Shown: positions 1-64,000 of the stretch, one piece after another | How positions within the stretch are numbered: the first letter of the stretch is position 1 | How the letters are laid out: every line of letters begins with the position of its first letter | Translations under genes and position numbers: made by a program | Notes under the pieces: model-generated | What the model was told of the DNA's origin: nothing | Database searches by the model: none | What the model saw: the letters and a program-made list of their open reading frames with translations, nothing else | Sequence record: MH791411.1 | Source of the DNA: Escherichia phage Ecwhy_1 | Length of the DNA stretch: 64,000 nt | Direction: 5' to 3' (one strand)

Positions 1-1473
1 AATGGAAATGAAGTTCTTGTTATGATTAACATCAAATATACTGCTGAAACCTGGGAATTTGATGCGAATGGCGTTGAATATGTGTTCGTTGGTGGTGATA
101 AAGTTCGTTTTTACTTCGTTTCTTCTAAAAAGATAACTGATATTAGTACTGGTAGTGTTCAAAGTGACAAAATTGAAATTTTATCATCAAATACCACAAG
201 CAATAGTAATGCTGGGTTGACAAGTAACATAGATTTCCAAATTTATGACACAATTCAACAAGAAAACGGGTATCTTGATGGTTCTCGTGTGGTTATCACC
301 TCTGAAAACGTTGATAGTAATGGAATCCCACTAGAACCTAATCAATTCAGAGAAATTGTACCAAATTGGACTGGTGAAGATTCAGTTAAATATGGTGGTA
401 TATTGGTTTTCCAAGAAAACGATGATTTCACTATATCAGTACTGTCATTACCGAATGATACTTTCACTATTCTTGATTCTTCATGGGCTTATACAATGGA
501 TCAAGCACTTGCAGAAACTAATGCGTATAAGAGAAGTGAATTTGTTCGCAACAATGCTATTCGATCAACAACATTGAGTGGTATCTATAGTAAAGGTTCA
601 GGCTTTATAGTTGGCTTTAACTATGATGGTAAATATTACTTCATTGAACAAACTGTTGGTAATAATAATGACCGTTTAAACCAATTAATTGAGAACTTGA
701 CCTATTCTGATGATACAACTGCTGCAACTCCTGAACTTGCGTTTTATCGTGCTATTGTTAATATCGGTACTAATGCTGATGTTAACCAAAAGTTAGATTA
801 TTATGGTTATAAAGATGTAACTTCACAATATACCGTAAAAACGAATGCAAGAACTGGTATTGATTTCCACTGGAAACATTATGCACCAGATGATAATCGC
901 ATTGACCCAAGTAGAACAAACTTGATTGACATGTATGTATTAACCAATTCATACAAAACTGAAGTTGATGTATGGTTGAAGAATGGAACACAAGGTAATA
1001 TGCCTAAACCGCCAACATCTGTTGAATTGAAAGACATTTTTAAAGAAGTTGAACAAAAAATAGTCATCAGTGACAGTATTATTTGGCATAGTGCAGAATA
1101 TCTACCATTATTTGGTGCGAGTGCTGCTGAAGATTATAAAGCAGATTTTAAAGTCGTCAAATTGCCTAACAGTACAATGAGTGATGATGAAATTCGTCAA
1201 AATGTCGTAGCACTAACTAACGAGTATTTTAATGTTGACAACTGGGATTTTGGTGAAAGTTTCTATTACACAGACTTGTGTACATACATTCATTCCCAAT
1301 TAGGACGACATATTAGTACTATTGTTATCGTAGCTCAAAACCCTAACTCTAAATTTGGCTCACTATTTGAAATCCCTTCACGTTCTGACCAGATTTTCTT
1401 AAGTACTGCATCAGTTGATAACGTACAGATAGTCAATTCCTTGGCTAAGAGTAACATTAACATTGGTTCATAA
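1..1473 (+). CDS. Virion structural protein, C-terminal part (5' end lies outside window)
   Basis: Reading frame is open from nt 1 (no stop before the first Met at 22); heads the plus-strand structural block; followed by a UUCG-loop terminator. No recognisable catalytic motif. Confidence 0.5.
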   Translation, partial: NGNEVLVMINIKYTAETWEFDANGVEYVFVGGDKVRFYFVSSKKITDISTGSVQSDKIEILSSNTTSNSNAGLTSNIDFQIYDTIQQENGYLDGSRVVITSENVDSNGIPLEPNQFREIVPNWTGEDSVKYGGILVFQENDDFTISVLSLPNDTFTILDSSWAYTMDQALAETNAYKRSEFVRNNAIRSTTLSGIYSKGSGFIVGFNYDGKYYFIEQTVGNNNDRLNQLIENLTYSDDTTAATPELAFYRAIVNIGTNADVNQKLDYYGYKDVTSQYTVKTNARTGIDFHWKHYAPDDNRIDPSRTNLIDMYVLTNSYKTEVDVWLKNGTQGNMPKPPTSVELKDIFKEVEQKIVISDSIIWHSAEYLPLFGASAAEDYKADFKVVKLPNSTMSDDEIRQNVVALTNEYFNVDNWDFGESFYYTDLCTYIHSQLGRHISTIVIVAQNPNSKFGSLFEIPSRSDQIFLSTASVDNVQIVNSLAKSNINIGS

Positions 1474-1481
1474 CACATTAA

Positions 1482-1506
1482 GGCGTTCTTCGGAACGTCT
1501 TTTTTA
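1482..1506 (+). terminator. Rho-independent terminator
   Basis: GGCGTTC-UUCG-GAACGTC hairpin (7 bp incl. one G-U, UUCG tetraloop) followed by TTTTTT, directly after the stop at 1473. Confidence 0.6.
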
Positions 1507-1510
1507 TATC

Positions 1511-1517
1511 ATAAATA
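1511..1517 (+). promoter_or_regulatory. Late-promoter-like ATAAATA motif upstream of giant ORF
   Basis: cATAAATAaat lies 36 nt upstream of the ATG at 1554; same motif at similar spacing before several other structural genes. Confidence 0.4.
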
Positions 1518-1553
1518 AATCAAATGAATGAACGAATTATATGGAGTCCAAAA

Positions 1554-4500
1554 ATGACTAATAATTTTAAGTTTCAACCTACACAGATGGCTGAAGCAGT
1601 ACAGAAGAAGCTTTTCATAAAAAGATTGCCTGAGTGGATGCAAGGCTTAGAAGATATTCAGAAAGTCAGTGATGATGTTATCCAACAATGGTTTAATCCG
1701 GCTGAAAACGAATTAGTTGACGGCTACATTGGTGACATGGGTTCTCCGGCAGCAGCAGGGAACATCTTCTTACACGAGTCAACAGTCGCACGTCAACTAT
1801 ATCAGTTGTCCACTGCGTATGTCTCAAGAAATGATGACTCCAGCATTCGTTCAATTCAATTTTATGATGATCTAGTTGGCTATATGAATCATTACGGTGC
1901 ACTAACCGAAAATGAAAGCCGTTTGTTTAATGGTAAGTTCTATTCATGGACCCCACCAATTAACCCAAATAAAATGAACAACTACAGTTCATACCTATGG
2001 GATTCCAAGAATAGCTATAATATCACAACTCCAGATTATATTGTAATGGAACGTGGTGCAGAAAATGGTAACACTTGGTCACTACAAAACTTCTGGTACA
2101 CATTAGGTGAAACTTTAGAAGATGGTACTATCCTAACTGAAGAACTAATGCAAGATTCCCGTTTTGTTCGTGCTCGTGCACCAATTATCGAATACAATAA
2201 AAATATCGAACTAATGAACTACGGTACTAAATTCCGTGGGACAGTTGATTTGTTCTCTGATATTATTAAACCTGAAGATATCGTACAAAAAGATATTAAC
2301 AGCGGTATACGTATTGATGGTATTATTCCACAAGATGGTATGCGTATTCTTTTCACCAGTATTGGTAACAATGGTGAAAACAACCGAATTTATAAAGTAT
2401 ATGTTAAACGTATGCAAGATGGAACACGTGTGTATGGTCTAGCATTAGATCCAGACGAAGAATCTGAAAGCCGTCCGAGTGGTGAACCACAAGATGGTGA
2501 CGTAGTTCTTATTATCAAAGGTAATGAATTTGGTAACAGTTCCATGTATTGGGACGGTTCTCATTGGATTCAAGCACAGTCTAAAACTTCTGTGAACGTA
2601 TTTCCACAATTCCAATTGTATGACCGTAATGGTGTTAAACTAAACAACACTACTACCTATCCATCAAGTACTTTTACTGGTTCTTCACTATTTGGTTTTA
2701 AAATTAACTATAATTATGCAACTGATAGCGTTTATGGTTATAATATTGAACTAGGTGATTACAATTATTACACATATGAGAATTTCCTACAATCAACTCG
2801 TTATACTTACGAGCATTTGGGTGTGGAAGTTGAAATTGATGGACTATATTACTATAACGTAATTGGTGAAGGTAATACAATGAACCTAGAAACTGATTGG
2901 GTTCGTAGTACTGAATACTCCAAACAATATGTTAAACAAACTCCACAGGTTGAACGTACAGTAATGTTCCGCGTGTTCAGTACTGTTTATGACATGGAAA
3001 GTTTCAAAGACCCAGTTGAAGGAATGTATGCTTATGTAATTGAAGTTGACAGAACTTATCAATATTACAAAGCAGAACGTGAAACATATCTTGATTGGCA
3101 TGTTATCGTTGGTGATGGGGTACAAAGCGTTAAGTACAATCATACATTTGAATTGGCACAAAAAGTACTAGATAATTCTGATGATATTATCGAACTAGTT
3201 GTTGATGGTGTGGAAATAAAAGAATACACCAAAACTGTAGTTAATAATCAAGTACAAAGTATTACAATTGATAGCTCTGTTGATTTGGATGAAGATTCTG
3301 TTGTACAAATCAGAACTTATAGTAGCACTATCACTCCTAATAAAGAGTTGGGTGCATATGAAGTTCCAATTAACCTACAAAATAACCCATATAATTCAAA
3401 CATTGAATACATCAACCAAGGTGATTACACCCTGCACTTCCAAGATATTATTCAAAAGAATATTACATCTGGTTCTGCTGATGACTTTAACAATTACGAA
3501 GAACGTTTGGCTGCTGGTTTGGTTAATAATGGTGTAGGCACTAAAATTATTCAAAACGAAGCGTCCATGTTACCACTAATGGCACATACCGCTAATGAAG
3601 ATATTGATTTGTTTGAATCAATCATGTTTATGCAAGCAGAATACTTCCGCTTCATTAACAAGTTCAACACTCAAATGCTTCGTTTGTATGAAGAAGACCC
3701 AAGTGCTTTTCTTGGTAATAGTGCATCAAACATCGTAGATGCGATTCTAACAGCTATTAATATGGGACGTGATAGTACATTCCCATTCTACTATGACAAC
3801 GTTGCAAGCACTGCTGGGTTTATTCGTGCATTTGTCCCACCAACTCCACAGTTCTTGGGTATTTTGCAAGCTTATACACCACAAAAAGCAACATTCTTAA
3901 CTGCTGGTAGTAAATCTAGCTGTTATAATATCAGTCATACTGGTATTATTTCAAAAGCATACCGTGTTATCAATGGTGTTGATAAAATGGATGACGTAGT
4001 TTTTGAATTGGAAAATCGTATCTTTAATAGTATTGATCTTACTTTCAAGGATATTGATTATAAACCAGTACTAAACAGTGAAGACCTATTCCCAACTCCA
4101 TATTTCACTGGTACTGATTATAGTGCAGAAGAAAAGAAAACTCTATTACTACGTGGTTACATTAACTTCACAGCAACCAATGGCATTAGTAACAGTACTC
4201 ATGATTATGATGCAAATAACTGGAGAACTTGGAACTATACTGGTAGTTATTATGTTGTTGATGGTCAACGTACTGAAATTCCTGCTCGTGGTTCATGGCG
4301 TGCAATCTATACTGACCAATATGGCACATATCGTCCAGCAACCCATCCGTGGGAAATGATGGGCTTCTCTCAACGTCCTACTTGGTGGAACCAAGAATAC
4401 GAACCAACCGCAGTTCAAGTTGGTGAACGTGAGGGTGATGTTGTTTATGTGTATGAAGCACTAGTAATGAATGAAAATGGTGATTTGGTCCCAAGTGGAT

Positions 4501-7500
4501 TGTGGGATATTGATGGTACTATCGGTGATAGCAGTACTGGTACTATTTTGTCAGGTGAACGCCGTGGTCAATATGACAAATACAAGCGTTTCGGTGTACA
4601 GCCATTTAAAATCACTAAGACTGGCGAGAAAACCAGTACTGGTATTGATATTTGTGAAGTTGAGTATATTGCACCTGAAGTTTTAGGTCTTGTTAGTGGT
4701 AATTTAGATCATCGTGCAGAACCGTGGTCTTATGGTGACATGGGTGACATGGAATTCACTTACATGAACACTGCGATGTTTGCTTATGACCAAATGCTTC
4801 TTCTATACAAAGCAAAACCAGCACAGTTTGCAAACTATTACTGGGATACCCGTAATGATAACCTTAAACCAGTTTATACTGATGGTTCACAGTTCCTTTA
4901 TGGTGAAACTCGTAAGCGTCTAAACTTTGACAGTACTACATTAGTACATGGTGAGAAAAACACCCGTACTATCGGTTATCAAATGTTTGTTAGTGACTAT
5001 TTGATGTATCAGAATAAGAACATTACCACCAAATACGGTGACGTTGTTCGTTCTTCTTATGTCAATGTCGCTCACAAAATTGGTGGCTTTACTAAAGCAG
5101 ACCAATTGACATTCACTGCTAAATCTTTCGGTTTGATTTCACAAGAAAACCAAACTATCGGTCTAGTTCGTTCCAATAACATTCGCGATGAGCAAATGAG
5201 TGCAGTAAAAATTACTTGGAATGGTAGTGCATATCAAATTGATGGTTATGATTTAGTTGGTGCTAAATTTAAATATAAAATTCCAGTTAAAAATGGAAGA
5301 AAAGTAACTCTTAAATTGGAAGACAGAACTGTTGTTCATTACAATGAATGGAAATCTGAAGGTACATTAGAATATGGTAAAATATTCAATACATACCAAG
5401 AAGTTTATACTTTCATTTGTGGATATGGTGAATATCTAAAAGAACATGGCTGGATTTTTGAAGATGTAAATGATAGTGGTACTCAACAAGACTGGACAAC
5501 TATTGCTAAAGACTTTGTTATTTGGAGTCAGAATAATTTAAGTACTGGTGAGTTCATCTCCTGCACTCCAAGTGCAGCTAATGCTAAATTTGGTGCGGAT
5601 TTTGGTTCAGTTCAATCTGTTACACAGAATAGTGGTGGTGTTTGGTCACTACTCGATGATGAAAACCAAGGTATCCGTCAATATGAAATCGAAACTTCGC
5701 GTATCGGTAACGTATTCACAGTGAGAACTACATCTGAATCACAAAAACGTATGGCGTTGATTCGTTTGAGCCTAAGTTCATATGAACACGCAGTTGTTTT
5801 TGATGATAAAACTATCTTTGGTGATTACATTTACCAACCAACTTATGGTGCTATTCAAGAATTGATTAAAATGTATGGTTACATTACTGGGTCATGGACT
5901 GGTCGCCTACAAGCACCTGGTTTCATTATCCTAGAAGCAGGAACTTTACCATCATTTGAAAAATTAGTAACTGATTTTGAATTATATTATAATAGTGAAA
6001 CTCCTGTGAGTGATGTTCAGCTTCAAGAGTTATCAAATCACTTGATTGGCTATCAAACTCGTGATTATCTACAACGTATGATTAGTAGTGATGTTAGTCG
6101 TGTTGATTTCTATAAAGGATTCATTCATGACAAAGGTACTAACCAAGTAATGGAAAAAGTACTACGCGTTTCTAAATCTTACGACACTGATGAATATAAA
6201 GCACTTCAGGAATGGGCATTTAAGATTGGTACTTATGGTAATATCAATGGTAAGAAAAATCTACAATTTAAACTAATCAATGACCAATTTAAACAACAAC
6301 CACAGATGGTTTCGTTTGATGTTAATGCTACATCAAATGGTACTGGTAATGGTATTGTTTATTACGGTGAACAAGGGGTTGACTCACGCTGGATTACTCG
6401 TCCAAATGGTAAGTTTTCATTCCCAATGCGTAGTGGAAGAAGTGAGAATATCCAACTTCCAGACATTGGTCCTGTAACACTAGATGAAATTTCATACGTT
6501 ACTAAAGATTTCAGTACTGCATATAATGATCGTATCAATTATATGAATAACAGTGGTGAAATCCCAGATTCTGTATGGATGTTTAAAGATGGTAATGATT
6601 TGTGGAATATTTTCGAACTAGTAGACACTGAAGTTGAGATGCTCTCTATCGTTCCAATTGAAAATACCGATGTATATGCAGAACAATTCTGTAAAGTAAC
6701 TCTAAGTGATGATATCCCACTAAATGATGGTGATTATTATTACTTTGTTGATGAAACTAACTTTATGCCAGATACATTGACTATAGAAAGTCAATATTAT
6801 ACTGCGGGTAATGACCCTAGAGTTATGGTAGTTCCGTTTGACACTTCAATCACTATTGACTTCACTGATCCTGATACTCGCCCACGCTTGTATCGTTATG
6901 TTTCACGATTCAGTACTGAAGAGATGCGTCAGGAATACATTGACAGAAAATATAGTTTTAAAGCTCCACAAAGTACTTTGTTTGACCGCCCAACCACATA
7001 TGATGAGCGTACTAACATTACTGCGTTGTACCTAAACGTGTTTGACCCAATCAACGGTGTTATTCCTGGTGCAGCGATGCAGAACGTTACCTACACATCT
7101 CCAGTTGACCCAGCACAATACAACAGCAATGGTGAATTGATTCAAGCATGGGGTGCTGATAAAGTTGGTCAGGTTTGGTGGAACACCAGCACTGCTTTCT
7201 ACTTAGATTACACTCGTGCAATCTATGATGCTGATGGTAATGTGGATGTTGATGCAACAAATGAATATAAACGTTATAACTGGGGCAGATTGCTACCGCA
7301 CAGTACTGTTGATGTTCTTGAATGGGTATGTTCACCAGTTGAACCATATAACTGGGACAAATACTGCAAAGACGTTGCTAACAAAAATAAAAACAACACT
7401 ATGTACCTACCAAGCGGAACCGCATTGGAAGATAATTATAGTACGTTCTTAGAATATGATAGCACAACTGATACTTATGTTACAAAATACTATTTCTGGG

Positions 7501-10500
7501 TTCGTGATACAATCTATGTACCACCATTGCATTCCAGAACTAAATCTTGTACTGATATTGCTCGTATTATTAAAGAACCAGCACAGCTTAACATTCCTTG
7601 GTTTGCACCAATCAATGAAAGCTCGTTCATTCTAAGTAATATGCAATTTGAAGTCAACGATGACACAAGTATTTTAACTGTTTCTTATTACATGGATAAT
7701 ACTGAAGTTATTAAACATGACCAGTATCAATTATGTAAAGAAGGTGATAGCTATAACTTCAATCCATCAATCTGGACTTCTATGTGGAATTCTATGATTG
7801 GTCAAGAAACTACTGAATCAGGAACTGTTATTGATTTACTATATCCTTTAGTACCAAACGGTTTAGGTTCTAATAAGACTTGGTTCCAAGATGTAATTGA
7901 AGCTCGTAGAAACTTTGTAGAAAGTGCAAATAACTATTATCGCTCACAGAATATAACAACTAACACTGTTCTAATGGACGAAGTGTTTAATGTTAAAACT
8001 ACTGAAGTTAACCCGAATGAAGTATCATATCGTGTACTAACTTACAATAGTGAATTAGTCATTGCACCTGAAAGTGACAAGTTCAAAGAAAACGACGCAG
8101 TACTAGTAAGTACTAGTGGTGTATTACCTAACCCACTATCAACTAGCTCTGTATATTTTGTGCATATTGATGCTAATGGTTATATTCATCTAATGAATAG
8201 TCCATCAAGTGCTGGTAGTGTGGTTACCATTACATTGGAAAACCGTGGTGAAGGTCAACAGAAAATGATTAAACAATCAGACTATGTTGAAGCACTAGGA
8301 ACTTCATTGGACATGACCCAGTACTGGTCACTAGCAGATTGGTATGATATTGGCTACGATAAAAATACTGCATATACACAAGAATCCAGCCTAGAAGATG
8401 CAAACACTAAGAACTATCAAGTTGGTGACATTATCAGAATTACAGATGTTGATGGCATCTGGACATTGTACATTAAAGCACAATCACGTGATTCAGTTTA
8501 CTGGAAAGCAATTGGTCGTGAAAATAGTACAGTTGAATTGAATGATATGTTATACGCTGACTATACAGTTCGTGATGCTAATGGTTCGTTGAGTAATCGT
8601 GAGATTAACGTTCGTAAAGCACTAGCTTTATTGAAGAACTCATTCGACTTACATCAGAGTGAAATTGTGTTTGATATGGTTAAGTATGTTCACGTAGAAC
8701 AAAGCGTTGTTGATTGGGTATTCAAAACATCTTACATTTATATTGTAGGTTTAGAACAATCATTAGTACAGAACTATTCCAACGACAACTTGATTAATCA
8801 AATCGTTGAGTACTTTGAAGAAGTTAAACCATATAGAACTAAGATTCGTTCCCAGATTGAACAGAAAACTTCAGATGATGATTTAATTAAAGGTTTGTGT
8901 AATGATTTAGATCCTAATGGCTATATATTTGCAGATGGGACTTGGGTTAAAACGGAAAAAGACATTTGGGATTATGAATATGCTCAATTCAATGAGGTAA
9001 CTCAACGTTGGGAGCAAGTTGGTGAATTGCCAAGTGATTTCGTAACACCTAATCGCCGTTTCCAAGAAATTGATGTTATCATGCACTACGACAACACTCA
9101 ATGTAAACCAAATGATAATTTGGCAAGTGTTGATGTATTGGAAGAAGTGAATAAGAAATATCAATCTAATGCACAAGATGTTGTTAGTAATTTTGAATTA
9201 CAACGTTACAAATATACATTCCCAGAATACAGTGATGAAGATTTCGACCTATTGGTTGCTTATCAGATGCAATTGTATTACCCAGAATTGAACGTAACTC
9301 TAGGGATTGCTTACGGTGTTAACCAATGGTATGCAGACCATGCAGATGATTTGGTAGCAACCGCAGAATTCACAGAAACGTTGAATCGTGTATATAAAGA
9401 ATCAACACAAAATGAAATGTTTAATGACGTAAATCATTATGTTCAGTATAACACACTCTCTAACCGTTTGAAATTGTACACAGGTGCAGATGATGAAGTA
9501 ATTCATGATGAGGTTGGATGTGGATTTAGTGGGTTAACCTATGATGATAATCCAAGCACCAGACTACCGTTTGGTTATGCATCCAGTACTGATTATAACT
9601 TTGGTTACTTTGAAGTTAGTAGTGAGTTGTATAAAAAGTATGTTTCTTTAATTAAAGAAAACAATACTACTGCAACTGATGATGAAGTTAGAATTATACT
9701 TGAAGTTGAATATGGTGTTTATTCATATCGCCATGTAGATGAAGATGGAAATCAACGATTCTACAATGACGCAATTCATGTATTGTCTGGTATGCGTGGT
9801 TTGTATGACAAAGATGCTACCGACCATTATGAAAAGGCTGAAGAAATACTAAGTAGAATGCCTATTGATATTCATGCATTTACTATGATGCCACGAAAAT
9901 ATGTTTATGTTAATGTTAATGGTGTATACGAGAGTATCCCAGATGACCAAAGCATTGATGATTTCATGGAAGACAAATTCATAACTGACGGTCAACTAGT
10001 TCAATTGGCAGAAATAAATCTTGATGACTTACCTCTTGATAGAAATAACCCAATGTACAGTGATTATCAGCACATCCTAGATAGCATCACCGATGCTAAG
10101 TACTACGATGATATGAATGCATTTGATAACCTAGCACTTGAATCACAAACTTCCGAGTTAAAATGGGAAGTTGAAGGTGACGAAGTAGATCCGTACATAA
10201 TCGACATTTCTGATATTAACCCATCAGGAAGAAAGATTGGTCAGATTCGCTTCACAGTTGATGGTTATGGATTCAATAGTGTTTCACTAGTTCAATTGAG
10301 AGACAATAGTAGATATAAAACTGAAGGTATGGTTATCATCAACCCTTATAAAACAACAGAAGCAATTGTTAGTATTCCTTCTTACGCTAAGATTGAAAAT
10401 GATATTAGTAAATCATACAGTAAGTATGATGAAAAATACTTCTATAAAATTAAATCAATTGTTAGTGATACAGAAGCTGAAGTAATTGACAATACCCTAT

Positions 10501-11525
10501 CTGATGGTGATAAGGTTATGATATTCACAACTGATGGTGAAGATTATGTGAGATACCAAAACAATGCATGGGAAACCATCTTGAGTGTATCAAAAATCAA
10601 AACTGACACCACACCAACCTTGTACACAGTAAGAAACACTGCGAACGGAACTGTAGAACTACTAGATAGTACTGGAGTTGTACTTCGTTATGATAACATC
10701 ACTAAACAACAACAGAATGAACCAGCAATACCTCTAGCATTGAACATCGTTCGTATTAGAACCTTTGCTGATCCAGAATTCTTGGTTGATGGTGTTAAGT
10801 TGTATGAAACAAATAGAAACTATGCTATCGACGCAATGAACTATGAAGTATTCTACGACACAACACTATACGGTGGTTCTTATAATGATGGAATTACACC
10901 AGATGACGTTGATGTTTGGGTAGTGTCTAACGAGATATTTGAAGTTGATGGTGTTACCATTGATAACGGATATAACTTACCAATTACTGGTGCAGGTGTT
11001 CTTAGTGAGTTAGTGAGAACCAAAATGACTGATAGTGTGGAAATTAACGTGTTCGAGTATGATGTTGGTATTATTCAACCAGTACTGAATACTGAAGGGG
11101 TATGGGAATATGCATATCCACTAGTTAGTGATACATATATTGGTGTAGTTGGTGGAACCGTAACTAACATTACTGCTATCAGTGAAGAAAATACTACTTA
11201 TGTTTCACAACCAGATTCAGTTAGTCCATATAGTGTTACTAATAATGTTCTATCTGGTGCTGGTGCAAGTATGAATGATATTATTTCTCTTGGTTTTGAA
11301 AAAGTTGAAGTACGTTTTGCAAATAACTTACTCCGTGGGGTAATGTATAGTGCAGAACACGACTTTAAAGAGAATGTGACATATTCATTTAATGGCTTGA
11401 ACTTAGGTAAAGTTAATTTACTAAAACGTTATAGTGTTAACAGTTATCCAATCGAACTATCTGTTTACTCCGATAGTTTGCAAATAAGTGGTACTGACAT
11501 TAAAAATCTATTAGAAGTTAAATAA
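1554..11525 (+). CDS. Giant virion-associated protein (~3,323 aa), function unknown; putative tail/baseplate structural protein
   Basis: Uninterrupted 10 kb ORF. ATG at 1554 has GGAG 7 nt upstream; the track's upstream ATG at 1524 lacks an RBS. Sits in the late structural block and ends at a strong bidirectional terminator. Confidence 0.7.
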   Translation: MTNNFKFQPTQMAEAVQKKLFIKRLPEWMQGLEDIQKVSDDVIQQWFNPAENELVDGYIGDMGSPAAAGNIFLHESTVARQLYQLSTAYVSRNDDSSIRSIQFYDDLVGYMNHYGALTENESRLFNGKFYSWTPPINPNKMNNYSSYLWDSKNSYNITTPDYIVMERGAENGNTWSLQNFWYTLGETLEDGTILTEELMQDSRFVRARAPIIEYNKNIELMNYGTKFRGTVDLFSDIIKPEDIVQKDINSGIRIDGIIPQDGMRILFTSIGNNGENNRIYKVYVKRMQDGTRVYGLALDPDEESESRPSGEPQDGDVVLIIKGNEFGNSSMYWDGSHWIQAQSKTSVNVFPQFQLYDRNGVKLNNTTTYPSSTFTGSSLFGFKINYNYATDSVYGYNIELGDYNYYTYENFLQSTRYTYEHLGVEVEIDGLYYYNVIGEGNTMNLETDWVRSTEYSKQYVKQTPQVERTVMFRVFSTVYDMESFKDPVEGMYAYVIEVDRTYQYYKAERETYLDWHVIVGDGVQSVKYNHTFELAQKVLDNSDDIIELVVDGVEIKEYTKTVVNNQVQSITIDSSVDLDEDSVVQIRTYSSTITPNKELGAYEVPINLQNNPYNSNIEYINQGDYTLHFQDIIQKNITSGSADDFNNYEERLAAGLVNNGVGTKIIQNEASMLPLMAHTANEDIDLFESIMFMQAEYFRFINKFNTQMLRLYEEDPSAFLGNSASNIVDAILTAINMGRDSTFPFYYDNVASTAGFIRAFVPPTPQFLGILQAYTPQKATFLTAGSKSSCYNISHTGIISKAYRVINGVDKMDDVVFELENRIFNSIDLTFKDIDYKPVLNSEDLFPTPYFTGTDYSAEEKKTLLLRGYINFTATNGISNSTHDYDANNWRTWNYTGSYYVVDGQRTEIPARGSWRAIYTDQYGTYRPATHPWEMMGFSQRPTWWNQEYEPTAVQVGEREGDVVYVYEALVMNENGDLVPSGLWDIDGTIGDSSTGTILSGERRGQYDKYKRFGVQPFKITKTGEKTSTGIDICEVEYIAPEVLGLVSGNLDHRAEPWSYGDMGDMEFTYMNTAMFAYDQMLLLYKAKPAQFANYYWDTRNDNLKPVYTDGSQFLYGETRKRLNFDSTTLVHGEKNTRTIGYQMFVSDYLMYQNKNITTKYGDVVRSSYVNVAHKIGGFTKADQLTFTAKSFGLISQENQTIGLVRSNNIRDEQMSAVKITWNGSAYQIDGYDLVGAKFKYKIPVKNGRKVTLKLEDRTVVHYNEWKSEGTLEYGKIFNTYQEVYTFICGYGEYLKEHGWIFEDVNDSGTQQDWTTIAKDFVIWSQNNLSTGEFISCTPSAANAKFGADFGSVQSVTQNSGGVWSLLDDENQGIRQYEIETSRIGNVFTVRTTSESQKRMALIRLSLSSYEHAVVFDDKTIFGDYIYQPTYGAIQELIKMYGYITGSWTGRLQAPGFIILEAGTLPSFEKLVTDFELYYNSETPVSDVQLQELSNHLIGYQTRDYLQRMISSDVSRVDFYKGFIHDKGTNQVMEKVLRVSKSYDTDEYKALQEWAFKIGTYGNINGKKNLQFKLINDQFKQQPQMVSFDVNATSNGTGNGIVYYGEQGVDSRWITRPNGKFSFPMRSGRSENIQLPDIGPVTLDEISYVTKDFSTAYNDRINYMNNSGEIPDSVWMFKDGNDLWNIFELVDTEVEMLSIVPIENTDVYAEQFCKVTLSDDIPLNDGDYYYFVDETNFMPDTLTIESQYYTAGNDPRVMVVPFDTSITIDFTDPDTRPRLYRYVSRFSTEEMRQEYIDRKYSFKAPQSTLFDRPTTYDERTNITALYLNVFDPINGVIPGAAMQNVTYTSPVDPAQYNSNGELIQAWGADKVGQVWWNTSTAFYLDYTRAIYDADGNVDVDATNEYKRYNWGRLLPHSTVDVLEWVCSPVEPYNWDKYCKDVANKNKNNTMYLPSGTALEDNYSTFLEYDSTTDTYVTKYYFWVRDTIYVPPLHSRTKSCTDIARIIKEPAQLNIPWFAPINESSFILSNMQFEVNDDTSILTVSYYMDNTEVIKHDQYQLCKEGDSYNFNPSIWTSMWNSMIGQETTESGTVIDLLYPLVPNGLGSNKTWFQDVIEARRNFVESANNYYRSQNITTNTVLMDEVFNVKTTEVNPNEVSYRVLTYNSELVIAPESDKFKENDAVLVSTSGVLPNPLSTSSVYFVHIDANGYIHLMNSPSSAGSVVTITLENRGEGQQKMIKQSDYVEALGTSLDMTQYWSLADWYDIGYDKNTAYTQESSLEDANTKNYQVGDIIRITDVDGIWTLYIKAQSRDSVYWKAIGRENSTVELNDMLYADYTVRDANGSLSNREINVRKALALLKNSFDLHQSEIVFDMVKYVHVEQSVVDWVFKTSYIYIVGLEQSLVQNYSNDNLINQIVEYFEEVKPYRTKIRSQIEQKTSDDDLIKGLCNDLDPNGYIFADGTWVKTEKDIWDYEYAQFNEVTQRWEQVGELPSDFVTPNRRFQEIDVIMHYDNTQCKPNDNLASVDVLEEVNKKYQSNAQDVVSNFELQRYKYTFPEYSDEDFDLLVAYQMQLYYPELNVTLGIAYGVNQWYADHADDLVATAEFTETLNRVYKESTQNEMFNDVNHYVQYNTLSNRLKLYTGADDEVIHDEVGCGFSGLTYDDNPSTRLPFGYASSTDYNFGYFEVSSELYKKYVSLIKENNTTATDDEVRIILEVEYGVYSYRHVDEDGNQRFYNDAIHVLSGMRGLYDKDATDHYEKAEEILSRMPIDIHAFTMMPRKYVYVNVNGVYESIPDDQSIDDFMEDKFITDGQLVQLAEINLDDLPLDRNNPMYSDYQHILDSITDAKYYDDMNAFDNLALESQTSELKWEVEGDEVDPYIIDISDINPSGRKIGQIRFTVDGYGFNSVSLVQLRDNSRYKTEGMVIINPYKTTEAIVSIPSYAKIENDISKSYSKYDEKYFYKIKSIVSDTEAEVIDNTLSDGDKVMIFTTDGEDYVRYQNNAWETILSVSKIKTDTTPTLYTVRNTANGTVELLDSTGVVLRYDNITKQQQNEPAIPLALNIVRIRTFADPEFLVDGVKLYETNRNYAIDAMNYEVFYDTTLYGGSYNDGITPDDVDVWVVSNEIFEVDGVTIDNGYNLPITGAGVLSELVRTKMTDSVEINVFEYDVGIIQPVLNTEGVWEYAYPLVSDTYIGVVGGTVTNITAISEENTTYVSQPDSVSPYSVTNNVLSGAGASMNDIISLGFEKVEVRFANNLLRGVMYSAEHDFKENVTYSFNGLNLGKVNLLKRYSVNSYPIELSVYSDSLQISGTDIKNLLEVK

Positions 11526-11526
11526 C

Positions 11527-11560
11527 AAAAAGGAGAGCAAATGCTCTCCTTTTCTTTTTT
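11527..11560. terminator. Bidirectional rho-independent terminator
   Basis: AAAAAGGAGAGC-AAAT-GCTCTCCTTTTCTTTTTT: perfect 8-bp GC-rich stem flanked by an A-tract and a T-tract; closes the giant ORF (+) and the ClpA-like gene (-). Confidence 0.75.
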
Positions 11561-20783: not shown

Positions 20784-22925
20784 ATGGCAGTTTTTTCCAA
20801 TTTAGAAGGGACCATGATGCCAACATTCAAGTTGGGTAAACGTGGTGCTTCTATTAATTTTGTAAACGATTCTGTCGCAATCAAAGACTTTTTAGGCGAA
20901 ACGTTCCTACCTGTTAAGGTGGGAACTCCTAATGACGATGATTCCGCAGTAAACGTTAGGTATCTTGAAGATAACCCAAATGCTTTATTTGGCGTACTTC
21001 CACCAACAAATGACATTGGTAAAAATAACAACACTTATTTTCAAGTTGATTCTGAGGGTATTGTTGATATCTTTGCAAAAACAAATGATGTTTGGGTAAA
21101 ATCATTATACATTAATAAAAATGTCCTTTCCAGTGTTAACGGTGCTGATTATATCGGACTTATTACTGGAGGAACACTTCAACAGGCACAGTTTTACATA
21201 ACTCCAGAAGAGTTTGGTGCAAAAGGTGATGGCATCACTGATGACACGGCGGCGGTTAACGCATGTGCAGTTTATGCTAAAGAACACAAAATCCAAATTC
21301 AAGCTGGTGGTAATTATCGTATCAGAACTGCTGTTTATTTGAATGATATTCAATGGTTTGGTGGTACAATCACTGGTAACGGTGGCACAATGGTATCGGT
21401 ACTGAATAGTACAATCCAACAAGCAACATTAACAGGATGTTATTTAAAATTCTTTGGTGGTAATGGTAAATTTTATTTTAATAAATTTATTAATATTACA
21501 AGTACTGCTGCATTTCTAATGCAAGGTATGACTGAATCAGGTACTATCGACTTCTGCTTTAATGAAATGACACAATGTAAGTACGGTGTTCTTCAGCAAG
21601 GCACTGGTGAGAAAATGACCGTTGGGCGTTATTCATACAACCACATCCATGATATATATGGTGATGCAATTGAATTGAACGTAGTCAACTCACATTACCC
21701 AGACGGATTTGTAATAGAAGGTAACTTGATTGAAAACGTAGATGGTACAAATGCACCAATTCCTCTTTCAAACTGGGGTATTGGTATCGGTGTTGCAGGT
21801 TCTGGTCCTTATGATGTGAATGCTGATGATTCACAATATGTAAAAAAATTCGTTATAAAAAATAACCGCTTGTACAATGTCCGTCAATGTATTCACGTTG
21901 AGTTGGGTAAAGACTTTAAAATTCTCAATAATGAAGTTTATCCATCAACGTTGGTATCAATTGGTACTGGTTTGACAACCGCTGGTGTAATTACTTATGG
22001 TTCTGTTGATTTTATTATTGATGGCCTATCTGGGCATCTATTAAATGATCCATCAGTAACTAACCGTATGGTTTCTATTAACTGGGGCGTAACATCTGGT
22101 AAATTTGCTGGTCCTCCACGAAACTTTAAATTATGTAATCTCCACATTCCTGAGTCGTCTATTATTGTGTATACTTCAGGCTCTGATAATTGGCTAAATA
22201 CTACTGAACTTTCTAATATTACATGTAGTAGAATTCAATGGCGTGGATTGCCGTCATCTTCCAAGTTTAATAATATCAGTACTAAAGAACTTGATGTTAT
22301 TGGACAACACCTTGCAACTGAAGGTGAAGGAGGGGGCTTATATACTCGCTCTAAATATACATATACCAACTGGACTAATTGTGTTGTTCAAGATGATTGT
22401 AACATATCAAAATATAGTTTCTCAAGAATGTATGTTGACCGTATTGACCAATCATCTAATAACTTTAAAGTAACCACTGCAATTGATGGAACGGGTCATC
22501 GTGGACCTGTAGTAATACCTGTAGTTGAACAGTATTACGTGCCTTATGATGTTTTTCCTGGTGGGAGATATTTCCCAGCAGGAACAATTATCCATAAACA
22601 ATCAGGTGGAAAATTTATTGTTACAGTAGGTGGTTCTTTCTTTGGTCGATATGACACAATTAGACAAACAGTTGCAGGACAAACTTATATCGAAGCATTG
22701 GGTGTATCATGGGGTGATAATCAATATGCTAAAGCTGCTGGAACCGAAATCCTAATCACAGGAGCAGGGGAAAATGGCGAAGATTTAAAAACATATATCA
22801 CTAGAGCAGTTTATGTTGTTAATAATGCGTATCGTATCGATATTGCCGATCCGATTGTTACTGCTACCGCAGCAGGGGCATTATTGAAAGCTGCTCAACC
22901 AATAACATATATCACCCTATCTTAA
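20784..22925 (+). CDS. Tailspike/depolymerase with pectate-lyase-like beta-helix domain
   Basis: Motif FGAKGDGITDDTAAVNACAVYA typical of the pectate-lyase/polygalacturonase-fold superfamily used by phage capsule depolymerases; the N-terminal ~40 aa are shared with the next gene. Confidence 0.7.
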   Translation: MAVFSNLEGTMMPTFKLGKRGASINFVNDSVAIKDFLGETFLPVKVGTPNDDDSAVNVRYLEDNPNALFGVLPPTNDIGKNNNTYFQVDSEGIVDIFAKTNDVWVKSLYINKNVLSSVNGADYIGLITGGTLQQAQFYITPEEFGAKGDGITDDTAAVNACAVYAKEHKIQIQAGGNYRIRTAVYLNDIQWFGGTITGNGGTMVSVLNSTIQQATLTGCYLKFFGGNGKFYFNKFINITSTAAFLMQGMTESGTIDFCFNEMTQCKYGVLQQGTGEKMTVGRYSYNHIHDIYGDAIELNVVNSHYPDGFVIEGNLIENVDGTNAPIPLSNWGIGIGVAGSGPYDVNADDSQYVKKFVIKNNRLYNVRQCIHVELGKDFKILNNEVYPSTLVSIGTGLTTAGVITYGSVDFIIDGLSGHLLNDPSVTNRMVSINWGVTSGKFAGPPRNFKLCNLHIPESSIIVYTSGSDNWLNTTELSNITCSRIQWRGLPSSSKFNNISTKELDVIGQHLATEGEGGGLYTRSKYTYTNWTNCVVQDDCNISKYSFSRMYVDRIDQSSNNFKVTTAIDGTGHRGPVVIPVVEQYYVPYDVFPGGRYFPAGTIIHKQSGGKFIVTVGGSFFGRYDTIRQTVAGQTYIEALGVSWGDNQYAKAAGTEILITGAGENGEDLKTYITRAVYVVNNAYRIDIADPIVTATAAGALLKAAQPITYITLS

Positions 22926-22939
22926 AGGAGATTATAAAA

Positions 22940-23839
22940 ATGGCAGTTTTTTCTAATTTAGAAGGAACCATGAAGAAGACCTTCATACTTGGTAAAAATG
23001 GTGCACAAATTGCCACTAATGGTAATGTTGTTCAAATCCAGAACTACACGGGTACACAACTTCTTCCTGTTTCAGCAGGTGACCCAACCGCAAATACACA
23101 CTTGGTTACATTGGGTTATTTGAATACACATAGCGGTGGTGGTGGTGGTTCCGGTATTTTACGTGGAACTATTGCACCATCTGAATCAATCGGTGTAGAT
23201 GGTGACGCTTACTTCTTAGTTGACAGTACTAATATTATTCAGATCTATATTAAAGACCTTGGTGTTTGGAAGCCTCTCCAAAGCACAACTCCAGGTACTG
23301 ATAGTTCTTACGTTACTACTGAAATCGTTCCTGTATCGGCATTTACATTAGTTCCTGGAACAACAGATCAATATACTTATTCTTTGCCTGAATCAGTACA
23401 TGGTCGTGGTCCAGATATTATGGTTCAGCTACAGGGTGATCCTGGTAACATCCCACTTGACACTGTATTCCAAACTAACGTCACTGTGAGTGGTATTGGT
23501 GACATTACGATTGATGTTATTGGTCAAATCACTGAATACACAAGTGTCAAAGTCAACATCATAGGAGCAACAACAATGACAGTACCTTATAGTAAATTAA
23601 TTAATATAGCAGATTGGGTAGCATCTGGTGATGATTACACCATTACTGTTCCAGCGTCAGAACATAACCAAACACCTGACAATTTGTATATTTCTATATA
23701 TTCAAATAAAACACCAGGCAGTACAGCAGCATCACCATTTGAACTGGTAATAACCGAAACTCAAATTGATGCAAGTGGTAATGTTACATTCACTTCTGAC
23801 GAAGCGTTTAGTGGTAAAATAGTAATTTCCGGTAAATAA
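22940..23839 (+). CDS. Receptor-binding (tail fibre/spike) protein sharing an N-terminal adaptor with the depolymerase
   Basis: N-terminus MAVFSNLEGTMKKTFILGKNGAQ nearly matches the 713-aa protein's MAVFSNLEGTMMPTFKLGKRGAS; strong RBS AAGGAG. Confidence 0.6.
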   Translation: MAVFSNLEGTMKKTFILGKNGAQIATNGNVVQIQNYTGTQLLPVSAGDPTANTHLVTLGYLNTHSGGGGGSGILRGTIAPSESIGVDGDAYFLVDSTNIIQIYIKDLGVWKPLQSTTPGTDSSYVTTEIVPVSAFTLVPGTTDQYTYSLPESVHGRGPDIMVQLQGDPGNIPLDTVFQTNVTVSGIGDITIDVIGQITEYTSVKVNIIGATTMTVPYSKLINIADWVASGDDYTITVPASEHNQTPDNLYISIYSNKTPGSTAASPFELVITETQIDASGNVTFTSDEAFSGKIVISGK

Positions 23840-23848
23840 AAAAAATAG

Positions 23849-23886
23849 TCCAGACTATGATTCATCTAGTCTGGATTTTTTATATC
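23849..23886 (+). terminator. Rho-independent terminator
   Basis: TCCAGACT-loop-AGTCTGGA hairpin (8-bp stem) followed by TTTTTT, after the stop at 23839. Confidence 0.6.
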
Positions 23887-23957
23887 AATAACTAAATATA
23901 TGTATATTAACAAGGTCAAATGTATTTTATGCTTTTTGCCTATTTGGAGGGAACTAA

Positions 23958-26900
23958 ATGTACTCGATTAAAACAGATCTCGATATAACTGGTGGTGCAA
24001 CGGTTGCTAAAGATCTTCTTGTGAAAGGCGATGCAGTATTCAATAAAAATCTAACAGTTAATGGAACTGTAACTTTTGCTGACGCTGTATTCACTGCAAT
24101 TGAAGCAGAAACTGTAGACATTTCATCTACACTAGATGTTGCTGGTAAAGCATCATTGAATGGTGGAATTGAAGTTCATGGTAATTCCGTAATTGGTAAT
24201 TTGCCTGTTGGTTCTGATACTGCAACGATTAATTCTAATGCACAATTCCAAAGCCCAGTATCAATGGCAGGTAATCTAACACAAACCGCTGGCACTGCTG
24301 TACTAAAAGATACCCAAGTGGCATCAATGGATGTTCTTGGGACTTCTTCATTTAAAGGTAATATTACTGCTGAAACTGGCACTACCGCAGCATTTGACAA
24401 AATAACTGCAACTGATGCAACATTCACAAACACTGCAACTACTGATATCACATCAACTGGAACTGCAAACTTTAAAGATGTGAATATTTCCGGTACACTA
24501 GGTGGAACATTTAGTCTATCTGATGTTAATGCAACAACTCTAACTGTTTCTGGTTTAACCAGTCTACAAGGTGGTGTTACATTAGGTTCCAACATTACTG
24601 GTGTGAATAGTAGTGCAAACTTCCGTGATATTAAAATTGGTTCCAATGCTGCAAACACTAACTACCGTTTGAGCTTTAACTATTCTGCTCCAAGTCTTCG
24701 TCCAACTGTAATTCTACAGAACGAAATCCAATCAGAATTGATGTCTCCAGCTACCCTAAGTGTATTGAAAACTGCATCTTTTGGTGATTCGTCACTATCC
24801 ACTTTTGGTATTACTGGTAATGGTCTAAACAAACTAGATTACCTAACAGTATCTGGTAACTCTGTTCAAGATCCAACAACTCCACTATTACAAGTAACTT
24901 CAGGTAAAACTAAAGTTCATGATTTCGAAGTAACAGGAACTGCAACTATTCCTAACATTGAAAGTACTGGTACTGCTAATTTTAATAACATCAACGTATC
25001 TGGTACACTCGGTGGTACTTTCAGTCTTGATGATATTGAAGCAAACACACTAACTGTATCCGGTTTAACTAGCCTTGTTGGTGGTGTAACTTTAGGTGCT
25101 GATATTTCCGGTGCTAATAGTACTGCTAATTTTAAAGCAGTAAGTTTAGGACAAAACGCCGCCGATGCTAACGTTAAGTATGGTTTTGCTTATTCTGCCC
25201 CTGGTGCTCGCCCAACTGTAATTCTACAAAATGAAATTCAGTCTGAGCTAGTATCTCCAGCAGTACTTAATGTACAAAAAACTGCAACCTTTGGTGATGC
25301 ATCTCTTGCAACCTATGGTATCACAGGTAACGGTCTAAACAAACTAGATTATCTATCTATTACTGGTAATGGTACACAAAGTCCAGCTACCCCACAACTA
25401 CAAGTTGCTGGTAAATCAGTACTAAATGATGTTGAATTCACTGGTACTGTAACTGGTCTAACTGTTGATGTGAGTGGACAAGATCTAACTCCTAAATCAG
25501 TAGATGCTGCTGAAGCAATCAAAGGTCAAACCCTTGAATCAGTTGGTCAAACCACAGTAGGAACTAACCTACAAGTTGGTGGAACTGCTAATGTTGTTGG
25601 TGCACTAACTGGTACTGCTGCTACCTTCACTGGTGATGTAAGTGCTGCTAAAGGTACTTTCAGTGGTGATGTTAGCGTTACTGGTCAAACTGTAACTGTA
25701 CGTGATTTAGTAGTAACTGGTACAACTACTGGTGTAACTGCCCAAGCTGATGTTGATGGTCTTGATATCGCCCCAAATAAAGTTGATGTTACAACAACAC
25801 TATCTGTTGCTGGGGACACTACTTTAGCTGGCCTAACTGCTAGTTCAGTAACCAGTACTGGTGATGTTACTGGTGCGTCTGTATCTGGTAATACAGTAAC
25901 TGCGGCTGGGGCACTATCTGGTGGTTCTCTTGCAGTAACTGGTGCTGGTTCTATGGCTTCACTAACTGTTCCAAGTATTACTGGTGACACTACTTTTGCT
26001 AATAACGTAACTATTACTGGAACACTAACTCCGAGTAGTATAGATTTAAGCACTACTGATGTAAGTGCTGCTTCTTTAACAACTACTGGTAACGTAACTG
26101 TTGGTGGTTCTCTTGCAGTAACTGGTGCTATTGATTTGTCTGCTGCTGATGTAGTAACAAAATCAGTTAGTGCAACTAACCCAAGTACATTTGGTGTAAT
26201 TAATGCATCTTCTGTTGCCGCAACTGGTGACGTTTCAGGTGGCACACTAACTACTACTGGTGCAGCGAAAGTAGGAACACTAACTAGTACTGGTGTAGTA
26301 TCTGGTTCGCGTTTGTCTTCTGGTACTGCAACAATCACAACTTCTGTAACAGTTCCAACTTTACAAGCTGAAGCTGCTGGTGCTGGTACACTAAATCTAG
26401 CAAGTAATGTTGTCGCGGCAAAAGATCTAACTGTCACTGGTGTATTCAAACCTGAAGGTGGTCTTGATCTAACAACTGTTGATATTACTGCAAACTCACT
26501 AACTACTACTGCTGATGTTAATGTTGGTGGAAACTTAGTAGTTGATGGTACTTTTGACCTAAGTGCTGCTGATGTGTCTGTGAAATCTCTTGCAAGTGCA
26601 GAGACAATTACAAGTGCTGGTGTTATTACCGTTACCGATTCAACCAATACTAGTTCGTTACCTAAAATTACTTCAACTGATGCAACACTCTTTACAGTAA
26701 ATGCAGGTACTATTAATGCAACTGGTAACAGTGTACTACAAAGTGTATCAGCTACTCAAGTAACTGCTAATAGTGCTGAATTTTCTGGTGGTGGCCTTGG
26801 TCTTCAAGTTGATAATGATGCAAACGTTGGTGGTGCATTATCTGTTGGTGGCATTGCAACTGTTGGTTCTTTAACAACAACTGCTGCTTCTCTTAATATT

Positions 26901-28892
26901 GCAAAAAATACTGCAATCACTGGTGATTTAGCTGTATCTGGCACACTAACTGCTGGTTCAATCGACCTAAGCAATACTGATGTAACCGTTAAATCTCTTG
27001 ATTCACTAGGTAACGCACACATTGCTGGTAACCTAACTGTAGATGGTGCATTCGACTTAAGTGCAACTAACCTTGTAGCTGCAAGTCTAGCAAGTACTGG
27101 TTCTACTACTGTTGGAACTGATCTAGTACTAACAACTGGTGTTGTGACTGGTAGCCCAGCTATCTCTGGTAATACAACAATCGGTGGAACTCTTGGTGTA
27201 ACTGGTGCTGTTAACCTAACTGATATTGTTAATATCGGTAAGAAAGTAACAGTGAGTACTGGTGGTATTCAGGTAGTTGATGGTGGTATCAATACTAACA
27301 CAATTAACGTTTCTGGTGCTTCTACTCTAGCAGGAACTTCCATTACTGGAACTTTAGGTGTAACTGGTGCTTCTACTCTAGCAGGTGTATCTGCGACATC
27401 ACTAACAGTTTCTGGTGACAGTACTGTTCAGAAACTAACTGTCCAAGGTGAATTGATCCCACAAGGTGGTCTTGACCTAAGCGGTGCAGACATTACTGCT
27501 AATAGTCTAACTACTGCGACAACTATCAATGCAACTGGCCTAAGTACTCTAAGTGGTGGTGTTAGTACTTCTACTGTGACTGCATCTGGTCTAGCAACTG
27601 TTGGAAGTTTAACTTCTACTGCAAACGCATCAGTTGGTGGTAATTTGGGTGTAACTGGAACTCTAGGTGTTACTGGTGCAACTACTGTATCTTCACTAAC
27701 AGCTACTGGTGCAGTGAAAACTGGTACAACCCTAACTGTTGGTACTCCAGTTGGTGAACAACCTGAAACTGTACAGATCATTCCAGATACTTATATTGCT
27801 GGTAAATTGCGTGTAATCGGTGGTATTAACGCTGAAATCGACGTAAGTGGTCAAACACTAGAACCATATGCAATTGAAGCTGCTGCAACACTATCTGCTG
27901 TTGGTAACATTACTTCTGGTGCAACCATCGTTTCTAAAGCTGCAACAATTGGTGATGTTGGTTCACAAAACAACAACCTAACTGTTAATGGTAACGTAGT
28001 AACTAATGGTGACTTCACCGTTACTGGTGTACTAAATGCACAATTGAACCAAGCAGATTCCGATGTAGCTGTTAAGTCTTTGACTGCAACTAATAACGTT
28101 GCGGCTGGTACTTCAATCACTGCTGGAACATCCATCACTGCATCAGGCTTACTAAAAGGTAATTCGTTAGAAGTCACCACTACTGGTTCATTTGGTGGTG
28201 CAGTAACTATGTCAAGTGGTGCAAACATCACTGGTACTGTTGGTATCACTGCTGGTGACCTAACAGTAGGTGGTAATATCTCTGCAACTGGTACTGCTGG
28301 ATTCGGTGCAACAACCGTTTCTACCATTACAACATCAGGTTTAGCTACCCTTGCAAGTGCATCTGTAACTGGTGCTCTAACTGTAGGTGGTACATTAACT
28401 GCAAATGGTAACACTGTGATTGGTGATGCTGCTGCTGATACTTTAACTGTAAATGCAACATCTACATTTAAAGAGAACGCAACATTTGATAAGAACCTAA
28501 CAGTGACTGGTTCTATTAACACCACCACTGCAAACTTCACTACAAACAACATGGTAACTAAGAAATATTCTGTTATCCCTGCTAGTGTTACTGCTTCTAC
28601 TGCTGCTGTAGGTGGCACTTGGACACCAGATGGTACTACTAACGTATATCGCTTAACTCTTGACCAAAGTGTTACAATGGATTCCATCGCGGGTCTAATT
28701 GGTAGTGGTCAAGCATGTTCAGTGTATATCTATGTAACTCCATCTGTTGCTGATACTACTTTCACCTTCGGTGGTGCATACTCTGTAGTTTCTGGTACAG
28801 TAAGTGCTGTAGTTGGTCAAACAAGTATTATCCAAGTAATCTATGATGGTTTCAGTACTGTGTTTGATACCTTCGTTGCACAACGTGTATAA
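23958..28892 (+). CDS. Large repeat-rich fibrous protein (1,644 aa), paralog 1
   Basis: Thr/Gly/Val/Ser-rich with repeated modules (e.g. TxGxIDLSxxDV...KSL). N- and C-termini are conserved with the 1,899-aa paralog; RBS GGAGGG. Confidence 0.7.
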   Translation: MYSIKTDLDITGGATVAKDLLVKGDAVFNKNLTVNGTVTFADAVFTAIEAETVDISSTLDVAGKASLNGGIEVHGNSVIGNLPVGSDTATINSNAQFQSPVSMAGNLTQTAGTAVLKDTQVASMDVLGTSSFKGNITAETGTTAAFDKITATDATFTNTATTDITSTGTANFKDVNISGTLGGTFSLSDVNATTLTVSGLTSLQGGVTLGSNITGVNSSANFRDIKIGSNAANTNYRLSFNYSAPSLRPTVILQNEIQSELMSPATLSVLKTASFGDSSLSTFGITGNGLNKLDYLTVSGNSVQDPTTPLLQVTSGKTKVHDFEVTGTATIPNIESTGTANFNNINVSGTLGGTFSLDDIEANTLTVSGLTSLVGGVTLGADISGANSTANFKAVSLGQNAADANVKYGFAYSAPGARPTVILQNEIQSELVSPAVLNVQKTATFGDASLATYGITGNGLNKLDYLSITGNGTQSPATPQLQVAGKSVLNDVEFTGTVTGLTVDVSGQDLTPKSVDAAEAIKGQTLESVGQTTVGTNLQVGGTANVVGALTGTAATFTGDVSAAKGTFSGDVSVTGQTVTVRDLVVTGTTTGVTAQADVDGLDIAPNKVDVTTTLSVAGDTTLAGLTASSVTSTGDVTGASVSGNTVTAAGALSGGSLAVTGAGSMASLTVPSITGDTTFANNVTITGTLTPSSIDLSTTDVSAASLTTTGNVTVGGSLAVTGAIDLSAADVVTKSVSATNPSTFGVINASSVAATGDVSGGTLTTTGAAKVGTLTSTGVVSGSRLSSGTATITTSVTVPTLQAEAAGAGTLNLASNVVAAKDLTVTGVFKPEGGLDLTTVDITANSLTTTADVNVGGNLVVDGTFDLSAADVSVKSLASAETITSAGVITVTDSTNTSSLPKITSTDATLFTVNAGTINATGNSVLQSVSATQVTANSAEFSGGGLGLQVDNDANVGGALSVGGIATVGSLTTTAASLNIAKNTAITGDLAVSGTLTAGSIDLSNTDVTVKSLDSLGNAHIAGNLTVDGAFDLSATNLVAASLASTGSTTVGTDLVLTTGVVTGSPAISGNTTIGGTLGVTGAVNLTDIVNIGKKVTVSTGGIQVVDGGINTNTINVSGASTLAGTSITGTLGVTGASTLAGVSATSLTVSGDSTVQKLTVQGELIPQGGLDLSGADITANSLTTATTINATGLSTLSGGVSTSTVTASGLATVGSLTSTANASVGGNLGVTGTLGVTGATTVSSLTATGAVKTGTTLTVGTPVGEQPETVQIIPDTYIAGKLRVIGGINAEIDVSGQTLEPYAIEAAATLSAVGNITSGATIVSKAATIGDVGSQNNNLTVNGNVVTNGDFTVTGVLNAQLNQADSDVAVKSLTATNNVAAGTSITAGTSITASGLLKGNSLEVTTTGSFGGAVTMSSGANITGTVGITAGDLTVGGNISATGTAGFGATTVSTITTSGLATLASASVTGALTVGGTLTANGNTVIGDAAADTLTVNATSTFKENATFDKNLTVTGSINTTTANFTTNNMVTKKYSVIPASVTASTAAVGGTWTPDGTTNVYRLTLDQSVTMDSIAGLIGSGQACSVYIYVTPSVADTTFTFGGAYSVVSGTVSAVVGQTSIIQVIYDGFSTVFDTFVAQRV

Positions 28893-28910
28893 CATTTTAA
28901 ATTAATAATT

Positions 28911-28940
28911 AAAGCCAACTTTTTTAGTTGGCTTTTTCTT
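28911..28940 (+). terminator. Rho-independent terminator
   Basis: AAAGCCAACT-TTTT-TAGTTGGCTTTTTCTTTT after the stop at 28892. Confidence 0.65.
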
Positions 28941-29041
28941 TTGTATTAGATAATAGTGTTTTTGTGAATTAAACTAAATATAAGTATATTAACAAAAGAT
29001 GGGTTATGAATATATAGTTCATCGTTATAGGAGGGGACTCT

Positions 29042-32000
29042 ATGTACTCGATTAAAACGGATCTTGATGTATCTGGTAATTCCACGGTAGGTAAGGATCT
29101 TTTGGTCAAAGGTAATGCAGTATTCAGTAATGACCTAACGGTTAATGGGGAAGTGTCTTTTGCTAACGCAGTATTCACTGCAATTACCGCTGGTTCTGTG
29201 AATGTCACAGGTGCATTGGATGTTGCTGGTAAGGCAACCTTATCCGGTGGTGCTGATGTTTCAGGTGCTGCGACATTTGCAGGAAACATTACTGCTGCTG
29301 GCGGCACAACTGCAAAATTTGATAACTTAGAAGCTAATTCAGGATCATTTGATTCTGTTGAATCAACTGATATTACTTCAACTGGCACAGCAACTTTTAA
29401 AGATGTAAACATTTCTGGTACACTTGGTGGTACTTTTAATCTTTCTGATATTAATGCTACAACACTTAATGTGTCTGGTGCTTCAGCACTAACTGGTTCA
29501 GTCACATTGGGTGCAAATATCACTGGTCTTGCAAGTACTGCAAACTTCCGTGATATTCGTATCGGGCCTAATGAAGCAGGTCAAGCATATAGACTAAACT
29601 TTGGTTACACCGTTCCAGGACAACGACCAACCGTTCTTCTACAGAACGAAGTTCAATCCGAACTAATGTCACCAGCTAAGTTGAATGTTCTACAAACTGC
29701 AACATTTGGTGATTCTTCACTTTCAACTTACGGTATTACAGGTAATGGTTTAAACAAATTAGATTATGTAACTATTTCTGGTAACGCAATTCAATCACCA
29801 ACCACTCCTTTACTTGAAGTAACTAAAGGTAAAACTAAAGTTGTTGATTTAGAAGTAACTGGTGTAGCAACTATTCCTAATATCGAAAGTTCTGGTACTG
29901 CAAACTTTAACAACATCAACGTATCTGGTACTATTGGTGGTAGTTTTGATTTAGATGATATCCAAGCAACAACATTATCAGTATCCGGTGCTTCAGCACT
30001 AACTGGTGCAGTTACATTGGGTGCAAACATCACTGGTCTAGCAAGTACTGCAACATTCAAAGCAATCAATTTGGGTCAAAATACCGCTGATGCTAACGTT
30101 AAGCTAGGTTTTGCATATACTGCACCTAGTGCACGTCCAACAGTCTTGTTAGCAAACGAAGTTCAATCTGAACTAATGTCTCCTGCTAAGTTGAACGTTC
30201 TACAAACTGCAACCTTCGGTTCTGCTGCACTATCTACCTATGGTATTACTGGTAATGGTCTAAACAAATTAGATTATCTAACAATTACTGGTAACGCAAC
30301 ACAAAACCCTGCTACTCCACAACTTCAAGTTGGTGGTAAAGCAATTCTTAATGATGTTGAATTTACAGGTACTGTAACTGGCCTAACTGTTGATGTGAGT
30401 GGACAAGATCTAACTCCTAAATCAGTAGTTGCTGCTGAAGCAATCAAAGGTCAAACTCTTGAATCAGTTGGTCAAACAACTGTAGGTTCATCTCTACAAG
30501 TTGGCGGTACTGCAACTGTTACTGGTGCATTATCTGCTGCCTCTGGTACTTTCAGTGGTGATGTTAGTGGTTCTAAAGGTATCTTCAGTGGTAGCGTATC
30601 CGGTACAAGTGCAACCTTTACTGGGGATGTTAGCGGTGATAACGCAACCTTTAGTGGCGATTTATCTGCTGTAGCTGGCACTTTCAGTGGTGATGTAACC
30701 GTAACTGGTCAAACAATCACTGTTAAAGACTTGGTAGTAACTGGAACTTCAACTGGTGTAACTGCAATCGCTGACGTTGACGGTCTTGATATTGCTCCAA
30801 ACAAAGTTGATGTTACAACAACTCTATCTGTTGCTGGTGAATCAACTCTTGCTGGTATTACAGCAACTTCAATCAATAGTACTGGTGCAATTGCAGGTAC
30901 TGCAATTTCTGGCTCTACTATTACAGCAACTGGTGAAATTTCTGGTGCATCATCTGTAGTAACTGGTCTTTCTAAATCTGGTAGCGTTGAAACTGGTGCT
31001 CTAAAGGCATCTTCTGTTGAAACTGCAATCATTAGCAACACTGCTGGTGTGTCAATAACAAACAACACTTCCATTGCAGGTAATCTATCTGTGACTGGAA
31101 CTGTTACCCCTGGTGCAATTGACCTAAGCACTACTGATATTGATGCTAAGTCCCTAACTACAACTGAAGGTGCTAACATTGGTGGTAACCTAGTTGTTGC
31201 AGGTACAGTTGATCTAAGTGCTGCTGACGTTGCTGTTAAATCTCTAACCAGTACTGGTGCAGTTATTAGTTCTGAAGGTACTGTAAGTAGTGTTCTACCT
31301 AAACTTTCCAGTACTGAAGCTAATATTACCACAGTAACTGCAACCACTGCAAATGCTACCACACTAAATGTAACTGGTACATCAACTCTAGCTGGTGTTA
31401 ACGCTTCTGGTGCTATTACTTCTGCAACTAACATTACCGCTACTGGTGTATTAAAAGGTGCATCTGTTGAAACTGCGTCAATCAGCAATGCTGATGGTGT
31501 AGCAATTAACAATAACACTACAATCACTGGTAATTTGGACGTATCTGGGACATTGACCCCTGGTGCAATTGACCTAAGCACTACTGATATTAGTTCTAAG
31601 TCTCTAACCACAACTGAAGGTGCTACAATTGGTGGCGATCTTGTGGTAGCAGGTACTGTTGACCTAAGTGCTGCTGATGTGTCTGTGAAATCTCTTGCAA
31701 GTGCAGAGACAATTACAAGTGCTGGTGTTATTACAGTTTCGGATACAGTGAATTCTAGCACTCTACCAAAACTAATTACTACTGATGCAACTATTGGTGC
31801 TGTCCATGCAGCTACTATTGAAACAACTGGTTCAAGTACACTAAAACAAGTATCTGCTACTGAAGTAACAGCTACAAGTATTGTACTAAATTCAGTTGGT
31901 GAAGGTTTACGTGTTGACAATAATGCAAACATTAATGGTATATTAAGTGTTAATAATATTACTTCTACCAATGATACTATTGCAATTGCGAAAAGTGCTG

Positions 32001-34741
32001 CTATTACTGGTGATCTGACCGTATCTGGAACTGTTACCCCTGGTGCAATTGACCTAAGTACTACCGATATTAGTTCTAAATCCCTAAGTACTACTGAAGG
32101 TGCTACAATTGGTGGTGACCTAGTTGTTAATGGTTCAATTGATTTAAGTTCTTCCAATGTTTCAGCAATTACCCTTGCTAGTTCTGGTAATACTACCGTT
32201 GGTGGTAACCTAGTACTAACAACTGGTGTTGTAACTGGCAGCCCATCTGTATCTGGCAACCTTTCAGTTGCAGGTACTGCGGCAGTAACTGGTGCAACTA
32301 CCCTAACTGATATCGTAAATATCGGTAAGAAAGTAACTGTAAGCACTGGTGGTATTCAAGTAGTTGCAGGTGGTATTAATACCGACGCTATATTAGTATC
32401 CGGTGATACAACTTTAAACAACACTACTGTAAACACTACCTTAAATGTAACTGGTCAAAGTACAGTAGCTGCACTAAGTGCTGCATCTTTGAATGTATCT
32501 GGTGATAGTACTGTTCAAAAACTAACAGTTGAAGGTGAATTGGTTCCACAAGGTGGTATCGACCTAACTGGTGCAGATATTTCTGCTAATAGTCTTGCAA
32601 CTGCTTCAACAATCACTGCAACTGGACTAAGCACACTAAGTGGTGGTGTAAGTACTACTAATGTTACTGCATCTGGTACAGTGAATGCTGGTAGTTTGGA
32701 TGTTACTAACAACGCAACCGTTGGTGGTAATTTGGGTGTAACTGGTTCATTAACTTCTGGTCCATTGAGTGTAACAGGTATTGCGAATATTACTGGTGTA
32801 ACAACTGTTGGTTCATTGGTTTCCGGTGCAGTATCTGGTAGTACTGGTACATTTAGTTCAACATTAGGTGTAACTGGTGCAGCTACATTTGACAATGACG
32901 TAACTGTTGAAGGTGTATTCACCCCAGCAGGTGGTTTAGACCTAACAACTTCTGATATTACGGCTAAGAGTTTGTCAGTATCTGAAACTATTCACTCTGA
33001 TGGTGCAGCTTCCTTTGGTGGTAACACAACAGTAGGTGGTACATTGGGTGTAACTGGTGCAGTAACTGCTCCATCGGCAACCCTAAGTGGTACTGGTACT
33101 GCACTAGCAGTAACTAATAATGCAACTATTGGTGGTACATTAGGTGTAACTGGTCAAGCATCACTTGGTTCTATAGTAACTTCTGGCGTTTCTGCAACAA
33201 GTGGCTCTTTCAGTACTACTCTTGGCGTTACTGGTGCTGCGACATTTGGTAACGATGTAACTGTAGTTGGAACACTAACTCCTGGTAGCTTAGATCTAAC
33301 TGGTGCAGATATCTCTGCTAAAACACTAACTCTATCTGAAACATTAAATGCAACAGGTAATACTACCCTTGGTGGAACATTAGGTGTAACTGGTTTAGCA
33401 ACAATTGGTGGAACACTAACGTCTGGTGCAGTAACTGCTCCATCTGCAACCTTGAATGGTTCAGGTACTGGTCTAGCAGTAACTAACAACGCAACCGTTG
33501 GTGGAACATTAGGTGTAGTTGGTCAAACAACACTAGGTTCTGTTAAAACTGGTGCAACTCTAACAGTTGGTACACCATTAGGTGAGCAGCCTGAAACTGT
33601 ACAGATTATGCCAGACACTTATATTGCTGGTAAACTACGTGTTGAAGGTGGTATTAACGCAGATATCGATGTTGGTGGACAAACACTAGAACCGTTTGCA
33701 GTAATAGCATCTGATTCTTTATCTTCTGCTGGTAATATTACTGCTGGTGCAGCAATTATTTCAAGTTCTGCAACAATTGGTGAAGTCGGTTCACAAAACA
33801 ACAACCTAATCGTTAATGGTAACGTTGTAAACAACGGTAACTTCACTGTTACTGGTGTACTAAATGCACAATTGAACCAAGCAGATTCCGATGTAGCTGT
33901 TAAGTCTTTGACTGCAACTAACAACGTATCTGCTGGAACCACATTAAGTGCAGGTACTGCAATTACTGCTGGTACTTCCATCACTGCAACTGGATTACTT
34001 AAAGGTAATACTTTAGAAGTTACTACTACTGGTTCATTTGGTGGTTTAGTAACTATGTCAAGTGGTGCAAATATCACTGGTGCAATGACCACTGCGGGTA
34101 ACATAACAGTGGGTGGCAATATCACTGCAACTGGTACTGCTGGATTCGCTGCAACAACCGTTTCTACAATTACAACAACAGGTTTGGCTACAATTGCAAG
34201 TGCATCCATTACTGGTAACGCAACAGTAGGTGGAACACTAACTGCGAATGGTAACGTAACATTAGGTGACGCAGCGGCAGACGTTCTAACCGTTAATGCA
34301 ACTTCATCATTTAAAGAAAATGCTGTGTTTGATAAGGCAGTAACAGTAACTGGTGCACTAACCACTACTAATGCTAACTTAACTACTACAACAGTAACTA
34401 CCAAAAAGTATGATGTAATCCCAACTCAAGTTACATCATCAGTAATTGCTCCAACCGGAACATGGACTCCAGATGGTACAAGTAACGTATACTTCATCAC
34501 TCTAGACCAAGATACCACGTTGGCTCCAATTACTGGCCTAATTGGTGGTGGTAAAGCTGCATCAGTATACATCTATGTTAAACAAGATACAACTGGTAAC
34601 AGAAACTTTACAACTGATGGTACTTATGCTGTTGTTGATGGTGAACTAAACAAAACTGCTGGTAGTGTGACCATTTACCAAGTAATTTATGATGGTGTAA
34701 GTCCAGTTACTGATTTGTTCATTGCACAACGTACTGCTTAA
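29042..34741 (+). CDS. Large repeat-rich fibrous protein (1,899 aa), paralog 2
   Basis: Same N-terminus (MYSIKTDLD...) and C-terminal domain as paralog 1; contains three tandem ~450-480-bp repeats (TPGAIDLSTTDI modules) at about 31.1, 31.55 and 32.03 kb; RBS AGGAGGGG. Confidence 0.7.
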   Translation: MYSIKTDLDVSGNSTVGKDLLVKGNAVFSNDLTVNGEVSFANAVFTAITAGSVNVTGALDVAGKATLSGGADVSGAATFAGNITAAGGTTAKFDNLEANSGSFDSVESTDITSTGTATFKDVNISGTLGGTFNLSDINATTLNVSGASALTGSVTLGANITGLASTANFRDIRIGPNEAGQAYRLNFGYTVPGQRPTVLLQNEVQSELMSPAKLNVLQTATFGDSSLSTYGITGNGLNKLDYVTISGNAIQSPTTPLLEVTKGKTKVVDLEVTGVATIPNIESSGTANFNNINVSGTIGGSFDLDDIQATTLSVSGASALTGAVTLGANITGLASTATFKAINLGQNTADANVKLGFAYTAPSARPTVLLANEVQSELMSPAKLNVLQTATFGSAALSTYGITGNGLNKLDYLTITGNATQNPATPQLQVGGKAILNDVEFTGTVTGLTVDVSGQDLTPKSVVAAEAIKGQTLESVGQTTVGSSLQVGGTATVTGALSAASGTFSGDVSGSKGIFSGSVSGTSATFTGDVSGDNATFSGDLSAVAGTFSGDVTVTGQTITVKDLVVTGTSTGVTAIADVDGLDIAPNKVDVTTTLSVAGESTLAGITATSINSTGAIAGTAISGSTITATGEISGASSVVTGLSKSGSVETGALKASSVETAIISNTAGVSITNNTSIAGNLSVTGTVTPGAIDLSTTDIDAKSLTTTEGANIGGNLVVAGTVDLSAADVAVKSLTSTGAVISSEGTVSSVLPKLSSTEANITTVTATTANATTLNVTGTSTLAGVNASGAITSATNITATGVLKGASVETASISNADGVAINNNTTITGNLDVSGTLTPGAIDLSTTDISSKSLTTTEGATIGGDLVVAGTVDLSAADVSVKSLASAETITSAGVITVSDTVNSSTLPKLITTDATIGAVHAATIETTGSSTLKQVSATEVTATSIVLNSVGEGLRVDNNANINGILSVNNITSTNDTIAIAKSAAITGDLTVSGTVTPGAIDLSTTDISSKSLSTTEGATIGGDLVVNGSIDLSSSNVSAITLASSGNTTVGGNLVLTTGVVTGSPSVSGNLSVAGTAAVTGATTLTDIVNIGKKVTVSTGGIQVVAGGINTDAILVSGDTTLNNTTVNTTLNVTGQSTVAALSAASLNVSGDSTVQKLTVEGELVPQGGIDLTGADISANSLATASTITATGLSTLSGGVSTTNVTASGTVNAGSLDVTNNATVGGNLGVTGSLTSGPLSVTGIANITGVTTVGSLVSGAVSGSTGTFSSTLGVTGAATFDNDVTVEGVFTPAGGLDLTTSDITAKSLSVSETIHSDGAASFGGNTTVGGTLGVTGAVTAPSATLSGTGTALAVTNNATIGGTLGVTGQASLGSIVTSGVSATSGSFSTTLGVTGAATFGNDVTVVGTLTPGSLDLTGADISAKTLTLSETLNATGNTTLGGTLGVTGLATIGGTLTSGAVTAPSATLNGSGTGLAVTNNATVGGTLGVVGQTTLGSVKTGATLTVGTPLGEQPETVQIMPDTYIAGKLRVEGGINADIDVGGQTLEPFAVIASDSLSSAGNITAGAAIISSSATIGEVGSQNNNLIVNGNVVNNGNFTVTGVLNAQLNQADSDVAVKSLTATNNVSAGTTLSAGTAITAGTSITATGLLKGNTLEVTTTGSFGGLVTMSSGANITGAMTTAGNITVGGNITATGTAGFAATTVSTITTTGLATIASASITGNATVGGTLTANGNVTLGDAAADVLTVNATSSFKENAVFDKAVTVTGALTTTNANLTTTTVTTKKYDVIPTQVTSSVIAPTGTWTPDGTSNVYFITLDQDTTLAPITGLIGGGKAASVYIYVKQDTTGNRNFTTDGTYAVVDGELNKTAGSVTIYQVIYDGVSPVTDLFIAQRTA

Positions 34742-34807
34742 TAATTATAATAAAAAAAACGGTGTCATCAATTATGGTGACACCATCTTAACAAGTGAGG
34801 TAGATAT

Positions 34808-35587
34808 ATGTTTACATATGTAAAAGGTAGTTCTAAAGAAAATTATGAATTGGGTAACATCATCTCCAACCCAGTTGGTGTTAAGGGTTTAAAAGAACGC
34901 CCTGGGGCAACTCCAGATGATGAACAAACATATCGTTATTTGTACAGTGATATCCGTGCACTTTATGGTATTTCAAGTAAAGATGGTTCTGAAATTGAAC
35001 CTAATAACGCTGTTCGCAAAGAAGAGGGTTTCTGGTGGTTGGAATATAAGAATGTTGGTAATGTGAACGCAATTAATGAGAATTTGGAATATATTAAACT
35101 ACAAGATAGTAATCAACCAGTCATCACATTCTTAGAAGAAGCAGAAGGTGAATATAAAGAGTTAACAGTACTGAAAACTTATAATTATGTTGATATGGAC
35201 ATTGCAGCAGTTAAATCTGATCTGAAAGCACGCACAGTATCATCTCGTAGTGATCGTATTAATGCTGGTTATATGTTTAACGGTCATCGTTATAGTACTG
35301 ATCTAGCTGGTCGTCAAATGCTTCTTAATTATTATACACAAGTAACTTCCGGTTCTGATAGCGTTTCGATTTTCCTTGATGACGCAATTGTAAAACTATC
35401 TGCTGCTGAAATGACTCAACTATACACTGAAGCATTTGCTATGGTTGAATCCCTATTTGCAGAGTGTAATAAGCAATGTGCTGACATTGATGCAGTTCCT
35501 GATGCTGATGAAGATGCAATTTATAAAGCACAACAGGCGGCTGTATGGGTATATGAAGGTATTGATATTCCTGAGCGTATTCGTTAA
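34808..35587 (+). CDS. Hypothetical protein, possibly fibre-associated (assembly/chaperone role is speculative)
   Basis: 259-aa ORF between the giant fibre genes and the 654-aa tail fibre gene; RBS GAGG; no motif recognised. Confidence 0.45.
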   Translation: MFTYVKGSSKENYELGNIISNPVGVKGLKERPGATPDDEQTYRYLYSDIRALYGISSKDGSEIEPNNAVRKEEGFWWLEYKNVGNVNAINENLEYIKLQDSNQPVITFLEEAEGEYKELTVLKTYNYVDMDIAAVKSDLKARTVSSRSDRINAGYMFNGHRYSTDLAGRQMLLNYYTQVTSGSDSVSIFLDDAIVKLSAAEMTQLYTEAFAMVESLFAECNKQCADIDAVPDADEDAIYKAQQAAVWVYEGIDIPERIR

Positions 35588-35600
35588 TTTATATTTTTTT

Positions 35601-35630
35601 AAAGGTCAACTATGGTTGGCCTTTTCTTTT
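35601..35630 (+). terminator. Rho-independent terminator
   Basis: AAAGGTCAAC-TATG-GTTGGCCTTTTCTTTT (stem with one G-U pair) after the stop at 35587. Confidence 0.55.
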
Positions 35631-35637
35631 ATCTAAA

Positions 35638-35644
35638 ATAAATA
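35638..35644 (+). promoter_or_regulatory. Late-promoter-like ATAAATA motif
   Basis: aATAAATAct 35 nt upstream of the ATG at 35679. Confidence 0.4.
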
Positions 35645-35678
35645 CTTAATATATAATCTATTCTGAGGAAATATTTAA

Positions 35679-37643
35679 ATGAGTATAAATCGAATTAGAG
35701 GTGATGGTGGTGTAATTATAGATAGTCAGGCATTTCTAGAATTACCTAAAGCACCGACTAAAGAAACCGCTGATGTGGTTAGATCAGGGATGATTAGATA
35801 CAATAAAGGATGGAAAGCATTTGAAGGTGTACTAGACTTTGAAGATGGTTCAATGGCATATCGACGTTTTGCAAACCTAGATGCAAACGGTAAACTTCTT
35901 ACTTCCCAATTACCAGATTCAGTAACTAGTGGTTTACAATTTGTTGGTACATATAATCCCATCCCAGATGATATCGATCCACCTTTAGCACAAACTCCAC
36001 TACCAGCACCATCACCATCGCTTAATGGTGATTATTATGTCGTTCGTGGTATAATGGATGCCGCACAAGCACATTATGAAGCAAATAATCCACAAACAAG
36101 TCCTGTTACATTTACACCTACAAATCCAACTGGACAAGGTAATTGGATTGAAATTTTATATTATGTTGACTCTAATCCAAATATATCTGGTGCTAAACTA
36201 GTAACATACGCTTTTGCTAGAATTATTACTGCATCTATTCCCAGTACTGGACATGATGGCCTTGAAAATTTAGCAACAGATACTGACTTGACCAAACCAT
36301 TTGCATCTGGTGTTCCAATGAACCAAACTGCACTTTCAGATGGTGATTGGATTATTATAACTGAAGATAAGAATATACGTCTTCGTCAGTCAAGAACAAG
36401 CATTTCCGCTGCTTCAGTATTATATGACAATACTGTAATGATTGCAAATCATCGCCAATTTAGAACAAACGCAGGGACCGTTCAAACATCCATAGATAAC
36501 GTTGTGATTGAGTGTTTACGTAGAACTGGCGATTCCATGTATAATGATGGAACAGACGGCTCTGGGCGTTTTGGGGTGGTGTATGGCAGTGCAGCAGCAC
36601 CAGCATTGACATTTAATAATAATCCGTTTGACCCAACGAACAACCCAGGTAATGACCCAACTAAGTGGTCCGATGCTAATACTGGTATATTCCATCCAGC
36701 AGATGATGCAATTGGTTTTACAACAGCCGGAACTGAGCGTGTTAGAATTAATAATGGAACATTAACATTATTCCAAACTACCGCTACACCAGCAGCTACG
36801 CCAGTAATACGTTTTGATAATGCATCAAACACAAACGTAGGGATAAGTGCAAGTAGTAATATTATTTCTTTAAGTTCAATGAATAAAGTTCAAGTTGAAT
36901 TTAAAAATGGTGAATCACATTTTCATGGAAATATTATTGTAGATGGATCAACATCACTAACTGGTGATTTAAACGCAGGTAACATCACTGCCAGCGGGAA
37001 TTTAGTTGTTAAAGGTAATACAACACTAGGCGACACTACTGGTGACACTATTACAGTTAATGGTGTTAGTACTTATAATGCAAATACTAATTTCAATGGA
37101 ACTAATAACAAATTCAAAAACATAAACTTACTAGAGAATGGTGTATTCACATTAGAAAGTACTACAAACCAAAGTGATATAAAACTACTTGGTGCAGACT
37201 TACGTTTCACTATGGGAAGTTATGCTGATGTAAGTATATATGATAACGGTGTTATTCGTACTCGTTTCAACCGATATGGTATTCAATTACCAGTACTGGC
37301 TACAATTGATAACTCAGTTGGTGTTGATGGTATGATTGCATACTCAAATACCGAACGTACATCGATGCAGAAGGTCCAAGGACAATGGGTTCCAATTGGT
37401 TCTGGTTCTGTACGTACTGACCCGTTTACTGCGTCAGCGTGGGTTTTAAACGGCTCATATTACACATTAACAGTAACTGCTAGTAACATAGTAACTGCTG
37501 AAATTCAAGAACTCGTAAGTACTGGTGTTTACACTCGTGTTGAAGTTGATAGTGTTACATTCAATGGAACAAGCGTAGTGTTCAGTATTCCTGCAACTCC
37601 TGATGTGAGATTTGCCGGACGTACACTGGTTACATTAAGATAA
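35679..37643 (+). CDS. Tail fibre protein
   Basis: N-terminal region (GMIRYNKGWKAFEGV) resembles the conserved tail-fibre N-terminal attachment motif as recalled; Gly/Thr/Asn-rich remainder; RBS GAGGAA. Confidence 0.6.
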   Translation: MSINRIRGDGGVIIDSQAFLELPKAPTKETADVVRSGMIRYNKGWKAFEGVLDFEDGSMAYRRFANLDANGKLLTSQLPDSVTSGLQFVGTYNPIPDDIDPPLAQTPLPAPSPSLNGDYYVVRGIMDAAQAHYEANNPQTSPVTFTPTNPTGQGNWIEILYYVDSNPNISGAKLVTYAFARIITASIPSTGHDGLENLATDTDLTKPFASGVPMNQTALSDGDWIIITEDKNIRLRQSRTSISAASVLYDNTVMIANHRQFRTNAGTVQTSIDNVVIECLRRTGDSMYNDGTDGSGRFGVVYGSAAAPALTFNNNPFDPTNNPGNDPTKWSDANTGIFHPADDAIGFTTAGTERVRINNGTLTLFQTTATPAATPVIRFDNASNTNVGISASSNIISLSSMNKVQVEFKNGESHFHGNIIVDGSTSLTGDLNAGNITASGNLVVKGNTTLGDTTGDTITVNGVSTYNANTNFNGTNNKFKNINLLENGVFTLESTTNQSDIKLLGADLRFTMGSYADVSIYDNGVIRTRFNRYGIQLPVLATIDNSVGVDGMIAYSNTERTSMQKVQGQWVPIGSGSVRTDPFTASAWVLNGSYYTLTVTASNIVTAEIQELVSTGVYTRVEVDSVTFNGTSVVFSIPATPDVRFAGRTLVTLR

Positions 37644-37644
37644 T

Positions 37645-37676
37645 AAAAAAGGGAGACATAAGTCTCCCTTTTCTTT
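37645..37676. terminator. Bidirectional terminator at the strand-switch point
   Basis: AAAAAAGGGAGAC-ATAA-GTCTCCCTTTTCTTTT between the convergent tail fibre (+) and thymidylate synthase (-) genes. Confidence 0.75.
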
Positions 37677-38605
37677 TATACAGCCATTGGTGCTTTGATT
37701 GTTGGCATTGGATCGTAATTAACTAATTTGAAAGAATCCATAGTGAAATCTTCAATATCAGTAATAGTAGGATCTAGCCATAATTCTGGTAATGTACGTG
37801 GTTCACGTTGGAGTTGCTCTTTTACTTGTTCAATATGGTTTTGATAGATATGGCAGTCGCCACCATTCCAAATAAATTCACCAACATCTAACCCTGTAAT
37901 TTGTGCAATCATATGAGTTAGTAGTGAGTAACTACTAATATTAAATGGCACACCAAGGAATAGATCAGCACTACGTTGATGAAGAATACAACTTAGTTTA
38001 CCCTGTACAACACAAAACTGCACAAAGCTATGACAGGGTGGCAAAGTCATAGCATCAAGCTCACCAACGTTCCATGCACTTAGAATGTGACGACGACCGT
38101 ATGGATCAGTATTGATACCTTCAATAACTTGTTTTAGCTGGTCAGTTACACGACGCATAATAACACCATGTGAACCAGTATAATCAATAACTTTATACCC
38201 TTTATCTTTTAGTTCTTGAATTTCTTCAGTACTGGAACTGAATTTATAATCTTCCCATTCACGCCATTGTTTACCATAAACTGGGCCAAGCTCACCATCA
38301 GAATACCCAAGGCTTACACCTTGATTAAGGTAGTTGTCTGTCCAAATTGTTTTCTTTTCTACATCACGTGTCCCGTGTAAAATTTCACACAGACGACGCT
38401 CATCGTGAGAACCTTCAATAAACCATAACAATTCTGAAGTCATTGCTTTCCAAGCCAAACGTTTAGTAGTTACTGCTGGGAAACCTTCTTTTAGGTCAAA
38501 ACGCATTTGTTGTCCGATTAGCTTGATAGTGCCAACACCAGTACGATCAACGCTTTCGACACCTTGATCCAGAATTCTTTGATATAGTTCTTGTAGTTGT
38601 TTCAT
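37676..38605 (-). CDS. thyA: Thymidylate synthase (ThyA/Td type)
   Basis: Active-site LPPCH, GVPFN (Asn indicates dUMP specificity), DRTGVGT, HIYQNH and QLQREPR motifs; carries an insertion relative to E. coli ThyA as in T4/eukaryote-type enzymes. Confidence 0.9.
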   Translation of the reverse strand: MKQLQELYQRILDQGVESVDRTGVGTIKLIGQQMRFDLKEGFPAVTTKRLAWKAMTSELLWFIEGSHDERRLCEILHGTRDVEKKTIWTDNYLNQGVSLGYSDGELGPVYGKQWREWEDYKFSSSTEEIQELKDKGYKVIDYTGSHGVIMRRVTDQLKQVIEGINTDPYGRRHILSAWNVGELDAMTLPPCHSFVQFCVVQGKLSCILHQRSADLFLGVPFNISSYSLLTHMIAQITGLDVGEFIWNGGDCHIYQNHIEQVKEQLQREPRTLPELWLDPTITDIEDFTMDSFKLVNYDPMPTIKAPMAV

Positions 38606-39198
38606 TTTACGTCCTTGAAAAATGTAATAAAGTGTTCCATGTGTTTTTGTGTAGCATTACGTGAACCAATCCCAGTCCAATTACCGTGTGGTGCTGGTAT
38701 TGAGAATGTTTCAGTAAACTCTTTCAGTACTGTATCATAATAAAATACAGAGCGAGTGTTCATATCATAACAATATATTTCTGGATTGTCAACTGAATCC
38801 ATATACATCTGTACGGCCCATGCAGTTCCACCTGAAACTTGCGTAGGTGATGTAATATTTGCAATACAATATACTCTTTTTGTATTAAGTATCTGGTAAC
38901 TATTCCTTGCAAGTAAGTTATATACATACGAACCAGGCTTAGGAACTTTACGGCGTAAAGAGTAACATGCAATGTTTAATTGTTTTAATATTGAACTATC
39001 ACAAAGGATATTGGGTGGAATTTCTAATATAGTATTTTCATCTACGCTGCTTTGGTGACCCTTGAATGAAAAATTTATTACTTCAAATCCATTGTCTTTT
39101 GCATAGATAGAAAAAAGGCGGTCAGCACCTGCTGCCCCGCCACTGAAACATACATTAGATAAACCATTGATTGCTTCATCTAATTCTATTTTATTCAT
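38602..39198 (-). CDS. Rossmann-fold SLOG/DprA-like nucleotide-binding protein (tentative)
   Basis: FSGGAAGADR glycine-rich motif resembles the DprA/SLOG signature; stop overlaps the thyA start (ATGA), so the two are translationally coupled. Confidence 0.45.
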   Translation of the reverse strand: MNKIELDEAINGLSNVCFSGGAAGADRLFSIYAKDNGFEVINFSFKGHQSSVDENTILEIPPNILCDSSILKQLNIACYSLRRKVPKPGSYVYNLLARNSYQILNTKRVYCIANITSPTQVSGGTAWAVQMYMDSVDNPEIYCYDMNTRSVFYYDTVLKEFTETFSIPAPHGNWTGIGSRNATQKHMEHFITFFKDVK

Positions 39199-39203
39199 TT
39201 ATA

Positions 39204-39857
39204 TTATTTTGCTTTACGTTCAGCAAATGCCTGTTTAACTTTCTCAATTGCTTTGGTTTGTGAAATTCCTTCTGGGATTTCAATATAGAAAGTTTTGCTA
39301 TCAGGTGCTACAGGTGTTGCTTGAACTTGTGGACGTAGAGATGGTTCTAAGTTGTAAGCACGTTCAAAGTGCTCTTTAGCCAACTGCTCATAACGTTGTG
39401 CATCTTTAAGTAGTTGCTCAACAATGGTAGCTTCTTCAACAGAAGTATCGACTTCTTGTGGCTTGAATGGGTTGTATTCTTTAACTTTACCATCTTCATG
39501 TTTTTTAGCATCATTATCATTGATTGCGTTGTTTAGAACATCAAGAGAAATCTTACTGTTTCCACCAACATGCATATCAATATCACAAGTACGTGCACGA
39601 CGCAAATGTTGTAGATTATGAAGAACATCTAGCATTTTGCGACCGTCTAGATGACCAATCTTATGCATAACTTCCCACAAATCTACATTCGATTGACCTT
39701 GATTCATTACTAAATCTGCAACAGATTGAGCATATGCTTCAGGAAGTGAGTCGCGATAAACAATGAGACAATGTTCTGGATCATCAGGGAGTGAACGCCA
39801 TACCACAAATACTCGTGAACCCGTATTACGTACTACACCAACGTGACGAATAGCCAT
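39204..39857 (-). CDS. Hypothetical protein
   Basis: 217-aa ORF in the operon small acidic gene - 217 aa - SLOG-like - thyA. Confidence 0.55.
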   Translation of the reverse strand: MAIRHVGVVRNTGSRVFVVWRSLPDDPEHCLIVYRDSLPEAYAQSVADLVMNQGQSNVDLWEVMHKIGHLDGRKMLDVLHNLQHLRRARTCDIDMHVGGNSKISLDVLNNAINDNDAKKHEDGKVKEYNPFKPQEVDTSVEEATIVEQLLKDAQRYEQLAKEHFERAYNLEPSLRPQVQATPVAPDSKTFYIEIPEGISQTKAIEKVKQAFAERKAK

Positions 39858-39859
39858 TA

Positions 39860-40090
39860 TTATTCTCCTTTATTTTGTTCAGCAGCAGCTTGTGCAGCAT
39901 CAGCTTCTTCTTGTGCTTTGATATCTTCGAGTGCAGAGTTAGCAAACTCAACAAACTTAGATACGACTGGAGCAACATCAACAAGTTCTTCGACTTTAAA
40001 TGAATTACGAGCCACAGCAGCTTCCATGATTTTAGCAGCGTTGATTAGGTCGATTAGGGTTAGTTGAATTTTTTCTGGTTCTTGTTCCAT
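39860..40090 (-). CDS. Small acidic protein (first gene of the thyA operon)
   Basis: ATG at 40090 has GGAGAG 7 nt upstream; the track's longer ORF (to 40189) runs through the promoter/terminator and is rejected. The product is strongly acidic. Confidence 0.5.
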   Translation of the reverse strand: MEQEPEKIQLTLIDLINAAKIMEAAVARNSFKVEELVDVAPVVSKFVEFANSALEDIKAQEEADAAQAAAEQNKGE

Positions 40091-40124
40091 TTTAATACTC
40101 TCCATGTATGTTGTTACAAATATA

Positions 40125-40152
40125 ATTATATCACCTTTTTCCAAGCTGTCCC
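40125..40152 (-). promoter_or_regulatory. Sigma70-type promoter with extended -10
   Basis: Minus strand reads GGGACA-N16-(TGa)TATAAT: -10 at 40125-40130, -35 at 40147-40152. Confidence 0.5.
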
Positions 40153-40153
40153 G

Positions 40154-40187
40154 CTGAAAAAAGTAGAGAACGGAATTTTCCGTTCTC
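40154..40187 (-). terminator. Rho-independent terminator after VWA gene
   Basis: GAGAACGG-loop-CCGTTCTC hairpin followed on the minus strand by a U-tract (plus-strand A-run 40157-40162). Confidence 0.55.
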
Positions 40188-40199
40188 ATTATTTAGTAC

Positions 40200-41609
40200 T
40201 TAGCTACGTTGACGCTTTTTGTCAGCTTCATATTCGTAGTGTACAGTTTCGCCAAATGGTGCTTGTTTGTTAGGATTACTGTGGATAACAAACAGTGTCT
40301 TACAGTAATCAGGATCACCCCATGACTGCCACGGCTCACCATCTGTAAACATAATAAGCTGTTTAGGCTTATAGTTGTCATGCTTCATATGAACCCATAC
40401 TGCTTCAAAGTCAGTACCACCACCACCTTTCACTGGATATTCGAGAATCTTACTCTCTTCACCAGTTTTGTAATCTTTCACAGTATAAACTTCAGTATCG
40501 AACGTCATGATACGGATTTTAAATTGTTTAAACTGCTTAGTGATACCCAGTACTTCACTGATGAAATCACGGAGCATATCTTCAGAGATAGAACCGGATG
40601 CATCTAGTGCAATTGCAATATCAATATCATCATCTGGTTTCATACCAGGGAAGATTGGATTCCCGTAGAATGAACCAGAACTACCAAAACCAGCACCCCA
40701 TGAACGACGATTAGGATTTTGATAAGTTGCATCAGACTTCAACCAGCTACGCAGTGTGCGGTGAAGTTTGGAACGCCAGTCAATCTTAGGTTCTTTGAAG
40801 TTGTTAATCATACGTGCGATTTCAGCAGGAGTACCACCTGCACGAGCAGCATTCATCATTGCTGTTTTGAAATCATCCATATAATCACGTTTTTGTTTAT
40901 CACTTGAACCACCTTCTTGACCTTCTTGTGGAACGTCATGCTGGTCGATTGTTGTACCTTTGCCTTTACCATCTTTGATATCACCAAAAGTACCGCGTGA
41001 TTTACCTTCACCCTCACCACTACCAGCCTGTGGATTTCCTTCACCTTCTCCGTCTTGATCCTGCTTATCTTCTTCTTCGAGAATGTTATAAATCTCTTCA
41101 GCAGTCATACCATCGTACTTTTTATCGTACAGCCATTGGCTTTGGATTTTACCAATTTTATCACGAACAAGAATCTGGTTAATTGCATAGTCAGCAGCAC
41201 GGTTATAACGCTGCGGGTCACGCATACCACGACGCAAGAAGTGGTCATATGCACAGTGAAGAATCTCATGACAGATAACTGCAATCAGGTTTTCATCGGT
41301 CAAACCTTCTGTCATTTCTTTAAGTTGTTCTTCAGTTACTTCAGGATGTTTCTCACGAATTGCTTCTTCGTATGCTGACTTTTTGGATTGGTCCTGAATA
41401 CCCATGATGAATTCTACGTTGTAGAATAAATGCTTACCATCTACAGCCAAAGTACGACACCATGTGTTGTTTGCAACTGGACGCAGACGAGAAGCCAGTA
41501 CACCAAAGAATGGGAATGTTAGCATTAAAGATGTGCGAGCTAAGATCAGACGATCTTGACATTCTTTCTGGAGAGCCGGAGTAACATCACTGAAACGTTT
41601 ATCTGACAT
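40200..41609 (-). CDS. VWA-domain protein with N-terminal HExxH metallopeptidase-like domain (MoxR partner, DUF2201-like)
   Basis: HEILHCAYDH motif in the N-terminal half and MIDAS motif DASGS in the C-terminal half; directly downstream of the MoxR-like ATPase. Confidence 0.75.
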   Translation of the reverse strand: MSDKRFSDVTPALQKECQDRLILARTSLMLTFPFFGVLASRLRPVANNTWCRTLAVDGKHLFYNVEFIMGIQDQSKKSAYEEAIREKHPEVTEEQLKEMTEGLTDENLIAVICHEILHCAYDHFLRRGMRDPQRYNRAADYAINQILVRDKIGKIQSQWLYDKKYDGMTAEEIYNILEEEDKQDQDGEGEGNPQAGSGEGEGKSRGTFGDIKDGKGKGTTIDQHDVPQEGQEGGSSDKQKRDYMDDFKTAMMNAARAGGTPAEIARMINNFKEPKIDWRSKLHRTLRSWLKSDATYQNPNRRSWGAGFGSSGSFYGNPIFPGMKPDDDIDIAIALDASGSISEDMLRDFISEVLGITKQFKQFKIRIMTFDTEVYTVKDYKTGEESKILEYPVKGGGGTDFEAVWVHMKHDNYKPKQLIMFTDGEPWQSWGDPDYCKTLFVIHSNPNKQAPFGETVHYEYEADKKRQRS

Positions 41610-41635
41610 TTGTATTTCCTCGTTTAGTTAAGATA

Positions 41636-41661
41636 AAAGAAGGATACCATGTGGTATCCTC
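41636..41661 (-). terminator. Hairpin/terminator between the MoxR and VWA genes
   Basis: GGATACCA-CA-TGGTATCC near-perfect palindrome followed on the minus strand by UUCUUUUAU; may act as an attenuator within the operon. Confidence 0.45.
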
Positions 41662-41684
41662 CTTGTCAACACTCTTTTTAATTA

Positions 41685-43013
41685 TTAACCAAGAGAGCGT
41701 GCTTTACGTACTAGGTCAGAGTACTTCATAACGAAGTCTTTAAACGCTGGTACATCTTTAATCGTAATCGCTACTTTATGAAGCGTGATGGTACGAATCG
41801 CCAGTACTGCCAGTTCTGCTTGAGTTGCAGAGAAGTTATGGTCTAGGAAGGTGATGAAGTTGTTGCACAGCTTACCCCAATCTTCCACTGGTAGACGTTG
41901 TTCTTGCTTCTCATTGTAGAGGTCGATAATTTTGTAAACCAGATTCAGAGTGATGAAGTAGTTCGCGGAAATATCAAGCGAAGCATCAATCTCTTTAATC
42001 TCACCCTGTAGGATGGACATGGTATCTGGTAGTTTAGCTACGTTATCAACATACTCGATGTATTCAGTTGCTACGCCTTCACCAACACGACCTGCAATCA
42101 TCGCACGGAACACTTCTTTATCAATGTTCTTAACTTTCTTCAGATCTTCGTAGCGTGCTACTGCTTCCCATGAACGTGGAGAAGTACCACCACAGTGAGA
42201 AGGATCTTGTGGGCTAAGGGTGTTGAAGTGTTTAGCACCAGTGTTGTTGATGAACGCTACAGTTGCTGGGTTCAAACGCTTACCAATCGCATAATCGTTA
42301 ATCCAATCTTGATGATAAGGAATCATTTCGATGTGGGTCATACGGTCACGCAGTGGTGTAGCTAGAGAGAACGTTACACCGCCATCAGTTTCACGGTTAC
42401 CTGCTGCGAGAATCAGTGCAGTCTTAGGTAGCTTCATCTCACCAACACAACGGTCGAGGATTAGCTGATAAGACGCTGCCTGTACAATCGGCATTGCAGA
42501 GTTGATTTCGTCAAACAGAATAACACCTTTCCAATCTGGAGACAGTTTCAGTACTTTAGGTGCTGCCCACACAACTGCTGTTTCAGCGATGTAATCTTGT
42601 GCACTAGCCAGTTCAGATTCAATCAGTTGCTTACCATCCATATCAAGGAACACTTTCTCTGGAACTGGGATACCGCGAAGGTCACTTGGTTCAATCTGAG
42701 ACAAACGGAAATCGATAAAGTTAGTGTCTTGGTCGATTAGTTTGGCTTCAAACGCTGCCAGTTCACGGCGAAGTTGATCAGCATTTTCAGTATCAGCTTC
42801 GATTTGTTGTTTCATGAACTCAATTTTTGCCACGTTATCTTTACGCAGTGGGTAGTTCTCATCAGCGTATTGACGTGCGATAGCAGATTTACCGATACCA
42901 GGGCTACCCCAAATCATCAGGCTATCTTGAATCATGTCAGCCAGTGCCATTGCTTCTTTAGCTTTCTTAGGAGTCAGTTTTACGTTCAGGATATCGTTGT
43001 TTTGAGTAGACAT
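41685..43013 (-). CDS. MoxR/CbbQ-type AAA+ ATPase
   Basis: Walker A GSPGIGKS, Walker B ILFDEINSA, sensor AAGNRE; RBS AAGGAAA upstream of the ATG. Confidence 0.8.
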   Translation of the reverse strand: MSTQNNDILNVKLTPKKAKEAMALADMIQDSLMIWGSPGIGKSAIARQYADENYPLRKDNVAKIEFMKQQIEADTENADQLRRELAAFEAKLIDQDTNFIDFRLSQIEPSDLRGIPVPEKVFLDMDGKQLIESELASAQDYIAETAVVWAAPKVLKLSPDWKGVILFDEINSAMPIVQAASYQLILDRCVGEMKLPKTALILAAGNRETDGGVTFSLATPLRDRMTHIEMIPYHQDWINDYAIGKRLNPATVAFINNTGAKHFNTLSPQDPSHCGGTSPRSWEAVARYEDLKKVKNIDKEVFRAMIAGRVGEGVATEYIEYVDNVAKLPDTMSILQGEIKEIDASLDISANYFITLNLVYKIIDLYNEKQEQRLPVEDWGKLCNNFITFLDHNFSATQAELAVLAIRTITLHKVAITIKDVPAFKDFVMKYSDLVRKARSLG

Positions 43014-43053
43014 GTATATTTTCCTTTTGTTGGATAAAATCGTTTAGGTTTCT

Positions 43054-43082
43054 ATTATAGCCAATCCGTGGGCAAAAGTAAA
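43054..43082 (-). promoter_or_regulatory. Candidate proximal promoter of MoxR operon
   Basis: Minus strand reads CTTTAC-N17-TATAAT; -10 at 43054-43059. The -35 is weak. Confidence 0.35.
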
Positions 43083-43123
43083 GGAACTGTGTTAAAAGAA
43101 TTTTTAACTTATCAGTTCCTTTG
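43080..43123 (-). promoter_or_regulatory. Long inverted repeat in the MoxR 5' leader
   Basis: Perfect 10-bp arms AAAGGAACTG / CAGTTCCTTT separated by a 24-nt AT-rich, itself partly palindromic, loop. Confidence 0.4.
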
Positions 43124-43184
43124 TTACTTCATGAATCATCCGTGTATTTAAAAAGGCATTTCTCTTTGCCGTCTTGATGTGGTC

Positions 43185-43212
43185 ATTATATCACATCGTT
43201 CAGGCTTGTCAA
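43185..43212 (-). promoter_or_regulatory. Sigma70-type promoter (tandem copy 1)
   Basis: Minus strand reads TTGACA-N16-(TGTGa)TATAATGACCAC; -10 at 43185-43190, -35 at 43207-43212. Confidence 0.6.
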
Positions 43213-43276
43213 CAACTTTTTTATTTCTTTTTCAATCTCACATCTTGTGATTTTGAAAACTTGCTTCGTGGTGGTC

Positions 43277-43304
43277 ATTATAACACATCATTCGGCGTTG
43301 TCAA
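43277..43304 (-). promoter_or_regulatory. Sigma70-type promoter (tandem copy 2)
   Basis: Minus strand reads TTGACA-N16-(TGTGt)TATAATGACCAC; about 45 bp is a direct repeat of copy 1, 90 bp away. Confidence 0.6.
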
Positions 43305-43329
43305 CATCTTTTTTTCTTTATTTTCGAAG

Positions 43330-43707
43330 CTACATGTGCATCGAAAATAACATTCTAAAATCATCACCACACAATGTTAACTCTGTAACTATCATTGCGT
43401 CCGAGAGGTATATGTACTGCCCTTCTACATAGTAGGGTGAAGTACATATCCTATCAAGCGATGTAAAGATTATAGAACTTTTGAACTCTCTTTGCAAGGG
43501 GATTTTTGTAAATTCGTAAAGAATGTTTTCTTTACAAATTGTATATCCAAACTTGCTAAGTCTTAAACCACCGCCAGTTCTGAAATTTTCAAAAATTGAC
43601 ATCAGAAGCATACGGTCTGTTAATTCAGCGTCTGATCCATGTACTTCTCTAACTTTTAAAAGTACATCGTTTTGAAATTCAGTACTGTTGTGTGGTTCAG
43701 GAATCAT
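43330..43707 (-). CDS. Hypothetical protein
   Basis: 125-aa ORF; no motif recognised. Confidence 0.5.
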   Translation of the reverse strand: MIPEPHNSTEFQNDVLLKVREVHGSDAELTDRMLLMSIFENFRTGGGLRLSKFGYTICKENILYEFTKIPLQREFKSSIIFTSLDRICTSPYYVEGQYIYLSDAMIVTELTLCGDDFRMLFSMHM

Positions 43708-43710
43708 AAA

Positions 43711-44103
43711 TTACATCCCCACGAAACCCTGTCTTGCTGCATATGAAGGAGCATCTTTAACTTTATAGTCTTGGACACCATCTTTACCAATTTTCGGACC
43801 CATATCTTTGGTTCCGAAGCAGCAATCAGTGGATTCATCAACTTCTTCAGTACTTTCATCATTATATCGAACATCCGATAAAATGTCACACGCTTTTTGA
43901 AGCTTTTCTACGATTTCTTTTTGATCTTCACCTGATTTAACCTTATCCACAATGTGGATAAGGCATTCGGTGATATCTTTAAGTAAATCGGTGGCAACAG
44001 CATCAGAAGGAGTCTCAACTGCAAAACTTTCTTCTTCAGTAGATTCTTCACTAGAAGTGATTTCATCTAATGCTTCAACCAATTCACGATAATTATATCC
44101 CAT
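43711..44103 (-). CDS. Acidic hypothetical protein
   Basis: 130-aa ORF rich in Glu/Asp/Ser (STEEESF, ESTEEVDEST). Confidence 0.55.
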   Translation of the reverse strand: MGYNYRELVEALDEITSSEESTEEESFAVETPSDAVATDLLKDITECLIHIVDKVKSGEDQKEIVEKLQKACDILSDVRYNDESTEEVDESTDCCFGTKDMGPKIGKDGVQDYKVKDAPSYAARQGFVGM

Positions 44104-44104
44104 C

Positions 44105-45097
44105 TTATTTGTCCCCTAGAAATTGTTGATATTTCTTCTGGAGACTTTCGAAAATGTCTTCGACTTCTTCATCGCTTTCATCTTCTAGTTCTTCGTTACC
44201 TTCCACTGACTCATCACTCTCATTAACATTGAGTGGGTTGTCACCTAGAGCAGTACCTGGAAACTTAGGTTCAAATTTGTGAACACGGTTCTCGTTACCG
44301 TCATTGTCATAGTACTCTGGTTCAGGACGATTGTCAACATCTTCATCAACGACACGTCTCCAGTAGAACTTGTTACCCTTGGTAATAACAACAAAGTGGT
44401 CACCTTCTACACCATTAGTTTTAGCTTGACCGTCACGAACAGCATCAGCTTCAGTGTTGTAAGGACCAAAATCAGTACTGTCACCTTGTTCTTCATCTTC
44501 AGAGATGGTTAGGTCTGGTAGGAAAGTGTTTTCTTCAACTTTAACTTCAGTATCTGGGTTACCTTCTACTGAATATTCATCTTCTGGTTCGTCTTGAAGA
44601 CCAGCTAGAGATAGCATACGACTGAAATCGAATTCTTCTTCGATGATTTCTTCTTCTTCTTCCTCTTCTTCAACTGATTCTAGTTGAGGTTGACCGGAAA
44701 GATCTAAAGAAAACTCTTCTTCATCTGCAACACCAGGCTCTTCGAACTCTGCATCCATACTTACTTCTTCAGAATCACCACCAAAATCACCAGCTTCAGC
44801 AGATAGTGAGTCAGCAGCTACTTCCAATGGGTCTTCAACTGGTGCATCAATCGCACCATCCATTGTACCACCAACTTCTTCTTCAGCACCCGCACCAATG
44901 GAATCCATGTCGAGTGGAGCGATTGGTGGTAGAGAAGGGGTCATAGACCCCATAGAAGGAACTGGAGCAGCAACAGGAGAAGCTTGACGCTCTGCTTGAC
45001 CAGCTAATGCAAGCATACGAGATAGTGTTTCTAGATCTTCAGATTCTAGACCTGCGATATCGATTTTAACTTGTGCTTCATTAATTTTTTTAGCCAT
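44105..45097 (-). CDS. Highly acidic protein with poly-Glu tract
   Basis: Contains EEEEEEEEIIEEEFDF and long Asp/Glu-rich segments; RBS AAGGA. Confidence 0.6.
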   Translation of the reverse strand: MAKKINEAQVKIDIAGLESEDLETLSRMLALAGQAERQASPVAAPVPSMGSMTPSLPPIAPLDMDSIGAGAEEEVGGTMDGAIDAPVEDPLEVAADSLSAEAGDFGGDSEEVSMDAEFEEPGVADEEEFSLDLSGQPQLESVEEEEEEEEIIEEEFDFSRMLSLAGLQDEPEDEYSVEGNPDTEVKVEENTFLPDLTISEDEEQGDSTDFGPYNTEADAVRDGQAKTNGVEGDHFVVITKGNKFYWRRVVDEDVDNRPEPEYYDNDGNENRVHKFEPKFPGTALGDNPLNVNESDESVEGNEELEDESDEEVEDIFESLQKKYQQFLGDK

Positions 45098-45119
45098 TTT
45101 AAATAAATCCTTTTAGTTA

Positions 45120-46673
45120 TCAATCATTCTTATTTAATGATTTTAAAATTTGCACTGTTTCATCCTTTTTACCAGATAGTAAAATGTCAGCAGCAATTAG
45201 AGAAACCTCATCACCACGCGTTAAGAGTACTGTAATTTTCTTAGCGTAAGGTGATTCTTTAATTCGTGAAGCCAATGATTGAACTTCATCACCAGGAGCA
45301 GGAACTTCAGGTTCTGGCTCTGATACAGGTTCTGGTTCTTTAGTAGGTTCAGCTTTTGGTTCAACTACATCAGTACTTGATACTTCAGCATCTACTTTCT
45401 CTTCAGGTTCTTCTTCTTTCTTATCAGCATGTTCTGCATCATAACGAGCAAGAATGTCATCAGCAGTTGATTTTGGAATCAATTTACCTTCTGCACTGAT
45501 AAAGCGGTTACCACCGATATAAGAATACTCTGTGCCTTTCTTAGATTTTACTTTAGTTCCGATTTTCATTGCACCAGAACTGTTATGGCGAATTATATCA
45601 CGTTGAGCAGCACGTTCAACACTTTTTGCAGCACTAGAATTTAGTTGTTTTTTAGTTTCTACATCAAACCATGCATTTTTTTGTTTAATGTATGTTTTAC
45701 CTTTATTTGAAGTAATGCGGTAACCATGTGGAACCACAACAGATTCAGTTTCTTCAATCTCTTCATCTGCTTCATTAATGGATTCTTTTGTTGCGAATAC
45801 TGGCTGTTTTACTGGTTGTTTAGGTTGTTCTGGCTTTTCACCTGAACCAAAACGTTGTTCACCTGATTCATGATCACCAGTTAGTGAAGGAAAATCACCA
45901 GGGTTAGCCTTAACAAATTGCTGATATGCATTAAAGATTACATGTGCATTTTGTTCTGGAATTACAACATTACCATCATTATCACAAAATTCTTTACCAT
46001 TCCATTCTGAACGAGTATTACCTTGTACTAATGTAGATTTAATTGGAATTAGTTTGTTTTTTGGTGCTAATTGGCGAGCAATACGCATACCTTCATCGGA
46101 AAGTTTACGTGTCATTGCTGGGTCAACTGGACGTCCAGATTTTGCATCAACAAAACGGTGATTTTTAGGGATGAATTTAAATCCACTAACTTCCATACCT
46201 GCTGGAATAGAAATATCATCAGCATATGGTGGAAGGATATAGAATTTTAGGGAGTTCCATTCTTTTTGTAGAGTTTCTTTTGAAACATTATATACACGGT
46301 GGTCATCTGCCATTAGTTCAGTGATAATTTCACTTTCAGTTAGTAGAATTCCATCTTTAGAATTGAAACGATTTTCACCAAGAAATGTACACTCTTTACC
46401 TTCAAGAATATATTTTTTACCAATTTTATATTCACTAGAAGATAGATTGTGCTCAACAATCTGTTGTCGAGCACTTGCGTACATGGATGGGTATTTTTTA
46501 GGGTCTACCATTAACATATTATTGTCGTTAAACCAGAAACCTTCTAGAAATACATATTTGCCACCAGTGTGAGAAGTATATACATATCCATTAGGTACTG
46601 TGGTAGTTTCAGTACTGAAAAAATTATCCATGTGTTGATTCTCCTTAAGAAAGCATACGCAAAAGTTGTTCAC
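45120..46673 (-). CDS. Hypothetical protein with internal sequence repeats
   Basis: Repeated modules (PNGYVYTSHTGGKYVFLEG / PHGYRITSNKGKTYIKQK; KIGKKYILEGKECTFLGENRF / KIGTKVKSKKGTEYSYIGGNRF) and a Pro/Glu-rich linker. Confidence 0.55.
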   Translation of the reverse strand: MNNFCVCFLKENQHMDNFFSTETTTVPNGYVYTSHTGGKYVFLEGFWFNDNNMLMVDPKKYPSMYASARQQIVEHNLSSSEYKIGKKYILEGKECTFLGENRFNSKDGILLTESEIITELMADDHRVYNVSKETLQKEWNSLKFYILPPYADDISIPAGMEVSGFKFIPKNHRFVDAKSGRPVDPAMTRKLSDEGMRIARQLAPKNKLIPIKSTLVQGNTRSEWNGKEFCDNDGNVVIPEQNAHVIFNAYQQFVKANPGDFPSLTGDHESGEQRFGSGEKPEQPKQPVKQPVFATKESINEADEEIEETESVVVPHGYRITSNKGKTYIKQKNAWFDVETKKQLNSSAAKSVERAAQRDIIRHNSSGAMKIGTKVKSKKGTEYSYIGGNRFISAEGKLIPKSTADDILARYDAEHADKKEEEPEEKVDAEVSSTDVVEPKAEPTKEPEPVSEPEPEVPAPGDEVQSLASRIKESPYAKKITVLLTRGDEVSLIAADILLSGKKDETVQILKSLNKND

Positions 46674-47190
46674 GCTGCTCTGGACTTAATTTTTGTAGAG
46701 CATCAGGGATACTAGAACCTTGTGCTTTTGGCTGTTCCTGTGGTGCTGGTTGTGGAGCATTGTCAGGTTGAGCTTGTGGTGCAGGACGTTGTTGTTCTTC
46801 ACCTTTATCATCATCACGATAATCATTCATCAAGTCACGTGCTGCTGCCAATAGAGCAGAACCAACATCTTTAGGAGTAAAAGTACGACGACTGTTATTT
46901 CCCAGGTGTTTTATATCAAGGTTATTTCCTTTGAAGAATTGTGCAACATCAGCATATGGTACTGATGGCTGTGCTTTACCGTATTTGCGACCAACATAGC
47001 GTTTAAATTCAGCCCAAAGACGGTTTGCTTCTGCACCAACTTCTTGTGCACCTTGTTCTACTTGACCACTACCGAAAAAGCCTTTTACTTTTCCTTTTGC
47101 ACTATCTACTGCACTTTGTGAACGACTATATGGACGAGCTTCATTTAGCTCTTCATCATTATAGTCTAACATTTCATTAAGTATACTCAT
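46645..47190 (-). CDS. Hypothetical protein
   Basis: 181-aa ORF with a Gln/Pro-rich C-terminal region; overlaps the downstream gene by 29 nt. Confidence 0.5.
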   Translation of the reverse strand: MSILNEMLDYNDEELNEARPYSRSQSAVDSAKGKVKGFFGSGQVEQGAQEVGAEANRLWAEFKRYVGRKYGKAQPSVPYADVAQFFKGNNLDIKHLGNNSRRTFTPKDVGSALLAAARDLMNDYRDDDKGEEQQRPAPQAQPDNAPQPAPQEQPKAQGSSIPDALQKLSPEQREQLLRMLS

Positions 47191-47193
47191 GTC

Positions 47194-47727
47194 TCAATCC
47201 TTTTTACCAAAACCAGCACTCATATATTGAGAGTATTTATTGTCACTTTTAACTGCTTCAATCGCATCTTTAACTGCGGTTACAGCACGTTCTTCACCAG
47301 CTAAATCATGGCTGTCTTCTGGTTTGCCAAAATCAACACCAATTACTGGTTCGTAATCGTCAAAGTCAATATCATCTTCGAGTTCGGTCATTTCTTGTTG
47401 ACGTGGTTCATCTTTACTACGTACACGGATTAGAGCTTCAGTCATACTTAGTAGGTTGCCAATTTCATACATTAGTACGTTTGATTGAACACCACGGTGG
47501 CATTTGAAATCAAACATCCAAATTTCACCACAATCTAATTCATAAAAATCTAGTGGTCTTTCCATGAAAATAGTTTTCTTTAGTGCACCAATATCAAATG
47601 CATCATAACGATCCATTAGGCGTTGTGATACTTTACTTAGTTGCTCATTGGTAGGTTCAACTGCAAACTTGACTCGGTATTCAAAAACTGGTTTTTTATC
47701 CGTTAGGATTTGTTGTAATCTATTCAT
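47194..47727 (-). CDS. Hypothetical protein
   Basis: 177-aa ORF; no motif recognised. Confidence 0.5.
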   Translation of the reverse strand: MNRLQQILTDKKPVFEYRVKFAVEPTNEQLSKVSQRLMDRYDAFDIGALKKTIFMERPLDFYELDCGEIWMFDFKCHRGVQSNVLMYEIGNLLSMTEALIRVRSKDEPRQQEMTELEDDIDFDDYEPVIGVDFGKPEDSHDLAGEERAVTAVKDAIEAVKSDNKYSQYMSAGFGKKD

Positions 47728-47754
47728 TTTAATAACTCCATAAGGTCGTTTAAG

Positions 47755-48771
<1,017 letters not shown>

Positions 48772-49866
48772 TTAAAAATCTCCTAATATGTTACCTAATC
48801 CGAATTTTGAGCTTGCAGAAGAAACGATGCTTCCTAAACCAATAGCATTTGCACCTCTTGTCACTGCGGAACCTATGTTTCGGATGGTATCAGGAGTAAT
48901 GTCACCACGAAGGATATCACCAGCACTACTGATTATATCACTAACTGATGTTCCTGCTCGGATAATTTTACCAACTGTCGAAATTCCTTTAGTTTTGTCA
49001 TCAAGTTCACCAAAGTACTTAAAGAATCCACTCACACCAAGACCTTCAGTATCGGTGATGAGTTGTGCAATTTCCATTGTAGGGACACCAATACTCAAGT
49101 ACCCTTCAGGACCAAAGTTGTTACACGCTTCATAACGCATAGTCAAAGATAATAGTGCTGGGTCACCTTCACTTTCCATAGATTTAGTTTCTAATTGTAT
49201 ATCTTCGATGAATACATTTATCATGTTATGAACTGTATAGGTTTCATTATCAATTTCATAGATATTAATTGATTTGAAAAAGTACTGGTTGTCGTAGTTA
49301 CCATTGTTCATTACAGAACGACCCCAGTTTCCACCTAAACCATTGAAATTTTCGGGTGTACTGAGTACGTCATTTCGGTAAGATTGTGGGTTCTTGTCAA
49401 AGAAGTCACCATAGTAGAACTTACGATATGCGTCCATTAGGAGATATCCAGCACCATCAACAGTATCGTAGAAGACAACATTACTTGGTTTATAAACAAT
49501 ATCACCAGTAACTAAACGTTTTTTGTTGTATTGGTTTACGGTTTCAACACTAAAAGAAAAACTAGGAAGTGTTACATCTTTTACAAAGCACGATACATTA
49601 TTAACATCAAAATCAGTATGTGTATCTGGGAGTTGGGTTTTAATAAAGTTCTTTGCGAACGGGGTTAGTACAAATTCGATAATAAAACTGTTCTTAAATT
49701 TTGGTAAATTATAGAATGAAAAACCCATTTCACCTGCTGTACCAAACACACGTTGTGCAGCGTTATAATTCTCAAAAGCTGGTTCTCTAATGATGTTGAT
49801 ATTGTCAATAACACCATTAACTATACTAGTTCCAGTACTGACAAATGAATCAAAAAAATCACTCAT
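48772..49866 (-). CDS. Putative tail-tube-associated baseplate protein (gp48/gp54-like, tentative)
   Basis: 364-aa ORF immediately downstream of the two tube paralogs; Ser/Gly-rich C-terminus; inferred from position and size only. Confidence 0.4.
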   Translation of the reverse strand: MSDFFDSFVSTGTSIVNGVIDNINIIREPAFENYNAAQRVFGTAGEMGFSFYNLPKFKNSFIIEFVLTPFAKNFIKTQLPDTHTDFDVNNVSCFVKDVTLPSFSFSVETVNQYNKKRLVTGDIVYKPSNVVFYDTVDGAGYLLMDAYRKFYYGDFFDKNPQSYRNDVLSTPENFNGLGGNWGRSVMNNGNYDNQYFFKSINIYEIDNETYTVHNMINVFIEDIQLETKSMESEGDPALLSLTMRYEACNNFGPEGYLSIGVPTMEIAQLITDTEGLGVSGFFKYFGELDDKTKGISTVGKIIRAGTSVSDIISSAGDILRGDITPDTIRNIGSAVTRGANAIGLGSIVSSASSKFGLGNILGDF

Positions 49867-49877
49867 GGGTTATCTCC

Positions 49878-50654
49878 TTATAATCCAATGCTACCGAAAA
49901 CACGGTCAATGATATCTAATCCTTGGTTTACGTTTTCAGGTAAAAGTGAATTTATTCTAGTACTGTACATTTCTTCGATATTATCGAATTGGATACAATT
50001 ATCAGGTTTTATTGTAATAACCATTTCAACAGGAGAACTTGAACTATAGTCAAGTGAATCATATGATATATTTTGTATAACACATCCTGTTAGTACAAAG
50101 TACTCCATAACGCCAGCACTATTGTATGATGAACCACCAATGAACTGATCAACAGCGTTGACTAATCCAGTATTGTTGGTAGCGGCAGTTGTTGCATTAA
50201 CTAATGTGTTTCTTCCCAAGTCTTCTAGTGTATCATCAGAGTTGCGACCATTCAACATCTGAATGACAATTCCGAACTTATATGAACCATAATCATGGTC
50301 AGTTCTGGAAGTAATTCTTCGTTGAAAATCTAATTGTTTCTGTAATTGTCTTGACAAGGCTTTTGCTGATGCATTACCAACTGAATCACGGATAGTTAAA
50401 GTAATTGGGTCCCAATCGTGACTACCAATGTAAGATGTATTTGTTGTAAATTGATATAGTTTATGAGTACTGAAAGTAACAGTAGGTCTATCAACTTTAT
50501 CAACATCTAATGCAATGTGATCACGCTCATCTATATCAGTACCGAAATTATATACAATAACACGAAATTTGTATTTTGCTTTCGGTTGTAACATTGAACG
50601 GTTACGTCCTGATGGTAGAGGAACGCCATATTTATTAATCATGTTATTTGCCAT
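49878..50654 (-). CDS. Tail tube protein paralog 2
   Basis: N-terminus YGVPLPSGRNRSMLQPKAKYKFRV matches tube paralog 1 (YGVPLAGGGRISMKQPKAKYKFRV); RBS AAAGAGG. Confidence 0.55.
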   Translation of the reverse strand: MANNMINKYGVPLPSGRNRSMLQPKAKYKFRVIVYNFGTDIDERDHIALDVDKVDRPTVTFSTHKLYQFTTNTSYIGSHDWDPITLTIRDSVGNASAKALSRQLQKQLDFQRRITSRTDHDYGSYKFGIVIQMLNGRNSDDTLEDLGRNTLVNATTAATNNTGLVNAVDQFIGGSSYNSAGVMEYFVLTGCVIQNISYDSLDYSSSSPVEMVITIKPDNCIQFDNIEEMYSTRINSLLPENVNQGLDIIDRVFGSIGL

Positions 50655-50688
50655 AGCAACCTCTTTTATTTTATAAGGTATTATACTT

Positions 50689-50694
50689 TATTTA
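50689..50694 (-). promoter_or_regulatory. Late-promoter-like TAAATA motif for tube paralog 2
   Basis: Minus strand reads gcTAAATAaa 34 nt upstream of the ATG at 50654. Confidence 0.35.
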
Positions 50695-50697
50695 GCA

Positions 50698-50727
50698 TAA
50701 AAAAAGCCCCGAACTAGTTCGAGGCTT
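50698..50727 (-). terminator. Rho-independent terminator after tube paralog 1
   Basis: AGCCTCGAAC-TA-GTTCGGGGCT hairpin followed by TTTTTTT on the minus strand. Confidence 0.55.
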
Positions 50728-50743
50728 ACGTTTAAAAGAAAAA

Positions 50744-64000: not shown

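What the first reader, a model, noticed from the sequence alone, without database searches (positions are those of the whole stretch)
1554..11525. Giant ~3,320-codon single ORF at the head of the structural module
An uninterrupted 10 kb ORF is exceptional for a phage gene. It sits between a structural ORF and baseplate/fibre-like genes, has a late-type ATAAATA motif 36 nt upstream, and ends at a strong terminator. I saw no obvious internal tandem repeats or catalytic motifs, so it is probably a multi-domain virion protein such as a baseplate-fibre scaffold or an ejected protein.
Basis: seen in the sequence. Interest (0 to 1): 0.7.

Follow-up and report, generated by a model that had tools for sequence, protein, structure and literature searches.

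The report
Giant baseplate protein of jumbo phages
The 10-kb ORF is a real gene for a 380-kDa virion protein of a 121Q/RaK2-type jumbo coliphage; it sits where simpler phages have the fibre-holding baseplate wedge protein (T4 gp7 / P2 gpI), yet resembles nothing with a known structure.

Summary
Observation confirmed. Window 1554-11525 (+) is one uninterrupted ORF (3,323 aa, 380.5 kDa, pI 4.5). It has an SD, an ATAAATA late-promoter-like motif 36 nt upstream and a bidirectional terminator. It is under strong purifying selection along its whole length (dN/dS 0.083 vs PBECO4). The window is an Asteriusvirus jumbo phage, 99.8% identical to vB_Ec-M-J.

The gene is already annotated ("virion structural protein", PHROG 10938). 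Published mass spectrometry found its orthologues in virions (phAPEC6 gp245, CBB_236), but no function has been assigned.

What I add:
- It is the last gene of a T4-like baseplate operon (gp53-like, gp5/VgrG-like hub, gp25, gp6-like, giant). This order holds in 5 of 5 relatives at 24-37% identity.
- aa 1-2450 form a conserved core found in 88 cultured phages and about 1,000 50%-identity clusters. aa 2451-3323 are clade-specific but track phage phylogeny, not host.

Best reading (about 0.55): a giant wedge/periphery scaffold in the gp7 slot that carries the branched fibres. It is a functional analogue, not a demonstrable homologue. Moderately interesting.

The parts
1..1473 (+). 3' part (last 490 codons) of the ~1,153-aa gp6-like baseplate wedge gene; it runs off the left end of the window
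   Evidence: PHROG 10646 'baseplate wedge subunit', E=1e-215. It equals EcMJ_318 of vB_Ec-M-J. The family N-terminus aligns co-linearly with T4 gp6 aa 22-110 (hhalign E=0.0011). Distant orthologues carry PF27647.
1480..1508 (+). Terminator-like hairpin plus T-run between the gp6-like gene and the giant ORF
   Evidence: 9-bp stem AAGGCGTTC/GAACGTCTT followed by TTTTATAT. Function is inferred.
1511..1517 (+). ATAAATA late-promoter-like motif, 36 nt upstream of the start codon
   Evidence: The motif is depleted in the window (10 found against 25.3 expected). Eight of the 10 copies lie 27-60 nt upstream of an SD+ATG on the same strand. The phage encodes a gp55-like late sigma factor.
1543..1546 (+). 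Shine-Dalgarno GGAG
   Evidence: Read directly from the sequence.
1554..11525 (+). Giant ORF: 3,323 aa, 380.5 kDa, pI 4.5; virion structural protein
   Evidence: PHROG 10938 matched end to end. 99.8% identical to EcMJ_317. dN/dS 0.083. Orthologues found in virions by MS.
1554..2000 (+). N-terminal unit, aa 1-149. aa 8-47 form short helices of low AlphaFold confidence but hold near-invariant residues (L25, P26, Q30, F47). An insertion hot-spot follows at aa 150-160.
   Evidence: It is proposed, by inference only, to be the contact with the gp6-like pair, by analogy with XM1 gp17 aa 1-48 (PMC10457771).
1554..8903 (+). Conserved core, aa 1-2450, shared by all relatives down to 24% identity
   Evidence: BLASTP coverage map over 120 homologues. 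The deep search found 1,032 representatives. AlphaFold models: aa 1-1200 pLDDT 85.2, pTM 0.79; aa 1201-2400 pLDDT 77.1.
5784..6197 (+). aa 1411-1548: lies within the most conserved, indel-free stretch of the protein, but AlphaFold cannot fold it alone (pLDDT < 50, partly helical)
   Evidence: 71% and 51% identity, 0 gaps, 0 insertions for aa 1401-1500. The reading as a partner-dependent interface is inference.
8904..11522 (+). C-terminal clade-specific module, aa 2451-3323
   Evidence: Absent or unalignable in all 48 distant homologues. Present once per genome, full length, in 71 enterobacterial and Xanthomonas jumbo phages. Identity falls 99.8 -> 77 -> 49 -> 38% following phage phylogeny, not host. 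Not modelled.
11527..11558 (.). Bidirectional intrinsic terminator shared with the converging gene 11559..13871
   Evidence: 12-bp stem GAAAAGGAGAGC/GCTCTCCTTTTT with T-runs on both strands.
18417..19025 (-). 202-aa protein (PHROG 11259), the conserved neighbour of the giant gene in distant relatives and a likely partner
   Evidence: It follows the giant gene directly in 5 of 5 distant loci and is 41-50% identical to this window ORF. By size and position it corresponds to phAPEC6 gp251c (21.95 kDa), which was detected in virions.

Best explanation
The ORF encodes a 380-kDa structural protein of the tail baseplate. It occupies the gene slot that T4 gp7, P2 gpI, XM1 gp17 and Pam3 gp23 fill in other contractile-tailed phages. 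In those phages this protein joins two gp6-type subunits in each of the six wedges, lies at the wedge periphery and carries the fibre attachment sites.

Proposed mechanism:
1. The gene is transcribed late from its own ATAAATA promoter. The motif is shown; its function is inferred.
2. One copy joins each gp6-like pair, giving six per virion, through a segment that only folds against a partner. The candidates are aa 8-47 or the highly conserved aa 1411-1548. This step is inferred.
3. The roughly 2,400-aa conserved core builds the outer baseplate. It would replace T4 gp7's outer domains and gp8-gp11, for which these phages have no detectable homologues. This step is inferred.
4. The clade-specific C-terminal ~870 aa and small beta-domains provide the docking platform for the anchor domain of the primary branched tail fibre. 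They would relay fibre binding to the gp6/gp25 ring that triggers sheath contraction. This step is inferred.

The protein is a positional and probably functional analogue of gp7. It is not a demonstrable homologue.
For: Real, constrained gene.

Virion component: MS of orthologues phAPEC6 gp245 and CBB_236.

Baseplate operon: gp53-like, Phage_base_V+DUF2345+lysozyme hub, lysozyme, GPW_gp25 and the gp6-like gene lie directly upstream.

Conserved synteny: gp25 -> gp6-like (PF27647) -> giant in 5 of 5 loci at 24-37% identity. The giant start overlaps the gp6-like stop by 1-8 nt in 4 of them, and fibre genes (Gp34_trimer, Peptidase_S74, Collar, pectate-lyase type) lie within ~1-7 kb downstream in four of the five loci (not L008). 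PA5oct's gp128, one of its two largest proteins, neighbours gp129 'baseplate wedge'.

Canonical order: gp25 -> gp6 -> gp7 -> fibre, with the gp7-type protein holding the fibres, in T4, P2, XM1 and Pam3.

No other gp7/8/9/10/11 homologue is annotated in the module (CBB table).

The marine relatives examined (P0096, P0091) carry CBM_5_12 and FG-GAP insertions, which suggests surface exposure.

Peptide yield relative to the gp6-like protein is consistent with lower copy number: coverage 7.6% against 24.2% in phAPEC6 and 7.7% against 12.5% in CBB.

The RaK2 fibre anchor (gp528 aa 1-105) still lacks an identified baseplate partner.

Against: The predicted N-terminal helices are short and of low confidence. 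They are not a clear helix-turn-helix.

A 243-aa virion protein at the head of the operon (PHROG 12050) could be the true minimal gp7-type core. That would leave the giant protein as an accessory.

Location in the baseplate, copy number and fibre binding have not been observed directly for any family member. aa 2401-3323 were not modelled.
Confidence: 0.55

Rival explanations
1. It is baseplate-associated but is not the wedge-core partner of gp6. On this reading it is an accessory outer-baseplate protein bolted onto a conventional small wedge, for example an envelope-contact or secondary-adhesion shield. The gp7-type core would be supplied by another small protein, such as the 243-aa PHROG 12050 product.
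For: All gp7 and gpI homology and fold tests were negative. A conserved 240-300-aa virion protein opens the operon in all loci, and XM1's gp7 orthologue is only 242 aa. The marine relatives examined (P0096, P0091) carry CBM_5_12 and FG-GAP insertions, which suggest contact with the cell surface.
Against: The 243-aa protein also shows no similarity to gpI or gp7, and it sits before gp53 and the hub gene rather than after gp6. The overlap of the giant start with the gp6-like stop in 4 of 5 distant loci suggests co-translation and a stoichiometric partnership.
Confidence: 0.22
2. It is itself a fibre. It would be either the trunk of the six ramified baseplate fibres or the ~120-nm 'hairs' seen on CBB and phAPEC6 tails, formed by a long chain of about 25-30 small domains.
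Against: aa 1-1200 fold as one compact body with pTM 0.79, not as beads on a string. There are no repeats and no trimeric beta-helix or coiled-coil signature. Immunogold labelling places nine other proteins, gp526-534, along the RaK2 fibres. The CBB authors reason that the hair genes should be absent from hairless GAP32, yet the giant gene is present in GAP32, RaK2 and all other relatives. The C-terminus follows phage phylogeny, not host.
Confidence: 0.08
3. It is an internal or ejected protein. On this reading it is packaged in the head or tail lumen and injected, like N4 vRNAP or T7 gp16, to bridge the envelope or act in the cell.
For: Its size class matches N4 vRNAP at about 3,500 aa (from general knowledge). 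It is present in virions.
Against: No polymerase or other enzymatic Pfam or NCBIfam domain was found. There is no hydrophobic or TM-like segment; the maximum 19-residue Kyte-Doolittle mean is 1.12. The gene is embedded in and translationally coupled to baseplate wedge genes across the family. The domains are beta-rich and adhesin-like, with CBM insertions in relatives.
Confidence: 0.06
4. It is an assembly or annotation artefact: several genes fused by sequencing errors.
For: One database record (CMSTMSU, MH494197) splits the region into 11 ORFs and differs in length, 9,957 against 9,972 nt.
Against: The frame is intact over its full length in at least 34 independent genomes and in more than 100 metagenomic homologues of 2,800-5,600 aa. 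dN/dS is uniformly low. A 381.9-kDa product is listed in the phAPEC6 virion proteome. CMSTMSU is the outlier.
Confidence: 0.01

Closest known systems
T4 gp7 / P2 gpI / Mu gp48 / XM1 gp17 / Pam3 gp23 / T6SS TssG (baseplate wedge protein of the (gp6)2-gp7 heterotrimer)
   Same: The gene position is the same: directly after the gp25-like and gp6-like genes and before fibre genes. It is a virion protein. It has a conserved inner part and a variable outer part, and is expected to hold the fibres. T4 gp7 is likewise the largest T4 baseplate protein.
   Different: It is 3.2 times longer than T4 gp7 and 19 times longer than gpI. No sequence, profile or fold similarity was detected (43, 51, 73). The gp7 Pfam domains PF21428, PF21456 and PF21427 are absent. 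No clear N-terminal helix-turn-helix is predicted.
PHROG 10938 / 'virion structural protein' of RaK2-like jumbo phages (121Q gp582, PBECO4 gp538, phAPEC6 gp245, CBB_236, probably PA5oct gp128)
   Same: It is a member: the profile match runs end to end (aa 1-3320 against profile positions 1-3324), and it is 82-99.8% identical to Asteriusvirus orthologues.
   Different: Nothing differs. However, the family has no assigned function or location beyond presence in virions.
CBA120 TSP4 N-terminal region (anchor plus T4 gp10-like XD domains) and podophage fibre N-terminal adaptor domains (T7 gp17 N-terminus)
   Different: The matches cover about 90 of 1,200 residues and are below significance. hhalign against T4 gp10 is negative. 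The giant protein is not a trimeric tailspike.
Large peripheral baseplate proteins of phiKZ (PHIKZ087, PHIKZ027) and other complex myophages
   Same: They share the concept of jumbo-phage baseplates enlarged by big lineage-specific peripheral proteins.

Membership tests
gp7/gpI/TssG-type baseplate wedge protein | Gene lies immediately downstream of the gp25-type and gp6-type wedge genes and upstream of fibre genes | tested here: met
   The window and vB_Ec-M-J show this order. So do 5 of 5 distant loci, with start/stop overlap in 4. Reference orders were taken from T4, P2, XM1 and Pam3.
gp7/gpI/TssG-type baseplate wedge protein | Sequence or profile homology to gp7 (Pfam PF21428/PF21456/PF21427) or to P2 gpI | tested here: not met
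   Pfam gave 0 hits at E<=1. BLASTP and phmmer found nothing. hhalign gave probability 0.14% against T4 gp7, 0.18% against the gp7 family profile and 0.1-0.2% against gpI.
gp7/gpI/TssG-type baseplate wedge protein | Fold similarity to gp7-type chains in solved baseplates | tested here: not met
gp7/gpI/TssG-type baseplate wedge protein | A helix-turn-helix that joins two gp6 N-termini in a six-helix core bundle | tested here: inconclusive
   aa 8-47 are predicted as short helices with pLDDT 30-68 that hold near-invariant residues. aa 1411-1548 are conserved, partly helical and cannot be folded alone. No multimer prediction was available.
gp7/gpI/TssG-type baseplate wedge protein | Located in the baseplate wedge at six copies per virion | not testable with these tools
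   Only virion presence is known, from MS of orthologues. Peptide coverage lower than for the gp6-like protein is compatible with this but not decisive.
PHROG 10938 giant virion structural protein (RaK2-like jumbo phages) | Full-length match to the family profile | tested here: met
   E=0, 5,479 bits, aa 1-3320 against profile positions 1-3324.
Trimeric tail fibre / tailspike receptor-binding protein | Trimeric beta-helix, coiled-coil or repeat architecture, and a distal domain that is exchanged with host range | tested here: not met
   There are no repeats. The monomer model is compact and globular with pTM 0.79. The C-terminal module occurs once per genome and follows phage phylogeny; E. coli and Salmonella phages share the same 77.3% variant.
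Giant ejected enzymes (N4 vRNAP type) | Polymerase or other catalytic domain; gene not in the tail module | tested here: not met
   No Pfam or NCBIfam domain was found. The gene lies inside the baseplate operon.
T4 gp10-like fibre-docking domain | Significant fold or profile match to gp10 / TSP4 XD domains | tested here: inconclusive

The most novel reading that the evidence does not exclude
A globally distributed supergroup of jumbo myophages (RaK2/121Q-like, PA5oct-like, Atu_ph07, many marine lineages) may build the outer baseplate from a single ~2,400-aa conserved chain of folds not yet seen in any solved structure. On this reading the chain would replace the whole multi-protein T4 periphery (gp7-gp11). 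It would also act as both the fibre-docking hub and the trigger relay, making this a distinct baseplate architecture rather than an elaboration of the T4 one.
Probability: 0.3. Interest if true: 0.65.

Novelty: new variant of a known kind. Interest (0 to 1): 0.5.

Why it matters
The baseplate decides when a contractile tail fires and what it binds. All atomic models so far share a small (gp6)2-gp7 wedge core with add-ons.

Here the gp7 slot is filled by a 380-kDa protein conserved across 88 cultured jumbo phages and about 1,000 metagenomic clusters. AlphaFold predicts it confidently, yet it has no structural neighbour in the PDB.

If it is the wedge and periphery scaffold, three things follow. 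It is the missing baseplate receptor for the anchor domains of the branched, multi-depolymerase fibre systems (RaK2, K64-1), which are being engineered for host-range design. It is about 2.3 MDa of unexplored virion mass per particle. It is also a useful marker gene for this jumbo-phage supergroup in metagenomes.

If it is merely an accessory, the finding remains a well-documented orphan structural family.

Tried and rejected
1. Direct homology to T4 baseplate proteins gp5, 6, 7, 8, 9, 10, 11, 12, 53 and wac by BLASTP and phmmer found nothing.

2. Pfam, NCBIfam and PDB-sequence searches with the single sequence and with a 26-member profile found nothing. The best hit was SufS at E=1.2, which is noise.

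4. hhalign of the family against T4 gp7 (single sequence and an 18-member profile), T4 gp10 and P2 gpI was negative in every case.

5. hhalign of the giant N-terminus against the gp6-like N-terminus, to test for a shared domain I as in XM1, was negative.

6. The 243-aa operon-head protein was tested as an alternative gp7 or gpI. This was negative and remains unresolved.

7. The search for homologous proteins with the C-terminal module alone returned no hits, although an identical protein is in the database. I treated this as a tool failure, not evidence, and replaced it with tblastn against phages.

8. The first alignments were too large for the tools, so AlphaFold ran on only 23-sequence alignments.

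10. I considered that P0055 and P0056 show a C-terminal module swap. I rejected this: they are full-length homologues with a ~130-aa insertion.

11. I considered that the CBM_5_12 and FG-GAP domains mark the variable C-terminus. I rejected this: they are insertions inside the core.
Full report
**1. The observation**

The window carries one uninterrupted + strand ORF, 1524..11525. GGAG sits at 1543-1546. The upstream ATG 1524 lies only 6 nt after the promoter-like motif and has no ribosome-binding site. All homologues, down to 22% identity in this segment, align from this methionine.

The product is 3,323 aa, 380.5 kDa, pI 4.5, with no hydrophobic segment. Tandem Repeats Finder and self-BLAST find no internal repeats.

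The ATAAATA motif lies at 1511-1517, 36 nt before the ATG. A 12-bp G+C-rich hairpin with T-runs on both strands lies at 11527-11558.

The ORF is intact over its full length in at least 34 independent phage genomes. Against the 82%-identical PBECO4 orthologue, dN/dS is 0.083 (dN 0.087, dS 1.05). It stays between 0.04 and 0.12 in every 300-codon block. The whole 10 kb is therefore one protein-coding gene under strong constraint, not a fused assembly. One record, CMSTMSU, splits it into 11 ORFs and differs in length, most likely through sequencing errors.

**2. What the window is**

The DNA is 99.8% identical to Escherichia phage vB_Ec-M-J (Asteriusvirus, 378 kb) and 82% identical to PBECO4, 121Q, G17 and phAPEC6. 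The gene is EcMJ_317, annotated "virion structural protein". It matches PHROG 10938 end to end.

Published virion proteomics found the orthologues in purified particles. phAPEC6 gp245 (381.88 kDa) gave 17 unique peptides and 7.6% coverage, and lies next to gp244 "baseplate wedge" (PMC7247149). CBB_236 gave 21 peptides and 7.7% coverage, and lies next to CBB_237, the gp6-like protein (PMC5259590).

None of the papers I read assigns it a function. The existence of the gene and its virion association are therefore already known.

**3. Genomic context**

In vB_Ec-M-J the genes directly upstream are, in order:
- a late sigma factor on the opposite strand;
- a 243-aa virion protein;
- a 104-aa gp53-like wedge protein;
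- a 751-aa virion protein;
- an 887-aa gp5/VgrG-like hub with lysozyme (Phage_base_V, DUF2345, Phage_lysozyme);
- a second lysozyme;
- a gp25-like protein (GPW_gp25);
- a 1,153-aa "baseplate wedge subunit";
- then the giant ORF.

The 1,153-aa protein is gp6-like. It matches PHROG 10646. Its N-terminus aligns co-linearly with T4 gp6 aa 22-110 (hhalign E=0.0011). The CBB paper reports BLAST E=3e-5 to KVP40 gp6. The window's first ORF (1..1473) is its C-terminal part.

This is the T4 order 53-5-...-6-7. It is also the order W-J-I-H of P2, gp15-16-17-18 of XM1 and gp21-22-23-24 of Pam3. In all of these the protein after the gp6-type gene is the gp7-type wedge subunit. That subunit sits at the wedge periphery and carries the fibre docking sites.

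Five distant relatives show the same arrangement of gp25 (PF04965) -> ~1,040-1,290-aa PF27647 protein -> giant gene. They are 24-37% identical and come from a Tara Oceans scaffold, three other metagenomes and Vibrio phage 2.275.O. The giant start overlaps the preceding stop by 1-8 nt in four of them. In four of the five loci (not L008), fibre-type genes lie ~1-7 kb downstream, after one or more small genes (Gp34_trimer, Peptidase_S74, Collar, pectate-lyase-like). In PA5oct, gp128, one of its two largest proteins, lies next to gp129 "baseplate wedge".

No separate gp7, gp8, gp9, gp10 or gp11 homologue is annotated in the module or listed for CBB.

**4. Anatomy of the protein**

A coverage map over 120 homologues shows that aa 1-2450 are shared by all 48 distant (<35% identity) relatives. 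aa 2451-3323 align only within the enterobacterial and Xanthomonas clade.

Within the core, indel hot-spots lie at about aa 150-300, 400-600 and 1700-1800. In the marine relatives examined (P0096, P0091), CBM_5_12 and FG-GAP domains are inserted inside the core, not at the end.

The C-terminal module occurs exactly once per genome, at full length, in 71 phage records. Its identity falls 99.8 -> 77 -> 70 -> 58 -> 49 (RaK2, K64-1) -> 42 (Erwinia) -> 40 (GAP32, CBB) -> 38% (Xanthomonas). This follows phage phylogeny. Salmonella and E. coli phages share the same 77.3% variant. It is therefore not a horizontally exchanged receptor-binding tip. It behaves like a scaffold that co-evolves with each clade's own fibre set.

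**5. Predicted structure**

AlphaFold2 with a 23-sequence alignment gave a confident model of aa 1-1200 (mean pLDDT 85.2, pTM 0.79), so this part is one compact multi-domain body. The model of aa 1201-2400 has confident domains but an undefined arrangement (pLDDT 77.1, pTM 0.47).

Two segments stand out because they are conserved but cannot be folded in isolation:
- aa 8-47 are short helices with pLDDT 30-68 that hold near-invariant L25, P26, Q30 and F47.
- aa 1411-1548 lie in the most conserved, indel-free stretch of the whole protein. aa 1401-1500 show 71% and 51% identity, with no gaps or insertions.

Such behaviour is typical of segments that fold against a partner. [quoted passage not shown]

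**6. Comparison with known structures and families**

Foldseek against the PDB found no hit at E <= 1e-3. The best was the N-terminal anchor/gp10-like region of CBA120 TSP4 (E=0.029, prob 0.84, 95 columns).

Sequence tests were equally negative:
- BLASTP and phmmer against ten T4 baseplate proteins.
- Pfam, including the three gp7 domain models carried by every gp7 relative.
- NCBIfam.
- A family profile against PDB sequences.
- hhalign against T4 gp7 (0.14%), an 18-member gp7 family profile (0.18%), gp10 (0.16%) and P2 gpI (0.1-0.2%).

Membership in the gp7 family is therefore not established. The defining homology features were tested and not met. Only the positional feature is met.

**7. 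Distribution**

The N-terminal 1,200 aa find 1,032 representatives (50%-identity clusters) at E <= 1e-3 and 599 at E <= 1e-30 among 1.84 billion proteins. Almost all of those listed are 2,000-6,281 aa long.

Among cultured phages the core occurs once per genome in 88 records. These cover Asteriusvirus, RaK2/K64-1, CBB/GAP32/Erwinia phages, Yersinia fHe-Yen9-04, Serratia BF, Salmonella Munch/7t3/SE_PL, Xanthomonas phages, Vibrio 2.275.O (42%), PA5oct-like Pseudomonas phages (30%), Agrobacterium Atu_ph07 (28%) and, partially, Ralstonia RsoM2USA.

The gene is thus a hallmark of the RaK2-like supergroup of distantly T4-related jumbo phages. The ORF is "exceptional" in general but ordinary for this lineage.

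**8. Mechanism proposed and its rivals**

*Best explanation (confidence 0.55).* The protein is a giant wedge and periphery scaffold occupying the gp7 slot, with one copy per gp6-like pair. It would build the outer baseplate and present docking sites for the branched fibre system.

Three points are shown:
- virion presence (literature);
- membership of the baseplate operon and its deep conservation;
- the split into a conserved core and a clade-specific tail.

Four points are inferred:
- the location in the wedge;
- the copy number of six;
- which segment contacts the gp6-like protein;
- fibre docking.

Supporting hints are these. The peptide coverage ratios to the gp6-like protein (3.2:1 and 1.6:1) bracket the 2:1 expected for (gp6)2-gp7. 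The only fold resemblances are to fibre-adaptor domains. The RaK2 study found that the whole ramified fibre hangs on a 105-aa anchor of gp528 whose baseplate partner is unknown.

*Rivals.*
- An accessory outer-baseplate protein, with the true core supplied by another small protein, for example the 243-aa PHROG 12050 product (0.22).
- A fibre trunk or the tail "hairs" (0.08). This is weakened by the compact model, the absence of repeats, the immunogold mapping of nine other proteins along the RaK2 fibres, and the gene's presence in phages reported without hairs.
- An ejected protein (0.06). It has no enzymatic or membrane features and lies in the wrong genomic neighbourhood.
- An artefact (0.01).

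**9. Novelty and verdict**

The gene and its virion association are known, so the raw finding is not new. Three things are new in this analysis:
- the assignment to the gp7 slot, with explicit negative homology tests;
- the core/tail architecture;
- the size of the family, and the fact that about 2,400 residues are confidently predicted yet have no structural neighbour.

I rate it a new variant of a known kind: a baseplate wedge/periphery protein realised by a non-homologous, or unrecognisably diverged, giant chain. Interest is 0.5. It is a good target for structural virology and relevant to engineering branched-fibre phages. It is not a categorically new system, and its mechanism rests on synteny rather than on direct evidence.

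Noticed in passing
window, whole; sites at + 1511, 19599, 35638 and - 54538, 51472, 47762, 47240, 19570: ATAAATA is strongly under-represented (10 copies against 25.3 +/- 5.6 expected). The T4 late consensus TATAAATA is absent altogether (0 against 7.0 expected). Eight of the 10 ATAAATA copies lie 27-60 nt upstream of an SD+ATG on the same strand, and the base before the motif is never T at those sites. This looks like the late promoter of this phage group: counter-selected elsewhere and read by the encoded gp55-like sigma factor.
   Followed up: partly
window 11559..13871 (-): The gene converging on the giant ORF is annotated 'ATP-dependent protease'. It is in fact a ClpA/ClpB-type double AAA+ unfoldase (AAA, AAA_lid_9, AAA_2, ClpB_D2-small), and no protease domain was seen. 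A homologue also lies about 5 kb from the giant gene in Vibrio phage 2.275.O (L007 26490-28706). It might be a chaperone for very large virion proteins.
   Followed up: partly
window 18417..19025 (-); L003 21654-22241, L004 23702-24310, L007 21388-21984, L008 22937-23662, L009 21060-21650: A ~200-aa protein (PHROG 11259, function unknown) directly follows the giant gene in 5 of 5 distant relatives. It is better conserved (41-50% identity) than the giant protein itself. In this phage it has been displaced 7 kb and inverted. By size and position it corresponds to phAPEC6 gp251c (21.95 kDa), which was detected in virions. It is a likely structural partner.
   Followed up: partly
window 5784..6197 (aa 1411-1548 of the giant protein): This segment lies in the most conserved and completely indel-free stretch of the protein, yet it is the one long region AlphaFold cannot fold (pLDDT 28-43, partly helical). 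It may be a hetero-oligomeric interface.
   Followed up: partly
window 20784..22925, 23958..28892 and 29042..34741 (+): The fibre and tailspike genes differ in structure from the otherwise 99.8%-identical vB_Ec-M-J. The 713-aa colanidase-like ORF is split into two genes there (EcMJ_308/307). The 1,644-aa fibre ORF corresponds to two genes (EcMJ_305/304). The next fibre gene has a different end (1,899 against 1,988 aa). These are either real variation in the adsorption apparatus or frameshift errors in one record.
   Followed up: no
window 15449..16792 (+): This gene is annotated 'tail sheath protein' in vB_Ec-M-J, but it matches PF16724 (T4 gp15 tail sheath stabiliser, E=5e-22). The real sheath gene is the 887-aa ORF at 51818..54481 (-).
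   Followed up: partly
L001 1430-2158 (vB_Ec-M-J EcMJ_324; just upstream of the window) and its orthologues L003 334-1107, L007 1712-2431, L008 830-1726: A 240-300-aa virion protein (PHROG 12050) opens the baseplate operon in all lineages and has 37 invariant residues (for example the GxPPP motif). Its role is unknown. It is the main alternative candidate for a minimal gp7-type wedge core.
   Followed up: partly
MH494197 (Escherichia phage CMSTMSU) 309951-319907: This record annotates the giant gene as 11 small hypothetical proteins and is 15 nt shorter over the region. It is probably a frameshift-ridden assembly, which warns against using it as a reference.
   Followed up: no
L008 26547-28607; L003 1-199: Intein-type domains (Hint/Hom_end_hint; Intein_splicing/LAGLIDADG) occur in structural-module genes near the giant gene in two metagenomic relatives.
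   Followed up: no

What the first reader, a model, noticed from the sequence alone, without database searches (positions are those of the whole stretch)
20784..23839. Adjacent receptor-binding proteins share an N-terminal adaptor; the first is a pectate-lyase-fold depolymerase
The 713-aa and 299-aa proteins begin with near-identical ~25-aa segments (MAVFSNLEGTM...), also visible as DNA repeats at 20784 and 22940, and then diverge completely. The first carries the FGAKGDGITDDTAAV beta-helix signature of polysaccharide depolymerases. This looks like a cassette system with alternative tips on a common anchor, implying a capsule or polysaccharide receptor.
Basis: partly seen in the sequence, partly recalled or inferred. 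Interest (0 to 1): 0.6.

Follow-up and report, generated by a model that had tools for sequence, protein, structure and literature searches.

The report
Colanidase tailspike sharing a docking module
In this jumbo E. coli phage, an already-known enzyme that digests the bacterial slime polysaccharide colanic acid carries the same ~110-residue N-terminal attachment module as the small virion protein encoded next to it; this is an ordinary case of modular tail-protein evolution, although the module itself is uncharacterised.

Summary
ORFs 20784-22925 (713 aa) and 22940-23839 (299 aa) start with the same 11 residues and a 34-nt DNA repeat. The homology runs ~110 aa (41% identity, E 2e-19), not ~25 aa, then stops.

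The window is an Asteriusvirus jumbo coliphage, 99.9% identical to vB_Ec-M-J. Residues ~96-712 of the 713-aa protein match the solved Phi92 gp150 colanidase (PDB 6E0V, E 4e-233). [quoted passage not shown]

The 299-aa protein belongs to a single-copy virion structural family found in all RaK2-like jumbo phages; its CBB orthologue was detected in virions by mass spectrometry. Its C-terminus forms generic beta-sandwich domains, so it is not shown to bind a receptor.

The shared N-domain has two parts:
- A ~66-aa anchor, which other phages attach to unrelated bodies (beta-helix spikes, BNR proteins).
- A ~42-aa trimerising beta unit, which is widespread in fibre proteins.

The Phi92-type enzyme uses a different ~190-aa N-terminus, so this gene is a chimera with its junction near residue 105.

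There is no sign of a programmed switch, and no alternative cassette occupies this slot in relatives. Verdict: a known depolymerase on an undescribed but conventional anchor module; modest interest.

The parts
19642..20769 (+). Upstream co-oriented 'tail protein' (375 aa from ATG 19642; the ORF listing extends it to TTG 19606). It has a collagen-like G-X-Y stretch and sits immediately before the N-domain gene in all RaK2-like jumbo phages. It is a candidate partner, but that is not shown.
   Evidence: phrog_13565 'tail protein', E 8e-213, with the match starting at residue 13 of the 387-aa ORF. Weak Pfam Collagen hit. Synteny in vB_Ec-M-J, K64-1, GAP32, 121Q and CBB. CBB_228 was detected in virions by MS (PMC5259590).
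20784..22925 (+). Colanidase tailspike gene (713 aa), a chimera of the locus-specific N-domain and a Phi92 gp150-type body.
20784..20817 (+). Copy 1 of the 34-nt direct repeat; it encodes the invariant N-arm MAVFSNLEGTM.
20784..20981 (+). Anchor sub-module of the colanidase (aa 1-66): N-arm, three-strand beta-meander and a short helix.
   Evidence: Profile positions 1-66 match N-termini of unrelated proteins. All residues invariant across the family are retained. This gene's own N-domain was not modelled; sub-module boundaries are transferred from the AF2 model of the 299-aa paralogue's N-domain through alignment A2.
20982..21107 (+). Trimerising beta unit of the colanidase (aa 67-108). Unlike its paralogue, it has no glycine linker.
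21069..22922 (+). gp150-type neck plus right-handed beta-helix catalytic body plus C-terminal domain (aa 96-713). Recognisable identity starts around aa 107-117 (SLYINKNVLSS versus STSYVEKNLLSS).
   Evidence: PDB 6E0V, E 4e-233. 57% identity to phage muut gp032 residues 189-801. WcaM-related region at aa 262-460, E 3e-27. PF27800 WcaM is precomputed for this exact protein.
21213..21257 (+). FGAKGDGITDDTAAV motif (aa 144-158) at the start of the beta-helix.
   Evidence: Read directly from the sequence. Aligned to FGAIGDGVTDDTQAI of gp150. Pfam PF12708 match is below threshold (E 0.005).
22940..23839 (+). Gene for the 299-aa virion structural protein (phrog_10468; orthologue of GAP32 gp221, CBB_227 and 121Q gp572). 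It is the ancestral carrier of the N-domain.
   Evidence: CBB_227 detected in virions with 5 peptides and 32% coverage (PMC5259590).
22940..22973 (+). Copy 2 of the 34-nt direct repeat.
22940..23275 (+). N-domain of the 299-aa protein (aa 1-112): anchor 1-~64, glycine linker GGGGGSG, beta unit 72-112.
   Evidence: AF2 model with mean pLDDT 84.4; low confidence only for residues 1-10 and 61-70. Twelve of the 45 invariant columns of the family lie in the first 21 residues.
23276..23836 (+). C-terminal all-beta region (aa 113-299), modelled as beta-sandwich domains. Function is not established.
23847..23883 (+). Intrinsic-terminator-like hairpin plus U-run that closes the gene block.
   Evidence: RNA fold -15.9 kcal/mol, z -4.5, 0 of 200 shuffles as stable. 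The consensus scanner missed it.

Best explanation
Two virion proteins of an Asteriusvirus jumbo myophage use one homologous N-terminal attachment module.

The module has three parts: an invariant N-terminal arm (MAVFSNLEGTM), a small beta-meander with a helix (to ~aa 64), and a ~42-aa beta unit that probably nucleates trimer formation.

In the ancestral arrangement, found in all RaK2-like jumbo phages, a single ~290-aa structural protein carries the module, encoded between a collagen-like tail protein and the long fibre gene. In the Asteriusvirus lineage a second gene was created in front of it. This gene joins a copy of the module, at about residue 105, to the neck, beta-helix and C-terminal domain of a Phi92 gp150-type colanidase, replacing that enzyme's own ~190-aa anchor.

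The inferred result is a trimeric tailspike mounted on the baseplate or fibre apparatus through the same kind of socket as its neighbour. It hydrolyses colanic acid, the Rcs-induced slime capsule of E. coli and Salmonella, so the phage can reach the cell surface.

Shown here: the homologies, the chimeric junction, the modular distribution of the anchor, and the synteny. Taken from the literature: enzymatic activity of gp150 and the PBECO4 orthologue, and virion presence of the 299-aa family. Inferred: trimerisation by the beta unit, docking through the N-arm, and virion attachment of the colanidase.
For: Identity of the phage: 99.9% over 4.4 kb to vB_Ec-M-J (Asteriusvirus), with annotations 'colanidase tailspike' and 'virion structural protein'.

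Enzyme:
- PDB 6E0V Phi92 gp150, E 4e-233 over residues 96-712.
- 57% identity to the full-length Phi92-type protein of phage muut.
- 87% identity over the full length to the PBECO4 'putative colanic acid degrading protein'.
- PMC13450770 states that gp150 hydrolyses the beta-1,4 Glc-Fuc linkage of colanic acid.
- PMC10059673 cites Kim et al. 2015 for PBECO4 gp547.

Chimera: the muut protein has an unrelated 188-aa N-terminus, and paralogue similarity ends at residue ~104-110.

Module:
- An HMM of the N-domain against 1.84 billion representative proteins gives 417 hits.
- Positions 1-66 sit at the N-terminus of proteins of 99-1366 aa. These include a KP32gp37-like spike with an S74 chaperone, a Beta_helix spike and BNR-repeat proteins.
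- Two such spikes lie on one contig of another phage.
- Positions 66-112 recur as 5-14 tandem copies in fibre-like proteins.

Structure: AF2 pLDDT 84. The most conserved segment, residues 1-10, is the only poorly modelled part besides the linker, as expected for a partner-bound arm. The beta unit resembles collagen XV/XVIII trimerisation domains and viral collagen-like proteins.

Ancestral single-copy state and synteny.

Virion presence of the orthologue CBB_227.
Against: - No direct evidence places the colanidase in the virion. The phAPEC6 virion proteome lists gp253 and gp256 but not gp254 or gp255, although those two genes are not even annotated in its GenBank record.
- The docking partner is unknown. 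No neighbour of the anchor-bearing spikes in the other phage contig is homologous to the window's tail genes.
- The colanidase anchor is only 41-47% identical to its neighbour's. It groups with other spikes' anchors in a low-resolution 64-residue NJ tree. The two could therefore bind different sites.
- I read no primary paper on PBECO4 enzyme activity; PMC4292498 is not held.
Confidence: 0.72

Rival explanations
1. The colanidase is a soluble enzyme released at lysis rather than mounted on the virion. On this reading the shared N-domain serves only as a trimerisation or folding nucleus inherited by duplication, not as a docking adaptor.
For: The beta unit resembles pure trimerisation domains. 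There is no MS evidence for the colanidase in phAPEC6 virions. 121Q annotates gp572 and gp574 as structural, but labels gp573 only as an enzyme.
Against: All residues of the N-arm and anchor that are invariant in the virion-borne paralogue family are retained in the colanidase, although a soluble enzyme would not need them. The same 66-aa anchor heads obvious tailspikes elsewhere. Phi92-type homologues carry a tailspike anchor in the equivalent position. The gene lies inside the tail-fibre operon. phAPEC6 gp254 and gp255 were not annotated, so their absence from the MS table says nothing.
Confidence: 0.13
2. The shared N-terminus is only the decaying remnant of a recent tandem duplication of the 299-aa gene, into which a depolymerase fragment happened to insert. 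It has no modular or adaptor significance.
For: The genes are adjacent and co-oriented. The similarity covers both sub-modules in the same order.
Against: The arrangement is old and maintained. It is present with intact reading frames in lineages whose 299-aa proteins are only 63-80% identical. In the anchor tree the colanidase anchors do not nest within the Asteriusvirus 299-aa clade. The anchor occurs on many unrelated bodies. RaK2 and K64-1 keep the N-domain alone as a 115-aa protein.
Confidence: 0.07
3. This is a programmed alternative-tip system: the phage switches between the two tips by DNA inversion, or by frameshifting in a homopolymer tract.
For: An A7 tract lies inside the colanidase gene (21842-21848). 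It is A8 in vB_Ec-M-J, which splits the gene there. JNE01 has a truncated 141-aa version. An 18-nt inverted repeat brackets the region and is seen in only 1 of 100 shuffles.
Against: Both genes are on the same strand, each with its own start and ribosome-binding site. The inverted repeat lies inside coding sequence and is not conserved in 121Q or PBECO4. A single extra A in a homopolymer of a deposited genome could equally be a sequencing error. No recombinase is annotated in the 28 kb around the orthologous locus of vB_Ec-M-J.
Confidence: 0.04

Closest known systems
Phi92 gp150 colanidase tailspike (PDB 6E0V/6E0W; phrog_6117; Justusliebigvirus)
   Same: The neck, right-handed beta-helix and C-terminal domain are collinear from residue ~96-108 to the end, at 57% identity. 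They share the FGAxGDGxTDDT start motif and relatedness to host WcaM.
   Different: The N-terminal anchor is entirely different: ~188 aa starting MANFPTYPATT in the Phi92 type, against the 105-aa MAVFSNLEGTM module here. The virion context also differs: a 148-kb myophage versus a ~380-kb jumbo phage.
PBECO4 colanic-acid-degrading enzyme (ORF547, AGC35227; Kim et al. 2015 AEM 81:900, cited in PMC10059673)
   Same: An orthologue: 713 aa, 87% identity over the full length including the N-domain, at the same locus.
   Different: Only sequence divergence, with the N-domain at 77%. As far as I could read, the literature treats it as an enzyme and does not mention that its N-terminus is shared with the neighbouring structural protein.
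GAP32 gp221 / CBB_227 / 121Q gp572 virion structural protein family (phrog_10468)
   Same: The 299-aa protein is a full-length member, with 45-87% identity across 66 clusters, and occupies the same syntenic slot.
   Different: None of note. In Alcyoneusvirus (RaK2 ORF061, K64-1 gp067) the family is reduced to the 115-aa N-domain.
Modular receptor-binding proteins with conserved N-terminal anchors and exchangeable C-terminal depolymerase domains (scheme of Latka et al. 2019, PMC6872550; RaK2 gp526-534, PMC10253068)
   Same: A conserved N-terminal module is shared by paralogues in one genome and recombined with unrelated enzymatic bodies across phages.
   Different: This anchor family has no Pfam model and no solved structure. 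It is not the N-domain of the RaK2 long-fibre proteins: RaK2 has only one tblastn match, ORF061. No branching or adaptor partner has been identified.

Membership tests
Phi92 gp150-type colanidase tailspike | Collinear sequence homology to the gp150 neck, beta-helix and C-terminal domain | tested here: met
   phmmer E 4e-233 over query residues 96-712 and chain residues 11-623 of 6E0V. 57% identity to muut gp032. phrog_6117 scores 840 bits.
Phi92 gp150-type colanidase tailspike | Right-handed parallel beta-helix fold | tested here: met
   Inferred from near-full-length 57% identity to a crystal-structure sequence. No independent structure prediction of this protein was run. The Pfam Pect-lyase_RHGA_epim hit is only sub-threshold.
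Phi92 gp150-type colanidase tailspike | Hydrolysis of colanic acid (beta-1,4 Glc-Fuc linkage) | not testable with these tools
   Reported for gp150 (PMC13450770). For the 87%-identical PBECO4 protein, reported by Kim et al. 2015 as cited in PMC10059673; the primary paper is not held.
Phi92 gp150-type colanidase tailspike | gp150-type N-terminal virion-attachment region (~190 aa) | tested here: not met
   There is no similarity before query residue 96 or muut residue 189. That region is replaced by the MAVFSNLEGTM module.
phrog_10468 virion structural protein (GAP32 gp221 / CBB_227) | Full-length homology and length of ~285-300 aa | tested here: met
   phrog_10468 E 2.6e-92. 66 clusters at 100% coverage. 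Alignment A1 has 45 invariant columns.
phrog_10468 virion structural protein (GAP32 gp221 / CBB_227) | Syntenic position between the phrog_13565 tail protein and the long fibre gene | tested here: met
   In Asteriusvirus the colanidase gene is interposed.
phrog_10468 virion structural protein (GAP32 gp221 / CBB_227) | Physical presence in virions | not testable with these tools
   CBB_227 was detected by ESI-MS/MS with 5 peptides and 32% coverage (PMC5259590). No data exist for this phage.
Modular RBP system with a shared N-terminal anchor | Paralogues in one genome share the N-terminus and diverge completely afterwards | tested here: met
   41% identity over 104-110 aa, E 2e-19, and nothing beyond.
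Modular RBP system with a shared N-terminal anchor | The same anchor is found on unrelated C-terminal bodies in other phages | tested here: met
   Profile positions 1-66 sit at the N-terminus of P0090, P0099, P0135, P0142, P0173, P0215 and others, which carry different Pfam content.
Modular RBP system with a shared N-terminal anchor | The anchor binds a defined baseplate or adaptor partner | not testable with these tools
   No multimer prediction or structure is available. No conserved partner was found next to the anchor-bearing genes of the other contig.
Modular RBP system with a shared N-terminal anchor | Exchange of the distal module at this locus among close relatives (cassette swapping) | tested here: not met
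   All two-copy genomes carry the colanidase here. The only long protein matching the full 1-112 profile is another colanidase, P0078.
Programmed tail-fibre switching (Mu G / P1 C invertible segments) | Conserved inverted repeats flanking the alternative gene parts, plus a site-specific invertase | tested here: not met
   Only one 18-nt inverted repeat was found. It lies inside coding regions and is not conserved in 121Q or PBECO4. No recombinase is annotated in the 28 kb around the orthologous locus of vB_Ec-M-J.

The most novel reading that the evidence does not exclude
The MAxFSNxxGT anchor is an undescribed, widely distributed plug domain. Its invariant 10-residue arm inserts into a conserved socket of myophage baseplates or fibre networks. 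One socket type could then accept interchangeable heads: a colanidase, other beta-helix depolymerases, BNR-propeller proteins, Ig-like domains, or nothing at all, as in the 115-aa RaK2/K64-1 protein. On this reading the Asteriusvirus pair would be a natural example of two different heads competing for, or sharing, that socket. It would also offer a ready-made handle for retargeting jumbo phages.
Probability: 0.3. Interest if true: 0.5.

Novelty: new member of a known kind. Interest (0 to 1): 0.3.

Why it matters
Colanic-acid overproduction (mucoidy) is a common route to phage resistance in E. coli, so a virion-mounted colanidase is relevant to host range and to therapeutic cocktails. That enzyme, however, is already known in this phage genus.

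What this analysis adds is small:
- It locates the chimeric junction, near residue 105.
- It shows that the attachment module is shared with a conserved structural protein.
- It shows that the ~66-aa anchor and the ~42-aa trimerising beta unit are separable and widely reused, yet absent from Pfam and the PDB.

This gives a concrete boundary for engineering new heads onto Asteriusvirus particles. It also supplies an argument, not a proof, that the colanidase is virion-borne.

Tried and rejected
- The search for homologous proteins with the 110-aa colanidase N-domain returned a single hit because of the word prefilter. The exhaustive profile search replaced it.
- The search for related loci with the N-domain profile recovered only orthologues of the 299-aa gene in jumbo phages. 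With P0090 it found only C-terminal chaperone matches, and with P0135 nothing.
- tblastn of the window's tail and baseplate proteins against the contigs carrying P0090, P0099 and P0135 found only the anchor itself, so no conserved partner was identified.
- A profile search of PDB sequences with the N-domain gave nothing significant. The best hit was E 0.038, to designed beta-propeller blades, plus weak phage hyaluronidase motif matches.
- PF27114 'Phage_tail_beta', precomputed for P0090 and P0099, was considered as a name for the anchor. I rejected it because the window proteins carry no such hit, and the local Pfam copy reported no PF27114 hit for these proteins.
- The invertible-segment idea was rejected.
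- The consensus terminator scan missed the hairpin after the 299-aa gene; folding confirmed it.
- The primary PBECO4 enzyme paper could not be read.
- No structure prediction of the full 713-aa protein was run. Both jobs went to the 299-aa protein and the N-domain, because the 6E0V match already settles the fold.
Full report
**1. Observation**

The two ORFs are exactly as described: 20784-22925 (713 aa) and 22940-23839 (299 aa), both on the + strand and 14 nt apart. Each is preceded by a Shine-Dalgarno sequence.

They share MAVFSNLEGTM at the start, and 19 of the first 25 residues are identical. The underlying DNA repeat is 34 nt with two synonymous differences. A degenerate pattern allowing up to three mismatches finds only these two copies in the window, with none in 100 shuffles. 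DNA identity drops to background after ~35 nt.

The protein similarity is longer than reported. BLASTP aligns residues 1-104 with 1-110 at 41% identity, E 2e-19, and nothing after that. No third copy of the domain exists in any frame of the window. The FGAKGDGITDDTAAV motif is at residues 144-158.

**2. Source of the window**

The 4.4 kb around the finding is 99.9% identical to Escherichia phage vB_Ec-M-J and 98-99.6% identical to eight other Asteriusvirus jumbo coliphages. It is ~79% identical to the 121Q/PBECO4 group.

In those records the genes are annotated as tail or tail-fibre protein, then colanidase tailspike or colanic acid degradation, then virion structural protein, then long tail fibre. 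A stable hairpin followed by a U-run at 23847-23883 closes the block.

**3. The 713-aa protein**

- Residues 96-712 match the sequence of the crystal structure of Phi92 gp150 (6E0V/6E0W) with E 4e-233.
- Against the full-length Phi92-type protein of phage muut, identity is 57% over 617 residues.
- phrog_6117 'colanic acid degradation' scores 840 bits.
- The precomputed Pfam family is PF27800 WcaM, and the NCBIfam WcaM models match residues 262-460 at E 3e-27.
- The PBECO4 orthologue is 87% identical over all 713 residues.
- PMC13450770 states that gp150 hydrolyses the beta-1,4 glucose-fucose bond of colanic acid.
- PMC10059673 cites Kim et al. 2015 for PBECO4 gp547. I could not read that primary paper.

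The beta-helix depolymerase reading is therefore correct, and the substrate can be named. It is also already known.

tblastn finds this catalytic body in 254 phage records of many genera and genome sizes. It is a widely exchanged module.

**4. The 299-aa protein**

It is a full-length member of phrog_10468 (E 3e-92). Sixty-six 90%-identity clusters of 203-309 aa were found, all but one covering the query completely.

tblastn with the colanidase N-domain shows two copies in Asteriusvirus-like phages of Escherichia and Salmonella. It shows one copy in Klebsiella, Cronobacter, Erwinia, Yersinia, Serratia, Pectobacterium and Xanthomonas jumbo phages. In GAP32, CBB, K64-1 and RaK2 the single copy sits directly after the phrog_13565 tail protein. 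The 299-aa type is therefore ancestral, and the colanidase gene is an insertion specific to the Asteriusvirus lineage. A more divergent metagenomic relative has the same three-gene order.

The CBB orthologue was detected in virions by mass spectrometry (PMC5259590). In RaK2 and K64-1 the protein is only 115 aa, which is the N-domain alone.

**5. Anatomy of the shared module**

In the 39-sequence alignment, 12 of the 45 invariant columns lie in the first 21 residues. When the colanidase N-domains are added, M1, F4, S5, N6, L7, G9, T10, F15, G18, K19, G21, Y60, G76, P80, G85, Y91, K105, W110 and K111 remain invariant.

A profile of the domain was searched exhaustively against 1.84 billion representative proteins and gave 417 hits. 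These split the domain in two.

- *Positions 1-66* occur at the extreme N-terminus of proteins of 99 to 1366 aa with unrelated bodies. Examples are a KP32gp37-like spike with an S74 chaperone domain (P0090), a Beta_helix protein (P0099) and ~1200-aa BNR-repeat proteins. P0090 and P0099 lie 8.5 kb apart on one ~120-kb contig, which gives a second phage with two spikes on this anchor.
- *Positions 66-112* recur as 5-14 tandem copies inside hundreds of fibre-like proteins.

An AlphaFold2 model of the N-domain, built from 50 sequences, has mean pLDDT 84. It shows three short strands and a helix up to residue 64, a low-confidence glycine linker, and a four-strand unit at 73-112. Residues 1-10 are the most conserved segment yet are poorly modelled, as expected for an arm that becomes ordered on a partner.

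No Pfam model and no PDB sequence covers the anchor. phrog_4302, of unknown function, matches it weakly.

**6. The chimera**

The muut gp150-type protein has 188 unrelated N-terminal residues (MANFPTYPATT...) before the collinear region begins. In the window protein, similarity to the 299-aa paralogue ends at W104/K106, and similarity to gp150 becomes recognisable at SLYINKNVLSS (107-117). The two homologies abut without overlap.

A neighbour-joining tree of the first 64 residues places the colanidase anchors with those of P0090 and P0099 rather than inside the Asteriusvirus 299-aa clade. With so few sites this argues only against a recent tandem duplication. It does not decide between an old duplication and acquisition from another phage.

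**7. What the evidence does not support**

- No relative carries a different head in this slot.
- Nothing suggests programmed switching. The one 18-nt inverted repeat lies within coding sequence and is not conserved.
- Virion attachment of the colanidase is inferred from the retained anchor residues, from the operon context, and from analogy with other spikes. The phAPEC6 proteome neither confirms nor denies it, because gp254 and gp255 are missing from that record.

**8. Verdict**

It overstates the 'alternative tips' and 'receptor-binding' claims for the second protein.

The enzyme is already known. The shared anchor is a new, modestly interesting detail within the well-established principle of modular phage receptor-binding proteins.

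Noticed in passing
window 21842-21848: An A7 homopolymer lies inside the colanidase gene. vB_Ec-M-J has A8 here, which is why its record annotates two 'colanidase tailspike' CDSs. Phage JNE01 has a 141-aa truncated version with an out-of-frame tail, and the phAPEC6 GenBank record has no CDS for gp254 or gp255. This could be recurrent inactivation in lab stocks or sequencing and annotation error.
   Followed up: partly
window 20784-20816 and 22940-22972; loci L002-L023 at the orthologous starts: The first 11 codons (ATGGCAGTTTTTTCTAATTTAGAAGGAACCATG) are almost invariant at the nucleotide level, synonymous sites included. This holds across genera whose proteins are only ~50% identical overall. 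It may reflect codon bias plus strong protein constraint, or a nucleotide-level constraint on the translation start region.
   Followed up: partly
window 20663-20680 and 23527-23544: An 18-nt inverted repeat (17/18 complementary) has one arm in the 3' end of the tail-protein gene and the other inside the 299-aa gene. It is seen in only 1 of 100 shuffles but is not conserved in 121Q, PBECO4 or phAPEC6, so it is probably chance.
   Followed up: yes
L002 7001-7348 (K64-1 gp067); L005 4001-4348 (RaK2 ORF061): In Alcyoneusvirus the orthologue of the 299-aa protein is only 115 aa: the N-domain with no distal part. A 510-aa structural protein follows it instead of the long fibre gene.
   Followed up: partly
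window 19606-20769: The mechanical ORF starts at TTG 19606 (387 aa). The PHROG match and all annotated relatives start at ATG 19642 (375 aa). The protein contains a G-X-Y collagen-like stretch (GKDGEEGKQGEQGIQGEPGKD). By eye it also has internal repeats that look like the ~42-aa beta unit, but the profile did not pick them up.
   Followed up: partly
L027 10001-12343 and 18571-20688 (contig logan:SRR18476386_53): An unrelated ~120-kb phage contig carries two tailspikes with the same 66-aa anchor, separated by three large genes. One is a 780-aa KP32gp37-like protein with an S74 chaperone domain; the other is a 705-aa Beta_helix protein. This is an independent example of anchor sharing.
   Followed up: partly
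profile positions 66-112 of alignment A2; e.g. P0076 residues ~180-430: A ~42-aa unit (G..P....G..GD.Y.......i..iy.K....W) occurs in 5-14 tandem copies in hundreds of fibre-like, collagen-like and LPXTG proteins. The Pfam scan of two example proteins returned no model covering it. Its predicted fold resembles the collagen XV/XVIII trimerisation domain.
   Followed up: partly
L031 (GCA_902499925.1 contig CABVNH010000004.1, 355,566 bp): Contigs the size of a whole phage genome, carrying these exact genes, sit in assemblies labelled as E. coli. The 299-aa cluster representative is named as an E. coli hypothetical protein. This suggests carrier-state or contaminating jumbo phage in bacterial sequencing projects.
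   Followed up: no
window 23958-28892 and 29042-34741: Two very long (1644 and 1899 aa), highly repetitive T/G/S/A/V-rich fibre genes follow the block (phrog_4549). They are rich in internal direct repeats. They also generate long spurious ORFs on the opposite strand, for example 25685-26647 and 30709-32346.
   Followed up: no
window 1524-11525: A single 3333-aa ORF, annotated as a virion structural protein in vB_Ec-M-J, lies upstream of a ClpA-like ATPase gene on the opposite strand. It was not examined.
   Followed up: no

What the first reader, a model, noticed from the sequence alone, without database searches (positions are those of the whole stretch)
23880..34741. Tandem paralogous giant fibre genes with duplicated upstream region and internal ~450-480-bp repeats
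The 1,644-aa and 1,899-aa proteins share the N-terminus (MYSIKTDLD...), a conserved C-terminal domain (...IYQVIYDG...FxAQR) and a conserved upstream element (ACTAAATATA[T/A]GTATATTAACAA). Near-identical DNA stretches of ~100 bp recur (for example 25.44 vs 30.37 kb, 26.52 vs 31.62 kb, 27.96 vs 33.78 kb). The second gene also contains three tandem copies of a ~160-aa module (TPGAIDLSTTDI...) at about 31.10, 31.55 and 32.03 kb. This architecture is prone to recombination and suggests modular or variable host-recognition fibres.
Basis: seen in the sequence. Interest (0 to 1): 0.75.

Follow-up and report, generated by a model that had tools for sequence, protein, structure and literature searches.

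The report
Duplicated giant fibre genes, jumbo coliphage
Two neighbouring, very long fibre genes of a known giant E. coli phage are old copies of one another that keep the same attachment end but carry different far ends and keep recombining; this is real and tidy but an ordinary way for phages to vary their fibres.

Summary
The window is an Asteriusvirus (121Q/PBECO4-like) jumbo coliphage, ~99% identical to EC.P1, fEgEco12, WPEC5 and CMSTMSU. Genes A (23958-28892, 1644 aa) and B (29042-34741, 1899 aa) are collinear paralogs (72-78% nt, 68% aa). Each follows a terminator-like hairpin, a conserved 23-nt element and a GGAGGG ribosome-binding site. Both are modular: an N-terminal anchor, two 170-aa domains, 11-aa repeats, 4 (A) or 6 (B) shaft modules, and a C-terminal tip. 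The duplication is old (dS 0.5-1.1) and both copies are under purifying selection. B carries the tip of the single-copy gene of 121Q and phAPEC6 (gp256, found in virions by mass spectrometry). A carries a different tip. Recombination is visible: exact 74-76-nt patches between A and B, an A::B fusion gene in TH47, a frameshifted A and a replaced B shaft in vB_Ec-M-J, and three 170-aa domains in JNE01. The only solved relative is a phiTE baseplate fibre chain (9CUY), matching in the middle domains and tip but not the N-terminus. There is no inversion or other programmed variation system. Relatives already annotate both genes as tail fibres. Open point: where the fibres sit. They may be the unassigned ~119-nm "hairs" of these phages.

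The parts
22940..23839 (+). 299-aa virion structural protein gene that always lies just upstream of the fibre gene(s)
   Evidence: phrog_10468 E 2.6e-92. Same position in fEgEco12, 121Q, JNE01 and CBB (CBB_227). CBB_227 was detected by MS (PMC5259590).
23849..23881 (+). Terminator-like hairpin (TCCAGACTA / TAGTCTGGA, 9-nt loop) plus a T run, after the upstream gene
   Evidence: Read directly from the sequence. An equivalent hairpin is seen upstream of the orthologous gene in 121Q, JNE01, A4 and UE-S1. The automatic scan missed it because the loop exceeds 8 nt.
23891..23913 (+). Upstream element, copy 1: ACTAAATATATGTATATTAACAA (late-promoter-like, with a TAAATA core)
   Evidence: Only two matches in the window, none expected. 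Conserved upstream of the ortholog in 121Q, JNE01 (both copies), UE-S1 and A4. The TAAATA core recurs upstream of other structural genes.
23946..23951 (+). Ribosome-binding site GGAGGG of gene A
   Evidence: Sequence; invariant in the alignment of upstream regions.
23958..28892 (+). Gene A, 1644-aa fibre protein: the extra paralog with the variant tip
   Evidence: ORF. phrog_4549 'tail fiber protein', E 3.9e-181. PDB 9cuy_g E 1e-27. 68.7% T/G/S/V/A/N.
23958..24437 (+). A, N-terminal anchor region (aa 1-160; MYSIKTDL...). Includes the 53 aa that B lacks.
   Evidence: Found only in about 58 jumbo-phage records. No PDB relative.
24438..25457 (+). A, two tandem 170-aa domains (D1 aa 161-330, D2 aa 331-500)
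   Evidence: 510-nt direct repeat 24456/24966, 69% identical. Alignment. Homologous to phiTE fibre residues 207-371 and to Vequintavirinae fibre genes.
25585..25682 (+). A, 33-nt (11-aa, TFSGDVSxxxG) repeat array, 2 motif copies
   Evidence: Family D10; motif counts.
26016..27707 (+). A, shaft built of four modules (motif xPxxx[IL]DL[ST]xxD[IV] at aa 694, 835, 1001, 1171)
27708..28547 (+). A, conserved C-proximal region (aa 1251-1530). Contains the TH47 crossover zone at about 28306-28370.
   Evidence: 78% nt identity to 33536-34578. Includes a 74-nt exact match at 28020/33848. Crossover mapped.
28548..28889 (+). A, C-terminal tip domain (aa 1531-1644), variant type
   Evidence: 55% aa identity to the B and 121Q tips, 70% to the JNE01_A tip. 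Homologous to the phiTE fibre C-terminus.
28911..28942 (+). Intrinsic-terminator-like hairpin (AAAGCCAACT / AGTTGGCTTT) plus a T run, between A and B
28973..28995 (+). Upstream element, copy 2: ACTAAATATAAGTATATTAACAA
29030..29035 (+). Ribosome-binding site GGAGGG of gene B
   Evidence: Sequence.
29042..34741 (+). Gene B, 1899-aa fibre protein: by its tip, the ortholog of the single-copy gene 121Q gp571 / phAPEC6 gp256
   Evidence: ORF. phrog_4549 E 1.8e-205. PDB 9cuy_g E 2.4e-29. Tip 95% aa identical to 121Q.
29363..30382 (+). B, two tandem 170-aa domains (aa 108-277 and 278-447)
   Evidence: 510-nt repeat 29382/29892, 74% identical.
30510..30706 (+). B, 33-nt (11-aa) repeat array, 5 motif copies
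   Evidence: Family D10.
30992..32533 (+). B, three tandem 450-510-nt shaft modules (B1-B3), the '~160-aa module' of the finding
   Evidence: Repeats 30992/31442/31922, 77-83% nt identity. B1 is closest to B2 (62% aa); B2 matches A2 and B3 matches A3.
32534..33541 (+). B, modules B4-B6. B5 and B6 are a B-specific tandem pair absent from A.
   Evidence: 369-nt repeat 33054/33423, 85% identical. B5/B6 74% aa identical. Gap in A in the alignment.
33536..34396 (+). B, conserved C-proximal region
34397..34738 (+). B, C-terminal tip domain (aa 1786-1899), the type found in 121Q
   Evidence: dN/dS 0.04 against 121Q.
34808..35587 (+). 259-aa DUF4376 virion protein gene that always follows the (last) fibre gene. 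No TAAATA motif in the 120 nt upstream.
   Evidence: PF14301 E 2.8e-9. phrog_17968. Synteny. The ortholog CBB_225 was detected by MS (PMC5259590). Upstream sequence.

Best explanation
**What it is.** These are two structural fibre genes of a RaK2-like jumbo myophage (genus Asteriusvirus). They arose by an old tandem duplication of one unit, consisting of a late-promoter-like element, a ribosome-binding site and the fibre gene.

**Transcription (inferred).** Each copy appears to be its own late transcription unit. B may be co-transcribed with the DUF4376 virion protein gene that follows it.

**Protein layout (shown).** Both proteins have the same order of parts:
- a strictly conserved N-terminus (MYSIKTDL...), inferred to be the part that docks on the virion;
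- two 170-aa domains;
- a run of 11-aa repeats;
- a Thr/Gly/Ser/Val/Ala-rich shaft made of 90-170-aa modules (4 in A, 6 in B);
- a conserved C-proximal stretch;
- a ~115-aa C-terminal tip.

**Which copy is which (shown).** B keeps the tip of the single-copy gene of 121Q and phAPEC6. A carries a divergent tip type that is also found in JNE01.

**Proposed function (inferred).** Both fibres dock through the shared N-terminus on the same kind of site. The particle therefore carries two fibre types of different length and different distal ends. This most plausibly gives two binding specificities.

**How the locus evolves (shown by comparison).**
- module and domain duplication;
- short gene-conversion patches between A and B;
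- unequal crossing-over that fuses A to B;
- small in-frame slips.

This is ordinary homologous recombination, not a programmed switch.
For: **Paralogy and anatomy.**

**Age and selection.** dS between A and B is 0.5-1.1, with dN/dS 0.17-0.69. Between isolates, dN/dS is 0.24 for A and 0.22 for B.

**Identity of the phage.** The window is 98-99% identical to EC.P1, fEgEco12, WPEC5, CMSTMSU and WPEC3.

**Copy number across relatives.**
- Two copies in 10 phage records.
- One copy in 121Q-like phages, CBB, GAP32, Serratia BF and uncultured jumbo contigs. All of these start MYSIKTDL and end FIAQR.

**Virion protein.** The orthologs phAPEC6 gp256 (180 kDa, 15 peptides) and CBB_226 were detected by mass spectrometry (PMC7247149, PMC5259590; loci).

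**Fibre family.** phrog_4549. PDB 9cuy_g, a phiTE baseplate fibre chain, matches at E 1e-27 to 2e-29, and at 6e-21 for the tip profile.

**Tips.** B versus 121Q is 95% aa identical with dN/dS 0.04. A versus B is 55%. A versus JNE01_A is 70%. The tip domain always lies at the extreme C-terminus in its 41 database representatives.

**Regulatory elements.**

**Recombination.**
- Exact runs of 76, 74 and 46 nt in a 72-78% background. By my own estimate, about 1e-5 such runs are expected by chance.
- The TH47 gene is A-like up to about aa 1440, then B-like.
- vB_Ec-M-J has a 14-nt deletion in A and a divergent B shaft.
- JNE01_B has three 170-aa domains.
- 6-aa indels occur between isolates.
Against: - No experiment or solved structure covers these proteins. 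Both AlphaFold2 runs failed (pLDDT 36.5 and 34.1), so the trimeric beta-helical fibre shape is inferred only from composition and from the phiTE relative.
- The N-terminal region has no relative of known position. The docking site is therefore unknown.
- The phiTE fibre's own N-terminal anchor is not shared.
- Receptor binding by the tip is an assumption. The downstream DUF4376 virion protein could instead be the adhesin.
- A is truncated in vB_Ec-M-J, and its C-terminal part is lost in TH47. A's tip is therefore not essential on laboratory hosts.
- TH47 is an 'UNVERIFIED' record, and the fusion could be an assembly collapse.
- The promoter assignment rests on motif resemblance only.
Confidence: 0.8

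Rival explanations
1. The two proteins are not baseplate tail fibres. They are the unusual ~119-nm flexible 'hairs' (whiskers) that decorate the tail sheath and capsid of phAPEC6, CBB and fEgEco12, for which no gene has been assigned. On this reading, A and B would be two hair types.
For: - The baseplate fibres seen by EM are short (28.6 nm in CBB), whereas the hairs measure 119 +/- 10 nm (PMC5259590).
- Six 'short' baseplate fibres plus hairs are also reported for phAPEC6 and fEgEco12 (PMC7247149, PMC13070987).
- The 793-aa phiTE relative is predicted to be 512 A long (PMC11972413). My own scaling at about 0.65 A per residue gives about 106 nm for A, 123 nm for B and 100 nm for CBB_226.
- A and B are the only strongly fibrous giants in the window. 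The 3333-aa neighbour has a globular composition.
- The N-terminal anchor differs from that of the baseplate-bound phiTE fibre.
- The gene is present in the hairy phages CBB, phAPEC6 and fEgEco12 and not found in RaK2 or K64-1 (PMC5259590).
- No paper up to mid-2026 names the hair gene.
Against: - The gene lies in a baseplate and tail-fibre gene cluster.
- Its only solved relative is baseplate-attached.
- GAP32 has the gene, but no hairs were reported for it.
- Hairs sit on both the sheath rings and the capsid, which would need one anchor to fit several sites.
- Other virion proteins could form hairs, for example phAPEC6 gp314c (105 kDa) if it is a coiled coil.
- The length estimate is a rough scaling.
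Confidence: 0.3
2. The duplication is an assembly artefact, or the repeats are only compositional bias of a Thr/Gly-rich sequence.
For: The sequence is low in complexity (about 69% T/G/S/V/A/N). Many short 31-47-nt 'families' at 60-70% identity are probably compositional.
Against: - The copies are collinear over about 4.7 kb but differ by 22-28%, so they cannot be a mis-joined duplicate.
- dS is 0.5-1.1.
- The same two-gene arrangement is present, at 98-99% identity, in phage records from separate isolations. The source countries I looked up include Finland, Poland and Thailand.
Confidence: 0.02
3. The locus is a programmed variation system: cassette switching, phase variation, an invertible segment or a diversity-generating retroelement that changes the fibre tip at high frequency.
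For: Two alternative tips lie in tandem with shared flanking homology. One isolate, TH47, has the A body joined to the B tip.
Against: - Both genes are complete, have their own start signals and lie on the same strand.
- There are no long inverted repeats.
- The exact patches carry no adenine-specific mismatches; they are simply identical.
- All eight close relatives keep the same arrangement.
- No recombinase or reverse transcriptase was seen among the neighbours examined.
Confidence: 0.05
4. One copy, A, is a redundant, decaying duplicate with no function of its own.
For: A is frameshifted by a 14-nt deletion in vB_Ec-M-J. Its C-terminal part is replaced in TH47. Most relatives manage with one gene.
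Against: - A is intact in the window and in fEgEco12, BF17 and WPEC3. Matches to its C-terminal region at 89-100% identity occur in five further two-copy records.
- Between isolates its dN/dS is 0.24.
- It has its own conserved start signals.
- Its distinct tip type is conserved in the distant JNE01 lineage, with dN/dS 0.22.
Confidence: 0.08

Closest known systems
Giant fibre protein of RaK2-like jumbo phages: 121Q gp571, phAPEC6 gp256, CBB_226, GAP32 'long tail fiber proximal subunit' (PHROG 4549)
   Same: Homologous along the whole length, with the same N-terminus (MYSIKTDL) and C-terminus (FIAQR). It occupies the same place between the 299-aa virion protein and the DUF4376 protein, upstream of thymidylate synthase. 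The same 23-nt element lies upstream. B's tip is 95% identical to that of 121Q.
   Different: Here, and in nine other records, there are two copies, and the second copy has a different tip. Lengths range from 1464 to 2120 aa through different numbers of domains and modules.
Phage phiTE (Vequintavirinae) baseplate fibre, PDB 9CUY/9MJN chain g, 793 aa. By its description in PMC11972413 this is most likely the long tail fibre.
   Same: It shares the 170-aa domain, the 'VTGTxTGVxxDVDGxDIxPxSV' hinge motif and the C-terminal tip domain (E 1e-27 to 2e-29; tip profile 6e-21). The paper describes the protein as a trimer continuing into a long predicted beta-helix.
   Different: The N-terminal ~200 residues, the only part actually modelled in the map (a helical bundle bound to the wedge and sheath initiator), have no counterpart here. 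The proteins here are 2-2.4 times longer and sit in a jumbo phage of another lineage.
T4 long tail fibre proteins gp34 and gp37 (the source of the GenBank label 'long tail fiber proximal subunit')
   Same: Both are long, thin, repeat-built virion fibres encoded next to baseplate genes. This is a likeness of kind only (own knowledge).
   Different: No significant sequence similarity. The best BLASTP hit is 27 bits (E 0.01-0.04 in a one-to-one comparison), and hhalign gives a probability of 1.1%. There is no gp35/gp36-type joint partner next to the genes.
Phages that carry two or more receptor-binding proteins from paralogous or neighbouring genes, e.g. phiKp24 hyperbranched fibres (PMC9700779). 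From my own knowledge: K1-5, SP6, CBA120.
   Same: One particle is equipped with several fibre or spike types that share an attachment module but differ distally. This is the mechanism I propose for A and B.
   Different: Those cases involve enzymatic tailspikes with known substrates and mapped docking. Here neither the binding target nor the docking site is known.
Programmed tail-fibre variation: Mu and P1 invertible segments, and the Bordetella phage diversity-generating retroelement (own knowledge)
   Same: Alternative fibre C-termini are encoded side by side.
   Different: No invertase sites or inverted repeats. No template/variable repeat pair. Both genes are complete and separately expressed.

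Membership tests
RaK2-like jumbo-phage giant fibre (121Q gp571 / phAPEC6 gp256 / CBB_226; PHROG 4549) | Full-length sequence homology, including the conserved N-terminus MYSIKTDL and C-terminus FIAQR | tested here: met
   phrog_4549 E 3.9e-181 for A and 1.8e-205 for B. Alignments and identities. Termini.
RaK2-like jumbo-phage giant fibre (121Q gp571 / phAPEC6 gp256 / CBB_226; PHROG 4549) | Conserved gene neighbourhood: 299-aa virion protein, then fibre, then DUF4376 protein, then 654-aa protein, then thymidylate synthase on the opposite strand | tested here: met
RaK2-like jumbo-phage giant fibre (121Q gp571 / phAPEC6 gp256 / CBB_226; PHROG 4549) | The protein is part of the virion | not testable with these tools
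   Shown only for the orthologs by mass spectrometry (PMC7247149 Table: gp256, 15 peptides; PMC5259590: CBB_226, 10 peptides).
phiTE-type (Vequintavirinae) baseplate long tail fibre, PDB 9CUY chain g | Shared internal 170-aa domain and hinge motif | tested here: met
   phmmer stretches A 382-546 to chain 207-371 and A 476-646 to chain 358-519. tblastn hits to phiTE and rV5-like fibre genes.
phiTE-type (Vequintavirinae) baseplate long tail fibre, PDB 9CUY chain g | Shared C-terminal tip domain | tested here: met
   A 1529-1641 to chain 682-791. Profile A2 E 6.2e-21.
phiTE-type (Vequintavirinae) baseplate long tail fibre, PDB 9CUY chain g | N-terminal helical-bundle anchor that binds the baseplate wedge and sheath initiator (residues 14-171, the modelled part) | tested here: not met
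   No alignment to chain residues 1-206. The N-terminal profile A7 finds nothing significant in the PDB. The N-terminal region is absent from Vequintavirinae records.
phiTE-type (Vequintavirinae) baseplate long tail fibre, PDB 9CUY chain g | Trimeric extended beta-helical fibre | tested here: inconclusive
   AlphaFold2 monomer models of the 170-aa domain and of the tip had pLDDT 36.5 and 34.1. Only composition and a weak bactofilin-like match (E 2.4e-4, below cut-off) point that way.
[quoted passage not shown] | Sequence homology to T4 gp34 | tested here: not met
   BLASTP best 27.3 bits, E 0.010 for the single comparison. gp37 25.4 bits. hhalign probability 1.1%. No Pfam or NCBIfam family.
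Programmed fibre-variation systems (invertible segment / diversity-generating retroelement) | Inverted repeats flanking alternative C-terminal segments, or a template/variable repeat pair with a reverse transcriptase | tested here: not met
   Only weak 19-31-nt inverted matches at 71-89%. The direct repeats are paralogous coding sequence. Neighbouring genes are structural.

The most novel reading that the evidence does not exclude
Genes A and B, and their single-copy orthologs phAPEC6 gp256 and CBB_226, may encode the so far unassigned ~119-nm 'hairs' on the sheath and capsid of these jumbo phages rather than baseplate tail fibres. The duplicated clade would then carry two hair types with different tips. 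Natural variants would be ready-made test material: TH47 (A body joined to the B tip) and vB_Ec-M-J (truncated A).
Probability: 0.3. Interest if true: 0.6.

Novelty: already known. Interest (0 to 1): 0.3.

Why it matters
**For annotation.**
- The label 'long tail fiber proximal subunit' (T4 gp34) on these genes is not supported by sequence.
- The correct reference points are the RaK2-like giant fibre family and the phiTE fibre.

**For phage biology.**
- The locus is a clean natural example of how a fibre gene is duplicated, gets a second tip, and is then reshuffled by conversion and unequal crossing-over.
- This is relevant to host-range prediction and engineering of Asteriusvirus phages, which are being proposed for therapy.

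**If these proteins turn out to be the 'hairs'.**
- A small but real open question in jumbo-phage structure would be answered: which gene makes the hairs, and what they bind.

Tried and rejected
- **Structure prediction.** AlphaFold2 on the 170-aa domain (6-row alignment) and on the B tip (3-row alignment) gave pLDDT 36.5 and 34.1. The models are unusable, so I ran no fold search.
- **Large protein database.** It holds almost no relatives: 2, 3 and 16 hits, mostly matching only the fibrous 'LGDAAADTLTVNAT' motif. Deep alignments could not be built.
- **Family libraries.** Pfam and NCBIfam give no family for A or B.
- **T4 gp34/gp37 homology.** Rejected.
- **N-terminal profile against the PDB.** Nothing significant.
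- **Inversion system.** Rejected.
- **General promoter.** I checked whether the 23-mer is a general promoter of the phage. The full element is specific to this gene, and only its TAAATA core recurs.
- **IMG/VR scan.** It added only single-copy relatives.
- **Literature on the hair gene.** No paper assigns it. One search returned unrelated papers.
- **Alignment artefact.** The first 24 'B-type' sites in the TH47 three-way alignment conflict with the window scan. I treat them as an alignment-end artefact.

Full report
**1. Observation**

Region 23.9-34.7 kb holds two long + strand ORFs: A at 23958-28892 (1644 aa) and B at 29042-34741 (1899 aa).

A blastn self-comparison shows A and B are collinear along their whole length, in blocks of 72-78% identity with E-values from 0 to 1e-38. 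A protein alignment gives 68% identity over 1583 aligned codons.

The main differences between the two proteins are:
- B lacks 53 residues of A's N-terminal region.
- B has three more copies of an 11-residue repeat.
- B has about 250 extra residues in the shaft.

The 23-mer ACTAAATATA[T/A]GTATATTAACAA occurs only at 23891 and 28973, with none expected by chance.

The exact runs inside or beside them are 46, 76 and 74 nt. Against a 72-78% background, I estimate about 1e-5 runs of 74 nt or more would be expected by chance. The three tandem units in B start at 30992, 31442 and 31922.

- a 510-nt unit repeated twice in both genes;
- a 33-nt repeat array;
- a 369-nt duplication in B.

**2. What the window is**

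The 12.7-kb region is 98.3-99.0% identical to Escherichia phages EC.P1, fEgEco12, WPEC5, CMSTMSU and WPEC3. It is about 75% identical to 121Q, PBECO4 and phAPEC6. These are ~350-385-kb jumbo myophages of the genus Asteriusvirus, the RaK2-like group.

Neighbouring genes encode:
- a baseplate wedge subunit;
- a 3333-aa virion protein;
- a tail sheath stabiliser;
- a colanic-acid-degrading tailspike;
- a 299-aa virion protein;
- a DUF4376 virion protein.

GenBank relatives annotate both genes as 'long tail fiber proximal subunit' or 'tail fiber protein'. The BF17 paper mentions them as the two longest tail fibre genes (PMC10059673).

**3. Anatomy**

Both proteins are about 69% Thr/Gly/Ser/Val/Ala/Asn and contain almost no Trp, Cys, Met or His. 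From N- to C-terminus they contain the following parts.

(a) *Conserved N-terminal region.* It starts MYSIKTDL. It is invariant at many positions even in relatives that are otherwise only 25-40% identical. It is restricted to 58 jumbo-phage records and is not found in RaK2, K64-1 or Vequintavirinae.

(b) *Two 170-aa domains.* Each domain of A is closer to its counterpart in B than to its neighbour in A. The domain duplication therefore predates the gene duplication.

(c) *A hinge with 11-residue repeats.* The TFSGDVSxxxG motif occurs 2 times in A and 5 times in B.

(d) *A shaft of 90-170-aa modules.* Each begins xPxxx[IL]DL[ST]xxD[IV]. A has four and B has six. A2, A3 and A4 correspond to B2, B3 and B4. 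B1 is closest to B2. B5 and B6 are a B-specific pair.

(e) *A well-conserved C-proximal stretch.* About 80% aa identity between A and B.

(f) *A ~115-aa tip.* 54-55% aa identity between A and B.

Upstream of each gene lie a terminator-like hairpin, the 23-mer and a GGAGGG site. The same element precedes the orthologous gene in 121Q, JNE01 (both copies), UE-S1 and A4. Its TAAATA core also occurs upstream of several other structural genes in the window. It resembles the T4 late promoter (own knowledge), but this assignment is an inference. There is no such motif in the 120 nt upstream of the DUF4376 gene that follows B.

**4. Relatives elsewhere**

*Single-copy relatives.* 121Q, phAPEC6, UE-S1, A4, CBB, GAP32, Serratia BF and four uncultured jumbo contigs each have one gene of 1464-1845 aa in the same place.

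*Two-copy relatives.* Two copies are present in ten records: fEgEco12, CMSTMSU, vB_Ec-M-J, EC.P1, WPEC5, WPEC3, BF17, Turkey3, Turkey5 and JNE01.

*Virion evidence.* phAPEC6 gp256 (180 kDa) and CBB_226 were found in purified virions by mass spectrometry (PMC7247149, PMC5259590; loci confirmed).

*Solved structures.* The only solved relative is chain g of PDB 9CUY/9MJN, a 793-aa 'putative tail fiber protein' of the phiTE baseplate.
- It matches the 170-aa domain, the hinge motif and the tip (E 1e-27 to 2e-29; tip profile 6e-21).
- By the paper's description it is most likely the long tail fibre: a trimer whose modelled N-terminal 14-171 residues bind the wedge and sheath initiator, followed by a predicted 512-A beta-helix (PMC11972413).
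- That N-terminal anchor has no counterpart here.

*Wider distribution.* The 170-aa domain also occurs in rV5-like fibre genes. The tip family is small: 41 representatives among 1.84 billion proteins, always at the extreme C-terminus.

*T4 comparison.* T4 gp34 and gp37 show no significant similarity. The GenBank label is therefore only a likeness of kind.

**5. History and dynamics**

*Age and selection.*
- Synonymous divergence between A and B is 0.5-1.1, with dN/dS 0.17-0.69.
- Between isolates, dN/dS is 0.24 for A and 0.22 for B.
- Both copies are therefore old and maintained.

*Tips.*
- B's tip is 95% aa identical to the 121Q tip, despite dS of about 1.1 (dN/dS 0.04).
- A's tip groups with JNE01_A at 70%.
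- B is therefore the ortholog of the single-copy gene, at least for the tip, and A is an extra paralog with another tip type.

*Evidence of recombination.*
- Exact patches of 46-76 nt between A and B.
- TH47 has a single 1652-aa gene. It is 97-100% A-like up to about residue 1440 and 95-100% B-like from there on. The switch lies at about 28306-28370 / 34149-34210, with extra B-type patches just upstream. TH47 is otherwise a close relative of the two-copy phages, so this is a secondary A::B fusion. The record is flagged UNVERIFIED, so an assembly collapse cannot be excluded.
- vB_Ec-M-J has a 14-nt deletion that frameshifts A. Its B shaft is only 72% aa identical to B, while the B ends match at 97-99%.
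- JNE01_B has three 170-aa domains and is 2120 aa long.
- Close isolates differ by 6-aa indels.
- BF17's A has a divergent C-proximal block.

*No programmed system.* There are no long inverted repeats.

**6. Mechanism**

*Shown:*
- The genes are paralogs.
- They are modular.
- They belong to a virion fibre family.
- They share the N-terminus and differ in the tip.
- Recombinant forms exist.

*Inferred:*
- Both proteins form long trimeric fibres that dock by the shared N-terminus on the same kind of virion site. The particle then carries two fibre types of different length and tip, most plausibly giving two binding specificities.
- Each gene is transcribed late from its own promoter.
- B may be co-transcribed with the DUF4376 protein.

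*Not known:*
- where the fibres sit on the virion;
- what they bind.

**7. The open point**

Electron microscopy of CBB, phAPEC6 and fEgEco12 shows only short baseplate fibres (28.6 nm in CBB). It also shows unusual flexible hairs, 119 +/- 10 nm long, on the sheath and capsid. No gene has been assigned to them (PMC5259590, PMC7247149, PMC13070987). No later assignment turned up in the library.

Scaling from the phiTE relative gives about 100-123 nm for CBB_226, A and B. That is the length of the hairs, not of the short baseplate fibres.

- *For the hair reading:* the distinct N-terminal anchor, and the apparent absence of the gene from RaK2.
- *Against it:* the baseplate gene neighbourhood, the baseplate-bound relative, and GAP32, which has the gene but no reported hairs.

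I give this reading about 0.3.

**8. Verdict**

The feature is real and correctly described. It is an already sequenced and annotated pair of fibre genes in a known phage group, and it evolves in ways familiar for phage fibres. Interest is modest. The hair question is the one lead worth an experiment.

Noticed in passing
window 1524-11525 (+): A 3333-aa ORF next to a baseplate wedge gene. It matches phrog_10938 'virion structural protein' along its whole length and has no Pfam domain. Its composition is globular (rich in Tyr, Asp and Asn), not fibrous. Its ortholog is probably phAPEC6 gp245 (382 kDa, MS-detected). Its role is unknown.
   Followed up: partly
L005 (Escherichia virus TH47, MT446416.1) 9059-14017: A single 1652-aa fibre gene that is a chimera: A up to about aa 1440 and B for the rest. 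This is either a natural unequal crossover or an assembly collapse in a record flagged UNVERIFIED.
   Followed up: yes
L002 (vB_Ec-M-J, OQ718158.1) 4059-8979 and 884-3026: Gene A is split by a 14-nt deletion, although it is otherwise 99.7% identical to the window's A. The colanidase tailspike gene is also annotated as two CDS in this record. These could be real pseudogenes or sequencing errors.
   Followed up: partly
L007 (vB_EcoM_JNE01, OR670491.1) 13237-19599: The B-type gene is 2120 aa long and has three copies of the 170-aa domain instead of two. A second, more distant lineage (JNE01 and Turkey5) also has the A+B pair.
   Followed up: partly
proteins P0001 and P0003: A 302-aa fragment 100% identical to gene A is deposited at NCBI under Actinomadura adrarensis. 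A 184-aa fragment 99% identical to the B tip is deposited under Escherichia coli. Both are probably phage DNA contaminating bacterial assemblies. P0003 carries a precomputed Pfam hit, PF26209, that the local Pfam copy did not reproduce.
   Followed up: no
window, upstream of genes at 1524, 13944, 19532(-), 35679, 45097(-), 47727(-), 50654(-), 51430(-), 54481(-), 56385(-): A TAAATA motif recurs 12-56 nt upstream of many structural-gene starts, in some cases just after a terminator-like hairpin. It looks like a T4-type late promoter core. I did not test it statistically.
   Followed up: partly
window 20784-22925 (+): A 713-aa tailspike-like protein (phrog_6117 'colanic acid degradation', E 3.5e-252). 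It has weak N-terminal matches to pectate-lyase-like and endosialidase N-terminal-extension families. It lies two genes upstream of fibre gene A and could be a partner on the same fibre apparatus.
   Followed up: no
window 34761-34784: An imperfect hairpin (GGTGTCATCA / TGGTGACACC) lies between gene B and the DUF4376 gene. It is preceded by an A run and not followed by a T run, so it looks like a terminator for the opposite strand rather than for B.
   Followed up: no
window 19606-20769 (+): A 387-aa 'tail protein' (phrog_13565) with a short collagen-like Gly-X-Y stretch (Pfam Collagen, E 0.006, below cut-off). It is a candidate for the short baseplate fibres.
   Followed up: no

What the first reader, a model, noticed from the sequence alone, without database searches (positions are those of the whole stretch)
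37676..39198. Thymidylate synthase translationally coupled to a DprA/SLOG-like Rossmann protein
The thyA start overlaps the stop of a 198-aa protein carrying a GGAAGAD glycine-rich motif. The coupling suggests a shared nucleotide-metabolism role. The ThyA is clearly dUMP-type (GVPFN) with an insertion.
Basis: partly seen in the sequence, partly recalled or inferred. Interest (0 to 1): 0.4.

Follow-up and report, generated by a model that had tools for sequence, protein, structure and literature searches.

The report
Phage thymidylate synthase beside SLOG protein
A giant E. coli phage carries an ordinary thymidylate synthase gene whose start overlaps the end of a small nucleotide-binding (SLOG-fold) gene of unknown ligand; both are already annotated in near-identical phages, and the overlap is a local feature of this phage lineage rather than a conserved partnership.

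Summary
thyA (37676-38605, minus strand, 309 aa) starts in an ATGA overlap with the stop of a 198-aa gene (38602-39198). The window is 99.8% identical to Rak2/PBECO4-like jumbo coliphages, where the two genes are annotated 'thymidylate synthase' and 'DprA-like'/'DUF2493'.

ThyA is canonical. It has the catalytic Cys191 and the dUMP-specifying Asn222. Both of its insertions have precedents in solved thymidylate synthases (T4 Td; PDB 3v8h).

The 198-aa protein is a confident SLOG fold (pLDDT 97). It is not DprA proper. Its motif order is circularly permuted (SGGAxGAD ... GGT ... GIGSR), its only strong structural match is 3imk, and Pfam DprA does not match it.

thyA adjacency exists only in the Rak2-like clade. 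In most genera of that clade another gene sits between the two. In more distant large myoviruses the recurrent neighbour is a T4 gp1-like dNMP kinase: directly upstream in 26 of 65 loci, within 6 kb in 39.

Elsewhere the contexts point to ADP-ribose processing or DNA transactions. A nucleotide-type ligand is likely, but which one is unresolved.

Verdict: real, mostly ordinary, with modest interest.

The parts
37676..38605 (-). thyA: canonical thymidylate synthase, 309 aa
   Evidence: Pfam PF00303 at 3.6e-101, 338 bits. phrog_160 at 9.7e-116. Best PDB sequence matches are thymidylate synthases at 1e-80. Key residues by alignment to E. coli ThyA: R21, E58, R171/R172, C191, R211, D214, N222, H252, Y254, C-terminal ...APMAV.
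38150..38251 (-). 34-aa surface insertion in ThyA (residues 119-152), replacing about 5 residues of E. coli ThyA
   Evidence: Gap between the two HMMER stretches against E. coli and M. tuberculosis TS. It aligns residue by residue with a similar insertion in PDB 3v8h, a 327-aa TS. The smaller upstream insert (residues about 80-105) matches T4 Td, PDB 1tis.
38602..39198 (-). 198-aa stand-alone SLOG-fold protein (PHROG 768), circularly permuted, cpYpsA-like
39121..39144 (-). SGGAAGAD loop (residues 19-26): glycine-rich loop with the GxD signature
   Evidence: S19, G20, A22, G24 and D26 are invariant in 48 homologues down to 25% identity. GxD/E is the predicted substrate-binding signature of the YpsA clade (PMC6459960).
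38824..38832 (-). GGT motif (residues 123-125), start of the conserved SGGTAWAVQM
   Evidence: G123, G124, T125 and A128 are invariant. This is the loop where LOG enzymes carry PGGxGTxxE. By my sequence reading, the position of the LOG Glu is occupied here by the invariant A128.
38659..38673 (-). GIGSR motif (residues 176-180) on the last core strand, near the C-terminus
   Evidence: G176, I177, G178 and R180 are invariant and S179 is over 90% conserved. In canonical DprA-type SLOG proteins the G-S-R loop follows strand 1 at the N-terminus (my knowledge). Its C-terminal position here, after strand 174-178 and before helix 184-191, indicates a circular permutation.
38602..38605 (-). ATGA start/stop overlap between the SLOG gene and thyA
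   Evidence: Direct reading. 121Q has TAATG and RaK2 has a 2-nt spacer.
38612..38616 (-). AAGGA Shine-Dalgarno-like sequence for thyA inside the SLOG coding sequence
   Evidence: Direct reading. The same AAGGA is present in 121Q and RaK2.
37645..37674 (.). Bidirectional terminator-like hairpin between thyA and the convergent structural gene
   Evidence: 13-pair stem followed by a T run on the minus strand, 11-pair on the plus strand.
39204..43013 (-). Four upstream genes packed on the same strand: AAA ATPase (41685-43013), DUF2201 metallopeptidase+VWA (40200-41609), 109-aa (39860-40189) and 217-aa (39204-39857) proteins of unknown function
   Evidence: ORFs and gaps of 2-75 nt. Pfam results, PHROGs. 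The whole block is syntenic in all 16 Rak2-like loci.
43185..43304 (-). Two tandem perfect sigma-70 consensus promoters (TTGACA-16-TATAAT with TG), preceded by A-rich tracts, upstream of the ATPase gene
   Evidence: Only three such perfect sites occur in the 64-kb window. The third, at 13886-13913 (minus strand), has nearly the same flanking sequence.
54573..55199 (-). dNMP kinase gene next to the tail sheath gene: the position where distant phages carry their SLOG homologue
   Evidence: WPEC3 annotation. Atu_ph07, Phosso and several IMG/VR loci have the order dNMP kinase, SLOG, tail sheath.

Best explanation
This is the 3' end of a tightly packed six-gene block on the minus strand of a Rak2/PBECO4-like jumbo coliphage. 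The order is AAA ATPase, DUF2201 VWA/metallopeptidase, two unknowns, SLOG, thyA. Two consensus sigma-70 promoters precede the block and a hairpin terminator follows it.

thyA encodes an ordinary dUMP-to-dTMP methyltransferase of the T4 Td type, with a surface insertion that also occurs in a solved thymidylate synthase.

The 198-aa protein is a stand-alone, circularly permuted SLOG domain (cpYpsA-like, PHROG 768). It keeps all three ligand loops of the superfamily (SGGAxGAD, GGT, GSR) plus invariant R98 and Q102. It lacks the DprA accessory domains, the DprA motif order and the LOG catalytic Glu.

Inferred, not shown: it binds a phosphorylated nucleotide-type small ligand, either a (d)NMP or an ADP-ribose derivative. 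It would act as a binder, sensor or processing enzyme, not as a DprA-type recombination mediator.

The overlap with thyA lets thyA be translated from the same mRNA. It is a product of genome compaction in the Escherichia/Klebsiella branch, not a conserved two-enzyme module.
For: - Identity of the phage and existing annotation.
- ThyA.
- SLOG fold and nearest structure.
- Invariant pocket motifs in 48 homologues down to 25% identity.
- Permuted motif order, and weak Pfam cpYpsA (PF12694) hits in three relatives.
- No Pfam DprA hit for the window protein; only 2 of 48 relatives give weak hits.
- The family pI ranges from 5.2 to 9.7, and the Rak2 clade is acidic to neutral.
- thyA adjacency occurs only in Rak2-like loci, and the coupling only in two lineages.
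- Overlaps are frequent in this genome.
- Promoters and terminator.
- Nucleotide-type contexts elsewhere: dNMP kinase, dUTPase, NADAR and Acb1 neighbours, NADAR and histidine-phosphatase fusions.
- Iyer et al. 2022 place most viral SLOGs in the YpsA-like clade (PMC9503650).
Against: - No ligand or activity was tested, and I had no model coordinates to inspect the pocket.
- The permutation rests on motif order, predicted secondary structure and the 3imk match. That 3imk is the Pfam cpYpsA structure is from my memory.
- A Pfam scan of an artificially re-permuted sequence barely improved the YAcAr match: 19.5 against 19.1 bits.
- Some contexts favour DNA binding: Cr30 places the gene directly after the gp47/gp46 recombination nuclease genes. 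Flavobacterial homologues sit with a WYL regulator and topoisomerase I. Helicase fusions exist.
- Adjacency to two different dNMP enzymes in two lineages could mean a genuine metabolic partnership.
- The promoters and terminator are consensus matches only, and weaker hairpins lie inside the block.
Confidence: 0.6

Rival explanations
1. The SLOG protein is a working partner in phage dNTP synthesis. It would bind or process a deoxynucleoside monophosphate, for example as an N-glycosidase removing an unwanted (d)NMP, or as a regulatory or scaffold subunit feeding ThyA and the dNMP kinase. That would explain why it is translationally coupled to these enzymes.
For: - A T4 gp1-like dNMP kinase (PF21448 at 2.5e-15, phrog_139 at 8e-42) lies directly upstream on the same strand in 26 of 65 distant viral loci, often with a 4-nt overlap. 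It lies within 6 kb in 39 loci.
- The kinases themselves are only 35-47% identical to one another.
- The arrangements vary: the kinase is upstream in most loci and downstream in L017 and L032.
- In the Rak2-like clade the partner is ThyA. One locus has a dUTPase neighbour.
- Iyer et al. 2022 report SLOG-guanylate kinase fusions (PMC9503650).
Against: - The kinase-linked homologues form one related subfamily (a single linkage group at 40% identity), so the linkage may have arisen once and persisted as synteny.
- In this phage the kinase sits beside the tail sheath gene without the SLOG gene. Kinase position therefore follows module synteny, not function.
- The LOG catalytic Glu appears to be replaced by an invariant Ala (sequence-level inference).
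- No kinase or ThyA fusion appeared among the ten mid-length and four giant fusion proteins scanned out of the top 150 relatives.
Confidence: 0.3
2. The protein is an anti-defence factor. It would sequester or cleave ADP-ribose-derived immune signals (such as the cyclic ADP-ribose isomers of Thoeris) or other NAD-derived molecules, as predicted for viral YpsA-like SLOG domains.
For: - Iyer et al. 2022 (PMC9503650) predict this role for most viral SLOG domains. They find them in 31% of jumbo phages, often fused to Macro or NADAR domains.
- Within this family, a 2,942-aa protein carries a NADAR domain just after the SLOG domain.
- One relative is fused to a histidine phosphatase.
- One locus has a NADAR neighbour and another an Acb1 anti-CBASS neighbour.
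- The family also sits inside giant multidomain phage proteins.
- Strong sigma-70 promoters fit early expression.
Against: - These contexts are rare compared with the dNMP kinase linkage.
- No similarity to a characterised signal-binding SLOG such as ThsA appeared among the top structural matches.
- The Rak2-like block holds no other recognisable anti-defence gene.
Confidence: 0.25
3. The protein is a DprA-like single-stranded-DNA binder that helps load the phage recombinase, substituting for the missing UvsY mediator. This is what the 'DprA-like DNA recombination-mediator' annotation implies.
For: - PHROG 768 carries that name.
- RaK2 has no detectable UvsY (PMC3622015), and Iyer et al. 2021 suggested DprA-type SLOG proteins as substitutes in jumbo phages (PMC7824862).
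- In Caulobacter phage Cr30 the gene abuts the gp47/gp46 recombination nuclease genes.
- Flavobacterial homologues precede a WYL/WCX regulator and topoisomerase I.
- Helicase fusions exist.
Against: - Pfam DprA does not match the window protein.
- The motif order is permuted, and there is no SAM or C-terminal DprA domain in 198 residues.
- The best structural match is 3imk, not DprA.
- Only three conserved basic residues (R83, R98, R180), and the Rak2-clade proteins have pI 5.2-7.0. DprA and ShosA use an extensive positive surface (PMC11961720).
Confidence: 0.15
4. The SLOG protein is an effector or signal-handling part of the phage's AAA ATPase plus VWA/metallopeptidase module encoded in the same block, by analogy with bacterial vWA-MoxR conflict systems that include SLOG-fold domains.
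For: - ATPase, DUF2201 VWA/metallopeptidase, two unknowns, SLOG and thyA are syntenic in all 16 Rak2-like loci and share promoters and a terminator.
- Kaur et al. 2020 list SLOG among vWA-associated domains (PMC7159879).
Against: - None of the 65 distant viral loci or 28 bacterial loci has the ATPase or VWA gene near the SLOG gene.
- Terminator-like hairpins separate ATPase, VWA and the downstream genes.
- The DUF2201 pair is not shown to be a vWA-MoxR system of that type.
Confidence: 0.07

Closest known systems
Thymidylate synthase ThyA/Td (EC 2.1.1.45), T4 Td type
   Same: Full-length Pfam match. All catalytic and dUMP-binding residues are present. It shares the T4 Td-type small insert. Homologues in RaK2 and CBB are treated as td in the literature.
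   Different: A 34-aa extra loop (residues 119-152) is absent from E. coli and T4 enzymes but similar to that of PDB 3v8h. The gene lies among structural genes.
cpYpsA (Pfam PF12694; PDB 3imk, 'putative molybdenum carrier protein', function unknown)
   Different: The window protein has no PF12694 hit. It is 40 residues longer, with a helical insert (about 46-105) and extra hairpins (141-170). Foldseek TM is only 0.47-0.57.
YAcAr / DUF2493 (Pfam PF10686), YpsA-like clade of SLOG
   Same: The SGGAxGAD loop and following helix and strand match model positions 31-60. 11 of 48 relatives give weak hits. The fEgEco12 record uses this name.
   Different: Below the gathering score (19.1 against 28.2 bits). 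The first 30 model positions have no N-terminal counterpart.
DprA/Smf and the DprA-like antitoxin ShosA
   Different: Permuted order, no SAM or C-terminal domains, not basic, no Pfam match. ssDNA binding and RecA interaction are untested.
LOG / PpnN nucleoside-5'-monophosphate N-glycosidases
   Different: The Glu of PGGxGTxxE is not conserved (invariant Ala by my sequence reading). No Pfam LOG hit.

Membership tests
Thymidylate synthase ThyA (PF00303) | Full-length match to the family profile above the curated threshold | tested here: met
   338.2 bits against a cut-off of 24.3, covering residues 3-309 and model positions 2-266 of 266.
Thymidylate synthase ThyA (PF00303) | Catalytic nucleophile Cys in the P-C-H motif (E. 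coli C146) | tested here: met
   LPPCH with C191, aligned to E. coli APCH.
Thymidylate synthase ThyA (PF00303) | Asn that selects dUMP (E. coli N177; Asp in dCMP hydroxymethylases), plus the phosphate-binding arginines | tested here: met
   GVPFN with N222. R21, R171/R172 and R211 align to E. coli R21, R126/R127 and R166. The N/D rule is from established knowledge.
Thymidylate synthase ThyA (PF00303) | Methyl transfer with dihydrofolate release (as opposed to hydroxymethylation) | not testable with these tools
   Consistent indirect evidence only: 50-60% identity of the C-terminal half to bacterial ThyA, and a DHFR gene in relatives (PMC3622015, PMC5259590).
SLOG superfamily | Rossmannoid fold whose nearest structures are SLOG members | tested here: met
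SLOG superfamily | Conserved glycine-rich ligand loops (GSR-type, GGxxGxD-type, GGT-type) | tested here: met
   All three are invariant or nearly so in 48 homologues.
DprA/Smf (PF02481) | Match to the DprA profile | tested here: not met
   No hit at E up to 1 for the window protein. 2 of 48 relatives hit at 0.006 or weaker, below threshold.
DprA/Smf (PF02481) | Canonical order GSR, then SGxAxGID, then GGT, with flanking SAM and/or C-terminal domains | tested here: not met
   The order here is SGGAxGAD (19-26), GGT (123-125), GIGSR (176-180). It is a single domain of 198 aa.
DprA/Smf (PF02481) | ssDNA binding and recombinase loading | not testable with these tools
   Only a proxy is available: pI 6.4, and 5.2-7.0 for the clade.
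YAcAr / DUF2493 (PF10686) | Profile match above the gathering score | tested here: not met
   19.1 bits against 28.2, partial match to model positions 31-60 of 66.
cpYpsA (PF12694) | Profile match above the gathering score | tested here: not met
   No hit for the window protein. Three relatives score 16.5-19.5 bits against a cut-off of 26.2.
cpYpsA (PF12694) | Circularly permuted SLOG topology, with the strand-1 unit at the C-terminus | tested here: inconclusive
   Motif order and predicted secondary structure fit, and 3imk is the best match. There was no explicit superposition, and the re-permuted sequence did not clearly improve Pfam matching.
LOG (cytokinin riboside 5'-monophosphate phosphoribohydrolase) | PGGxGTxxE motif with the catalytic Glu | tested here: not met
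   The sequence is SGGTAWAVQM, with A128 invariant at the position I equate with the Glu. The equivalence comes from sequence spacing, not from structure.
PHROG 768 | Profile match | tested here: met
   4.7e-27, 95.8 bits, residues 4-164.

The most novel reading that the evidence does not exclude
This permuted SLOG family has about 2,800 clusters at 50% identity, mostly in large myoviruses. It could be an unrecognised component of phage deoxynucleotide metabolism: a dNMP-binding or dNMP-cleaving protein that works with the dNMP kinase and, in Rak2-like phages, with thymidylate synthase. That would add a new enzyme or regulator to the classical T4-type dNTP-synthesis scheme.
Probability: 0.25. 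Interest if true: 0.6.

Novelty: new member of a known kind. Interest (0 to 1): 0.3.

Why it matters
As it stands this is mainly an annotation correction. 'DprA-like DNA recombination-mediator protein' overstates what is known about a widespread phage protein. It is better described as a circularly permuted, YpsA-like SLOG domain with an intact ligand pocket.

The useful lead is the family's repeated placement next to dNMP-handling enzymes: a dNMP kinase in many large myoviruses, ThyA here, and a dUTPase once. If that reflects function, it would reveal a missing step or control point in phage nucleotide supply. If the ligand is instead an ADP-ribose-type immune signal, the protein would be a common anti-defence factor of jumbo phages. 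A ligand screen on one small soluble protein would address either reading.

Tried and rejected
- Sequence searches of PDB with the protein and with a 48-sequence profile gave only noise. Only structure comparison connected it to solved proteins.
- A Pfam scan of an artificially re-permuted sequence (C-terminal 33 residues moved to the front) did not clearly improve the YAcAr match: 19.5 against 19.1 bits, model positions 21-60 against 31-60. The permutation is therefore not proven by sequence.
- I checked whether the 217-aa upstream protein could be a diverged dNMP kinase, because it is the same size and in the same position as the kinase in distant loci. By eye it has no P-loop, and Pfam gives no kinase hit. 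Rejected.
- I checked whether thyA is split or carries an intron, because two relatives list 'thymidylate synthase (x2)'. In the window it is one uninterrupted 309-aa ORF.
- Pfam and PHROG scans of 14 fusion proteins found only histidine phosphatase, NADAR and an unknown PHROG. No kinase or ThyA fusion turned up.
- I searched for a T4-type late promoter (TATAAATA) upstream of the genes. There are none in the whole window.
- Burroughs et al. 2015, the primary SLOG classification paper, was not in the library. Family definitions come from later papers by the same group, Pfam names and my memory.
- A census of neighbours in the 26 viral loci lacking a nearby kinase showed no recurrent partner.
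Full report
**What is there**

The window matches Rak2/PBECO4-like jumbo Escherichia phages. A 3.2-kb stretch around the finding is 99.7-99.8% identical to fEgEco12, WPEC3, WPEC5 and vB_Ec-M-J, and about 82% identical to PBECO4 and 121Q. In those records the two genes are already annotated: 'thymidylate synthase', and 'DprA-like DNA recombination-mediator protein' or 'DUF2493 domain-containing protein'.

thyA is 37676-38605 (309 aa) and the second ORF is 38602-39198 (198 aa). The junction reads TTT TTC AAG GAC GTA AAA TGA AAC. The thyA ATG overlaps the TGA stop, and an AAGGA ribosome-binding sequence lies 6 nt upstream, inside the upstream gene.

**ThyA is canonical**

- It matches Pfam PF00303 end to end (3.6e-101) and solved bacterial thymidylate synthases at about 1e-80.
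- By alignment to E. coli ThyA it has R21, E58, R171/R172, the nucleophile C191 in PPCH, R211, D214, the dUMP-selecting N222 in GVPFN, H252, Y254 and the C-terminal APMAV.
- The extra length comes from two insertions. A small one matches T4 Td (PDB 1tis).
- A 34-residue loop (119-152) aligns residue by residue with a comparable insertion in PDB 3v8h, a 327-aa thymidylate synthase.

Both insertions therefore fall in known variable surface regions of the family. Nothing points to a hydroxymethylase or a modified-base pathway. Relatives also encode dihydrofolate reductase (PMC3622015, PMC5259590).

**The 198-aa protein is a SLOG fold but not DprA**

- PHROG 768 matches at 4.7e-27.
- Pfam gives only a sub-threshold partial hit to YAcAr/DUF2493 (19.1 bits against a cut-off of 28.2) and no DprA hit.
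- With a 48-sequence alignment, AlphaFold2 gives a very confident model (pLDDT 97, pTM 0.92).
- Foldseek finds only 3imk with high probability.

The invariant residues across homologues down to 25% identity are S19, G20, A22, G24, D26 (SGGAxGAD), A77, R98, Q102, G123, G124, T125, A128 (GGTAWA) and G176, I177, G178, R180 (GIGSR). These are the three ligand loops of the superfamily, but in a rotated order. The GSR loop normally follows the first strand. Here it follows the last core strand, near the C-terminus.

This fits the Pfam family named 'circularly permutated YpsA' (PF12694), which three relatives hit weakly. From memory, that family was built around 3imk. I could not superpose structures, and a re-permuted sequence did not clearly improve Pfam matching. 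The permutation is well supported but not proven.

The Glu of the LOG motif PGGxGTxxE appears to be replaced by an invariant Ala. This is a sequence-level inference.

**Is the coupling to thyA meaningful?**

I fetched 79 viral loci encoding relatives and mapped the window's genes onto them.

- All 16 Rak2-like loci (the 14 IMG/VR loci plus WPEC3 and fEgEco12; at least 50% identity) keep the whole block: ATPase, VWA, 109-aa, 217-aa, SLOG, thyA.
- None of the 65 more distant loci (29-39% identity) has a ThyA within 6 kb.
- Within the Rak2-like clade the tight junction exists only in the Escherichia and Klebsiella branches. It is ATGA in the window and its two near-identical relatives, TAATG in 121Q and a 2-nt spacer in RaK2.
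- In the other 11 loci (GAP32, CBB, Serratia BF, Yersinia and their relatives) thyA starts 230-330 bp downstream. In at least 10 of them a conserved 87-125-aa gene (phrog_22463) fills the gap.
- I counted about seven overlapping same-strand junctions in this 64-kb stretch.

The overlap is therefore genome packing in one lineage. It is weak evidence for a shared function.

**What the family keeps company with**

In the distant viral loci the commonest neighbour is a T4 gp1-like deoxynucleoside monophosphate kinase (PF21448 at 2.5e-15, phrog_139 at 8e-42).

- It lies directly upstream on the same strand in 26 of 65 loci, often with a 4-nt overlap. It lies within 6 kb in 39 loci.
- The typical orders are kinase, SLOG, tail sheath (Atu_ph07, Phosso and others), or tail sheath on the opposite strand followed by kinase and SLOG.
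- In the window's phage the kinase (54573-55199) sits directly beside the tail sheath gene without a SLOG gene. So in Rak2-like phages the SLOG gene lies about 16 kb away from that position, next to a different dNMP enzyme.

This is suggestive, but the kinase-linked homologues form one related subfamily (15 clusters at 60% identity, a single linkage group at 40%). The linkage may be inherited synteny.

Other contexts point elsewhere:
- NADAR and histidine-phosphatase fusions.
- NADAR, Acb1, dUTPase and DNA ligase as single neighbours.
- Helicase and giant multidomain fusions.
- Position after the gp47/gp46 recombination nuclease genes in Caulobacter phage Cr30.
- A conserved SLOG, WYL/WCX regulator, topoisomerase I arrangement in Flavobacteriaceae chromosomes: the WYL protein follows in 17 of 28 loci and topoisomerase I in 13.

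**Transcription context**

The six genes are packed with gaps of 2-75 nt. Upstream of the ATPase gene lie two tandem perfect sigma-70 consensus promoters, each preceded by an A-rich tract (43304-43277 and 43212-43185). Only three such perfect sites occur in the window, and they share flanking sequence. A strong bidirectional hairpin terminator follows thyA (37645-37674).

This suggests an early or middle, host-polymerase-driven island inside a structural gene region. These are consensus matches only. Weaker hairpins inside the block and a promoter-like site inside the SLOG gene (38792-38764) could modulate expression.

**Most likely function**

Shown: a canonical ThyA, a SLOG-fold protein with a fully conserved ligand site, and a lineage-specific start/stop overlap.

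Inferred: the SLOG protein binds a phosphorylated nucleotide-type small molecule rather than acting as a DprA recombination mediator. The reasons are as follows.
- Its closest structure is the YpsA-like 3imk.
- It has the GxD signature of that clade (PMC6459960).
- It lacks DprA's accessory domains and motif order.
- It has only three conserved basic residues.
- It is acidic to neutral in the Rak2 clade (pI 5.2-7.0). DprA-like ShosA uses a broad positive surface (PMC11961720).

Which ligand it binds is open. My rough split is: a (d)NMP-related role 0.3, an ADP-ribose or immune-signal role as predicted for viral SLOGs (PMC9503650) 0.25, ssDNA binding as suggested for jumbo phages lacking UvsY (PMC7824862, PMC3622015) 0.15, and a role in the neighbouring ATPase/VWA module under 0.1.

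**Novelty and verdict**

Both genes are already in GenBank with sensible superfamily-level names, and viral SLOG domains have been surveyed. This work adds three things: the evidence that this family is permuted and is not DprA proper, the limited phylogenetic reach of the thyA coupling, and the family's recurrent linkage to the dNMP kinase.

The finding is real and mostly ordinary. It is a new member of a known kind, with a moderate lead for experiment. Interest 0.3.

Noticed in passing
window 43185-43304 (-) and 13886-13913 (-): Only three perfect TTGACA-16-TATAAT promoters occur in the 64 kb. They share flanks (A-rich tract, GTTGACAA...GATGTG[A/T]TATAATGACCAC). Two are in tandem ahead of the ATPase-to-thyA block and one is ahead of the Lon-like protease gene. 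They look like a phage early/middle promoter class that marks non-structural islands inside the structural region.
   Followed up: partly
window 40200-41609 (-) and 41685-43013 (-): The 469-aa protein is annotated 'HNH endonuclease' in several GenBank relatives. It is in fact a DUF2201 metallopeptidase (HExxH) plus VWA protein (PF13203 at 3e-36, PF09967 at 1e-21), paired with an AAA ATPase. The GenBank annotation is probably wrong.
   Followed up: partly
window 37676-38605, 39204-39857, 41685-43013 (homologues in phAPEC6): Virion mass spectrometry of the related phage phAPEC6 lists thymidylate synthase (gp259c, 3 peptides), a 25-kDa hypothetical (gp262c, the size of the 217-aa protein) and the ATPase (gp265c). 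The SLOG protein is not listed (PMC7247149). This recalls old claims (from memory) that T4 Td is a baseplate component. It could also be carry-over.
   Followed up: no
whole window: The T4 late-promoter octamer TATAAATA is absent on both strands (0 found, 7 expected from shuffles). The shorter ATAAATA occurs 10 times, mostly 35-60 nt upstream of structural genes (for example 1511, 19599, 35638 on the plus strand; 47240, 47762, 51472, 54538 on the minus strand). This matches the late motif proposed for phage CBB.
   Followed up: partly
L086-L108 (Flavobacterium, Paenimyroides, Myroides chromosomes): Bacterial homologues of the SLOG protein are followed, 2-6 nt downstream, by a 309-aa WYL+WCX domain protein in 17 of 28 loci. 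DNA topoisomerase I comes next in 13 loci, and MiaB lies upstream. This is a conserved chromosomal SLOG-WYL pair of unknown role.
   Followed up: partly
L079 28-10722; P0188, P0204, P0235, P0239, P0240, P0241: The same SLOG domain occurs inside giant proteins of 2,400-4,050 aa, one of them with a NADAR domain directly after it. In L079 it lies inside a 3,564-aa ORF. These are probably polyvalent injected proteins. crAss-like phages also carry it in proteins of 1,278-1,451 aa.
   Followed up: partly
L083 (Caulobacter phage Cr30) 4998-6055: The SLOG gene lies between the gp46 recombination nuclease subunit and a peptide deformylase gene. This echoes the E. coli smf(dprA)-def neighbourhood (from memory). 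It may be coincidence.
   Followed up: no
window 38764-38792 (-): A promoter-like site (TTGACA-17-TATGAT with TG, 11 of 12) lies inside the SLOG coding sequence, about 160 nt upstream of the thyA start. It could give thyA an independent transcript.
   Followed up: no
window 49875-51427 (-), 1522-11523 (+), 16803-17267 (+), 58644-59054 (-): From the annotation of a near-identical phage: three consecutive tail-tube paralogues, a 3,333-aa virion protein, and two separate Nudix hydrolase genes (one directly after a tail sheath-like gene). A CCA-adding enzyme lies at 59164-60279.
   Followed up: no
L004-L015, about 5700-6010 and 6590-6940: Most Rak2-like phages outside the Escherichia group carry two extra small genes flanking the SLOG gene: a roughly 102-aa one upstream (phrog_2831) and a roughly 114-aa one downstream (phrog_22463). 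RaK2 (L004) has only the upstream one. The window phage lacks both, so its block is a compacted version.
   Followed up: partly

What the first reader, a model, noticed from the sequence alone, without database searches (positions are those of the whole stretch)
39860..45097. Several strongly acidic proteins, including a poly-Glu protein
A 76-aa acidic protein heads the thyA operon behind its own promoter, and the 130-aa and 330-aa proteins at 43711-45097 are Asp/Glu-rich, the latter with EEEEEEEEIIEEEFDF. Acidic phage proteins can be DNA mimics (anti-restriction) or scaffold or internal head proteins.
Basis: inference. Interest (0 to 1): 0.4.

Follow-up and report, generated by a model that had tools for sequence, protein, structure and literature searches.

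The report
Acidic virion proteins of jumbo coliphage
Two very acidic, mostly floppy proteins of a giant E. coli phage are known particle components that probably sit inside the head, not DNA mimics, while the third acidic protein is an unrelated small early protein of unknown role.

Summary
The window is a RaK2/121Q-type jumbo coliphage, 99.6% identical to fEgEco12. The 76-, 130- and 330-aa proteins are the three most acidic of 52 gene products, but they belong to two unrelated units.

The 330- and 130-aa proteins lie in a tightly packed cluster of virion-protein genes conserved from RaK2 to a Vibrio jumbo phage. Their homologues were found by mass spectrometry in RaK2, CBB and phAPEC6 virions. 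AlphaFold models are mostly disordered acidic linkers joining short conserved motifs. No sequence or fold match to any known family was found, including DNA mimics and phiKZ inner-body proteins.

Both proteins start with an invariant 7-10-residue leader ending in (L/I)-x-E followed by A or S. That is the cleavage and targeting signature of T4-type prohead protease substrates. This lineage encodes such a protease, and all of its prohead-core proteins carry the same leader.

Best reading, about 0.5: they are capsid-targeted internal head or prohead-core proteins, and candidates for the undefined inner body of 121Q/phAPEC6.

The 76-aa protein sits behind a terminator and an extended -10 promoter at the head of the thyA operon. 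It was never seen in virions and belongs to a small orphan family. A DNA-mimic role is untested. Overall interest is modest.

The parts
44105..45097 (-). p330: 330-aa polyacidic virion protein (PHROG 15988). Homologues are RaK2 gp050, CBB_213, 121Q gp560 and phAPEC6 gp267c.
   Evidence: AF2 model
45077..45097 (-). p330 residues 1-7, MAKKINE. Candidate capsid-targeting or propeptide leader ending I-N-E before Ala.
   Evidence: E7 is invariant and P3 is always I/L/V in 22 homologues. T4 gp24 starts MAKINE.
44990..45076 (-). p330 residues 8-36. The most conserved block, holding the first LSRMLALAGQAE motif and a predicted helix at 19-38.
   Evidence: Peptide 12-27 is inferred to be present in mature phAPEC6 and RaK2 virions.
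44483..44983 (-). p330 residues 39-205. Disordered acidic region (net -51) of variable length between homologues. It includes the Glu run (residues 143-158, 44624-44671) and the second FSRMLSLAG motif (44597-44623).
44342..44482 (-). p330 residues 206-252. The only confidently folded module (beta-alpha-beta-beta, pLDDT about 88-91). Present in 1-3 tandem copies in homologues.
   Evidence: no fold match
44117..44176 (-). p330 residues 308-327. Conserved C-terminal helix (VEDIFESLQKKY..F) after an acidic tail.
43711..44103 (-). p130: 130-aa acidic virion protein (PHROG 14971). Homologues are RaK2 gp051, CBB_214 and 121Q gp561. Its start is translationally coupled to the p330 stop.
   Evidence: AF2 model
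44074..44103 (-). p130 residues 1-10, MGYNYRELVE. Nine of these ten residues are invariant. Leu8 and Glu10 sit at the positions that govern processing of the T4 capsid-targeting sequence, followed by Ala or Ser.
43855..44004 (-). p130 residues 34-83. Helical hairpin (pLDDT 74-86) flanked by disordered acidic linkers.
45120..48312 (-). Upstream genes of the same packed cluster:
- p185, 47755-48312
- p177, 47194-47727
- p181, 46645-47190
- p503, 45120-46631

Three of them also start with short leaders ending (L/I/V)x(E/D).
47234..47763 (-). Two AATAAATA motifs, at 47756-47763 and 47234-47241, upstream of p177 and p181. They are candidate late promoters feeding p181-p503-p330-p130-p125.
   Evidence: inference
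39860..40090 (-). p76: 76-aa acidic protein and first gene of the thyA operon. It has a helix-loop-helix core and an acidic tail, and belongs to an orphan family (PHROG 13789).
40125..40187 (-). Terminator-like hairpin (40166-40187), then an extended -10 sigma-70-type promoter (40125-40152) ahead of p76.
37645..39857 (-). Rest of the operon:
- p217, 39204-39857
- DprA/SLOG-like gene, 38602-39198
- thyA, 37676-38605
- terminator, 37645-37674

Best explanation
**p330 and p130.** These are late, virion-packaged proteins. They are probably delivered into the assembling prohead by short N-terminal leaders and trimmed by the phage's T4-type (Peptidase_S77) prohead protease after (L/I)-x-Glu. They would then stay inside the head as internal or prohead-core proteins.

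- p330 is a long polyanionic, mostly disordered chain. It carries about six short conserved motifs plus one small folded module, which suggests a flexible multivalent tether or space-filler rather than an enzyme or a rigid mimic.
- p130 is a helical hairpin between acidic linkers.
- Together with neighbouring cluster genes, they are plausible components of the radiation-sensitive inner body seen in 121Q and phAPEC6 heads, or of the material ejected with the DNA.

Shown: the acidity, the disorder, the conservation, the synteny, the presence of homologues in virions, the leader motif, and the protease in this lineage.

Inferred: the actual cleavage, the location inside the head, and what the proteins do there.

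**p76.** This is a separate small cytoplasmic protein. It is transcribed from a host-type promoter together with thyA, and its function is unknown.
For: **Identity of the phage**
- The window is 99.6% identical to fEgEco12 and 84% to 121Q/phAPEC6.

**Presence in virions**
- p330 homologues: phAPEC6 gp267c, CBB_213 (5 peptides) and RaK2 gp050.
- p130 homologues: CBB_214 and RaK2 gp051.
- PHROGs labels both families 'virion structural protein'.

**Conserved gene order**
- The cluster order is conserved in 121Q, CBB, RaK2 and a Vibrio jumbo phage.

**Leader motif**
- p330 INE7 before A/S is invariant in 22 homologues. p130 LVE10 before A/S is invariant in 12, and RaK2 and CBB have LME9.
- T4 gp21 cleaves after L/I-x-E. 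T4 internal proteins use 10-19-residue N-terminal targeting propeptides whose residues 8 and 10 govern processing (PMC9026906).
- T4 gp67, gp68, gp21, gp22, gp24, Inh and Alt all have such a site within their first 10 residues. T4 gp15 and gp19 do not. T4 gp67 is itself a poly-Asp/Glu protein.
- phAPEC6 has a T4-type head module: Peptidase_S77 at 1e-20, plus Gp23 and Gp20 families. Its capsid protein, scaffold, protease, gp228c and gp229c all carry the leader. The scaffold has 26 (L/I/V)xE motifs.
- The protease gene is found in 33 Escherichia phage records.
- In the window, 3 of 6 cluster proteins carry the strict leader against 3 of 46 others (p = 0.016). With the relaxed pattern it is 5 of 6 against 6 of 46 (p = 0.001). 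None of 10 recognisable tail proteins has it.

**Structure**
- p330: 162 of 330 residues have pLDDT below 50. p130 is a hairpin with disordered linkers.

**An unassigned internal structure exists**
- An inner body of unknown composition is reported for 121Q and phAPEC6.
Against: - No experiment places either protein inside the head. The mass spectrometry used whole virions.
- The genes lie next to tail-tube and head-completion genes, about 55 kb from the capsid, protease and scaffold module.
- (L/I)xE is a short motif. The window statistics are post hoc, and about 6% of unrelated proteins have it by chance.
- My test on internal conserved Glu residues was not specific. Five of 8 conserved Glu have a hydrophobic residue two positions before, but so do 3-4 of 10 conserved Asp.
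- Peptide counts are low: one peptide each in phAPEC6 and RaK2. This could mean low copy number, although the sequence yields few usable tryptic peptides.
- p503 in the same cluster lacks the leader, and p177 has Asp in the window phage. In T4, Asp at that position permits targeting but blocks cleavage.
Confidence: 0.5

Rival explanations
1. p330 and p130 are virion-associated but not inside the head. They could be neck, tail or surface accessories, for example anchors of the hair-like fibres, or assembly chaperones that co-purify with particles.
For: - The genes lie directly downstream of the sheath, three tube paralogues and the gp4-like head-completion gene.
- The hairs and decoration densities of phAPEC6 and CBB have no assigned genes.
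- Non-structural proteins (ThyA, a MoxR-type ATPase, an SSB) also appear in these virion proteomes, so detection is not proof of a structural role.
Against: - None of the recognisable tail proteins in the window has the N-terminal (L/I)xE leader, whereas all prohead-core proteins of phAPEC6 and T4 do.
- A chain that is about 50% disordered and polyanionic would not give the ordered fibres seen by electron microscopy.
- In T4 the genes after sheath and tube are the portal and prohead-core genes, so the position is compatible with a head role.
Confidence: 0.2
2. The proteins are pure assembly scaffold. The acidic chains fill the prohead or set its size, are cut up by the protease and mostly expelled. 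Only remnants stay, with no role in the mature virion or in infection.
For: - T4 gp22, gp67 and gp68 behave this way, and gp67 is comparably acidic.
- p330 has further conserved (L/I/V)xE sites at residues 200, 252, 293 and 317.
- Sequence coverage in virions is low.
Against: - The single 16-residue peptide reported for both phAPEC6 gp267c and RaK2 gp050 fits residues 12-27. In CBB, 5 peptides were seen. So N-terminal and probably C-terminal parts persist in mature virions.
- The low coverage is expected anyway, because the acidic region yields tryptic peptides of 105-117 residues.
- The conserved-site pattern is not specific to Glu.
Confidence: 0.15
3. This is the first reader's lead idea: DNA mimicry or anti-restriction. 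Either p76 acts as an early cytoplasmic decoy, or p330 and p130 are ejected with the DNA and soak up DNA-binding defence proteins.
For: - All three are strongly acidic.
- p76 has an early-type promoter, and it is small and helical like Ocr, Arn, Gp5.9 and similar proteins.
- T4 IPI shows that a capsid-targeted internal protein can be an anti-restriction factor.
Against: - There is no sequence or fold similarity to any solved structure, which would include the solved DNA mimics. The best Foldseek E-value was 2.
- p330 and p130 lack a rigid scaffold on which to array carboxylates.
- p76's acidity lies mostly in a poorly conserved tail, while the conserved core is amphipathic.
- Small acidic ORFs also precede frd-td in T4 without any known mimic function.
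- There is no PADLOC or anti-defence evidence (not searched), and no functional data exist.
Confidence: 0.1

Closest known systems
T4 prohead-core protein gp67 and its acidic internal peptide, with gp68 and gp22
   Same: - Extreme acidity: gp67 has pI 4.05, 44% D+E and a poly-Asp/Glu tail.
- An N-terminal L-I-E followed by Ala within the first 6 residues.
- Substrate of a Peptidase_S77-type protease.
- Present in the prohead core.
   Different: - No sequence similarity to p330 or p130.
- gp67 is 80 aa and is encoded between portal and protease. In this lineage that position is taken by other genes, phAPEC6 gp229c and gp228c.
- p330 is 4 times longer, with conserved motifs and a folded module.
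T4 internal proteins IPI, IPII, IPIII and Alt, which carry capsid-targeting sequences
   Same: - Short N-terminal propeptide ending (L/I)xE.
- In p130 the Leu and Glu sit at residues 8 and 10, as in the IPIII targeting sequence.
- Encoded outside the main head module.
- Packaged in the head and ejected. IPI is an anti-restriction factor.
   Different: - From general knowledge, not checked here: T4 internal proteins are basic or neutral folded proteins, whereas p330 and p130 are polyacidic and largely disordered.
- Cleavage and ejection are unproven here.
phiKZ inner-body proteins (Pfam PF12699, phiKZ_IP)
   Same: - Several abundant head-internal proteins encoded in one cluster.
- N-terminally processed after Glu by a gp21-related protease.
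- They form a bubblegram-visible inner body, as also seen in 121Q and phAPEC6.
   Different: - Not homologous. The p130 hit to PF12699 is below threshold (18.6 against 27 bits), is seen in only 4 of 12 family members, and has no Foldseek support.
- The cleavage motif differs: S/A-x-E in phiKZ against L/I-x-E.
Phage DNA-mimic proteins (T7 Ocr, T4 Arn, ArdA)
   Same: Small to medium size with a strongly negative net charge. Arn has net charge per residue of -0.10, against -0.12 to -0.22 here.
   Different: - Those are compact folds that present carboxylates in DNA-like arrays (general knowledge).
- The models here are mostly disordered.
- No sequence or structure match was found.

Membership tests
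T4-type prohead-protease substrates / capsid-targeted internal head proteins | Protein is physically present in proheads or virions. | tested here: met
   Published virion proteomes of homologues, read. These used whole virions, not isolated heads.
T4-type prohead-protease substrates / capsid-targeted internal head proteins | Short N-terminal propeptide ending in L/I-x-Glu. | tested here: met
   - p330 I-N-E7 and p130 L-V-E10 are invariant across their families.
- The same layout is found in T4 gp24, gp67, gp68, gp21, gp22 and Alt, and in the phAPEC6 core proteins.
T4-type prohead-protease substrates / capsid-targeted internal head proteins | The phage encodes a gp21-family (Peptidase_S77) protease. 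| tested here: met
   - phAPEC6 gp227c matches PF03420 at E = 1e-20.
- The gene is present in 33 Escherichia phage records, about the number that hold p330 (32).
- It was not seen in the window itself.
T4-type prohead-protease substrates / capsid-targeted internal head proteins | The propeptide is actually removed during maturation. | not testable with these tools
   No peptide-level data are held. Coverage arithmetic only shows that residues 12-27 of p330 homologues persist.
T4-type prohead-protease substrates / capsid-targeted internal head proteins | Location inside the capsid shell. | not testable with these tools
   This needs head/tail fractionation, immuno-EM or bubblegrams of mutants.
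phiKZ_IP (PF12699) inner-body proteins | Significant match to the family profile or fold. | tested here: not met
   - p130 scores 18.6 bits against a 27-bit cutoff, and only 4 of 12 members reach E < 0.1.
- Foldseek against BFVD returns only self-matches.
- p330 has no hit.
DNA-mimic anti-restriction proteins (Ocr, ArdA, Arn type) | Compact fold displaying a DNA-like array of carboxylates, or homology to a known mimic. | tested here: not met
   - AF2 gives p330 mean pLDDT 56 with 49% of residues below 50. p130 is a hairpin with disordered linkers.
- No PDB sequence or Foldseek hits.
DNA-mimic anti-restriction proteins (Ocr, ArdA, Arn type) | Available at the moment of DNA entry, through early expression or pre-packaging. 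| tested here: inconclusive
   - p76 has an extended -10 sigma-70-type promoter.
- p330 and p130 are in virions, but ejection is unknown.
DNA-mimic anti-restriction proteins (Ocr, ArdA, Arn type) | Inhibits a restriction or other DNA-binding enzyme. | not testable with these tools
   This needs plating and binding assays.

The most novel reading that the evidence does not exclude
The conserved cluster from p185 to p130, with the polyanionic and mostly disordered p330 as its main tether, builds the inner body of 121Q/phAPEC6-type jumbo phages.

That would be an inner body assembled from T4-style leader-targeted proteins, unrelated in sequence to the phiKZ inner-body family, so a convergent solution.

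Its acidic chains would organise the DNA spool by repulsion. On infection they would be ejected ahead of or with the genome, where they could also act as decoys for DNA-binding host defences.
Probability: 0.15. Interest if true: 0.6.

Novelty: new member of a known kind. Interest (0 to 1): 0.3.

Why it matters
An inner body has been seen in 121Q and phAPEC6 heads, but its proteins are unknown. The phAPEC6 authors found no phiKZ-like candidates and could only guess at RCC1-like proteins.

A conserved cluster of virion proteins with T4-type targeting leaders gives concrete candidates that can be tested. It also offers possible short leader tags for loading cargo into a very large capsid.

The result also warns against reading acidity alone as DNA mimicry. 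Beyond that, these are ordinary uncharacterised structural genes that databases already label 'virion structural protein'.

Tried and rejected
- **Known-family searches.** Pfam, PHROGs and PDB sequence or profile searches of all three proteins and their family alignments found no known family.
- **phiKZ_IP lead for p130.** Rejected: below threshold, seen only in close relatives, and no structural support.
- **Fold searches.** Foldseek of the p330 model against PDB gave nothing better than E = 2. The afdb50 library was unavailable.
- **p330 against phAPEC6 gp228c.** This is the acidic protein in the gp68 position. No similarity was found.
- **Internal cleavage sites in p330.** I tested whether conserved Glu residues specifically follow a hydrophobic residue two positions before. 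The Asp control showed the pattern is not specific, so I make no claim about internal cleavage.
- **p330 and p130 motifs elsewhere.** I searched about 140 kb of this lineage for the RMLxLAG motif and the other conserved motifs of the two proteins. They occur only in p330 and p130.
- **p76 family.** A profile search of 1.84 billion proteins found only 44 small standalone relatives and no informative fusions. A weak histone-fold (HapC) hit at E = 0.095 is not significant. There is no similarity to T4 Arn, AsiA or the frd.1-3 ORFs.
- **Late promoters.** The T4 late-promoter core TATAAATA is absent from the window. AATAAATA is a tentative substitute only.
- **Peptide-level data.** I looked for them in the CBB and RaK2 supplements. 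Only coverage percentages are held.
- **Literature.** No paper was found that characterises these proteins.

Full report
**What the window is.** Megablast of 39000-46700 finds 54 phage records. The best are 99.4-99.6% identical over the full length (Escherichia phages EC.P1, fEgEco12, WPEC3). 121Q, PBECO4 and phAPEC6 (Asteriusvirus) follow at about 84%. These are RaK2-like jumbo myoviruses of about 350 kb. All genes from about 37.6 kb to the right end of the window are on the minus strand.

**Checking the observation.** The three ORFs exist as described.

| Protein | Coordinates | pI | Net charge |
|---|---|---|---|
| p76 | 39860-40090 | 4.3 | -9 |
| p130 | 43711-44103 | 4.2 | -18 |
| p330 | 44105-45097 | about 4.05 | -74 (28.5% D+E) |

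- The sequence EEEEEEEEIIEEEFDF is residues 143-158 of p330, window 44624-44671.
- Among 52 gene products of the window, these three rank first to third by net charge per residue: -0.224, -0.138 and -0.118. The next is -0.079.
- So the acidity is a real outlier, most clearly for p330.

**The finding covers two separate units.**

*The thyA operon.*
- Immediately after the stop of the VWA/DUF2201 gene there is a terminator-like hairpin (40187-40166).
- Then comes GGGACA-16-TG-n-TATAAT (40152-40125), a GGAG, and the p76 ATG at 40090.
- p76, p217, a DprA/SLOG-like gene and thyA abut or overlap, and a strong terminator follows thyA at 37674-37645.
The longer 109-aa ORF would start inside the terminator and is not the annotated start.

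*The virion-protein cluster.*
- p330 and p130 sit in a tightly packed run: gp4-like head completion, p185, p177, p181, p503, p330, p130, p125.
- The run has no sigma-70-type promoter of its own.
- It is separated by a 317-bp gap, holding two perfect tandem sigma-70 promoters, from the MoxR-type ATPase and VWA pair downstream.
- AATAAATA motifs 30-55 nt upstream of p177 and p181 are candidate late promoters. The canonical TATAAATA is absent from the whole window.
- The gene order is conserved in 121Q, phAPEC6, CBB, RaK2 and even a Vibrio jumbo phage.

**What is already known about p330 and p130.**
- PHROGs labels both families 'virion structural protein'.
- These labels trace back to virion mass spectrometry:

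| Phage | p330 homologue | p130 homologue |
|---|---|---|
| phAPEC6 | gp267c, 1 peptide, 4.9% | gp266c, not detected |
| CBB | CBB_213, 5 peptides, 18.9% | CBB_214, 1 peptide |
| RaK2 | gp050, 1 peptide, 5.3% | gp051, 2 peptides, 18.7% |

- Neighbours p503, p181 and p177 were also detected in one or more of these proteomes.
- No homologue of p76 appears in any of the lists that were read.
- I found no paper that assigns a function or a location.
- 121Q and phAPEC6 heads contain a bubblegram-visible inner body of about 91 x 18 nm. Its proteins are unknown, and the phAPEC6 authors found no similarity to the phiKZ inner-body proteins.

**Anatomy of p330.**
- It has 88 relatives, all from RaK2-like phages and metagenomes.
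- The alignment shows islands of near-invariance separated by acidic segments of variable length:
  - residues 1-36 (MxKKINEAxVKIDxxGLESxDLETLSRMLALAGQAE);
  - a second copy of the RM(L/S)xLAG motif at 159-167;
  - LLPDLSLxE at about 193-200;
  - a module of about 45 aa at 206-252;
  - GTALGDNPL;
  - a C-terminal helix, VEDIFESLxxxY.
- AF2 with this alignment gives mean pLDDT 56, with 162 of 330 residues below 50. Only the small beta-alpha-beta-beta module is confident, at about 88-91.
- Homologues carry one to three copies of that module.
- There is no PDB sequence hit and no Foldseek hit better than E = 2.
- The Glu run itself is not conserved in length. The acidity is.

**Anatomy of p130.**
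- AF2 predicts an N-terminal helix (5-18), a disordered acidic linker, a helical hairpin (34-56 and 61-83, pLDDT 74-86), another acidic linker and a conserved C-terminal APSYAARQGFVGM.
- The Pfam phiKZ_IP hit (E = 1.2e-3, 18.6 bits against a 27-bit cutoff) appears in only 4 of 12 members.
- Foldseek against viral models returns only self-matches.
- I therefore reject membership of that family.

**The N-terminal leader.** This is the most informative feature.
- p130 begins M-x-Y-N-Y-R-E-L-V-E followed by A or S. Nine of these ten residues are invariant in 12 homologues, and RaK2 and CBB have ...RKLME followed by A or S.
- p330 begins MAKKINE followed by A. Glu7 is invariant and the residue two before it is always I, L or V in 22 homologues.
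- Neighbours show the same layout: p185 (V/I)xE9 before ALGLP, p181 LNE6 and LNE17, and p177 ILT(D/E)10.
- According to the T4 literature, the gp21 protease cuts after L/I-x-E. Internal proteins are targeted to the prohead core by 10-19-residue N-terminal propeptides, in which residues 8 and 10 govern processing (PMC9026906).
- Reading T4 directly, every prohead-core protein I looked at has such a site within its first 10 residues:
  - gp67, MEGLIE followed by A;
  - gp68;
  - gp21;
  - gp22;
  - gp24, MAKINE...;
  - Inh;
  - Alt, MELITE.
- T4 tail proteins gp15 and gp19 do not.
- T4 gp67 is itself a poly-Asp/Glu protein: pI 4.05, 44% D+E.
- phAPEC6 has the T4 head-gene order and families (Portal_T4, Peptidase_S77 at 1e-20, Gp23). 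Its capsid protein, scaffold, protease, gp228c and gp229c all carry an (L/I)xE at residues 7-10. The scaffold has 26 (L/I/V)xE motifs.
- The protease gene occurs in 33 Escherichia phage records, about the same number as p330.
- Within the window, the strict leader is in 3 of 6 cluster proteins against 3 of 46 others (Fisher p = 0.016). The relaxed pattern gives 5 of 6 against 6 of 46 (p = 0.001). None of ten recognisable tail proteins has it.
- These tests are post hoc and the motif is short, so I treat them as supportive, not decisive.

**A control that limits the claim.**
- In p330, five of eight conserved Glu columns have an invariant hydrophobic residue two positions upstream.
- The same is true of three or four of ten conserved Asp columns.
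- So I make no claim that the internal sites are cleaved.

**A small inference from published coverage.**
- 4.9% of the 326-aa phAPEC6 gp267c is 16 residues. The only tryptic peptide of that length, even allowing one missed cleavage, is residues 12-27 (IDIAGLESDDLETLSR).
- RaK2 gp050 (5.3% of 304 aa, again 16 residues) has the same solution among three.
- So the conserved N-terminal block downstream of the 7-residue leader persists in mature virions.
- This fits removal of a short leader, or no processing at all. It argues against wholesale degradation.
- The acidic middle yields tryptic peptides of 105-117 residues, which explains the low coverage without assuming low abundance.

**Interpretation.**
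- *Shown:* p330 and p130 are conserved, late-cluster, virion-associated, largely disordered polyacidic proteins with a T4-type N-terminal leader, in a lineage with a T4-type prohead protease.
- *Inferred (confidence about 0.5):* they are targeted into the prohead core, trimmed, and retained as internal head proteins.
- p330, with its string of short conserved motifs on a polyanionic chain, would act as a flexible multivalent tether or space-filler.
- The cluster is a reasonable candidate for the inner body or for ejected proteins.
- *Rivals:*
  - a location outside the head, in neck, tail or hairs, or a co-purifying assembly factor (0.2);
  - scaffold that is mostly degraded (0.15);
  - DNA mimicry or anti-restriction (0.1).
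- The last rival has no positive evidence beyond charge. It is not excluded, because T4 IPI shows that a leader-targeted internal protein can be an anti-restriction factor.

**p76.**
- It is not part of that story.
- Its family has 17 close relatives. A profile search of 1.84 billion representatives found only 44 clusters, all standalone proteins of 62-137 aa.
- The family has a conserved amphipathic helix-loop-helix core (LxLxDIxNAxxIxExAIxRxxFxxxELxxVxxVxxKFxxF). It also has a variable Glu/Gln/Ala-rich tail that usually ends in Glu, often Gly-Glu.
- There are no Pfam or PDB matches. A HapC histone-fold hit at E = 0.095 is not significant.
- It shows no similarity to T4 Arn, AsiA or the small ORFs upstream of T4 frd-td.
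- Two of those T4 ORFs are as acidic as p76 or more so: frd.3 and frd.2. A small acidic ORF at the head of a nucleotide-metabolism operon is therefore unremarkable.
- Its function is open.

**Verdict.**
- Databases already list p330 and p130 as virion structural proteins. What this analysis adds is the leader motif and the link to T4-type prohead-core and internal proteins, plus negative results for the DNA-mimic and phiKZ_IP readings.
- I rate it a new member of a known kind, with modest interest (0.3).
- The most novel reading not excluded is that this cluster builds the 121Q-type inner body: probability 0.15, interest 0.6 if true.

Noticed in passing
whole window; motifs at 19564-19571(-), 35637-35644(+), 47234-47241(-), 47756-47763(-), 54532-54539(-): The T4 late-promoter core TATAAATA is absent from all 64 kb (0 found, 7.0 +/- 2.8 expected), although the window is mostly structural genes. 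AATAAATA occurs 6 times, always on the coding strand, and 5 of these lie within about 60 nt upstream of a start codon. It may be a variant late promoter.
   Followed up: partly
43185-43304 (-), upstream of 41685-43013 and 40200-41609: Two perfect consensus sigma-70 promoters (TTGACA-16-TATAAT, each with a TG extension) stand in tandem ahead of a MoxR-type AAA ATPase and a DUF2201 metallopeptidase/VWA protein (N4 gp24/gp25-like). A terminator-like hairpin lies between the two genes at 41664-41637. The ATPase homologue was found in phAPEC6 virions with 6 peptides.
   Followed up: no
39860-40090 (-), p76 family: In the 33 family members aligned, the variable acidic tail ends in Glu in about 24 and in Gly-Glu in about 13. 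This is an unexplained conserved C-terminus. The family profile has a weak, non-significant hit to the histone-fold protein HapC/NF-YB (E = 0.095).
   Followed up: partly
45120-46631 (-), p503 (ORF open to 46673): This virion protein has an internal duplication. Residues 7-100 align with 294-388, scoring 136 against 34.6 +/- 5.7 for shuffles. It also has a Pro/Glu-rich acidic linker at about residues 414-460.
   Followed up: partly
L007:10216-11064 (phAPEC6 gp228c, outside the window): This is a third extremely acidic virion protein of the lineage: 282 aa, 31% D+E, pI 4.06, with leader MANLKLLQE followed by A. It sits between portal and protease, the position of T4 gp68, and is unrelated in sequence to p330.
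   Followed up: partly
48343-48771 (-): The gp4-like head completion protein matches the TnsA-like endonuclease N-terminal domain, PF08722, at E = 8.6e-17.
   Followed up: no
37676-38605, 39204-39857, 41685-43013 (-): Homologues of ThyA, p217 and the MoxR-type ATPase are listed in the phAPEC6 virion proteome with 3, 1 and 6 peptides. This is either contamination or real packaging of non-structural proteins.
   Followed up: no
23958-28892 and 29042-34741 (+): Two very large adjacent genes (1644 and 1899 aa) share nearly identical N-termini (MYSIKTDLD...) and similar upstream sequence (AACTAAATATA.GTATATTAAC). They are probably paralogous fibre proteins with a shared promoter element.
   Followed up: no
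38764-38792 (-), inside the DprA/SLOG-like gene: A promoter-like site with 11 of 12 matches and a TG extension lies about 160 nt upstream of thyA. thyA may therefore be transcribed independently of p76 as well.
   Followed up: no

What the first reader, a model, noticed from the sequence alone, without database searches (positions are those of the whole stretch)
40200..43013. MoxR-type AAA+ ATPase paired with a VWA/HExxH metallopeptidase-like protein
The 442-aa ATPase (GSPGIGKS Walker A, DEINSA Walker B) is followed by a 469-aa protein that combines an N-terminal HEILHCAYDH zinc-peptidase-like motif with a C-terminal VWA MIDAS motif (DASGS). MoxR-VWA pairs act as chaperone/remodelling systems in bacteria. 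Their role in a phage is unknown; possibilities include virion maturation, metal insertion, or interference with host complexes. The pair sits behind an unusually elaborate promoter region.
Basis: partly seen in the sequence, partly recalled or inferred. Interest (0 to 1): 0.7.

Follow-up and report, generated by a model that had tools for sequence, protein, structure and literature searches.

The report
Phage MoxR ATPase with VWA-protease partner
A giant E. coli phage carries a strongly promoted two-gene unit, a ring-forming ATPase plus a partner that joins a protein-gripping domain to a zinc protease; the pair is already described in the literature, and a recent preprint suggests it helps phages overcome bacterial immunity rather than build virus particles.

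Summary
Two minus-strand genes (41685-43013, 442 aa; 40200-41609, 469 aa) encode an AAA+ ATPase whose model best matches the MoxR proteins NorQ and CbbQ, and a DUF2201_N zincin (HExxHxxxxH) fused to a VWA domain with a complete MIDAS site. All catalytic residues are invariant across very distant relatives.

The window is a Rak2/121Q-like jumbo coliphage, 99.8% identical to sequenced phages. The pair is already published. It is N4 gp24/gp25, two of 14 N4-like core genes, and Iyer et al. 2021 described it in jumbo phages as a proposed virion-assembly chaperone-protease.

Three results point elsewhere:
- The pair forms its own operon, with two perfect tandem sigma-70 promoters, a conserved leader hairpin, a terminator-like hairpin between the genes, and a terminator. 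It lacks the late-type motif of the flanking structural genes.
- Homologous modules sit on conjugative plasmids beside PRTRC, T4SS and toxin genes.
- In a 2025 preprint, the rV5-like orthologue (Bas54 MoxR ATPase) is dispensable on K-12 but required against defence system DS-28. Its VWA-protease partner is also depleted.

Most likely this is an ATP-driven, MIDAS-targeted protease acting on a host protein. The substrate is unknown. The finding is already known and of moderate interest.

The parts
43277..43304 (-). Promoter P1: perfect sigma-70 consensus TTGACA-N16-TATAAT with extended -10 TG, A/T-rich upstream
   Evidence: conserved as 11/12 in 121Q
43185..43212 (-). Promoter P2: second perfect sigma-70 consensus, 92 bp downstream of P1; the best conserved of the two
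   Evidence: perfect in 121Q and in a Klebsiella Alcyoneusvirus
43179..43325 (.). Two 55-nt direct repeats (43179-43233, 43271-43325; 82% identical), each carrying one of the two promoters
43080..43122 (-). Leader hairpin (10-bp stem, 23-nt loop) followed by a U-rich tract; possible attenuator or mRNA-stabilising element
   Evidence: leader folds at z -3.4; stem kept in the Klebsiella phage through a matched deletion on both arms; analogous hairpin in the Erwinia phage leader
43054..43082 (-). Weaker promoter-like site P3 (TTTACT-N17-TATAAT), overlapping the 3' side of the leader hairpin
   Evidence: conserved in 121Q
41685..43013 (-). MoxR-class AAA+ ATPase, 442 aa, 49.6 kDa. Motifs: Walker A 42885-42908, Walker B 42498-42515, sensor-1 N206, Arg finger R224, sensor-2 R280 (SPRSW). 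Helical-hairpin insert at aa 54-95 is absent from the other lineages aligned; extra all-helical C-terminal domain at about aa 295-442
41637..41664 (-). Intercistronic terminator-like hairpin (12-bp stem plus UUUUAUCUU) between the ATPase and VWA genes; probably lowers expression of the partner
   Evidence: a hairpin plus U-run of unrelated sequence sits at the same place in the Erwinia phage and a megaphage, and a related one in the 121Q and Klebsiella phages
40200..41609 (-). Zincin-VWA protein, 469 aa, 53.5 kDa. N-terminal DUF2201_N metallopeptidase-like domain (HEILHCAYDH at 41241-41270). Acidic Gly-rich disordered linker at aa 190-232. Conserved but disordered NPNRRSW segment at 40695-40718. 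C-terminal VWA with MIDAS DASGS at 40590-40604, plus T399 and D423
40166..40187 (-). Intrinsic terminator-like hairpin directly after the VWA stop codon; end of the two-gene unit
   Evidence: equivalent terminators in the 121Q, Klebsiella and Erwinia phages

Best explanation
The two genes form one self-contained operon that encodes a two-part protein-remodelling protease. The ATPase is a MoxR-class AAA+ protein and presumably forms a hexameric ring. The partner is its adaptor. Its VWA domain has a complete metal-ion-dependent adhesion site (MIDAS), which would grip an acidic residue of a target protein, and it docks on the ring. A long flexible linker joins the VWA domain to a small zinc protease domain with an intact HExxH...H site. 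ATP hydrolysis would pull or twist on the adaptor and its bound target so that the zincin can cut or dismantle it.

The operon is driven by two consensus host-type promoters, so it should be made early and abundantly, before and independently of the late structural genes around it. A terminator-like hairpin between the genes should keep the adaptor scarcer than the ring subunit.

The most likely biological role is to neutralise a host protein, specifically a bacterial immune system, when the phage enters a new cell. The same module on conjugative plasmids would serve the same purpose.

What is shown: the domain architecture, residue conservation, operon signals, distribution, and the published phenotype of a distant orthologue. 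What is inferred: hexamer formation, docking, proteolysis, expression timing, stoichiometry, and transfer of the anti-defence role to this jumbo phage.
For: Architecture:
- DUF2201_N plus DUF2201/VWA; VWA fold.
- The ATPase model (pLDDT 87) best matches NorQ and CbbQ.

Active sites are under selection. H114, E115, H118, H123 and MIDAS D336, S338, S340, T399, D423 are invariant across jumbo, PA5oct-like, rV5-like, N4-like, megaphage, Burkholderiales/Rhodovastum plasmid and Synechocystis pSYSA homologues. So are the ATPase residues K42, D168, N206, R224 and R280.

Operon signals:
- Two of the window's three perfect sigma-70 promoters lie upstream (0.12 expected by chance), and they are conserved in 121Q and in a Klebsiella phage.
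- The late-type motif [AC]TAAATA is enriched about 24-fold upstream of ORFs and precedes the flanking structural genes, but not this operon.
- N4 gp24/gp25 are middle genes (PMC4193335).
- An intercistronic hairpin plus U-run recurs in five phages; in the two most distant of them its sequence is unrelated.

Mobile-element distribution:
- 724 phage records of several families carry the VWA gene.
- 82 plasmids carry it, 30 of them conjugative, with the module next to PRTRC, T4SS, toprim, zeta-toxin and orphan methylase genes. The plasmid ATPases are homologous to the phage ATPase.

Experiment, from bioRxiv 10.1101/2025.11.20.689424:
- In the rV5-like phage Bas54 (MaxBurger), bas54_0063 'MoxR ATPase' and bas54_0055 'metallopeptidase' belong to the same PHROG families as the window genes (BLASTP 8e-33 and 2e-53).
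- Both tolerate transposons at about 94% of TA sites on K-12, so both are non-essential there.
- On a clinical strain the ATPase mutants vanish (log2FC -7.23, adj. p 0) and the metallopeptidase mutants are depleted (log2FC -2.20, adj. p 0.009), while the neighbouring genes are unchanged.
- The ATPase knockout is specifically sensitive to the cloned defence system DS-28.

Mechanistic precedent: NorD's VWA finger enters the NorQ pore, and NorQ remodels a NorD linker (PMC13036017).
Against: - The phenotype comes from a phage whose proteins are only 24-29% identical to these, where the two genes are 3.6 kb apart on opposite strands. It is a preprint.
- The authors name the ATPase and an unrelated 99-aa gene as the anti-DS-28 factors, not the metallopeptidase. 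The metallopeptidase's depletion is weaker and appears only in a supplementary table whose sheet title (CFE303) disagrees with its command line (311).
- No PADLOC or other anti-defence annotation exists for the pair.
- In the 121Q-like phage phAPEC6 the orthologous ATPase (gp265c) was found in virion preparations by mass spectrometry, with 6 peptides and 19% coverage. That fits a particle-associated role, although thymidylate synthase was detected too.
- The operon lies between structural genes.
- Expression timing is inferred from promoter motifs, not measured.
- No proteolytic activity, substrate or complex has been shown for any family member.
- The N-terminal zincin fold could not be placed by fold search.
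Confidence: 0.5

Rival explanations
1. Virion-assembly chaperone with a processing protease, as proposed by Iyer et al. 2021. The ring and its VWA co-chaperone would help fold or assemble structural proteins of the large particle, and the zincin would trim them, by analogy with the MoxR-VWA pair p618/p892 that drives tail growth in Acidianus two-tailed virus.
For: - Published proposal for this architecture in group 2.2 jumbo phages (PMC7824862).
- The operon lies between tail-fibre/structural genes and virion proteins.
- The orthologous ATPase was detected in purified phAPEC6 virions.
Against: - Both Bas54 orthologues are non-essential on K-12, with about 94% of TA sites hit. That is unexpected for a core assembly factor.
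- The operon has host-consensus promoters and lacks the late-type motif of its structural neighbours.
- N4 gp24/gp25 are middle genes in the replication region.
- Homologous modules occur on conjugative plasmids, which build no virions.
- These phages already have a prohead protease.
- Thymidylate synthase was also 'detected in virions' in phAPEC6, which suggests carry-over of abundant proteins.
Confidence: 0.15
2. A function on incoming or replicating DNA. The machine would strip or cleave proteins bound to the element's DNA, such as host nucleoid or blocking proteins or covalently attached proteins, so that replication can start. Phages and plasmids would both need this on entering a cell.
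For: - In N4-like phages the pair sits among dCTP deaminase, helicase and DNA polymerase genes.
- Here it is three genes from a DprA/SLOG-like gene and thymidylate synthase.
- On plasmids it lies beside PRTRC, DUF3991-toprim and ParB genes.
- In the Bas54 screen a DNA helicase was conditionally essential in the same comparison.
- Weak SprT-like Pfam hits occur in 2 of 50 homologues.
Against: - No DNA-binding domain was detected in either protein.
- The neighbourhood varies between lineages.
- The genes are dispensable on K-12.
- This reading overlaps with, rather than excludes, an anti-defence role.
Confidence: 0.15
3. Metal-cofactor insertion or enzyme activation, the classical MoxR-VWA job seen in NorQ/NorD, CbbQ/CbbO, CoxD/CoxE and CobS/CobT. 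The target would be a phage or host metalloenzyme, for example in nucleotide metabolism.
For: - The best structural matches are NorQ and CbbQ.
- 7 of 50 homologues give weak VWA_CoxE hits.
- N4 gp24 weakly hits the CobS-type 'porphyrin biosynthesis' PHROG at 7e-07.
- Nucleotide-metabolism genes lie nearby.
Against: - There are no CobS_N, CobT or CobT_C domains and no pathway context.
- The invariant catalytic glutamate of HExxH points to hydrolysis, not metal delivery.
- No conserved client enzyme is shared by all carriers.
- The published phenotype is defence-specific.
Confidence: 0.08

Closest known systems
Coliphage N4 gp24 / gp25 (and 'N4 gp24-like / gp25-like' proteins of Schitoviridae)
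   Same: Same PHROG families, phrog_1297 and phrog_1314, at E 1e-135 or better. Same gene order, with the ATPase first and then the zincin-VWA gene. Same invariant HExxH...H, MIDAS and AAA+ residues. They are two of the 14 core genes of N4-like phages and have no assigned function (PMC4193335).
   Different: 25-30% identity. The N4 ATPase lacks the helical-hairpin insert (aa 54-95) and the second insert seen here, and N4 gp25 lacks the insert at aa 71-100. In N4 the genes are middle genes read by the phage RNA polymerase II. Here they have host sigma-70 consensus promoters.
Bas54 (Escherichia phage MaxBurger, rV5-like) bas54_0063 MoxR ATPase and bas54_0055 putative metallopeptidase
   Same: Same two families. 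This is the only member with a phenotype: non-essential on K-12, but the ATPase is required against defence system DS-28 and the metallopeptidase is also depleted on the clinical strain.
   Different: 24% and 29% identity. The two genes are separated by seven others and lie on opposite strands. The VWA loop reads STWGT instead of GGGGT. Whether the jumbo-phage pair meets the same host target is untested.
NorQ/NorD and CbbQ/CbbO (bacterial MoxR-VWA remodelling pairs)
   Different: 11-15% identity. The phage ATPase has an extra C-terminal helical domain of about 150 aa. The bacterial partners have no peptidase domain, and their clients are metabolic enzymes into which metal is inserted or from which inhibitors are released.
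Acidianus two-tailed virus p618 (MoxR) / p892 (VWA)
   Same: A viral MoxR-VWA pair, cited as the analogue by Iyer et al. 2021.
   Different: It has no peptidase domain, comes from an archaeal virus, and acts in extracellular tail growth. Homology to the present proteins was not tested here.
ATPase - hypothetical - 'VWA-like domain' modules of Burkholderiales/Rhodovastum plasmids, and Synechocystis pSYSA Sll7029/Sll7028
   Same: Same DUF2201_N plus DUF2201 architecture and the same invariant residues. The ATPases are homologous. They are carried on mobile elements.
   Different: 22-32% identity. The Burkholderiales and Rhodovastum plasmid version has a conserved middle gene of about 300 aa with no detectable phage counterpart. 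In two of these plasmid ATPases (B. cenocepacia and Simplicispira) the Walker B motif reads DD instead of DE. Their function is unknown.

Membership tests
MoxR-class AAA+ ATPases | AAA+ catalytic motifs: Walker A GxxGxGKS, Walker B hhhhDE, sensor-1 Asn, Arg finger, sensor-2 Arg in a (S/T)PR motif | tested here: met
   GSPGIGKS, ILFDEINS, AAGN(206), R224 and SPR(280)SW are all present. K42, D168, N206, R224 and R280 are invariant across ten distant homologues.
MoxR-class AAA+ ATPases | Sequence membership: Pfam AAA_3 (PF07726) or AAA_5 (PF07728) above the gathering score | tested here: not met
   AAA_3 scores 17.9 bits against a cut-off of 27, and AAA_5 scores 15.5 against 22. Only the generic AAA family just passes, at 21.5 against 21.2. 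Homologues at 32-34% identity do carry precomputed AAA_3/AAA_5 hits.
MoxR-class AAA+ ATPases | Fold closest to solved MoxR members | tested here: met
   The top Foldseek PDB hits are NorQ (9qh4, 9qh8, 9qhd) and CbbQ (6l1q), with TM about 0.6 on the target. They rank above or among the clamp loaders, dynein and McrB.
MoxR-class AAA+ ATPases | Helix-2 insert and pre-sensor-1 beta-hairpin | tested here: inconclusive
   The AF2 model has strands 115-124 and 141-150 after beta-2, and a short hairpin at 188-194 before the sensor-1 strand. No residue-level superposition was done.
MoxR-class AAA+ ATPases | Encoded next to a VWA-domain partner | tested here: met
   The VWA gene starts 75 nt downstream in the same operon. 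The pairing is conserved in other phage lineages and on plasmids.
MoxR-class AAA+ ATPases | Hexamer formation and ATPase activity | not testable with these tools
   Needs purified protein.
DUF2201_N + DUF2201 proteins (Pfam PF13203 + PF09967; 'predicted metal-dependent peptidase', N4 gp25-like) | Both Pfam domains above the gathering score, in N-to-C order | tested here: met
   DUF2201_N scores 125.8 bits (cut-off 23.2) and DUF2201 scores 77.8 bits (cut-off 26.4). All 50 aligned homologues hit both.
VWA domains with a functional MIDAS | DxSxS ... T ... D metal-binding residues on a VWA (Rossmann-like) fold | tested here: met
Zincin-like metallopeptidases | HExxH on the active-site helix plus a third zinc ligand | tested here: met
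   H114-E115-x-x-H118 and H123 are invariant across all lineages aligned. The motif lies on predicted helix 105-124 after a three-stranded sheet. Recurrent weak hits to Peptidase_M48, PhageMetallopep and DUF5700 appear among the homologues.
Zincin-like metallopeptidases | Zincin fold confirmed against solved structures; proteolytic activity | tested here: inconclusive
   Both PDB fold searches list only VWA matches for the two-domain model. Activity is not testable here.
Aerobic cobaltochelatase CobS/CobT | CobS_N and CobT/CobT_C domains; cobalamin pathway neighbours | tested here: not met
   No such Pfam or NCBIfam hits were found at E <= 0.1. The neighbours are structural, DprA/SLOG-like and thymidylate synthase genes.
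Phage anti-defence genes (as Bas54 bas54_0063) | Homology to the experimentally implicated gene | tested here: met
   Same PHROG (phrog_1297, E 2e-110 for Bas54 against 3e-105 here). BLASTP gives 8e-33 over 383 aa.
Phage anti-defence genes (as Bas54 bas54_0063) | Dispensable on a naive host but required on a host that carries a given defence system | not testable with these tools
   Shown only for Bas54, in a preprint. There are no data for Rak2/121Q-like phages.

The most novel reading that the evidence does not exclude
The pair is a new mechanistic class of counter-defence shared by virulent phages and conjugative plasmids. It would be an ATP-driven ring whose MIDAS-bearing adaptor seizes a bacterial immune protein (DS-28 or others) and whose fused zincin cleaves it. 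In effect this is a mobile-element-encoded, target-specific AAA+ protease, with the intercistronic terminator setting the ring-to-adaptor ratio.
Probability: 0.3. Interest if true: 0.75.

Novelty: already known. Interest (0 to 1): 0.35.

Why it matters
The family is one of the most widespread unexplained gene pairs in large virulent phages. It is found in 724 phage records, is core in N4-like phages, and is present in rV5-like, Rak2-like, PA5oct-like and mega-phages. It is also present on conjugative plasmids.

If it is an energy-dependent protease aimed at host immunity, it would add a new mechanism to the anti-defence repertoire. It would also affect host-range prediction for therapeutic phages, since the rV5-like, N4-like and jumbo coliphages that carry the pair are candidate therapy phages. 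It would give MoxR-VWA biology a tractable system with a clear plating phenotype. And it would correct a widely propagated mis-annotation ('HNH endonuclease').

The sequence is 99.8-100% identical to deposited phages, and the architecture has been published.

Tried and rejected
- Sequence searches of both proteins and of their family profiles against PDB gave only P-loop or marginal integrin hits.
- PADLOC and NCBIfam gave nothing meaningful.
- Two fold searches with the zincin-VWA model returned VWA domains only, so the N-terminal fold stays unplaced.
- I looked for a conserved third component. The plasmid middle gene of about 300 aa is conserved among plasmids but has no Pfam hit. It is unrelated to the rV5-like neighbour annotated 'anti-sigma factor' and to the window's 217-aa downstream protein. 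That rV5-like neighbour is also not an ATPase homologue.
- The second Bas54 anti-DS-28 gene (bas54_0140) has no homologue in the window.
- Rfam found no family in or around the operon.
- A possible 11-codon leader ORF is not conserved in the Klebsiella phage, by reading of the alignment.
- The T4 late promoter TATAAATA and the CBB-type TGAAAC -35 promoter are both absent from the window.
- The neighbouring genes belong to lineage-specific families that give no functional link.
- The PA5oct, RaK2 and CBB papers and the plasmid leading-region and Pseudomonas island papers do not mention the pair.
- CobS/CobT and Mg-chelatase readings were rejected on domain content.
Full report
**1. What is there**

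The region holds two minus-strand ORFs. One is a 442-aa protein at 41685..43013. The other is a 469-aa protein at 40200..41609, 75 nt downstream.

The window is a Rak2/121Q-like jumbo coliphage. The 3.2-kb region is 99.8% identical to Escherichia phages EC.P1, fEgEco12 and WPEC5, and 87% identical to 121Q, PBECO4 and phAPEC6. GenBank annotations of the second gene are inconsistent. They include 'HNH endonuclease', 'Zn-dependent hydrolase', 'VWA domain-containing protein' and 'N4 gp25-like'. The 'HNH endonuclease' label comes from the name attached to phrog_1314 and has no support in the domain content.

**2. Domain identification**

The 469-aa protein hits Pfam DUF2201_N ('putative metallopeptidase', E 3e-36) and DUF2201 ('VWA-like', 1e-21), with VWA itself just under threshold.

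- An AlphaFold2 model built on 50 homologues has mean pLDDT 76.6. It shows an N-terminal helix/three-strand-sheet domain with the HExxH motif on helix 105-124. Two disordered stretches follow, at 190-232 (acidic, Gly-rich, pI 4.4) and at 292-326. The C-terminal domain is alpha/beta.
- Neither search reports a match for the N-terminal domain.
- Weak but recurrent Pfam hits among the homologues tie that domain to zincins: Peptidase_M48 in 25 of 50, PhageMetallopep in 21 and DUF5700 in 14.

The 442-aa protein hits phrog_1297 'ATPase' at 3e-105, but only marginally hits Pfam AAA families. AAA_3 and AAA_5 are both below their cut-offs.

- Its model is confident (pLDDT 87) and its best PDB matches are the MoxR proteins NorQ and CbbQ.
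- Only the first 260 or so residues align with them. The remainder is an all-helical C-terminal domain.
- Compared with N4-like, rV5-like and PA5oct-like relatives, this protein carries a helical-hairpin insert at residues 54-95 and a second insert near 120-140.

**3. Conservation**

In alignments that span jumbo, PA5oct-like, rV5-like and N4-like phages, a roughly 480-kb megaphage contig, Burkholderia, Simplicispira and Rhodovastum plasmids, and Synechocystis pSYSA (23-45% identity), the following residues are invariant.

- In the partner: H114, E115, H118, H123, R126, N136, D140 and N144, plus the full MIDAS set D336, S338, S340, T399 and D423.
- In the ATPase: K42, the PxDxxGxP motif after beta-2, D168, N206, R224, R280 and W282.

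Retention of the catalytic glutamate and of every MIDAS ligand argues that both the peptidase and the adhesion site are functional. A segment predicted to be disordered but conserved (P299, R301/R302, around NPNRRSW) is a candidate contact with the ATPase. This is my inference.

**4. The operon**

The 316-bp region upstream of the ATPase contains two perfect sigma-70 consensus promoters with extended -10 TG. They lie 92 bp apart, each inside a 55-nt direct repeat. Only three such sites exist in the 64-kb window, against 0.12 expected.

- A 10-bp-stem hairpin with a U-rich tail (43080-43122) and a weaker promoter follow. The leader folds better than shuffled controls (z -3.4).
- The arrangement is conserved in 121Q (12/12 and 11/12 promoter matches). 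In a Klebsiella Alcyoneusvirus it is largely conserved, and the hairpin stem is kept through a matched deletion on both arms.
- An Erwinia Eneladusvirus instead has a TGAAAC-type -35 element. The CBB paper links that class to DNA-synthesis genes (PMC5259590).
- Between the two genes sits a 12-bp hairpin followed by UUUUAUCUU (41637-41664). A hairpin plus U-run occupies the same position in 121Q, the Klebsiella phage, the Erwinia phage and the megaphage. In the last two its sequence is unrelated.
- A terminator follows the VWA stop codon (40166-40187).
- The motif [AC]TAAATA is about 24-fold enriched upstream of ORFs in the window and precedes the flanking structural genes, but it is absent upstream of the ATPase.

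I infer that this is an autonomous unit, transcribed by unmodified host RNA polymerase. That makes it probably early and strong, with the adaptor made in lower amount than the ring subunit. This would fit the one-adaptor-per-hexamer arrangement seen for NorQ-NorD (PMC13036017). None of this expression behaviour has been measured.

**5. Distribution**

The zincin-VWA protein has 2,779 database homologues at E < 1e-5 among the candidates scored. tblastn finds it in 724 phage records. These include Rak2-like jumbo phages, Wroclawvirus/PA5oct-like phages, Vequintavirinae, Schitoviridae and Pectobacterium phiTE-like phages. An ATPase gene of the same family lies next to it or a few genes away in every lineage examined; in rV5-like phages it is 3.6 kb away on the opposite strand.

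It also occurs on 82 plasmids, 30 of them typed as conjugative. There the order is ATPase, then a conserved gene of about 300 aa, then the VWA-like gene. This block sits beside PRTRC genes and a type IV secretion/TraI/TraD block, or beside DUF3991-toprim, zeta-toxin, ParB, DUF4942 and an orphan cytosine methylase. On pSYSA it lies among toxin-antitoxin genes. The plasmid ATPases are true homologues.

None of the papers I searched or opened mentions this phage-plasmid link. A particle-assembly role does not explain it.

**6. What the literature already says**

- N4 gp24 ('unknown') and gp25 ('vWFA domain') are two of the 14 core genes of N4-like phages, and they are middle genes (PMC4193335).
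[quoted passage not shown] They propose virion assembly with peptidolytic processing, by analogy with ATV.
- The phAPEC6 record annotates the orthologues as 'MoxR ATPase' and 'N4 gp25-like protein'. Its virion mass spectrometry lists the ATPase gp265c (49.52 kDa, 6 peptides, 19% coverage) but not the partner. It also lists thymidylate synthase, which suggests that abundant non-structural proteins were carried over.

**7. The first phenotype**

The HIDEN-SEQ preprint (bioRxiv 10.1101/2025.11.20.689424) mapped gene essentiality in the rV5-like phage Bas54. I identified Bas54 as Escherichia phage MaxBurger, MZ501093.1.

- bas54_0063 ('MoxR ATPase') and bas54_0055 ('putative metallopeptidase') fall in the same PHROGs as the window genes. 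BLASTP gives 8e-33 and 2e-53.
- On K-12 both are non-essential, with 60 of 64 and 81 of 86 TA sites hit.
- In the resampling table that compares K-12 with a clinical isolate, ATPase insertions disappear (mean 148.7 to 0.0, log2FC -7.23, adj. p 0). Metallopeptidase insertions fall (219.7 to 47.2, log2FC -2.20, adj. p 0.009). Adjacent genes are unchanged.
- That sheet is headed CFE303, but its command line uses the '311' data.
- The main text states that knockouts of bas54_0063 and of an unrelated 99-aa gene, bas54_0140, are specifically sensitive to the cloned two-gene system DS-28 from E. coli CFE311.
- bas54_0140 has no homologue in the window.

**8. Synthesis**

The molecular identity is secure: a MoxR-class ring plus a MIDAS adaptor fused to a zincin.

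For the biological role, four independent lines favour action on a host target at or soon after entry, most plausibly an immune system:
- host-type promoters rather than the late motif;
- middle-gene status in N4;
- presence on conjugative plasmids next to establishment-type genes;
- dispensability on K-12 combined with a defence-specific requirement in Bas54.

Two lines favour the published assembly idea: the position among structural genes, and detection of the ATPase in one virion preparation. I put the anti-defence/host-target reading at about 0.5, assembly at 0.15, a DNA-establishment function at 0.15, and metal insertion below 0.1. The substrate, the proteolytic step and the transfer of the phenotype across 24-29% identity all remain to be shown.

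**9. Verdict**

The feature is already known, both as sequence and as a described architecture. Its function is an open question that is now experimentally approachable.

The points added here:
- the conserved operon design, with tandem consensus promoters, a leader hairpin and an intercistronic terminator;
- the phage-plasmid distribution;
- the observation that the partner protease is co-depleted with the ATPase in the published screen.

Noticed in passing
whole window; examples at 1511, 19599, 23892, 28974, 35638 (+) and 47240, 47762, 50695, 51472, 54538, 56408 (-): The T4 late-promoter octamer TATAAATA is completely absent from the 64 kb (7.0 +/- 2.8 expected). The shorter motif [AC]TAAATA is about 24-fold enriched just upstream of ORFs and precedes the structural genes, so it is probably this phage's late promoter core.
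   Followed up: partly
window 13886-13913 (-): This is the only other perfect sigma-70 consensus promoter in the window. It lies just upstream of the 770-aa ORF 11559..13871 (-).
   Followed up: no
window 1524-11525 (+): A giant 3333-aa ORF preceded by the late-type motif. phAPEC6 virion proteomics lists a 381.9-kDa hypothetical protein (gp245) that may be its orthologue.
   Followed up: no
window 44105-45097 (-): A 330-aa, extremely acidic (long Glu/Asp runs) virion structural protein (phrog_15988), two genes upstream of the promoter region. MIDAS sites bind acidic side chains, but no link was tested.
   Followed up: no
window 38602-39198 (-): A DprA/SLOG-like protein (phrog_768; weak YAcAr Pfam hit) sits directly upstream of thymidylate synthase (the two ORFs overlap by 4 nt) and three genes downstream of the pair.
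   Followed up: no
L011 8055-8984, L013 7090-8007, L014 7063-7962 (plasmids): The plasmid version of the module has a conserved middle gene of about 300 aa. It is 33% identical between Burkholderia and Rhodovastum, has no Pfam hit, and has no detectable phage counterpart.
   Followed up: partly
phage records MG0656xx ('Campylobacter phage C5, C12, A142 ...'); plasmid record CP057073: Sixteen records labelled Campylobacter phage are 97-99% identical to E. coli rV5-like phages over the MoxR gene. A 137.6-kb E. coli 'plasmid' matches like an rV5-like phage genome. These are probably mislabelled hosts or replicon types.
   Followed up: no
annotation of the 40200-41609 orthologues in GenBank: The PHROG name 'HNH endonuclease' for phrog_1314 is propagated to dozens of phage records for a protein that has no HNH domain. 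The labels 'anti-sigma factor' and 'T4-gp25-like' also occur.
   Followed up: yes
HIDEN-SEQ preprint, supplementary Data S6: The sheet is titled 'resampling_K-12_vs_CFE303', but the recorded command line and data files are for strain 311. The strain behind the table that shows co-depletion of the ATPase and the metallopeptidase is therefore ambiguous.
   Followed up: no
L016 13... / Bas54 bas54_0068: In the same Bas54 comparison a DNA helicase next to rIIA/rIIB is also conditionally essential (log2FC -6.3). It is the counterpart of the helicase that follows gp25-like in LUZ7 and lies nearby in N4.
   Followed up: no
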